A stretch of DNA of 63,177 nucleotides, the filler included, from Collodictyon triciliatum (lineage: Eukaryota): assembly GCA_043381765.1 (NCBI GenBank). It is 5 parts of 5 records of this genome, joined end to end, with 100 filler letters (N's around TTAATTAATTAA, not from the genome) between each part and the next. Parts side by side here need not be neighbours in the genome. Positions count along the whole stretch, not along the records: positions 27,712 to 41,450 come from JBHJMP010001934.1; 4 more parts are not named here. One strand, given 5' to 3'. Position numbers and translations under genes: made by a program. Position 1 is the stretch's first letter. The number at the start of each line of letters is the position of its first letter. Below, piece after piece: positions 1 to 63,177 of the stretch. Under the pieces are notes generated by a model. That model was not told the DNA's origin. It saw nothing but the letters and a program-made list of their open reading frames with translations, and did no database searches.

Positions 1-16827: not shown

Positions 16828-17820
16828 TTATTGGGCATGGGATTCGAAGTCGGAGACGAGCTCGGGGACGTCTTCGTCGGCAGCATCGCCAGCAGCAGCA
16901 CCGGGGGCAGCGGCATCGCTTTGGCTGAAGCGCTCAGCCAGGTTGCGGAGAATGTTCATGTTCTCTGGGCCGAGATGCTCGAGGATTCCAGGGAGAAGGT
17001 CGGTGAAGTCTGCACGGTATCTTGGGTTAGTCCGTGGCACCATGGAGTTTCTCAAACGTGCAGTCGAATTGGCAAACAGACCAACAAACAAATAGGAAAG
17101 CTTATGTATTCTACAGCTTCTGAGCGACATGCCCTTGGATTGTGGCTGGTGGAAAAAGGGAGACGGAGAAGGAAGGGGAATGGCCACGAAAAGGACAGAG
17201 ACAGGGATGTGGTGAACAGGCGGGTGACTTACTCTTGGTCTCGCCGGTTCCGTTGACAACGAAGGTCTGGTTGACACCGCTGGCTTGGACTGAGGATGGA
17301 AGCAAATGTTATGAACAGTGGAGTTACATAATGAAGGGGCAGAAAAGGAGAAGAGAGGAAAAACAGGGTTATGACACGGGAGAGACTCGGCAGCAGATCA
17401 ACCACACGCACCCTTGGGGTTCTTGAAGTGAAGAATGGTGCTGTCCTCCATGAAGAAGTTGGCCTCATCAATGCCGGTCAGGGGCTGCAGACCGAAGCGC
17501 TTGAAGGTGGCCTGGAGCTTCTTGTCGTCGTTGGACGAGTTCTTGTGTGGCACCTTCTTCTTGCGGCGCATGGTTCCCTGTTTAGCGATAGAAAAAAGAG
17601 GAAAAAAGGAGGAAAAAAGAGGAAAAAAAAGAAGAGGAAAATAGAAGAAAGTAGAAGAAAATATAAGAAAAAAAGAGGAATATAGAAAAAGAAAAGGTGA
17701 GAATCTTCGTTGCCATGAAGTTATAATAGTTTGGTTGCGATCGTAGTATGCTGGAAGAGTAGAAACCTTTCCGCCAGTGCGGACGTTGGTGGCCAGCTTG
17801 TTGAGTTTGTCAGAGTTCAT
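16828..17820 (-). CDS. BTF3: Nascent polypeptide-associated complex beta subunit, 4 exons
   Basis: MNSDKLNKLATNVRTGGK-GTMRRKKK..DDKKLQATFKR..IDEANFF..HFKNPKVQAS..TDLLPGILEHLG..EDVPELV. Confidence 0.96.
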
Positions 17821-19053
17821 TCTGGTCTGGGTAAGAGTGCTACGTTTTTTTCAAAAAATAATGTTATTCTTTCTATAATTACCTATTACCCAGCACTAGG
17901 TTTTCACAAAAATAATGTGCAGATAGCCTCCGTCTTCCGTATTATCATGTATTGTTTTGTTTTGTTTTGTTTCTGATACCTGAGCCGAGCGGGGGTCAGT
18001 CGAGACGCAGTTGGGATTTGTCTGAGTGGAAAGGAATTTGTGATTCACGGCAGACAGAATAATCAGCTTCAACTTTAGTCGAAGGCCAAGCGCCAATTGG
18101 AATTGCCCGCCCACACACCCACAAGAGGCTGCGACATTCCCCCGCTCGATGGCCAAACTCAATCGCCAAAAAGCAGGCTTCGTAACCATCATCGTCACAA
18201 ACTTACCCTTTGTGTGCTCCTCTCTTTGAATAAACGGAGCTTAATCTGGAAAAGTTGGTGCTGGGGACAGTATGGGTAGGACAATATGGTACATACATGG
18301 AAATTTGACATAAATATGACAATTATTTAGTAGAATATTCATTAGGTTTCGGCAGAAAAGTATAATTGTATTGAATATGATATAAATTTTACTGATTCTG
18401 TGAATTTTCAAAAATACAAATTTGGAAGTAGACCACTTCGAAAATGAATAACGAAGGATTTATCGAGCGATTTTATACGGATAAATTAATATTGTATATA
18501 ATATACTGTATTATATTCTCTTTTGGTATGATTCAGAAGGCCTGGAAATATGTTTTAACTATCCCGTTTCTTTGATTTTTTGGTATGTTTGTATTTGAAG
18601 GGCACAAACAAAAATAGAAAAACGAACAGATTCTGGTGGCTGCTGCAAAGCAAGGAAAGCGATTTAGTTACATCTGATAAAAACCACGACATGTTGTGAT
18701 GCAAATAATCGGGCATTGTCACACTCATACTTGAAGACTTGTAGAAAGAATATGAGCTCTATCACCCCACACAAATACCGTAAACGCCGGTAGACCATCG
18801 GGTGGAAACGCACCAAAAAGAAAAGCTGGCGAGCAGAGAAGATAAACTTGCCGAGTAGCTAACACAGAATTCACAAATACCGCGAAAAATGAGAAGCGAG
18901 ATACTTGCGAGACTTTGAACAGATGGAGAAATGATTCTTTGGACTAGGAAAAAAAAAGAAAAGACCTTGTATCCGTCCTGCATATCATCTGTGGACATGC
19001 AGCAGTTATTACCTCGCAACAACAAAAATAACACCCACGACTTCTTCTGAAAG

Positions 19054-20670
19054 ATGTGGTCAAGACGAGACTATGATGCTGCTACTCTCGAGCTTATCAC
19101 CACAAATTGCTCCAAGGCTTCGACCCTTATCTACAACATGAAAGGCACTTTGCTGAATCCCCAAAGGCTGAAGGAGCTGGAAGACATCTGCCGCAACTTC
19201 ATCACTACGAATAATCAAAAATATAAAATCAAGACGCTCTCTAAGCCACCTACGGAGGGAGGACTGGGACTCATAACGCCTGGCATTGCATGGACATCAC
19301 TCACGATGAGATGGTGGACAGATATGCTTACCCATCCGAAAGGATTTTGGCAGCGTGGAATGTGGCATCTCATCCATCGCATATGCCCGAACTTCAAGGC
19401 ACAGCTCTGTGAGAGCAGAATCCCATCACCCCCGCCAAACACGCCCGAGCCGCTACTAGCGCGGTGGAAGGTTCTGTATGAAAACTGTGAAATGTGCGAG
19501 TCTACCCAACTACATGCGGGTACAGGCCAGCTTTGCTGGGATAGAGCAAAAGGCTTCTGTATCATCAAGTCGAGAGAAGGAAACAGCTCCTTCGTCCTGC
19601 AACAAGTCGCTTTTCAAAAGGATGGGAGCTTCGCACCGTCGAAAAATGCAACGATATTTCACTCCTCGAATGCAACCCCAACCACAGCCGTCCTGAACAA
19701 CAAAGGAGAATGGCGCTCACGACGTCCCATCTCATACGGAGCACCGTCGCCATTTTTCTTTCGCCTGAAGAACCAAAGGCGGTCCATTACGCCTGATTCT
19801 CCGCAATTCTCGATGGCCATGGCGTACTCCAAATTCTTCCGATATAAAATCATAAGTCCGAATCCCTACAAACCGGAGAAGATGAGTCGTTGGGCCGAAA
19901 CTATAGGCATTATAGACCCGCCAATAGTCAAAAGCTGGAAGCAAGCCCGTATACCTCAGCTACTCCCGAAGCACCGCGCCCTACTTCTCAATATCTCCAA
20001 CAGAGAGCTGTGGATAGGTGCGCGCGTAGTCCATGCAGCAACGACCTCCCCAGAATGCACCATGTGCCATAGTGGAGATGACTCTATCGAACACACATTT
20101 GTGAAGTGCTCTCTGGCTCAAAAAGTGACAGAATCTACCCACAAGATGCTCTCTGAGCTTGATTATGCTCCCAACCGACTCAGCGCGTCTGACATCCTGT
20201 TTGNNNNNNNNNNNNNNNNNNNNNNNNNNNNNNNNNNNNNNNNNNNNNNNNNNNNNNNNNNNNNNNNNNNNNNNNNNNNNNNNNNNNNNNNNNNNNNNNN
20301 NNNNNNNNNNNNNNNNNNNNNNNNNNNNNNNNNNNNNNNNNNNNNNNNNNNNNNNNNNNNNNNNNNNNNNNNNNNNNNNNNNNNNNNNNNNNNNNNNNNN
20401 NNNNNNNNNNNNNNNNNNNNNNNNNNNNNNNNNNNNNNNNNNNNNNNNNNNNNNNNNNNNNNNNNNNNNNNNNNNNNNNNNNNNNNNNNNNNNNNNNNNN
20501 NNNNNNNNNNNNNNNNNNNNNNNNNNNNNNNNNNNNNNNNNNNNNNNNNNNNNNNNNNNNNNNNNNNNNNNNNNNNNNNNNNNNNNNNNNNNNNNNNNNN
20601 NNNNNNNNNNCCCTTTGTATGGCATAACTTAGCTGTACTTTGAATCGAATAAATATGAAAAGTAAGAAAA
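19054..20670 (+). mobile_element. 5'-truncated L1/Tx1-like non-LTR retrotransposon (post-RT region, zf-RVT, apparent 3' end)
   Basis: Intronless ORF with KPPTEGGLGL..WW and the zinc knuckle CTMCHSGDDSIEHTFVKC; after the gap, TTTGTATGGCATAACTTAGCTGTACTTTGAATCGAATAAA plus an A-rich tail. Linkage across the gap is inferred. Confidence 0.85.
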
Positions 20671-21722
20671 AGAGAGAATCGTTCTGGATTCAATAAACAT
20701 ATTATCCCCACCTCTCGTGCTGTGAGCAAAACGAATCCTCTGCAAAAGCACGAGCGTCAAGCGCGCTGGTTATGTGTATGCATCCATATCACATGGTAAG
20801 TTAAAGCCTATGAAAAAAACAAGAATCTACTAGAAATTACTACTGATTGATTTTGTGGATTCGGCAGACAAAAAAACCATAAAAAACCATAAAAAACCAT
20901 AAAAAACCATAAAAAACCATAAAAAACCATAAAAAACCATAAAAAACCATAAAAACCATAAAAAACCATAAAAAACCATAAAAACATTAAGATACAAACA
21001 AAAACAACTAGTTATTCGTTTTATCTGTGATGCGAGCAAATCGAAGCATCGAATCCACGTATGCGGTGGTCTCTATTATGCACAGTGGGAAGCGGGGTTG
21101 TGTGTTTACATAATAGAATAGTGTGTGTGTGCAGGCGTTTGCATCTATCCTCTAATTTTTTTCCTCCTTTCAGAAAAACTAACAGGTACTCACCGTCACA
21201 GAGAGAAGTACACCCCTAAGAAAAGAAAAAGTAAAGAAGGATGCAAAAGAACAAAAGAAAAGAAAAAACGTACCACGGTTGAATCATAACGAAGCAAAGG
21301 TATGGATGTGCAGGCTCTCGTTTATTTTTGTTCGTACTCAGCTCGCAAAAACTAACAGAAAGCAAGCAACAACGCAGTTATAAAACAAACAGCAAAACAA
21401 ACACGTGTTGGCCAAGCGTTGCATTTATTAAAAATACGTCAAAAAGACAGAGTGCAGTATTCGCGCTCTATCCTACTTCGTCCTTCTTTTTGCTTCTATT
21501 TTTATATTCATTTTCCTAGCGGGGTTGTTCCTTCAGTTGACACCTTGTGCAGTTCGATCGAAAATAAGTGACGGGATCGCAGCCGTTGTCTTTTTCTTTC
21601 ATGTTCGCTTTTGCTCTTGAATAAAACAAGCAAATCTTCACAAGTGGCCACCGGCAGGAAATCAGAGTCGCTTTAGAGCGAAGCAGAACGCTGCAGCTAA
21701 TCGCCAGTATTAGAGAGTTGGG

Positions 21723-22186
21723 ATGGACGAAAAGTGTGTCAAAATCGCTGAGACGATATTCACTACACTAAACCTGCGACTCGACCCTGTTTGTCTTTGA
21801 TCATTATTTATTTAATATATACGTGCTATTCTACGCAAGTGTATATGCCTCTGTCTTATGCGATCAAATCAAAGAAGTCGCTTTGGGACTGCCTGGCTGA
21901 CGGATCTGTTCTGTGTCAATTGGCCAATACCATGATTCCTGGCTCTTTGCCTGTCTACTCAGAATTCCCAGGAGGGTTCGACTTGAATGACGAGGAGCAG
22001 CGAGTGAGTTTTATAACTGTCATGTTATTCGGTGCTGTCATTAACCTCTCATAAAAGTGAAAACAAAATACGAATTATCATTTTCCTCATATTATTCTTT
22101 TTTTCAAATAGTTCATTTTGCATTCATTTCCTCAAAATATATCGAGATAGTAGATATGTGTACACTCTTCAGCTTTTTTCCATCGC

Positions 22187-22284
<98 letters not shown>

Positions 22285-25200
22285 TGACTTCATGATGTCT
22301 GAACTAACTTTCGAGATAATAGTTAACAGCTGTGGATAACCTGAATCGCTTCATTCATTTTTGCTGCACAATCGATATCCCATCATTCAAGCCTGATGAC
22401 CTTCTTCAGAAACAAAACTTGGAAAAGGTCTTGATGTGTTCGTAAATATTGCTTCCATTTTCAATCAAGTAATATTAATTCAAAAGAAATATTATACCAA
22501 ACATTTAATGAAATGTTAATTTAGGTAGCTGACGCTGTTATTATTCTTGGCTCAAGAATAGATAAGGATTTGGACAAGATAACCATGAGCACGGCTGGGG
22601 AAGTAGAGGATGATGAGGTTGATGAATACGGTATATTGTTGCTATTCATTTATCTATAAATTAACCACGGCTTATTAATCCATGGTATATTTTTGCATAT
22701 TATTAATTTCATTGACATAGTTATCTTATTACAGTTCTTATATCAACAAATGCCTTTTCAGGACCGATTTCAAACCAAACCCAAACCCAACCCCACCAAA
22801 TCCCCAAGCGACCACCCTCTTCTCCAAAAACATTCTCCTCTCTTTCTCTGACTTCATTTTTGAGTGGTTCGCCAACCCCTTCCGTATCACAAAAGATAGA
22901 ATCGAGGAGCAATAGCATATTCGAAAAAATTGTCCGAATGAATCTAGATTATGTACCCCAGCCTCAATCAGCATCAGCTGCGTATGGCCAAGGAAAAGAC
23001 CAGGAAGGTAAATATCTATTTTGAGAAGAATTTTATCTCATTTGTTTGAATGAAATTACACTAAGGTAATCCAGTAAGGTTGCTTTAAAAGAGAATTCTA
23101 CTCTCGCCCGTTATCTTCATAGCCCCATCTCCTAAAAGTAAATATTTTTTTATTTTTATTATATCTAATTCAATTAATATAGAATCTCCTGTTGAACCAG
23201 ACGCATACGGCTATCGTGGACGCTCTTCGTCAGTTGGTCGAATATTGAGCGTTGTATCTTTGGAGATGGATCATACCGAGGTTTTTATAAAGATAAATAA
23301 TCAATATATAAAATAGCTAATTATTTTGTTGTTTAATGAAAACATTTTTTTCTCTTTATTCGATTCNNNNNNNNNNNNNNNNNNNNNNNNNNNNNNNNNN
23401 NNNNNNNNNNNNNNNNNNNNNNNNNNNNNNNNNNNNNNNNNNNNNNNNNNNNNNNNNNNNNNNNNNNNNNNNNNNNNNNNNNNNNNNNNNNNNNNNNNNN
23501 NNNNNNNNNNNNNNNNNNNNNNNNNNNNNNNNNNNNNNNNNNNNNNNNNNNNNNNNNNNNNNNNNNNNNNNNNNNNNNNNNNNNNNNNNNNNNNNNNNNN
23601 NNNNNNNNNNNNNNNNNNNNNNNNNNNNNNNNNNNNNNNNNNNNNNNNNNNNNNNNNNNNNNNNNNNNNNNNNNNNNNNNNNNNNNNNNNNNNNNNNNNN
23701 NNNNNNNNNNNNNNNNNNNNNNNNNNNNNNNTGGCTAAGGAGTACGTAATCGTCTCTTCTCTTTTAATTTACCTTATACTTTTCGTATACTCAGCATGTG
23801 ATACCTCTTCTTGAGGCACGGTCAAATATACTTAAGAAGGACCATCTGAAAGAAATATTCGGCAATATACAAGAAATATACGAAGCAAATAAGGTATTAC
23901 GTGCGCTCTTTTTTTTTTTTAAAAAAAATACTATCATTTAAATGTTCAAATATTTGTGTTCAAGCCCGTAAATGTTTTGTGTGATTATTACTTATTTACG
24001 TTTGTATTAGGCCATCCTTACACTTTTAGAAAAGGAGCTCACAACAGGTGTGTTGTTTATCACTCGAACCGTAACTTGCACACCGATTCCAAGCATATAA
24101 ATAAGACTAATGACTTATCTGGCAGCTAAAACTATTCACGACCTTGAGATTGGAAGATGTTACGTGGAGAGAGTGAGATATGAATAATATATGAATAGCA
24201 ACCATGAGATTTTGTCTAGTAAGATATTTTACACAATAATCGATCCCTTTATCCTATTTTATCCGCATGTCTAGACAAATTTTCTTCGAGTGTATGAAAG
24301 TTATTGTGCAAACTATTCGCAATCGTGTCGGACTTTACAGAAAGTATTTGTAAGTTTTCATTCCATAATTGCATATCATATGTAATCGGAAGAAATAGGT
24401 CATGGGAAGTAGATGGCTTAGGAACATGATCTCTTCAAAATCTAAAACAATTCACTCACAAAAGGACACAAGCCCGCACTTCACTGCTTTTCATCAGACT
24501 GTCTTTTCTCAATCTATGTGGAGAGGACTTCGGTTGAGAGACTTTCTTATTAAACCGATTCAGAGGATTTGTAAATATCCTCTTTTATTTCGGGTGCGTT
24601 TACAAAATTTCATTCTCGTGTTGACAAATGATTAAGTCTTAAGATATTTCTATTCAATATTTCTGATGCAAATAAATCCGTGCAATATAGGAGTTGATTA
24701 AATTTACCGATGAGACACATCCAGACTATCTATCATGTATTGAAGCGCATCGATTATCGGCAGCTCTCGCAGGTTTCTCTCTCGCTTCTGTATGACAGAG
24801 TTTATACTTCCAAGGTGCGACCATAGGTTACTAGTTTTGAACCTAATGTTGAATGTTAGATTCATCAAATGAGAATAATCGCGCAGCAGAAAATAAAAAG
24901 AAACTTGAAGAAATCCAGAATTTAATCCAAGGAATTCCACCGGTTTGTTATATATCATTTATCTATCCTCATTTTTTTAAAATCGATAATTCAATGGAAT
25001 GATTTAACCACCCCGCGATAGCTAATTTTATGCTTAAATATACTTCAGGGATTTGACTTGACTGCGAATGAAAATAGAATATATCTTCGAGATGGTGTCA
25101 TCAAGAAGATTTCTGCGGGTGCATTTCTACATTCCCGTGATTTCCCTTTAGCCTGTTATTTTTCTCGGCCATCAACTATGATTGACCATGTCACCCCTAT

Positions 25201-26030
25201 ATGAAACGGCACTCATTTAACCCCATCGACACATTCAACATTTGTTAGGTAAGTGCCAGAAGCGCCATTGCTACTTATTCAATGACATGTTTCTCTATTG
25301 CCGACCTGGAATATGGGATCCAAGGATAATTACTTTTCGAGATTATCTGCATTTTGAGGTACCTGCATTAAAATAAAATAAAAAAAGAATGGCATTTAGT
25401 TTGGGGTATTACGAAGAAAATCAATTACGATTTTGTGCTTATATCTTACTAATTTTTTAATAAAAAAATATTGGTAACTCATCAGACCATTAGCATTCGG
25501 AATGCAGCCTTTCATTCTAGTAATACCATAATTCAAACAATACTTCAACTTAGATATTGATTTGTCTAAAAGTCATTTGTTCTAGAATTCCCTCATTCTT
25601 TTGAGATTGTTCGCCATGATAATGGGAAGGTGTACCGCCTCGCATTCAAGAATGAGAGGGTGATGGTAAGGGCACAATTGGTTTTCAATTATGTGAAAAT
25701 CAAAATAAATCGATGCGCAAATTCAATTATTTGATCTTTATTCATTATCAACGCATCTTGTTTCCATGGTTTATTTAGAATGACTGGTATGTCGAAATGA
25801 AAAAGTACTCCAAGGAGAGACGAATGACGGTAATGACACAGAACATAACTTATCAGTCCTTCACATGACTCAATCTCAACAATTATACTATATTGCAGAC
25901 CCTGGATACTGGCCATTCGACATCGATAGGCGAGGCCACCGTACAACCACTCGGAATAGACGTCGCCAGAAGACTAGAAAGCATCGAAATTCGGAGCATG
26001 TATGCACCAGATGAAGACGAGCAGGCATGA
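21723..26030 (+). CDS. CH-DH-PH RhoGEF
   Basis: CH: [104 protein letters not shown]. Stop at 26028-26030. Confidence 0.9.
23345..23366 (-). mobile_element. Family A copy cut by an assembly gap
   Basis: T(n)CTCTTTATTCGATTC followed by Ns; full length unknown. Confidence 0.65.
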
Positions 26031-27159
26031 AAGATAAGATAATCGAGATGTGCACAAAAAGAAAATATAACGTATTTTGTGTTTACCACTCGGAAAAAAA
26101 ATCCTATATTATTTATCTGCTCGTTACCGTTCCACCATGTGCTCTTTGCAATTTTAACCCAATTCTTGTGAATCCGCAACCTCCTTTGTCTTTTATATTC
26201 GATTATACAAACTGGTTGGTGGCTGTCAATCACCCCAAATTATCACTTCATTGTTTGTGGTTATGGCCGTTGTTCCTATACCAGTAATTATTTTTTTTTT
26301 GATAAACTCTTTCACACGAATAAATTATTTTTTCAAGCATTTACCTCGGAATACTTGCTTGGTGGTTGGAAAAAAGATTGTTGGCACGGGTGCCAACAGC
26401 TAAGTCTGTCGTGAAAAAAAAAAAAATTCAAGCATCCCTCAAGAATTTGAAGCTTGTTCTTTGCAAGCGTGATTGCTCTCGTATCAGGAGACTTGTATGC
26501 TTGTTCGCTTTTGGCAGTATGATACCGTAAGTAAGGCGGAATCATGTCATTTGTTACTTCAATACTAACCAGCTCTCCTCAAAGTTGCAACTGGTCTCTG
26601 AGAAAAGACATCGTTGGTAGGGTTTATGCTTTCTGAACTACACATGCTGCAATTAACAAGGGTTCGCGCATTGCTCTGAATCGAATGATATAACAGTCAA
26701 TTTATACAAAATCAAGCAATAGCTTCTTCGACTCGTTGTGTTAGAAATGTCTATACACTCGCTCTTTTAGTTCACATCCAATCATACGTAATAAAACATA
26801 GAATATGTAGACATATCACTATGTCTCATTTTCTTTACGGAATGTTACTACACAGACTGCCATTTAATGTTTCCTCTTGTTTTTTTTTTCTTATTGTGAA
26901 ACGCAGCAAAACAAGGAGAGAAACATGCATGCAGTGTCGAATTTGTGCAGTTGTTTTTGTTTTTTTGTTTTTGTTTACAAGAGAAATTAAATCAAGTTAG
27001 TGATTCGATTCTCATTTTCATGCACATTTCACAAACAGCCGTCAGGTTTGGATGCACGCATAGCTACAAACGTTAATCCTGATGTCATGCTATCTAACAT
27101 ATTCCACCTTCATTGTGGGGTTTCCCTGCTCACTATCCATCGGTATATCCATCGCAAAA

Positions 27160-27611
27160 AAGAATGGAGAAACCTCCTTTTTTTTCCCTTTGGCAAATCG
27201 AGTTCTTTGACAAACCTGCGGACGAGGACACAAAGCTCATGCTACCCTTTCTCCACATATGGAAAATATACTTTTGGAGCATAACGTTTTTTTTTTTTTT
27301 TTTGCGGTGTGATCACCGGCTTTGATCTTGTATCTGGCAGAATCCATCAGAGAACGTTCCCCAAAGAGACAACGGACAAGGTCAATCAATATCTCACAGC
27401 TGTCCCGCAAAACAACAAGAACTTTCACCAGCACACAGACTTAACCCATGCATTCCTTCGCACTCGTCCTGTCCCACCAAACAAGACGCCCAAGGAAACA
27501 GGCGGTCTCCACAGCCACTCCACTCGCATATCCAGTCCATTCTTCACCTAGAACTCGTCTTGCCTATATTAATCCCAAACTCACCTTGCCACGCTCCATA
27601 GCCAACCCAGC
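27160..27611 (+). mobile_element. Possible decayed retrotransposon ORF fragment
   Basis: Intronless, GC-elevated, frameshifted/stop-containing reading frames (PFLHIWK, ISSPFF) loosely resembling the LINE ORF at 19054; weak. Confidence 0.25.
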
Positions 27612-27711
27612 NNNNNNNNNNNNNNNNNNNNNNNNNNNNNNNNNNNNNNNNNNNNTTAATTAATTAANNNNNNNNNNNNNNNNNNNNNNNNNNNNNNNNN
27701 NNNNNNNNNNN
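27612..27711. other. Artificial scaffold linker
   Basis: N44-TTAATTAATTAA-N44. Confidence 0.97.
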
Positions 27712-28790
27712 GAAGTCTCCCATCCAGCATCCTTTGCTTTTGATGTCTCCCAGCCAGCATCCTTTGCTTTTGATGTCTCCCAGCCAGCATCCTTTGGCCT
27801 TGACGTTTCCCAGCCAGCATCCTTTGGTTTTGAAGTCTCCCATCCAGCATCCTTTGCTTTTGAAGTTTCCCAGCCAGCATCCTTTGCTTTTGAAGTCTCC
27901 CAGCCAGCATCCTTTGCTTTTGAAGTCTCCCAGCCAGCATCCTTTGCTTTTGAAGTCTCCCAGCCAGCATCCTTTGGCCTTGACGTTTCCCAGCCAGCAT
28001 CCTTTGGTTTTGATGCACCCCAGCCAGCATCCTTTGGTTTCGAAGTTTCCCAGCCAGCATCCTTTGGTTTTGATGTCTCCCTGCCAGCATTTCTTGGTTT
28101 TGATGTCTCCCAGCCAGCATCCTTTGGCCTTGACGTTTCCCAGCCAGCATCCTTTGCTTTTGAAGTCTCCCAGCCAGCATCCTTTGGTTTTGAAGTTTCC
28201 CAGCCAGCATCCTTTGCTTTTGAAGTTTCCCAGCCGGCATCTCTTGGTTTTGAAGTTTCCCATCCAGCATCTCTTGGTTTTGAAGTTTCCCAACCAGCTC
28301 TTGGTTTTGATGTCTCCCATCCAGCATCTCTTGGTTTTGAAGTTTCCCAGCCAGCATTTCTTGGCCTTGAAGTCTCCCAGCCGGCATCTCTTGGTTTTGA
28401 AGTTTCCCAGCCGGCATCTCTTGGTTTTGAAGTTTCCCAGCCAGCATTTCTTGGCCTCGAAGTCTCCCAGCCAGCATCCTTTGGTTTTGATGTCTCCCAG
28501 TCAGCATCCTTTGCTTTTGATGTCTCCCATCCAGCATCCTTTGGTCTTGATGTCTCCCAGCCAGCATCTCTTGGTTTCGAAGTCTCCCAGTCAGCATCTC
28601 TTGGTTTTGAAGTTTCCCAGCCAGCATCCTTTGCTTTTGATGTCTCCCAGCCAGCATCTCTTGGTTTTGACGTCTCCCAGCCAGCATCTCTTGGTTTTGA
28701 AGTTTCCCAGCCAGCATCTCTTGGCCTTGACGTCTCCCATCCGACATTTTTTGGCCTTGAAATTTCCCAGTCAGCACTTGATAGTTTTGA
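27712..28790 (-). repeat. Coding 30-bp minisatellite, about 36 units of (D/N)AGWETS(K/R)(P/A)(K/R)
   Basis: Direct reading; frame preserved (one unit is 27 bp); runs into the scaffold end. Confidence 0.95.
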
Positions 28791-31700
28791 AGTCTCCAAG
28801 TCTGTGCTCATTGATTTTGATATGTGCCAGTCAACAACTTTTGGTTCTGAGGTGTTCCTATGACCATATCGTTTTCCAAAGTTTTGTCGAACAGATTTCC
28901 TATGGCTTTGAATATCGCAATCCATAGCAATCTCTTCTATCTGCGCTTGTGTGGTATCTCTATTGATAATATTTCTTTGTCCTCTACCTTTGAATTCATC
29001 AATTTTATTTTCTCTCGAAATTGACACAGGGTTGGTCGACCTTTCTATTAGGTATGCGGATGTTGAGGGTATTATATTCCTATGATCTTCAGTCTGTCGA
29101 TCTAGTTTGAGTGTTAAGAGCAGAGTAAACTTGCTGAGATGACGCTTGATAAAAAAAATTTTTTTGTTAACTACAAATAATTAGTATTCAATTACATCGA
29201 TAAATATTGAAAGTAGATTGCCCAACCATAAGAAGTCGGACCTAATTCATCAACGTAAGGTTGTATATACCGCTTGGAACTGTCCTCTAATAAATTTTTG
29301 AGATTTTAAAAATAGAAATTCATCTCCAAAGCTGGTCCTTTGGGTAATATTTTAGAAACATATTCCCTACCCAATTTGCTGCTCTTAAGCCTTTTATTTG
29401 AGGAATTCATCTCAGGGTAGGGCGCCACCTTTAGTTCGGTATTTCTCTGTTGGCGATATTAGCATTAATCATGAAAATAACAATTGCATCGTATTTCTGT
29501 ACATGAATGGGTCTTGTAGTATGAGCGACACGATGTTCAAAGGGCATTGTAGCCTATATTTTAACTCTACGATATTACATTAAATGATCCTTTAGGAGAA
29601 AAGCTATTAAAATATCTATCGAACGGCTTCTTAACTTGGTGATCTATGCGCAGTGATGGCCACAAATTTGGATATTAGAATTGAATATTTGTATAATTGG
29701 ATGAATACATATGATGAACTACCAGTTTAAATATACAAAAGGGGTGCTAATTAATCGCAGTGATATTTATTTTCTCTTACATGAACCAGAAAATTTAGCT
29801 TCATTAACAATTCCATCCAGTATTTCAAATTTCTGGGAAATACTGACCCTGGATATGAAGTAGCAGGCAAATCTATTTGATGTAGTATGTATACTCAAGT
29901 TTTTACTAGAGAAAATGGACAGGCGCACTGACTTTACATTTGATTATCTTAACACAAATACCTTGCTCGCGTGACCCAAAATTTCAATTTCTTCACATGG
30001 GAATTAATCAAAGACTCTATAACCCCGTAAGAACATGTTACGCCTTTTTTTTTTCACCTAAAATCTAAAATGATGTAGAATAAAAAGGTACCTTCACAGT
30101 CAAATATAGGAATCAAAACAACATCAAAGCTTGATCTCTTCATTTTTATCTAAAATGGTGTTAGTTTGTCAATTCAGAACACCAAAATCATTCAAACATT
30201 TTAGATATGGTGAATGGGATTATGATTTCCTTTTTAAAAATATTGCAAATGTAAGCCAACCGGATCATCTATAACAGTCGGGAATTCTCTAATTTTAGAG
30301 AGGACGTTTAATGTGAACTCCTTGTAAGGGGATGCGATGAGAATATCATCAGATACCTGTAGCATAAATCAAGTGAGATTAAAACCAGGCGTGTAGCCTA
30401 ATTTACAGGTCTATGTATCCAAAAATGAAACTTATTAGATAAAGTTTCCATACGTTCAGAGCAGAATCTTTTTCTTTCAAGTATTCGATAAGCATTTTGA
30501 TGAATTCCACAACCAGGGATTCGATTGGTGAACCAATTTGTTTTTCAGTTATCGTGACATCGTTTAAATCCAGATAAGCTATATTTATGGTTAAATTTGC
30601 ATCAAATACCGAAAAATAATTACAAAATATGCGTGGATGCCTTACCAAAAGCTGATAAAAAAGTTCCATAATAGGGCTTAAATAATTGTGACGTCTGAAT
30701 GGTATTTGAATCCAACAAGCAAGACTAGGTATTATTTAAGGGATACTTAGTCTAGAAAAAGAAAATAAATACCATTCTGAAAGATAATTGCCAATAGTTT
30801 ACCTGATAAAATACTCTGGAAACAATTCTTGATATCTTAACATGCATTCGATACCTTCAGATAGGATGCGAAATTTAAAAAAGGAATATTTTTTAAATAA
30901 CAAGAAAATGCACATGTATGAGTAATGTAGAGGAAAACTTTCTCTTACTGTGTAGATAACGTATGACTAGAGTGCAGTGACTCCTATTTTAATATCACGT
31001 TTATTTTAGCTTCTATAAATGCAGTGAATAACAGTTAACTTAAAAGCATACCAATAACCTGGAAAAAAGACTATTTTCACAGTTGGTCCCTTCAAAAGAT
31101 TTTAGCCGAGAATGTTCTATAAATTGATGGTGTTCTCCAATCATAACATAATTAGTTGGGTTACATTGAAGACAGTTCATGGTTCTAATCTCCAGGGCCT
31201 ACAATTGCGAAAAGTTCATATACTGTGATAAAGAAAAAAAAGGATGTATATACCTGTTTAAAAGCAAAAAATGAGGCATTCTTTTATTTACTCAAAGTAA
31301 TACATGCGATGCGTCGTCAGTGATGATTAAGCTGAACTTGTGTGCAGTAAGCAACTCTTCATGGGAACTAATAGAGAAAGAATGAATTTTGGGACATGTC
31401 TATCTTACAAACATTCAAAAGCCCACCAATAATCTAAAGTAGCGCAAATTACACCGGCTTCCTTTAGTAGAGACCGCCTAGTAGCGTTCATTGCTTTTTC
31501 CTTCTGTACACTCAGCAATCAGCACGTCACACATTATTATCCATAAAATTATTTGTATGGTTACTAGAAGTTATTTATGCAGTCTAATAAAGAAAACCTC
31601 AAACGACCAAACTTTAGTTCTAATTTCATCCCTCTGATGGCCTTGTGTGAAAAAAAAAATCAAAAATAAAGAGGAGATTTTGCTAATATGATTTGAATGG

Positions 31701-34700
31701 TCTCTTCCAATAAACAAACTTTTGTATTCAAGAATCTCTTTCAGTTCATTCAATTTTCTTCGGATTTCCTCTGGAGCCCATAAATTTGCCCTCATGAACT
31801 TCGTAATTCAATATATATTGCTATGAGTAAAGATGAAATTTCAAGCGTTGCATATTTATTTCCTGGAGCATAAATTTTACCTCGGCGGACTGCCTCAGCT
31901 TATATCTCTCTATTTCAATCTCTATCCTATTTTTTTTTTAAAAAAAATAAATTAAAAATCGATACATCAGATGACTAATTATAGTTATGAGAATAATCGA
32001 TGTCAAATAATTCACTGTCGAATGATGTTTTTATCCTTTAGACTAACACAATTTTTGATATTTGTTGGCCAATATCAGATAGCATCTTAACAGTGTATTC
32101 ATTCTATAAGGGCGTTAATTTAACTATTACTGTCAAAAAGGTTAAATTGAAAATTAAAAACATGCATTTTCAAGAAAAGCTTATATTTTTATGTAAATAA
32201 ATAATCTGACTAACTGGTTGGATCATTTGGCACTTCTCTTCTGTGACATAATCTATGTGATGAACAATCGCTTCGGAGTTGGTTTTATCTATGTTCCCCT
32301 AAATTGCGTTATTTTATTTTATTTCTCACTTTAAATATACGGATACTTCTTGTCTGAGCAAAAGAAGTCAATAAAATATACGTATTTCAACGCCATGCGC
32401 TTTCCTGTTTCTTTCCAACTCATTTCTTCGTTAATTTGAATTACAATTTCATCGATTGTACTATCATTTGTGGACGTAATCAAAATGAATTCCTGTAAAT
32501 ATTATTGTTCAATGCCAAGCAAATATGATGAAAATGACTTAAACATATGATTACAAAAAAAAAATCAGACTGATAAAGTTATAAAATGAGAAAAACCTTA
32601 GGTGAATCACAAAAATAAGTTCGAACTATTGCAGACACAAGCGTACTTTTTCCCGTTCCTAATTTATGATTAATTTCCATAAAAAAATATTCAAAAAATA
32701 TCCTTACCCGCCGGACCTTGGATAATCGTTATGCCCTTGTCACTGATAGCCGCCTTGATTTTTGAATACGTCATCAGTTAAATATCACTATCATTTGTAA
32801 ATGTAAGGAGGAAAACCATTATTGACATTTGTTGCGTTCTGTCAAATTGGGATAGGTATTTCTTCATGAAGGGTTTCTGAGTAATCTCTTGATATTTCCT
32901 CTCTACAAAAAACAAAGTTTAGATGTTATTTACTCCAAGCTGTAGCTAAAAAAAACTGAATATGTGAACCAAAAACTATCTTACTAAGAAACTGGGAGCT
33001 TACCATGCTCAAACATTTGTAGTTTTGATATATTTGGCTTCAATAATTGCTTCATTAATTTAACTTTGTGAAGCCGATTGAAGACTTTTGCCGCAGACAA
33101 ATGTATTCGCCAATTAAATAGCTGAATATAGGTTGAGAGGAGAGGGTTCAAGACAACTTTATAGAAGTAAAAATGAAGATAGTAGTCATTTAATTTTGAA
33201 ATCAATATGAAAACCTGATAACAATTCCATTTTGTGTTGATAAATGTTTTAATTTCTTCTTCCCTAAAAAAAAAAAGAAAAAAGAAGTAGACGAATTTAT
33301 GATTTAGTGCGTATGAAATTTCTCCGATTTTATCAAAAAGGCATACTCAGCGTTGATAAAAAAATAATTACTCATTGCTGGATTCTTTAGTAAGATATAT
33401 AGACAGGAAGCCCTGTAAATATGAAGAAACTCTATTAATACACACGAATGATTTTTTAAAATTAATTTTTTTTTTCATACATCATCACTGGAGATAGCTG
33501 TGGCGAATGTCCTTTCGGCCAGATTCTCCGTATTCTAGTTTATATGATACTACCTTTCAATAATTCATAAATAGTATAGAATTCAAGAATAAATGAATTG
33601 TATATAGATTACAGAGCTTCTATAAAACTCTGAGAAAGAACCTGCAAAAATAGGCAGTCGCCTTCTTTGAATCGCCGCATCACAGAGATAATCCTACAGC
33701 TCATCTTATAATGACTTTTTGTCGAATTCACCCAGTTTGTGATGAATATGGTTGAAGGATTATCTAAAAAAAAAATTAATGATGATATCGGATTTTAAAT
33801 TGATTCTCAGGTTCAATCACTATTTCATTTTCAAATCATCGATTCCTAACATTTACTCTCAGATTTTAAGTCACTGAAGATATCGACTCGAGCTAGCTCA
33901 AGAACAATAGGAAACATGACCTCAGCGTACTCTTTTGTCGAACTATAGGGGTTGATATGAGCCACTTTTACTGAAAGGAAATGTGGTCTTTCGTCGAATA
34001 AAAATATGCAAATCAAATAAAAATTATTTTAATAAACTCACGCATATTGCTTTTTGCTTGGAATAATTCTTGGTTGTACCTAGATATACAGTAAAATAGG
34101 AAATGTGAATACTCGTCCTCATCATCATATTGATAGAAATAAAATTATTTTGAATTATTTTTACCGGAATTTCTCCAGATTTGATATCGATCGTTTTGGT
34201 GAAAGAAATAAAAAGTTGCTCGTAAATGCGACCAATTTCGATGATTGAACTCGGCCTTTGCTCAATCATTTTCTATTACATCGAATATTTACTTTGTTAG
34301 AATTTTAATGTGATTAAATTGTTTTCGAGTGGATATTTGATATATGGTCCTTAAAAAGTTACTTCGGTTAACTAATGCTAAGAGATATTATTAAGCGATA
34401 GAATGATCAAATACCAAAGCATTTTTTGATGGGAGTGAGTTACTGTATCCTACTTTGGACTCTATGTGACCATTCCAAATGCATAGAATCATTAAAATAT
34501 ACTTAAAAAGAGTTCATGGAGGTAAAAATACAGTTTTAAAGGAAGAAAATTTATCAATTGATTAGATAGTATAAAAGTCTCACCAGAAGCTAGGTCTTTT
34601 GTGGAGCAACTATCAATAAGCCCTGAGAAAATGTGTAAGTGAGGGTAGCGTTAAAACAAAAAGGAAGGAGAGGGGGGCATGTTGGATTTATGGACTATTT

Positions 34701-37700
34701 TCACCTGAATTTGGTTCCATTCCGAGCGAATGTATGTTTCTTTCACATGTAGGCTCAATTAAATCTGTTTTGTAAGGTATTGAATTTCAAAATGTAATTG
34801 AATTTTCAAGTTTATGTTTATAAAAATATGTACTAGTATTTATTTATTTTTAAAAAAACCTTTTGGCCGGTCTACCTAATATGGAAAAATTAACATGTAT
34901 CAAATTAAAAAATATTCATGTACGATGTGGTTTTTCTTGGAAAAGACATAGACTCACAGGCTCGTGAAGGCCTCTTTTGCGGGTAATATTAGTGTCATTC
35001 CAACCAATCTCAGAGAAACCCTGGAAGGGTATAAGCTGATACATATATTATATTTCCATGTTAAATTTCTTCATCGCATACTTTTCACAACTTGACATAG
35101 CATTTTGAGGCAACACGCTTAAAATAATAGTAATAGTAATACACCCCACTTTGCTGGGACCAGGATGCGTGTTTTTTTCGGTCGACATATCTCCAGAGAC
35201 GGAATCATTTGATTCGTGATTAGAATGGCTCCTGTCCTTGTATGAGGTAATCTTGAATCTGCTAATATTGCTTGAAGCATTTTGTAACCCCTAAAATTTT
35301 GGTGCATAGTCGGTTGTTTAATTAGACACTTTTTTTAGAATATTTTGAATTATTGTTATTACAAAAGCCTTGAAATGTAATTACAATAAATCTCAAAGAG
35401 AATCTGGCAATTTTTGAAACTTGCGTCATCTTGTCCTTTCATCTCTGTACTGATTCCAGTTATCCATCCAGGTCCTTTATACTGCTGGAGCATGGCATAT
35501 ATATCAGGGAACTCGGGGCTATCTGATTTTTAAAGTTAATCTTTTTTTGCTTTATTTAATTCAAAGTGATTTATAAAATTAATTTGAAAATGAAAATTTG
35601 CAATAGAAATAACTAAAGGCAAAGTAACAAGAGATAAACATTTTAAGACCGCCTTGCTCAAGGATTCAAGATAAATTGTATCGTCTTCAGGTTTATGAGA
35701 TTTCAATGCTAAATATTGAAACTGTTTATCAAATATGCTCATGAATGAATCCGCCCAAGGTGTAGAAATACAATGCAAACATAAGATACATTTTTTTCAT
35801 TAAAAATACTTGCATTCAAGTATCGTCTGAGCAAACGATTTCCGTTGTATTCTTTCTTTGGAAGGATATGAATTAGCTTCAAGAGAAGGAATCAGAATTC
35901 TCTGGATCCAAAATAATGCTATTTGATATAAAATTATGGTATGAGTAAAATCTTCGACGTCTATTTGATTGATGATTTTGTGACAAATTCTCTTGGGTAA
36001 AAAGATACTCAAAAACAAAATTTCCTTACGGTCATCACATCTAATCGAAGAAAAAGATGTTATTATAACTTTGAGCATGTCGAAAAATGGATTTGGTATA
36101 AAATATATTCCAGCAAGGTTATGTTCCTAAATTTTGATTGTGGATAGAACGATTGATCTATTTAAAATAGTATCTTTTTCTCAAAGAGTACAAAATTAAA
36201 GAAAAAACTAAAATATTTGAGATTAACTTTTAAAGAAAAAAAAAAGGACTCTTCTACCATTTCTTTATTTGTCGAGGCTATTAATCGACCTATTTCTTCT
36301 AGAAAACCATGCGATTCGATTATTTGGTGTGCTGTAGGTTTTGAGAAACGACTTTTAGAACAAATATTATCATTAAATTATTGTAGATATATCATAAAGG
36401 AAACCTGGTATGATGTCAGTCAAACATGTTGATATGTTTTCAAACAAGTTGTTGATGTATTCCGGGTTCCAAAATGATGGATTAAATTCTACATACTAAG
36501 TGAATAATTTGCATGTCATTTTCCAAAAATAAAAAAAAACCTTAAAGCTTATTCACACGTTAAGCGAACAATAGTGTAAGGATACTAAAGTGTGAGAGTG
36601 ATATATCATTTTTTCTAGAGAATATTCCAAATTATAACCTTGGTGATGGCACACAACCCATCCAAGAATATATCACCTCCGCACAAATCGATAGCCTGAA
36701 AGAAAAATGAATGTTAACAATGTTTTGCTGATTTTTCATTACGATAAGAAAATACATATTTCACTATCCCAACGATTGATGTCTGAACTCCTAGCCTATT
36801 ATATGTTTATTTTTAGAAATAATTGAGGAAATAATGCTATGTTTACTACATAAAATTGATATGAGAAATGATTTATTTAAAGCAAAAACTTTTTGAAGCA
36901 TTTTAGAATCGATTGTGTAATGTGGGATGATCGATGCGACAAAAAGCCACAAATGTGCTTGCAAATGGATGGATTTGTCCAGATGTCATCTAAAACTCCG
37001 GTATTACACCACTCTCTCGTAATTTCAAATGTTATATGAAATATTCTAGGTTTTATAAAAAGAAGTATGGTTTAAATTCATATGCTGACAACGATGCCAT
37101 CTGCCCACCATTACGAAAGTAATTACTTTTTCAAATTAATTCGAACCTTTGAACCATATTTGACCAAGAATTAGGTAGTGATACATCATTTATTTTCTGG
37201 TATAGTATCCATTCAGTTAATGTATTCGCCGGTGTAGTTAACGTAAAGCTCCCATTATGTTAAAAAAAAAAAAACACCAACCGAATTTCCGACCACCAGT
37301 TGTTTCAGATTGAGATTCTTTGAAAGAGAGTGAATTTTTATTACAATGACAATCACAAAAAAAAAATATAAAAAATCAGTGCAATATAAAGAGTATACTT
37401 ACAATCAATTGGAGATACAACAGTAACAATGTTTCAATATTATAGACTTCACGAAGGTCACACCCATAGAAGAATAATACGAAGGGCTTTCCATCAAATT
37501 AACATTAATTTGGAAAATAACTCATGTAAAAACTACACTGTTCAATTGATGGGGTCGCTTAGGTATTGCCTAAGTGTTGTAATTTGTAACTAGACGTTTG
37601 TATCTAGGAAAGTACTGAATACCTCGAAAAAAGCGTTTGAGAATTGAATCGCTGATTCCCTTGTCTAAAAGGGCGTCGTTCGGCAGAATATATCGAGTAA

Positions 37701-40700
37701 AATAATATAAAAAAAGGAAGACAGTAGTTCATGAATCAGAGAATCAGCACAAATATACTGCATATATTCCATGCTACCTGTCGTGTTCCATGGGGTGAGG
37801 CAAATTTGTTTTTTATGAAGGCTTTTGGTTTCGTCAACAGTTGGTAAAAATAAATCATTTTAATATCAAGTAAAATACATTTATCCAAGAGCGCACATTC
37901 AATGAAATAATCCATGTTGTTAGAAATTACTCAAGAAGTGATTCAATATAGTGCGGGCGACACCCAGGGCCACTGTAGGAGACTTATCGTTAGAATGAAA
38001 CAAATGACATTCATGGTTTTATTAGTCATACGTAATTTTTGTTCCTTCATCTCATCAAGGTTACTATTGGAGATGCAAAAAATGAATATGAGGAACTCTC
38101 TATTTGAATGCAGCGGTATGACATCATAGAACTCCCTACAAAAAAAAAACCTTTTATAAATGAAAACCAATCAATAGTTTCCCCCTTTTTTTTTCGGGAA
38201 AAGATAAAAGTATAGGAGATAAGCAACTGAAAATATTTGGGGCACCTGTAAAAAGACTCGTTAAGAATTCTTGTGCATAACTCTTTTCGTACATGAGGAC
38301 ACGGAGTTAACTTGTACTATGTATGACAACCAGAAATAATTAAATTGTAAATCAGTTCATATATAGCCACCAAAAGGAGAGGAAGAAATAAAAGGTTCAA
38401 GGGTTACCAAGCAGAATACTCGCTGCAGAACTTTTGGAACTTTTTAACAAAATCAAAATGATGAACCCATCGATTAGTATATTTTGAAAATGATCCAACA
38501 CAAAATATTAAAATCTCGATATAATTATGCCTGACTCTTATAAATTTTATGGTAAGTATTGTGAGAAGAAAACAAATTACAAGTGTTCTTACCATCCACA
38601 GCATGCGTGTTAGAGAATTCGATTATGTCATCCAGGAGCTTTTTTTTGTTGATAAATAAATCAATTATGCCTTGCCTGATTTCAACTTTGAAATGAGAAT
38701 GTAATTTTAAGTTAAAAAGTCAAGCGGTACCTCAAATACAGCAATAACTACGTCATATGATACGTCAGGTACCAGAAAACGGTTCAATAAGGAAACCATT
38801 TCAGGAACGTCAACAGATATGAGTCCCCAAAATTCATTCCCTTGATATGAAAAAGCATATTTAACAGGCGATGAGAATCTTCATGATATTCAAGATATTT
38901 GCAGATGAAATAGAGATTACTGAAGGTGCGGATGGCTGTCAATATAATCTCAAATTTCTATTGAAATTTGAATATCAGTGTTCATGTTTACCTACTATGC
39001 AATTATCGCAACATAACTTTGTTCATTCTTTCTTTTATATTATAGCGTTTAACTTTACTTGTCTAGTGTTCCTTGTATTTCTCTTGAGCTGTGATATTGT
39101 GAATTTGATAATCTTTATGCTTTCATCAGCGACCATCATACTGTATGATAACTGGTAGAAATAAAGCGACAATCCAAACCACAAAGAATGTACATTGGCT
39201 TGAATGTTTTTGAGAATCTGCACATCCTTTTGAATTCTATTTCAATAACAGTTTATTTGGATTATTTTTAGGTTGAATCAAATTATGAATTAATGATAAT
39301 AGAGAGAAATGGTATCTTAGGTTTGAACCTGTCATCGGTGCTTAAGCTTGCAACTCTACCGTCAAAATGTAAATCTATGTATGAATTTTTGAAATTGTAT
39401 AAAAAGCGCTTTTTGTTGTGTAGCATGATTATGACGAATATAATTCAAAGTATGCAAAATACATTCAACGATGAGATGCAAATTCGGCAATTGATGGAAG
39501 GGAATGTCTTGAAACTCTAATGCTTTAGCCAACGCACTGGCAAATAAGCTTGGTATAGTGATAAAGTAGTTATTTTCTTTTCATCCAACCGTACAGATAA
39601 AACGTTAAAATCTGCGTAAAAAAATTTTTTTTTCTTTTCATGGAACTCTGAATCATGCAACTGGGACACAATGAGATATCACACATGTTTCAAGTTACCG
39701 TAAACTTGGCCGGGAAGAGAAAAACATATAGGGGACTGTTCGTTGTACTGATGCAGGGATATCTTGAACAATAATTCCACCTGAGACTAGCTTGGGTATT
39801 ACCTATTTATATAAATAAAAAAACCAAACCATTCAAAGAGATAATTTGAGGCCCATCTGTTCTATCTGTTATTTAATGGCTAAATGATATGGTGACTTTC
39901 AACTTTTTGTTTGCTGTTTGTAGAAGAGAAAAGGGATTCATATAACCGCAAAAAAAAAAAAAAAATACATTCATTAAAGGGTTCAGAATTCTTTCGTCTA
40001 GAAGCCACCCTGGATCTGTTAACGCTTCCAATACAACTTTGCAGTCATTGATAATGATCGGATCTTTTCTGGTATCGACATCTTTCGGGAAGAAAATCAA
40101 GTTATACGTTGAAGGAGAAAATTATATAAAGGATAAACAGTATGGATATATTGTAGATTTTCATCAAATGGCATGAGTAATTTTTACATTCAATCAATTA
40201 AAAGTAACATAACAGGTGTTTTTCTTACTCAGTTGATTCAGTTCAGAGGAAATTCTATCGATTTGCATTTCTATAGCTCCCAAGAACAGCAGGCTGCTTT
40301 CTGGGTGTGCTTGCTCGAAACTGAATCTCCACATATGAAATCTTTGCGAACTTGAAAGGAGAACAAAAAAATGATAGGCAAATTTCGATTCCGTTTTAGC
40401 AAACAAGCGGATTCATGACGAAAAAATATGATAGGTCGGTAGATATATATAAACACATATGTATTTATGCAGGGGCGAAAAAAAGAACAGCATTAACTGA
40501 TGTGGATGGTTAGACATATACAATTGAAGGAAACCATTCAAAGCATCTTGAAATATCAACAAAGGTTGACTGGATCATCTTGTGGATGTTACTGGGTGAT
40601 TTGAATGAGGAATGGCTGGATGTGCTCCTCAGTTTGCACCAATAATGAGCCTTTAGCGATATTGACAAGGAGTGTGAAAAAGGTATACATGGCCCAATTA

Positions 40701-41100
40701 ATGAACGATGCGGATAATCGATGGCAAGAACAAGACGCTGCTCAATATTTCCCAATTTTAATATAGGAAAAGGTAAAAGGAAAAAAGGAAAAAAGGAAAA
40801 AAGGAAAAAAGGAAAAAAGGAAAAAAGGAAAAAGGAAAAAAGAAAAAAAGGAAAAAAGAAAAAAAGGAAAAAAGAAAAAAAGGAAAAAAGGAAAAAAGGA
40901 AAAAAGGAAAAAAGGAAAAAAGGAAAAAGAGAAAAGTGAGAAGTGAAAAAGGATTTTAAACTGTTGCCTGAGTAAGCTGAGTGCAAGAGAATTGAAAGGG
41001 CTATACTATAGAAGGCCATCACCTGGAATAGGCTCTCTGCAGGTGACTCGGTTGGGCCATCTTCATGGTCTTTATTCTCGACAAGGTTCTTGGTTTCCAT
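27712..41100 (-). CDS. Sen1/senataxin-like (UPF1-like SF1B) helicase with a long N-terminal region and a C-terminal GW-repeat tail; 3' end truncated
   Basis: IIQGPAGTGKST (about 32640-32730), LIITDDASH, MIGEHHQF, SLFSRLL, LSTQYRMHVKISRIVSRVFYQ, ILIASPY, LKFWVTRAR; further exons lead to the DAGWETSKPR repeat ORF. The start at 41100 and the single-gene model of the N-terminal exons are inferred. Confidence 0.75.
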
Positions 41101-41450
41101 CCTACCACGACCGAAGTGAGTGGTTTGTTACGAGAAGAAGAAAAAAGAAGAAAAGCGAACCCAGACAACAACGTCCGGCAATAGTGGCCTTTTCCGACCT
41201 TGTGTGAGGTCTATCTGTGGCAACGAACAAAGGACAAAACCTTCGGCTATGAGCTATTCCTTTTTCTCGTCGTTTTGTTGATTGCTATTTGTTGGAGCAA
41301 AGTGGCTGCAACTGCTTTGTGTTTGGGATCTATCTTCTTTTTCTTTTCTTTTTCTTTTACTTTTTCTTTTTCTTTTTCTTTTTCTTTTTCTTTTTCTTTT
41401 TCTTTTTCTTTTTCTTTTTCTTTTTCTTTTTCTTTTTCTTTTTCTTTTTC

Positions 41451-41550
41451 NNNNNNNNNNNNNNNNNNNNNNNNNNNNNNNNNNNNNNNNNNNNTTAATT
41501 AATTAANNNNNNNNNNNNNNNNNNNNNNNNNNNNNNNNNNNNNNNNNNNN
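41451..41550. other. Artificial scaffold linker
   Basis: N44-TTAATTAATTAA-N44. Confidence 0.97.
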
Positions 41551-41719
41551 AAAAAAAAAAAAAAAAAAAGGAGGAGGAGGAGGAGGAGGAGGAGGAGGAG
41601 GAGGGGAGGGCATAAGGAAATAAGCAACTATGTTTTGATTGGTTGGTGGGGTGCTTCTCGTGTCAATAGGAAAGAGTCCAAGATATCGCCACCCGCAGCA
41701 GCTCAGGGCATCACAGGAT

Positions 41720-44700
41720 ATGGACAGCAAGGAAGCCATCGAGAAGGCGCAGCGGGTTGCTGGGGCTGGATCGAAGGCGAGAATGCTGCGCAATGCCTTG
41801 CCCATTGCTCACAAGACAGTTGCGGTGAGTCTATCTCTCTTTCCTCCGTTAGGACTACTCTTGTTCGCCCCTGCTCCTCTCAACTTCCCACCCAACTTCT
41901 GGGTTTGGAAATTATCCGCCAATAGGACGGAAAGGAGAAGGGGAAACACAAACACAAACACTTCCTGATATATCAGCTCGGCAGTTTAGAAAGCCCATCT
42001 AACTTCCTCCTCGCACACAACCCTCTTCTTTCCCAGGAGACTCTCCCGGAGTCGGCTGAGATGGAGCAGATACTCGCAAGTAGGTCTTCAATGGCGTTTT
42101 TTCGTGCCCTGGAGGACCAGTTCTTTGAGCTGGTATTCCTGCTTCTGAAACAAAAAACATCTTCTGCGTGGGATAAAGTTGGTGCTTACCTAGGTCTCGC
42201 AGGAGACTTCTTCTGTATCCTTAGCAGCGATTTATTACCCACTCTACCGCGGTTTACCCAGCCTCCTCATAATCCCCTTCCCTTTCCTTAGAATACAAAT
42301 TTGATTCATACCCTCTCCTTTATTATGGAAGAGTATTCTCTCGCTCGTATAAAATTAAATTAATGAATGATTACATATTGCACCTCTAGTTTTTTCTTAA
42401 TAAGCAATCTAATTCACGATAAAAAGTTTCATTTCTCGTATGCTTTTCGACCACTATCACATGGCCTGAGTACGTCAGACCATTCCAAGTCTTCGCCGAC
42501 GGAATGCTTCTCAATGCCAGATCCATGGAAAAGACTACGCTTTACTCTGCCTTTTACTGCATTTTCGTATTCTTCCATGTCCTCCTTTCCATCACATGGA
42601 TATCAGGGTATATGATTAAGGTATTTTTAACTACCAAATTTCTTATTTCTCAACATTTTCTGATGTCTACCTGCCCCAATACCTGAATACCACATCATGG
42701 TAATGTCCGATGTGATTACAACGACTATCCAACAACAAATCATACATTCTTTGTACATAAAGAGACAAATCAGCCCGCATCCTGTTCTGTTGGCGTTCAT
42801 TCGAACATCTATATTCGGAATCGTTCATGTCTTCTTCTACCCCATATTCTCTGTAGGTTCTTTTTTTTAAATAAAAACGTGAATATAAACCCATTCATTC
42901 TATATATATGACCTATATATCCAAACAGCTGTTATCAATTTAACAAAAGTGCCTTTTTTTTGTGTCATGATTTTTGGTTTGTTTCCGATTCTTATTCATC
43001 TGAGATGTAACCTAACTTCCTGGCACTAGTGTATAATTATTTTTATTTTTTACAATCGCCCAGAATTCAAGTTTTTTTTATCGGAATGCAGGCATTTCTT
43101 GCTGTGATGAACTGTGTTGATATAGACGGCCGATATGTTATTGAAGGCATAGAGCAAGTTGTCTGCTTCGAAGGCTCGCATGTTCCACTTATCATGTTTT
43201 CTCTATGTGGTTGCGTCACACTTTTGACATTTAGCTTTGGGATGTCTCTGATGTAAGCTTTTGCTTTTTTTCACCAACAATATATTCAAGAACTGTATGT
43301 CAACTTAATTCCTAAATGATTTTTTTCAAAAATCAGATATTTTGATGCTGCGCCTTATAGTCGAAAGTATCTATCAAGGCCAAACAGTCGGCAGGAGTGT
43401 GTAATTCTTCTATCCAAAACTATATTTGTGGTGGTCAATGTCTTCTCCAAAAGTAGCGGGGTGCAATCAGGGGTTTTATTCTCTGTTAACGGAATCATCC
43501 TATCAATCTGGATTTCATATCCCATGTACCACAGATGCAGGGCAAATCAAGTCGTGCGTGTGAATTCCTAAATTAATACAAATGCCAATTTCGTCAAATA
43601 TATTTTCCATCAACCATCAACCAAAAAATTATAATTCTTCTTTATGTTCATACCAATCTAAATTAGAGAGCCATCATGTTGGCGACCAACCTATGGACTT
43701 CTTTGTTTTGCTGTGTGTACACCAATCAACCAGAATCTGACGGTGTCGGTGGATTTATTGTGTATCTTTTGGGATTTCCTATTGTTGGCTATTCTTTTTG
43801 GTGGTTATCAGGTTCTTATAAATGAACAGTTCGCATATATTGAGAACCCCACGATAAGATTTCTGATTTATTAAAAAAAAGGGGGCTAAACATAGGCCAA
43901 AGAATGTTTCTTCTGAACAAAGAGCAGATGGAAAACAAAAATATTCCAAGCTCTGACCACAAGATATTTGAAAGCCCTTTCATGGTTGAGCTGGCTACCA
44001 GAACTCCTTTGAATCCTTTGAGAGGAAAAGCTACCCTTGCCACGTAATCCGTTTAAAATGACTGAATTACGCACATCATCAACGTTTCGTTATTTTTTTC
44101 CGTTGCTGAACCGAAGGCACGGGGTTTTTAGTATCTCTATACAATATGACCTCATTGTTGCACCTTCGATCGGCTCATTATTGCATATTTTTATGAAAAA
44201 TGAATCATTCAAATCGATTACTCAATCACTTCTTTATTCCTTCAAATATCAAGATTGGAAAACACAAAGTATTTGTACCAACAAGGGATCAAAAAATTCC
44301 CCGAATCAATATACGTCCGTATCAACTATACTCTCTTCCTACTGTCATACGAAACTTACACAGACCCCAGCGAAATTCAAATGCATCTCCATGCGGTACT
44401 GTATTCATCCATTATTTTGTGTACATATTAGTAATTCTAGATTATTGACATAATGTATCACCACTTGGAGTGAAAAAAATCAAAACTTAATTTAACATCT
44501 TTGACGTGCAAAATAGGTGCTTGGTATGAGGCGTTCGAGTATTGACGAGAGATATTTGTGTTTCTACCTGAAAAAGCTATGGCAACATGATATGGAGACA
44601 AAGTATTTTAGTCCAACTGATCCACCAATATACCCCATCGCTTGAGTTTGTACCATATTTAGCGCTGAAGAATTTTTTTTCACTCAACCTTTTTGATTCT

Positions 44701-47700
44701 TGAACAAATGCATATTATCCGGAGACTCTATCCATTCAACTTGTTATCCCACTTTTGTTTCGATAGAGGCTTGGGATTTGTTGGTGATGGTATGCAAGTG
44801 ACAGACTTCATGTATTTGAAAAGGCAGATGATTCTATCAAGGTACCCTGCTATTATGAGTCTTGATTTTTTATCCGACATATAAATCATCCCCTTGGCTT
44901 TGTTTTCTTATTTCTCCTTTTAAGCTATAAATGGCTCCAATCAAAGTTATCTTCATGCGGAAGCGAAAAAATGCCTCTCGCAGTTCTGGAGAAACTTGTT
45001 AAAGCCTGGCATCAGTGAATTTCAAATCGAGAGTAAAGCAGAAGATTTTGAAGTCCTGGAGAAGATGGCTCTTTCGTGCTATGAAGGAATCCTGAAGAAA
45101 TTTCCAAGGAACAAAGAGGTCCTTCGGTCCTTTGGTCAGTTCTGGATGGACATATATCGCAACGATAAAATCGCTGGAGAGTATTTCTCTCTCGCAGATG
45201 AAATCGAGGAAGAGGAAAGTCAGGTGATGGAAAAAAAAAAATTATCCATCATAATCTAACGAAGGATTGTTTCAATCGTGAAAACCTAAAGTGTGAGTCA
45301 ATTAATTTGTTCTCGAAAAAATTGAATAACAGAGGCACTCTAAGGCCAGGTATGAAGGAGGTCCTTCAACTGGGAATATCTCCCATGTTCCATTTCATGA
45401 AACTTCCACAGATGGTGGGCCTATGAACGTAATGCCTTCATCATCTCATTTGATAATTTCATCTTCTATATAACTGGTACCCATGTTTTCATCAATTAAT
45501 ATTTATTCATTTATTACATAAAGTATAATTAAAATATTAGAAACTATCTGCCCTCCCTGAGATAGAGAAGACAAAAAAGCGTGCGGTGGATAACGAAAGC
45601 ATTTCTGAATATACAACATCTAGTAAAGAGAAATCACGGTAATTTCCTTTATCAAAATCGGTAATACTAAATGCTAACTGATATAACTGAATACGGCCCT
45701 GTAGATTGAGGCTGCTTAAAGGTAGAATAAAACAAATACAGAACATAGACATTGCAATGGAGTCCCCTGCTGTGATTAAATTCTCTCGTATTCTTGCGAT
45801 AATGCAGATTCTCCTCTTTGTTGTTCCACTAACAGGTTTTTCTTTTTCTGATATGGCCATGTTCATTCTGTGTAAAAATTTATTTCTTTTTTGATTTATT
45901 CAATTCAAGGATAAAATTATATTTCTTAATTCATTCACCAGACTATACTTCAATTAAAATTATTGTGAATTTTTGTATGGCATAACCTCGCTGCAATTTG
46001 AATCGAATAGAAGGGGAAAAAATGATTGTGATTTGTAAGGATTTTATCATCTAAAATGGCGGTCAAATATCCCACTTTTAGGCTTTGCCGTTTTTACAAA
46101 ATCGTTAAAACTCCTTCAATATAACGCTGAAGTATTGGAATCAGTGCACCAGCAGATTGGTAGATTTGAACAAATTACATATTCAGTTCGGTCTCAGATT
46201 CTCAACCACGAGGTTTTGTTCATATTTGGTTTGATAACTAAACATGATAATTGTACTATAAATGCACATCATTGTTTGATATTAAACATTTACTTAAGGG
46301 ATTATCCTTTAGATTATCCTTTTGGGACCGGGTCACTATGGATGTTCATCGATTGATAACTGCATAATAGAATCTAGAGGAAATGTCTCTGTTGAAATAT
46401 CTGACTTTCTAACTGCAAATATTATGCTATACAAGGACCTAAACCCATCATTCGAAGGAATTAGGGAGTATCTATCGAAAGGTCCTATCAACCTCGTTTT
46501 CTACACAGGCTCTGAATTGGAACCGAGAAATGAACAACTGAGTTTTCTGGAAGCAATAAATTATTATGGAACAGCAGCAAGTGATGTCATATCTGAGAGT
46601 GAGATATTTTTTCTGTCAGAAATGTGATAAATGTTCATTGCTTCAGAGTGCACTCACTTTTTTTTAAAAAAAAATGTAATTAAGGTCTACGAGCTAACCT
46701 TACCAAAGACCCAAATTATTTATTTGTCGTAAATAACGGGCCAAGTACCATTTTTAATGGTCTCATTCATCTTGAAAGATTGGTCTTGGAACAAGAGATA
46801 TTCTTGATGAATGAGTTTTTTGTCATATTTGGCTCTCTGATGGGGGTGATTGTCCTCAGTATACCATTGTTGGCTCTCGTTTGGATTCCTAATTATGTAA
46901 AAGTCCGTGAAGAAATCAGTGCTCTCGGTAAACTACGTACAATTCCCAGGGCAGGTAATTTTCATGAATTCCCTCCATAGTTGGGATTGTTTCATGCTTT
47001 TTTTCCCTTTATTCGATTCAAAGTGGGATTATTTCATGCTATCAATGATAACGCACTTGCATTAATTTACAACCTCATTCGAATAATTATACAAGGAATT
47101 TAATGTTATAAACCCACCAGAAATCATCGGAATGTGTCAGCTGTATCGTTCAAGCAAAGAATCATCCGAAGATGATGATATCGGAAATTATGTGATGAGC
47201 ACTCGAGTTTTAAAAAGGACCTATACATATCAAAGAGTTTCTGTCCTATGTTCTATTTTCCTGGCTATGATTGGATTCACTATCATCATTTCGTTAGGAA
47301 TCAGTCAAGCATCCATGTATATAAACCCTTGATTTTATTTTAAAAGTTTTTTCCTTTATTCGATTTTTTATTTTAAAAGTTGAATAAAAACATTGACTAA
47401 ATAGGGGTTACTATTGTGTGAATCGATTAATATGTATTATTTGCCATTTACTTAAATATATTACAAAAATAAGGCTATCTCCAAGGACGAGTGAAGCCTC
47501 TCTTCGAAAATCATACAGTGCGTCCGCATATTACAAACTCCGAGATATGTATCTACACCCGAGCGTGACCGAGGAAATGAGACAGGACCTAGAAAATATG
47601 AGAGAGGTACGTACTGCGAATAATACAAATAAAACAGCATACATTTATCACACATTTATTTCGTTAATTCTTTAAAATATAGAATATGATGAGAACCAAT

Positions 47701-48563
47701 AACAAGTTGGTCATGGTGGCGTGGGATAATCCAGAGGAAGAGAAACTACTTTTTGAGTCTTGCTCCGATGAAATCAGTATTGGCATACAAAGATATATCG
47801 TAGACTTTATGTTTAGGACCATGCAGGTATGACTACAAACGTTTAAATACCTTGATGATTTATTTCTGTTCCCCAAATCCGACTTACAATAATCTCGTGC
47901 GTCGTCAACATCCTGCCTCACAACGCTCTCTTTCCTATATGCATCCCCACTCACATGTTATGAATTTAACAACTTAATCAAGGAATCATACAAAGCTCTG
48001 CAACTCCCTTATCTCGACAGAATTAAGATTGCAGCTCTCAACTATTCCTATACCAGTTTTGATGGTGTTGTGATGGAATGCATGTTAAATATCCAAAAGT
48101 ATTACCACGAGACTTCCATTCAGACTCGGGAGGATACTAAGGTCCGAGGAAACCTTTACTTCTGGGTCGTATGGCCCATATTTTTTTTCACGTTTGGTAA
48201 GTGATACATCTTTCAAACACTTGGCAAATTTTAACAACAGAATTTAAAGAACCTTTCGCTGAAATGAAAAATTATATGAAAGGATACTATCTTCCAAAAC
48301 TTTTCCGAAGTGCTGTCAGAAATACAGCACCCAGATCAGCAAGGATTTTGAAGATGATTCCAATCCACGTGATTGAATCCAGTCCTATTCTGAAGGATTA
48401 CGTGATAGATACTGGTATTATTGAGCTCGACAAGTTTGGCGACAGCACGAATAAATCTCGTACAAATGATAGCGAGGGAGAATTGATCAGCGTAAGTCGA
48501 CCCAATTCTTGTGCAGATAGCAGAGGTAACGGATTACATAGTTCTACATTACCTAATTTGTAA
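41720..48563 (+). CDS. TmcB/TmcC (tiny macrocysts)-like multi-pass membrane protein
   Basis: N-terminal TM bundle with a luminal C..VCFEGSH loop, FESPFMVELATR, YQQGIKKFPESIYVRINY, YEGILKKFPRNKEVLRSFGQF, LFVVNNGP, C-terminal RILKMIPIHVI; stop at 48563. No PAS domain seen; true start uncertain. Confidence 0.7.
45972..46022 (+). mobile_element. Family A copy, longer form (about 50 nt)
   Basis: TTTGTATGGCATAACCTCGCTGCAATTTGAATCGAATAGAAGGGGAAAAAA aligns to 20614-20653; degenerate TSD AAAATTATTGTGAATTT / AAAATGATTGTGATTT. Confidence 0.8.
46999..47023 (-). mobile_element. Micro retro-insertion, family A (25 nt)
   Basis: 17-bp TSD TGGGATT(G/A)TTTCATGCT at 46982-46998 and 47024-47040. Confidence 0.88.
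47349..47365 (-). mobile_element. Micro retro-insertion, family A (about 17 nt)
   Basis: 16-bp perfect TSD TTTTATTTTAAAAGTT at 47333-47348 and 47366-47381. Confidence 0.8.
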
Positions 48564-48603
48564 TTTTTCCTCGTTATTATAATTAGTAGTAGTGGTAGTA
48601 AAC

Positions 48604-48652
<49 letters not shown>

Positions 48653-49029
48653 NNNNNNNNNNNNNNNNNNNNNNNNNNNNNNNNNNNNNNNNNNNNNNNN
48701 NNNNNNNNNNNNNNNNNNNNNNNNNNNNNNNNNNNNNNNNNNNNNNNNNNNNNNNNNNNNNNNNNNNNNNNNNNNNNNNNNNNNNNNNNNNNNNNNNNNN
48801 NNNNNNNNNNNNNNNNNNNNNNNNNNNNNNNNNNNNNNNNNNNNNNNNNNNNNNNNNNNNNNNNNNNNNNNNNNNNNNNNNNNNNNNNNNNNNNNNNNNN
48901 NNNNNNNNNNNNNNNNNNNNNNNNNNNNNNNNNNNNNNNNNNNNNNNNNNNTTTGGTAACCCATTATTATTCATCGGTTTTACACGATATTGTTTTCAAA
49001 TTCCTTAATATTTACTGATTTTTTTTAGA

Positions 49030-52000
49030 GTCTCGAAAATGGGTTTGGAAGGGGATGGCTAAGTTGTATATCAATCAGCCATATCCGAGACAGAATGCAG
49101 TATTGGTTTCTTTTAATAATAGCGTGTATCTTTTTGGGGGAGTTGGAAAATACCCCAGAGTTGAATCGACTTTGTGGAGATTTGACTTGGGTTGGCCTTT
49201 TTATTTTTATTTAATAACCAAACACTTCGTCTGTAGTTCAGTTGAATAAATCATGCTTTGATGTATTTTACTCTATTGTAAAAGCCAAATTTTGTAATAA
49301 TTGATGAATGTTGTAAAACTAAAAGGAACAGAAGAATGGTCTAGCAACCATTTGAGTCACAATTTACTAGCAAACGAGCGTCCTCATGTAAGACAAGGGA
49401 TTTTGTATTACACTAATGGACCTGTCGTATGGATGTTTGGAGGAATTGTAATAATTCATCCTGAATTTCCCATTTTTAAGTTATCAAGATCTATGCATAA
49501 AGTGGTGCATGTTTCAATTAATGATGTTTCATCCTTTTTATACATAATTAGATTCCCTTTCAAGGAATGGAAGCCGAGAATTATGGAACCCTGTTTTGCT
49601 TAAATGTTTCAGGGTCATATTTAAGAGGAATACGCCCCAGCAGAGCCCAGCCGGTTTTCATCCACCACCCCTATTTTTCCTTTAAATTTAGATTGAAACA
49701 TTAAATAAGTGTTCACTTCATAGAGCTCAAGGCGATTTGGTACTTTGACGGAATACATGAATTATCTATGGATATTTGGTGGAAAAACATTTGGAAATAT
49801 TGAACTCCTTGATCTTTGGAGATTTGATATAGGTACTCAATACTATTGTATTTTTCAATGATTCGTGGGCTGGATTGTGTTGTATTATACATGTAAAATT
49901 CAAGATGAACTAGGCGTTAATTCATAATATGTATTTCGTAGCTATTGAATCCTGGACCTTTGTAATGAAGATCGATTCGGTTATGCCGTCATTTTATGGC
50001 TTATTGCCTATGGGCAAATTCATTCTGATGTTAAACACTGATAGAAATTTCTTGATGTCCGATTATTGGCTAATTGACTTGGGTTTTGATTGTTTACATC
50101 ATTTATATACAATTTGAAATGAACCGAAACTTCATCATGATATTTACATTCATTCCAGACGAATTCGACTTTGTCATAACTATGATTAAGAAATCCAATA
50201 TTTAAAACATACGGAGATATCAGATTCTTACGGTTGAAATTTTACGTTTTTATACTAGAGTCTATGAAATACCAACCCGGTGCCTCCAATTACCTGTTGA
50301 AATCGATACAGGCCAATCCATCGTCTCTGATGATACATAACAATTCTGTGGTGGCATATGGGGGGCAACTTGGCCTTTCTATATCTGATAAATTCATTTA
50401 CTTCCAACCATGTAATTTCAGCTTCTATTTTTCTTTTGATAGAGAAAGATATTAATCGGAATTATATTTTATATCTGGGTTGCCGATGAAAGCTTTTTGT
50501 GAGTCCCAAATAGCTTTGAGGATAAATGGCTCCATGAAAATGCAAGAATTTGATGACGGAAGTGGGGCTTTGCCATATCTTTCCAGCTCCCAATGTCGAT
50601 GGTCTATATACCATTCGACAATCTTAAAAATACGATATTGTATTTCTGAAGATACGAGGTACACTTATGTTTTGAATTTAGCAACTATCTAAGTCAAGTA
50701 ATTTTAACACTTTTTGGATCCTTATCAGGAGGGGGGTTTAAGCTATAGGATATAAATCAAATTTAGATTCATAGTCCATACTCTTGATGCTCATCGAAGT
50801 GGGATTGTGTGGTCGAAAATTCTTCGGGGGTGTAAAGCTTATGAAGAAATTAGAAATGAAGTTGGTGGATTTTTGGTCGAATTTTCGGCTGTTGGTCCTG
50901 GGAAAAATGGGACATATGGCTTTCAAATATCACATATGGGTGATAATTCTAAAACACTTATGCATCATGAGAAAATACTCACTTTTTTCGTTATTAACCC
51001 TTTTTGAAGCAGATTGAATTTATTGTAATCCATCCTTTTTCTTAGCCTGTCCTATAAATTCCGTACAGTCAAGTAGCGATTCTTGTGCGTGCAAGAAAGG
51101 GTTCTACGAATCAACGTCCACTCCTGTATGCATTCCCTGTAATCACAATGATTTGGAGGTTTGTGTCTGAAATACAATGAAACTACTGCGCAGATATTAA
51201 TAATTGTTCAAAGCCATAAAGATTGCAGTTTCCGAATGTGTAAATATGATTTATTATTTTATCCCTTTAGAAAAATTGCCAGATTGACAATCACTCATCT
51301 GAAGAGCGTGAGTTTCATTTTTGTATACCGATGGTAGCAAGTTTCTTTGTGTCTTTGTAAAAAATGGACTGTGTCATGAAATAAAATTAAGCTTACATGT
51401 ACATTTTATAATTTAGGCAAAGACGAACGAATTCTTATAATATCTCTACCAGTGGGAATATTCTGTGCAGCGGTTATAGTTGTCTCCTTCAAATTTGCGT
51501 TGATATATACTCGGAAAATAAGACTTCAGAATAAGAAAAATTGGCGTCGACTATTGTACATTCCAATCGACCAGCTGCAGTTCGGGGAATGCTTGGGAAC
51601 TGGTTGTATTGGTCAAGTATTGATATGATTCATTCAATATCGTTCTGGAAGCCCCAATTTTAATTTTGTAAATACAATTATAATTACACAACGCCTTTCT
51701 ACAATTATAAGAAAACCTCCATATCATTTTGTTAAGGTTTATGAAGGAAAGTTTCGTGGAAATAGAGCTGCAATAAAGAAAATTGCTGTGAACAAGTTTT
51801 CTGCAAATATAGAAAAGGACATCGAGGATATTATTGAAATAATTTCGTAGGATTTTATTTACTAGATAAGATTATAATATAGATTTTATGACGAATGCTC
51901 TTCAAATTATTAGGAATTTGAGACATCCTTTCATTTTATTGTACATGGGAACAACCGTAACCACCGATTTTCTTTATGTTATCAATGAGCTTATGCCCAA

Positions 52001-55000
52001 CGGATCCTTATTTTCTTGGATTGAAAGTAATCCTCGAATATCGTTTAAATCGAAGCTTTCTATATTAGTCGATGTGTCCCAAGGTACGAGAACAATACTT
52101 TATTTGCTTTCATCTAATACTGCAATTAATATTTTAATTTATTTTTTTCGCTGTCAGCCATACAATTTCTGCATTCGTTTCAGCCTGCCATCATCCATGG
52201 GAATTTGACCAGCTCAAACATACTCGTATGGCTTTGTTATTATTGTTATCGTCATCATCATTACCATCGTCATCATCATCACCACCACCATCATCATTAT
52301 CATCATCATCATCATTACTGTCGCTATTGTAAAAATAATATGGATAAAGGATCAATCACTATGTTATTATTCATCAACTTTTGTTTGATTTTTCACTTCA
52401 ATTTATTGATTTAAAGTTGGGGGAAGGATTCAGTGCAAAAGTTAGGTTTGAACTTTTTATTGTAATACTTTGGGTCATAGTACTGCTTTTCTGTCATTAA
52501 ATCGAATATATATGACCATATAAAATTTAAACTTTTCATAAGATTAACATTAATTTCTCTAATATGAACTTAAGTGACATAAGCATAATGTCTTCAATAA
52601 CGGAGAGAAAGAATCAAAAGTATACCAAAGTTCCCTGGATTTCGCCAGAAACTCTGGGTGGGCAGGAGAGCACATTTCTATCTGATTCCTACAGTTATGC
52701 TATTATCATATGGGAGCTGATGGCATGGAATAGACCATATCCGGATGTGGAAGATTATAGGAGCCTTATTTACCCTATTGTCTACGAGTTTAAGCGTCCA
52801 CCTGTACCAAGTAACTGTCACTACGAATTGAGCATACTAATGGAAAAAAATTGGGCCATTGACCCAAGTAAAAGGACAAAGTTCAGTCAAATTACGGATA
52901 TTCTAAAAGTGAGTTGATTAATTATTTTTTTTAAAAAAAAATAAGGTTTTATGAGTCGATATATAAAGTATTGAAATTGTCTTTTTTTTTCTCGAATATT
53001 TAGAAAATTATCTCTGAGGAAGAAGAAACTTCGTCAGAAAAGGCAAGTATAATATTCTTTTATTTGCACATATCTTATTTATAGAAGTTGTAATCTATGC
53101 AACATGTTACATTCGTTTGTGCATTTTTTTGTTCCTTTCAAATATTTCGGTAATTGTTATATTTTGCCTATACGTTTGTATACAGAGAAGTGATTCGTTA
53201 GTTCATAAGGAGAAAGAAAAGGAAAAAGCAGTGGTTGTTTTATTGATTGAAAACCTATCCTTGCTATACATGGAATTCCCTACCATGATAGGAGATATTC
53301 TTTTGATGTTTAACAACATAGTCAAAAAAGTATGTGGTCTATTACGCATGTATAAGGACCGTGTAACGCTTATTTAATTAATTTTTTGAAGATGTGAGTA
53401 TGATAAATATACATATAGAAAGCAAAATCCAGCTCTGGTATTATGGGGAGAACGACAAAAAATCACGTGGCTGTTGTTTTTGAAAAGCCTTGGATGGCAG
53501 TCAAGTAAACGCATATCGACAACTCACATACAACTCAACTTTAGTTCTATATCTCAAGAAAAGTCTGTTTTAGGTTTGCTGTTGCTGTTAGACAAGAGTT
53601 AGCCAATGCGAACTGGCCTCCAGTCTTTTCAAACTCACGACTAATGCAATCGTCAATTAGTGGATATTTTCGGGGCCTTCGAGCAAAGATAGTTGATATT
53701 TGATTCATATTTTTAAAATTCTTTGAAAAAATCAGAGAAAAGAGCCCTGTTGATTCACGCAAAATTTTTTTAGGGAATTGTAATGTCCCCTGGTGATACA
53801 CAGCAAATCACTGATGACTCTAACGGAATGATAAAAATGAAAGTAGGATTGTTTTAGTCATAATGATGCGTTTAAGCAACACAACATCTTGATAATTCTT
53901 CATAAAATTTAGTCACTTGGTTGTTATCCAGTTGAATGCTAAATTATATATCTAAAATACAATAGTAGTAATTGAAATTGAAATTATAGTAGTTATAGTA
54001 ATAGTAATAAAAAAATCATATATTTAGATAAGCTCTAGTGCTGATAGACTCGCTCGTCTATGTCTTGGCGGTCAAATAATAGCATCAAAAGACATCTACG
54101 AGGTAGAAATGGAAATTCATCCTTTCTCATCATTTAGAGATGGAAATTTTGTGGTTAAAAGTAATTCAACTTCAGAGCTCAAGTTCACTTTCCGACCTAT
54201 CAAGTCTCAGTTGGTCAATATCAGAGTCTGCCAAAGCAAGAGATGGATTAAATGCATATATTGTAAACATAAACCTACATCGTAGCAATATGTATAAGAA
54301 AAAAATATTTGAACTGGCATGGTGGCGAGTCTATATCATTTTTGTAAAGTATTTGTAATTCACTACTATAAAGATTCACATATCAAAGCCTGCATAAGAT
54401 TAAAGGAAAAATGAATTCCACAGGTGTCTTGTAGCCAGACTTATATTATGGAGGAATTTTTCAGAAAGTTAAACAAATTTGTCGACATTGACAACATAAA
54501 TACAGTAAGTTACCCTTTTTTTCTAAGAGAACTACTTAAAAACATGTCAAATAACTGCTCTAATTGTCGCTTTATATCACCAATTTTTCTTTCTAGATAT
54601 GCCAACCACACCCGACAAGTATTATCGAATCTGGTTAGAATTTTATTGAATGAACAAAAGAAAAACATTCATTACGTGCAATTAGATTCGAAATGAATCA
54701 TAATGTTTTTTTTCAGGAATTGCAGCGTTATCTTCTGACCAAATGCAAGTGCATATCTCCAACAAGCATGAGGCCGTGATGTGCTTGTCTTTTGGAGTTA
54801 TCGGTACTCGTCAGTTTGTCGAGATACAGGTATTTGTTTCCAAAGAGATGGCGTGCACTCCAAGCATATTTATATTGCCCTCACAATATGCAGGGATTTT
54901 GAGAAAGAAACCACTTGAAACTATTCACCAGTTGCATTTGTTGCTAGGAGTCATGTTTCGTTTTGCAAAAGGTGGTCTTGGCACGAAAAAATTTTGTGAT

Positions 55001-55030
55001 GACAGAATCTGTCCAAAAATTACTAGATGA
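49030..55030 (+). CDS. Single-pass receptor: kelch repeats, CUB-like and Cys-rich modules, TM, TKL-type kinase-like domain, class III nucleotide cyclase-like domain (5' end in the gap)
   Basis: VYLFGG/VWMFGG/LWIFGG..DLWRFD; SSQCRWSI; CACKKGFY; TM ILIISLPVGIFCAAVIVVSF; LGTGCIGQVYEG, AIKK, LRHPFILLYMG, HGNLTSSNIL, WISPE; NWPP..FRGLRAKIGI, LGGQII. Confidence 0.78.
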
Positions 55031-55277
55031 AATTAAGTATAGGATGCAAATTAAAATCATTTTCTACAATTGTTTATGTTATCACAATAGTTCATCTTGA
55101 AATAAATTGAAATAGCGGTGGCTGTCCAGTTTTTTGTCTTTGTCTTTGTTTTTGTCTTTGTTTTTGTCTTTATCTTTATCTTTGTTTTTGTTTTTGTTTT
55201 TGTTTTTGTTTTTGTTTTTGTTTTTGTTTTTGTTTTTGTTTTTGTTTTTGTTTTTGTTTTTGTTTTTGTTTTTGTTT

Positions 55278-55377
55278 NNNNNNNNNNNNNNNNNNNNNNN
55301 NNNNNNNNNNNNNNNNNNNNNTTAATTAATTAANNNNNNNNNNNNNNNNNNNNNNNNNNNNNNNNNNNNNNNNNNNN
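55278..55377. other. Artificial scaffold linker
   Basis: N44-TTAATTAATTAA-N44. Confidence 0.97.
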
Positions 55378-55759
55378 CAGCAGACAGGCACGAACTCACA
55401 GAGGCAAGCATGTTTGCAGCAGTGCCCGCAACAGCCGTGGAGGCAGCCGGGAGGTAGTTTGAGGCGTGGGCCGAGAGCTTGGCCATGAACAGATTGCAAA
55501 GAACGGCCGCGGCAGCGAAGCCGGCCAAGACAAGAGCCCCTGTGGAAGGCATGCGAGGCCGAGTGAGTCTCTGCTGGGTTAAGAAACTCTGGTCGTGTTT
55601 GCGTGTTTGTATCTTTGTGTGAGAGTTCTGCGGCTGGCTCAAACCAGAGGTGTTGTCCGTGAGGCTGCTCTTGCCGATGGCGCCGGTGCATGCGCCCAGG
55701 AAGCCCGAGGAAAAGGCGAGGGCGATCCCTTTTTTCTGCTCTGCGCTTAGTGCGTTCAT
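55378..55759 (-). CDS. TMEM42-like small DMT-superfamily membrane protein (3' truncated)
   Basis: ALAFSSGFLGACTGAIGK...LCNLFM...STAVAGTAANMLAS resembles TMEM42. Confidence 0.55.
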
Positions 55760-55848
55760 GTGGCAAGCGTTTCTTGGGCTCTATGGGGTCTTGTGCTTTG
55801 GCTCCGTGCGGGTGTTTTTGCTTCCTATTTCTTTTCTTTTTCTTCTGT

Positions 55849-59848
<4,000 letters not shown>

Positions 59849-60409
59849 GCATATTTTGTTTATGCCTCCTCCGCTTTTAACCCTCTGACCCTCTTCTCCT
59901 CGGCCTCGCTCGAGAATCTGCAGCTCATCTTACAGAGCACACGAACTTGGCAAAGAGAAGCTATATTTTCCACACATAGCAGAATTGTAACATTACATAT
60001 CTGGAAATTATAATCAATCAGTCATTCTAACCATTCTACACAGCCTTCTTTGTATCTATCCAGATAAAGCCTGTTGCCTTACAGGACTCAACAAAGAAAT
60101 CACACACCAGACATATCTCAAATACAAAGCAGGGGTTTTCACTAGAATTGCTACATTCTAGCGCCTTTTCAAGAATTATCAAAGCTTCAAAAAAAAAATT
60201 AAAAAAAATAATAAATCAAAACGAAAAAAAAAGAAGAAAGTGTGCGGTGAAAATGACGCAGTTGGCCAACACCGCAGCCTATAAAACCCGCAAACATGAA
60301 CCGCCGCACCCGAGAACACTGACCCACTAATCAGACCTTCTCTAGAATCGTGTGAAGAAAATAAACCCAACATAACAATAGCTCCAACAGAAGCCACCGC
60401 AGCCTGGAT

Positions 60410-63104
<2,695 letters not shown>

Positions 63105-63125
63105 GTTTGCACTCGCTTCTAGATT

Positions 63126-63177
<52 letters not shown>

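What the first reader, a model, noticed from the sequence alone, without database searches (positions are those of the whole stretch)
27712..29027. About 32 GW motifs (candidate Argonaute hook) on a Sen1/senataxin-like helicase
Seen: about 36 decapeptide units DAGWETSKPR in a G/W/S/K/D/E-rich tail, in an ORF downstream of helicase motif VI on the same strand and scaffold; Trp is kept in nearly every unit. Known: reiterated GW/WG motifs bind Argonaute (GW182, NRPE1, SPT5L, Tas3), and the plant UPF1-like helicase SDE3 has a GW tail. Inference: a Sen1-type protein repurposed as an AGO-recruiting scaffold linking nascent RNA or R-loops to silencing. I do not know this architecture for Sen1/senataxin.
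Basis: partly seen in the sequence, partly recalled or inferred. Interest (0 to 1): 0.8.

Follow-up and report, generated by a model that had tools for sequence, protein, structure and literature searches.

The report
Helicase gene with tryptophan-repeat tail
A spliced, expressed gene of an AT-rich eukaryote joins a very divergent RNA/DNA helicase to a floppy tail of at least 36 ten-residue repeats that each carry one tryptophan, which looks like the docking platforms that recruit Argonaute silencing proteins, although no binding has been tested.

Summary
A 30-bp array (27712-28797, 36.3 copies) reads T-S-K-P/A-K/R-D-A-G-W-E on the minus strand, with 32 GW and 36 Trp, almost all at 10-residue spacing. 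It runs into the scaffold end, so its true length is unknown.

The array is coding. This frame has the highest synonymous share, 0.60 against 0.05-0.41 in the other five. Spliced RNA contigs from two public runs cover it. A 26-exon model, all AG/GT, gives one open frame of 1083 codons from the helicase motifs into the array.

Caveat: the one contig that spans the middle of the gene skips a 52-nt exon (motif IV), and that skip breaks the frame.

The helicase has SF1 Upf1-like motifs I-VI in order, but II, III, V and VI are non-canonical. No Pfam or PDB search recognised it. The tools refuse spliced proteins, so "Sen1-like" is untested.

The Pfam hit (PF25296, DotG-type decapeptide) is a weak per-unit resemblance summed over many units. 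The tail is predicted to be disordered.

An Argonaute hook, as in plant SDE3, is the best reading (about 0.4). I could not check for an Argonaute, for orthologues or for binding.

The parts
27712..28797 (-). 30-bp tandem array encoding the decapeptide T-S-K-P/A-K/R-D-A-G-W-E, 36.3 copies. It is cut off by the scaffold end at 27712.
   Evidence: The synonymous share of departures from the unit consensus is 0.60 in this frame and 0.05-0.41 in the other five.
28798..28850 (-). Degenerate in-frame units at the 5' edge of the array (VVDWHIS.., ..DLETS, ..ADWEIS, ..VGWETS). Trp is kept in three of the four.
   Evidence: Translations.
27712..29101 (-). Last exon (exon 26): about 75 non-repeat codons followed by the array, 462 complete codons with no stop.
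   Evidence: The acceptor joint 29101>29227 is seen in contigs of both X1 and X8. X1 record 1 covers 28770-29051 and runs on into the array. Frame.
29227..29872 (-). Exons 22-25 (29872-29781, 29643-29579, 29446-29371, 29286-29227). They form a low-complexity linker between the helicase core and the last exon.
   Evidence: X8 record 10 (477 nt) joins all of them to 28928-29101. All splice sites are AG/GT. The linker lies on the disordered side of the charge-hydropathy line.
29962..30724 (-). Exons 17-21, the second helicase half. They hold ILIASPYKEF, the motif V region (TVIDDP / FDVVLIPIF) and motif VI (KLKFWVTRAR).
   Evidence: Joints of X1 record 2. Motif positions. Model.
30803..30854 (-). 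Exon 16, 52 nt, encoding (Q)YRMHVKISRIVSRVFYQ, which is motif IV. The open frame needs this exon, but the X1 contig skips it.
   Evidence: AG/GT borders and frame. The skip follows from record arithmetic: 113 letters equal 79 + 34. It also follows from the depth of 1.69 in bin 30695-30969.
30949..33263 (-). Exons 1-15, the first helicase half: motif I GPAGTGKS (split between 32753-32708 and 32658-32597), Ia ILITSTNDSTIDEIV, LLKEAGVICATL, motif II FSLIITDDASH and motif III VMIGEHHQF..SLFSRLL.
   Evidence: Listed joints support the introns from 32381 downward. The loose end at 32659 matches the end of the motif I exon. Introns 1-3 are inferred from AG/GT sites and frame only.
33347..33375 (-). 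Candidate first coding exon, ATG at 33375 (MSNYFFINA..). An in-frame stop lies 33 codons upstream.
   Evidence: This is inferred only. No laid X1 contig gives depth from 33445 upward.
27612..27711 (.). Artificial linker (44 N, TTAATTAATTAA, 44 N) that ends the scaffold. Sequence beyond it is unrelated to this gene.

Best explanation
Gene structure (about 0.85). One minus-strand gene, about 33375 to beyond 27712, has at least 27 short exons. It encodes a protein of at least 1093 residues in four parts:
- a short N-terminus of about 95 residues;
- a very divergent Upf1-like SF1 helicase core of about 450 residues;
- a low-complexity linker of about 160 residues;
- a disordered C-terminal array of at least 36 decapeptides, each presenting one Trp in the context D-A-G-W-E-T-S.

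Mechanism (about 0.4, inferred). The array is a multivalent tryptophan docking platform of the Ago-hook type. Trp side chains spaced 10 residues apart in a flexible, charge-balanced chain insert into the Trp pockets on the PIWI domain of one or several Argonaute/Piwi proteins. The helicase core holds on to RNA. This brings silencing complexes to the RNA that the helicase has bound, as proposed for plant SDE3.

The core may clamp RNA rather than translocate along it, because motifs II (DD..H), III (GE..QF) and V depart from the canonical catalytic residues. This last point is inference.
For: Shown:
- The array exists and is unique in the window.
- The coding frame is the DAGWE frame. Of 96 departures from the unit consensus in 33 units, 0.60 are synonymous in this frame and 0.05-0.41 in the other five. 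Most replacements are K/R or P/A. The single indel is 3 nt.
- The frame stays open for about 127 codons upstream of the array in AT-rich DNA.
- Contigs of runs X1 and X8 are spliced with GT..AG introns on the minus strand. They link the last exon to exons up to 29874 (X8 record 10) and cover 29872-32414 (X1 record 2).
- Listed joints or pieces show 17 of the model's 25 introns directly.
- The 26-exon model has only AG/GT sites and 1083 codons without a stop.
- Helicase motifs I, Ia, III, IV and VI occur in canonical order. Their frequencies in 200,000 shuffles of the core are 1.5e-5, 0.0085, 0.020, 1.1e-4 and 0.030.
- The tail is predicted to be unstructured: AlphaFold2 mean pLDDT 43.3, no residue at or above 70, and no secondary structure in the array. 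It lies on the disordered side of the charge-hydropathy line.

From the literature:
- AGO hooks are disordered, variable repeats with conserved Trp, mostly in GW/WG contexts (passages in bioRxiv 10.1101/2024.01.20.576478).
- The C-terminal disordered GW region of the SDE3 helicase binds AGO1 in a Trp-dependent way (passages in bioRxiv 10.1101/2025.10.18.683247).
- AGO-binding sites of TNRC6 hold at least two Trp separated by ten or more residues (passage in PMC9262622).
Against: - The only contig across 30724-30949 skips exon 16, and no other laid X1 contig covers that exon. The transcript form actually seen is frame-broken before the tail.
- No tool recognised the helicase. Pfam was run on three read-through frames and on 10 single exons. 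PDB was searched with three frames and with the longest exon. The identification rests on motifs I read by eye and on recalled consensus patterns, and patterns III and Ia were loosened after I had seen the sequence.
- No orthologue of the tail was found, so conservation of Trp across species is unknown.
- Adjacent Trp have only 9 residues between them, at or just under the stated spacing of 'ten or more'.
- The tail is 20% K+R. I recall this as more basic than the GW182-type hooks.
- The copies of a tandem array are not independent, so the synonymous excess may partly reflect spread of a few unit types.
- I could not check for an Argonaute because no genome is held.
Confidence: 0.4

Rival explanations
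1. The tail is a Trp-based docking or condensate-forming region for partners other than Argonaute. It could be read like the Trp-containing nonapeptide repeats of the fission-yeast Spt5 CTD, which recruit capping enzymes. It could work like the W motifs of GW182 that bind CCR4-NOT. Or it could act as an aromatic 'sticker' chain that concentrates the helicase in RNA granules.
For: - The S. pombe Spt5 CTD is a tandem nonapeptide TPAWNSGSK that the RNA triphosphatase binds (abstract of PMC4274631).
- AGO-hook-like regions may attract other proteins and drive condensates (passage in bioRxiv 10.1101/2024.01.20.576478).
- The tail is a balanced polyampholyte, K+R 75 and D+E 72, with one aromatic residue every 10, and it is predicted to be disordered.
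Against: - The G-W dipeptide with small or polar flanks in 32 units is the specific context reported for Argonaute hooks.
- The unit has no Ser/Thr-Pro kinase site of the CTD type.
- No partner is known.
Confidence: 0.3
2. The array is a tolerated minisatellite expansion inside the last exon of a fast-evolving, perhaps decaying, helicase gene, and has no specific function.
For: - The array is very homogeneous (85% matches) and made of a few unit types, such as AGA/AAG and CCA/GCA, as expected from recent unequal crossing-over.
- Catalytic motifs of the helicase are degenerate.
- The observed contig is an exon-skipped, frame-broken form.
- No homologue of the tail was found.
Against: - 1083 codons without a stop and 26 exons with intact AG/GT sites in AT-rich DNA argue against decay.
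- Trp is kept in 31 of 32 full units. Departures are mostly synonymous or K/R.
- The only length change is in frame.
Confidence: 0.15
3. The helicase and the repeat are not made as one protein. The main mRNA skips exon 16, so translation stops in exon 18 and the repeat lies in an untranslated 3' part.
For: X1 record 2 joins 30949 directly to 30724. The depth in that bin is fully explained by this one contig. Without exon 16 no frame passes from exon 14 to exon 18.
Against: - Exon 16 has AG/GT borders, encodes the expected motif IV at the expected place and restores the frame exactly.
- The codon-position pattern of the array shows that it has been translated in the frame that continues from exons 17-25.
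- Contigs drop rarer variants and so cannot show absence (tool note).
Confidence: 0.1
4. The array is a true member of the DotG/IcmE-type decapeptide family (Pfam PF25296) and folds as a pentapeptide-repeat-like solenoid rather than a floppy hook.
For: PF25296 E 2.9e-37, 126.8 bits against a cut-off of 45. Legionella IcmE/DotG E 2.4e-43. Of the best 150 of 886 library hits, 112 carry at least 5 AGF units.
Against: - Only K-D/E-A-G-aromatic of the ten positions is shared.
- The score is about 3.5 bits per unit, against about 16-19 bits in four true members (484-1260 bits). Three of those four also hit Pentapeptide_4, which the tail does not.
- The position five residues after the aromatic is P/A here, where the members have L/C.
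- AlphaFold2 predicts no structure.
Confidence: 0.03

Closest known systems
Arabidopsis SDE3 (Upf1-like/MOV10-type helicase with a C-terminal GW Ago hook)
   Same: An SF1 helicase core followed by a disordered C-terminal region with GW dipeptides. In SDE3 this region binds AGO1 in a Trp-dependent way (passages read). SDE3 gained its hook late and only in some angiosperm families, so helicases can acquire hooks independently (passage).
   Different: Here there are at least 32 GW in a near-perfect 10-residue tandem array rather than a few scattered motifs. Motifs II, III and V of the helicase are non-canonical. Orthology to SDE3/MOV10 could not be tested. Binding is untested.
NRPE1 and SPT5L/SPT6L AGO-hook repeat platforms of plant RNA polymerase V
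   Same: C-terminal, disordered tandem repeats with reiterated GW/WG that tether Argonautes near nascent RNA. A. thaliana NRPE1 has 17 motifs and SPT5L usually has 50 or more (passages in PMC7714444 and bioRxiv 10.1101/2024.01.20.576478).
   Different: The carrier here is a helicase, not a polymerase subunit or an elongation factor. The unit sequence is unrelated. The organism is not a plant, judging from gene content elsewhere in the window, which is weak evidence.
GW182/TNRC6 Argonaute-binding domain
   Same: Trp residues in a flexible chain, with at least two Trp separated by ten or more residues per binding site, and several Argonautes bound per chain (passage in PMC9262622).
   Different: TNRC6 motifs are irregular. 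Here the spacing is fixed at 10, with 9 residues between neighbours, and the chain is rich in K/R and D/E.
Fission-yeast Spt5 C-terminal nonapeptide repeats (TPAWNSGSK)
   Same: A short tandem repeat with one Trp per unit in the tail of an RNA-linked factor, read by partner proteins (abstract of PMC4274631).
   Different: The period is 9 rather than 10. The Spt5 unit has a Thr-Pro phosphosite that is absent here. Its partners are capping enzymes, not Argonaute.
DotG/IcmE-type decapeptide repeats (Pfam PF25296)
   Same: The period is 10 and the core K-D/E-A-G-aromatic is shared. The hit is formally above the Pfam cut-off.
   Different: The aromatic residue is F rather than W. Members have a hydrophobic residue five positions later and co-hit Pentapeptide_4. 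The per-unit score is about five times lower here.

Membership tests
AGO-hook (GW/WG Argonaute-binding platform) | Three or more reiterated Trp motifs in GW/WG context | tested here: met
   32 GW, 1 WG and 4 DW in the last 383 residues.
AGO-hook (GW/WG Argonaute-binding platform) | The motifs lie in an intrinsically disordered region | tested here: met
   Single-sequence AlphaFold2 gives mean pLDDT 43.3 and no secondary structure in the array. The charge-hydropathy value lies on the disordered side. Both are weak predictors.
AGO-hook (GW/WG Argonaute-binding platform) | Trp pairs far enough apart to reach two pockets (ten or more residues, PMC9262622) | tested here: inconclusive
   Neighbouring Trp are at i and i+10, so 9 residues lie between them. 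Alternate Trp are at i+20.
AGO-hook (GW/WG Argonaute-binding platform) | Position-specific score of the Wsearch/Agos predictor (at least 3 motifs with score 6 or more, as used in bioRxiv 10.1101/2024.01.20.576478) | not testable with these tools
   The predictor is not available here.
AGO-hook (GW/WG Argonaute-binding platform) | Trp-dependent binding to an Argonaute of the same organism that has open Trp pockets | not testable with these tools
   No whole genome is held. No Argonaute sequence from this organism is available.
AGO-hook (GW/WG Argonaute-binding platform) | Trp conserved in orthologues while the rest of the unit drifts | tested here: inconclusive
   No orthologue was found. The metagenome locus search gave no answer.
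Upf1-like SF1B helicases | Motifs I, Ia, II, III, IV, V and VI in order with usual spacing | tested here: met
   Positions. Chance frequencies of five patterns. The consensus patterns are recalled, and two of them were loosened after I saw the sequence.
Upf1-like SF1B helicases | Canonical catalytic residues (recalled consensus: motif II DEAxQ, motif III GDxxQL, motif V FQGxE) | tested here: not met
   The model reads DDASH, GEHHQF and DDPIKMK at these places.
Upf1-like SF1B helicases | Significant match to Pfam AAA_11/AAA_12 or to a solved Upf1-like helicase | tested here: inconclusive
   No match was found with three read-through frames, 10 single exons or the longest exon. The spliced protein could not be submitted, so a miss is expected for exons of 11-49 residues.
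Sen1/senataxin subfamily | Long N-terminal helical domain before the helicase core | tested here: inconclusive
   The probable ATG lies about 95 residues before motif I, and no laid X1 contig gives depth from 33445 upward. The start is inferred.
Sen1/senataxin subfamily | Groups with Sen1/SETX rather than Upf1, MOV10/SDE3, IGHMBP2, ZNFX1, AQR or DNA2 in a tree | not testable with these tools
   No reference helicase sequences could be fetched, and the spliced model cannot be sent to the searches.
Pfam PF25296 decapeptide repeat (DotG/IcmE type) | Score above the gathering cut-off | tested here: met
   126.8 bits against a cut-off of 45.
Pfam PF25296 decapeptide repeat (DotG/IcmE type) | A-G-F core plus a hydrophobic residue five positions on (double pentapeptide), with a per-unit score like that of members | tested here: not met
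   The tail has W and P/A at these positions. It scores about 3.5 bits per unit against about 16-19 bits in members. It gives no Pentapeptide_4 hit.

The most novel reading that the evidence does not exclude
A helicase-fold protein whose catalytic motifs have drifted has become an RNA clamp, and in a lineage outside plants, animals and fungi it has independently grown one of the longest and most regular Argonaute hooks known. The hook has at least 32 GW at a fixed 10-residue period and arose by minisatellite expansion in its last exon. Inclusion or skipping of a 52-nt exon would then decide whether the hook is made at all.
Probability: 0.3. Interest if true: 0.75.

Novelty: new variant of a known kind. 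Interest (0 to 1): 0.55.

Why it matters
- Argonaute hooks are known on polymerase subunits, elongation factors, GW182 proteins and one plant helicase. A second, independent helicase-hook fusion would show that coupling an RNA-holding helicase to Argonaute is a recurrent solution.
- It would show that such hooks can arise quickly from a coding minisatellite.
- The array is a natural test object for multivalency. It has identical units and one Trp every 10 residues, right at the reported lower limit for bridging two pockets.
- It would also give a first candidate GW partner for Argonautes in this organism's lineage.
- If the tail binds something else, it is still an unusually clean example of a Trp 'sticker' repeat on an RNA enzyme.

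Tried and rejected
I repeated it with X at the stops. No helicase family appeared, only a chance NinG hit.
- PDB searches with three read-through frames and with the longest exon gave no helicase. Pfam on 10 single exons gave none either.
- The 'RRLSVTRA' string at 32749-32732 looked like motif VI. It is out of frame, next to motif I, and I rejected it.
- Searches for homologues of the tail in the 5.8-billion-protein set found none, with the 'longer' and the 'near' length settings. The longest helicase exon found no candidate. The ESM Atlas gave no usable hit.
- In the 1.84-billion representative library there were 886 hits at E up to 0.001. The best 150 are mostly AGF-type decapeptide proteins (112 of 150). 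Only two of the 150 have 5 or more GW. P0147 has a GGWGSSKPST unit and no Pfam family. None has a helicase plus this tail.
- No whole genome is held, so the Argonaute question stays open.
- No RNA holder is listed on record. X1 and X8 are marked 'RNA?', and I treat them as RNA only because their contigs are spliced. X10 laid nothing, and X2 (a freshwater metagenome) laid only short pieces.
- The bacterial promoter and terminator scan near the putative start means nothing in a eukaryote.
- Papers: none holds 'PF25296'. None holds 'GW repeat' together with 'senataxin'. None holds 'DotG' with 'repeats' and '10 amino acids'. 'Decapeptide repeat' with 'helicase' gave two irrelevant papers. PMC5125548 and PMC2000319 are not held, and I know them only from reference lists.
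- Supplementary files were not consulted.
- Complex prediction was not used, because no Argonaute of this organism is available.
Full report
What the window is. The window is AT-rich eukaryotic DNA. It is not one continuous piece. Four identical linkers (44 N, TTAATTAATTAA, 44 N) cut it into five pieces of about 13.7 kb. The finding lies in the piece 27712-41450, which has no internal N run. The repeat touches the very end of that piece, so the assembly has truncated it.

The observation. Tandem Repeats Finder reports one array, 27712-28797, with period 30, 36.3 copies, 85% matches and score 1351. A 17-nt unit pattern matches 32 times, all inside the array, where 0.01 matches are expected by chance.

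On the minus strand the array reads T-S-K-P/A-K/R-D-A-G-W-E. Among 32 full units the residue counts are T31, S32, K25/R7, P23/A9, K19/R13, D29/N3, A32, G30/D2, W31/R1 and E31/G1. The last 383 residues of the frame hold 36 W, 32 GW, 4 DW and 1 WG. Of the 35 W-to-W gaps, 32 are 10, one is 9 and two are 20.

Is it coding, and in that frame? Five of the six frames are open over the array, so openness alone proves nothing. Three other lines of evidence do bear on it.
- Codon pattern. Of 96 single-letter departures from the unit consensus in 33 units, 0.60 are synonymous in the DAGWE frame and 0.05-0.41 in the other five. Most replacements are K/R or P/A, and the only length change is a 3-nt loss. 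The copies of a tandem array are not independent, so this is supportive rather than conclusive.
- Upstream extension. Only this frame stays open far upstream of the array, to 29180. It passes there through degenerate units that still keep Trp.
- RNA. See the next section.

RNA and the gene model. A word search found two runs from one study, X1 and X8, marked 'RNA?'. Laid on 28770-37000, their contigs are at least 99% identical to the window and are spliced. Of the 15 listed joints, 13 have CT..AC ends on the plus strand, which is GT..AG on the minus strand. The other two become canonical after a shift of 1-3 letters.

X8 record 10 (477 nt) joins 28928-29101, inside the repeat-bearing exon, to four upstream exons reaching 29874. 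X1 record 2 (1147 nt) continues from 29872 through the helicase exons to about 32414. X1 record 1 covers 28770-29051 and runs on into the array.

From these joints, from record-length arithmetic and from AG/GT sites, I built a 26-exon model from 33263 to 27712. Every site is AG/GT, and the frame is open for 1083 codons from the helicase motifs into the array. Listed joints or pieces show 17 of the 25 introns directly. One is shown by a loose end, two by arithmetic, and three upstream ones are inferred. A candidate start ATG at 33375 would add ten residues (inferred).

The weak point of the model. X1 record 2 joins 30949 directly to 30724. The 113 record letters between its neighbouring pieces equal the two flanking exons (79 + 34). 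The depth of that bin, 1.69, is fully explained by this single contig. The contig therefore lacks the 52-nt exon 16 (30854-30803).

Without that exon no frame passes from exon 14 to exon 18. With it the frame is exact, and the exon encodes (Q)YRMHVKISRIVSRVFYQ at the place where motif IV belongs. I conclude that the productive mRNA includes exon 16 and that a skipped, non-productive form also exists. The productive form itself was not seen. Contigs keep the commoner path and cannot show absence.

The helicase. On the minus strand, in order, lie the following:
- motif I, GPAGTGKS, split by an intron;
- motif Ia, ILITSTNDSTIDEIV;
- LLKEAGVICATL;
- motif II, FSLIITDDASH;
- motif III, VMIGEHHQF, followed by SLFSRLL;
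- motif IV, QYRMH;
- ILIASPYKEF;
- a motif V region, TVIDDP..FDVVLIPIF;
- motif VI, KLKFWVTRAR.

In 200,000 shuffles of the core, five loose patterns occur at 1.5e-5, 0.0085, 0.020, 1.1e-4 and 0.030. Finding all five in order is therefore not chance. The consensus forms are recalled, and two patterns were loosened after I had seen the sequence.

Several catalytic positions differ from the recalled Upf1-like consensus: DD..H for DE..Q, GE..QF for GD..QL, and no FQG.E. No search recognised the protein. Pfam on three read-through frames and on 10 exons, PDB on three frames and on the longest exon, and a word search with that exon all gave nothing. Exons here are 11-49 residues and the tools do not accept a spliced protein, so these misses are uninformative.

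'Upf1-like SF1 helicase fold' is well founded. 'Sen1/senataxin-like' is not tested. The short inferred N-terminus does not favour it.

The Pfam hit. The tail scores 126.8 bits on PF25296 'Decapeptide repeat region' and E 2.4e-43 on Legionella IcmE/DotG. The alignment shares only K-D/E-A-G-aromatic out of ten positions.

In the 1.84-billion representative library, 886 proteins reach E 0.001. Of the best 150, 112 carry five or more AGF units. Four true members score 484-1260 bits, about 16-19 bits per unit against about 3.5 here, and three of the four also hit Pentapeptide_4. They have L or C five residues after the aromatic, where the tail has P/A. AlphaFold2 gives the tail mean pLDDT 43.3 and no secondary structure in the array.

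I read the hit as a weak per-unit likeness summed over 36 units, not as membership. No protein with this W-type unit on a helicase was found. The nearest W-type array, P0147 with unit GGWGSSKPST, has no Pfam family.

How it most likely works. The tail is disordered and charge-balanced (K+R 75, D+E 72). It presents one Trp every ten residues in a G-W-E/T/S context.

That matches the published description of AGO hooks: disordered, variable repeats with conserved Trp, mostly GW/WG. The architecture has a precedent in SDE3, whose C-terminal GW region binds AGO1 in a Trp-dependent way. SDE3 gained its hook late, in a few plant families only. TNRC6 sites need two Trp ten or more residues apart, and the period here sits at that limit.

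My best reading is a multivalent Argonaute-docking tail on an RNA-holding helicase, at about 0.4. The rivals are:
- a Trp-repeat platform for other partners or for condensates, as in the Spt5 CTD (TPAWNSGSK) or the non-AGO roles discussed, at about 0.3;
- a tolerated minisatellite in a drifting gene, at about 0.15;
- a tail not translated together with the helicase because exon 16 is mostly skipped, at about 0.1;
- a DotG-like solenoid, at about 0.03.

What could not be done. No whole genome is held, so I could not check for an Argonaute. The metagenome locus search failed, so no orthologues and no true 3' end were obtained. Wsearch/Agos scoring, a helicase phylogeny and any binding test remain open.

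Verdict. The gene-level link between helicase and repeat is supported, with one gap at exon 16. The Sen1 label is unsupported. The Argonaute-hook function is plausible but untested. If the function holds, this is a new variant of a known kind, a helicase with an Ago hook, with an unusually long and regular array. Interest 0.55.

Noticed in passing
window 13748-13847, 27612-27711, 41451-41550, 55278-55377: Four identical artificial linkers (44 N, TTAATTAATTAA, 44 N) join five scaffolds of nearly equal length, about 13.7 kb. Neighbourhood across a linker therefore carries no biological meaning.
   Followed up: yes
window 30803-30854 (minus strand): The only spanning RNA contig (X1 record 2) skips a 52-nt exon that encodes helicase motif IV. 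The skip shifts the frame, so this may be a regulated or non-productive isoform.
   Followed up: partly
window 30454-30455: The X1 contig carries two other letters (AC on the plus strand) where the window has GT, at the first two bases of an exon next to the splice site. It may be a strain difference or an alignment ambiguity.
   Followed up: no
window 44924-45256 (+), 51870-52914 (+): A TmcB-type TPR match (PF25474, E 1.6e-12), which I recall as named after a Dictyostelium protein, lies on another scaffold. So do two exons of a tyrosine-kinase-like kinase (PF07714, E 7e-19). Together they hint at an amoebozoan-like organism, but the evidence is weak.
   Followed up: no
window 19051-20202 (+): An open frame of 384 codons carries a zf-RVT domain (E 1.5e-07). 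It is probably the 3' part of a non-LTR retrotransposon and runs into an N gap.
   Followed up: no
window 40718-40959 and 41300-41450: The other end of the same scaffold holds K/E/R-rich purine microsatellites (KEKRKKGKK.. frames) and a GA-type run that reaches the scaffold end. Both scaffold ends therefore stop in repeats.
   Followed up: no
protein P0147 (public library, 624 aa): An unrelated protein carries about ten GGWGSSKPST decapeptides (13 GW) and repeated RGRG..KPAWMT motifs. It has no Pfam family. It is the nearest W-type array to the tail (E 5.6e-16, 41% identity).
   Followed up: partly
window 2684-3814 (-): A 376-codon open frame with a (HQS)n run has no Pfam family.
   Followed up: no
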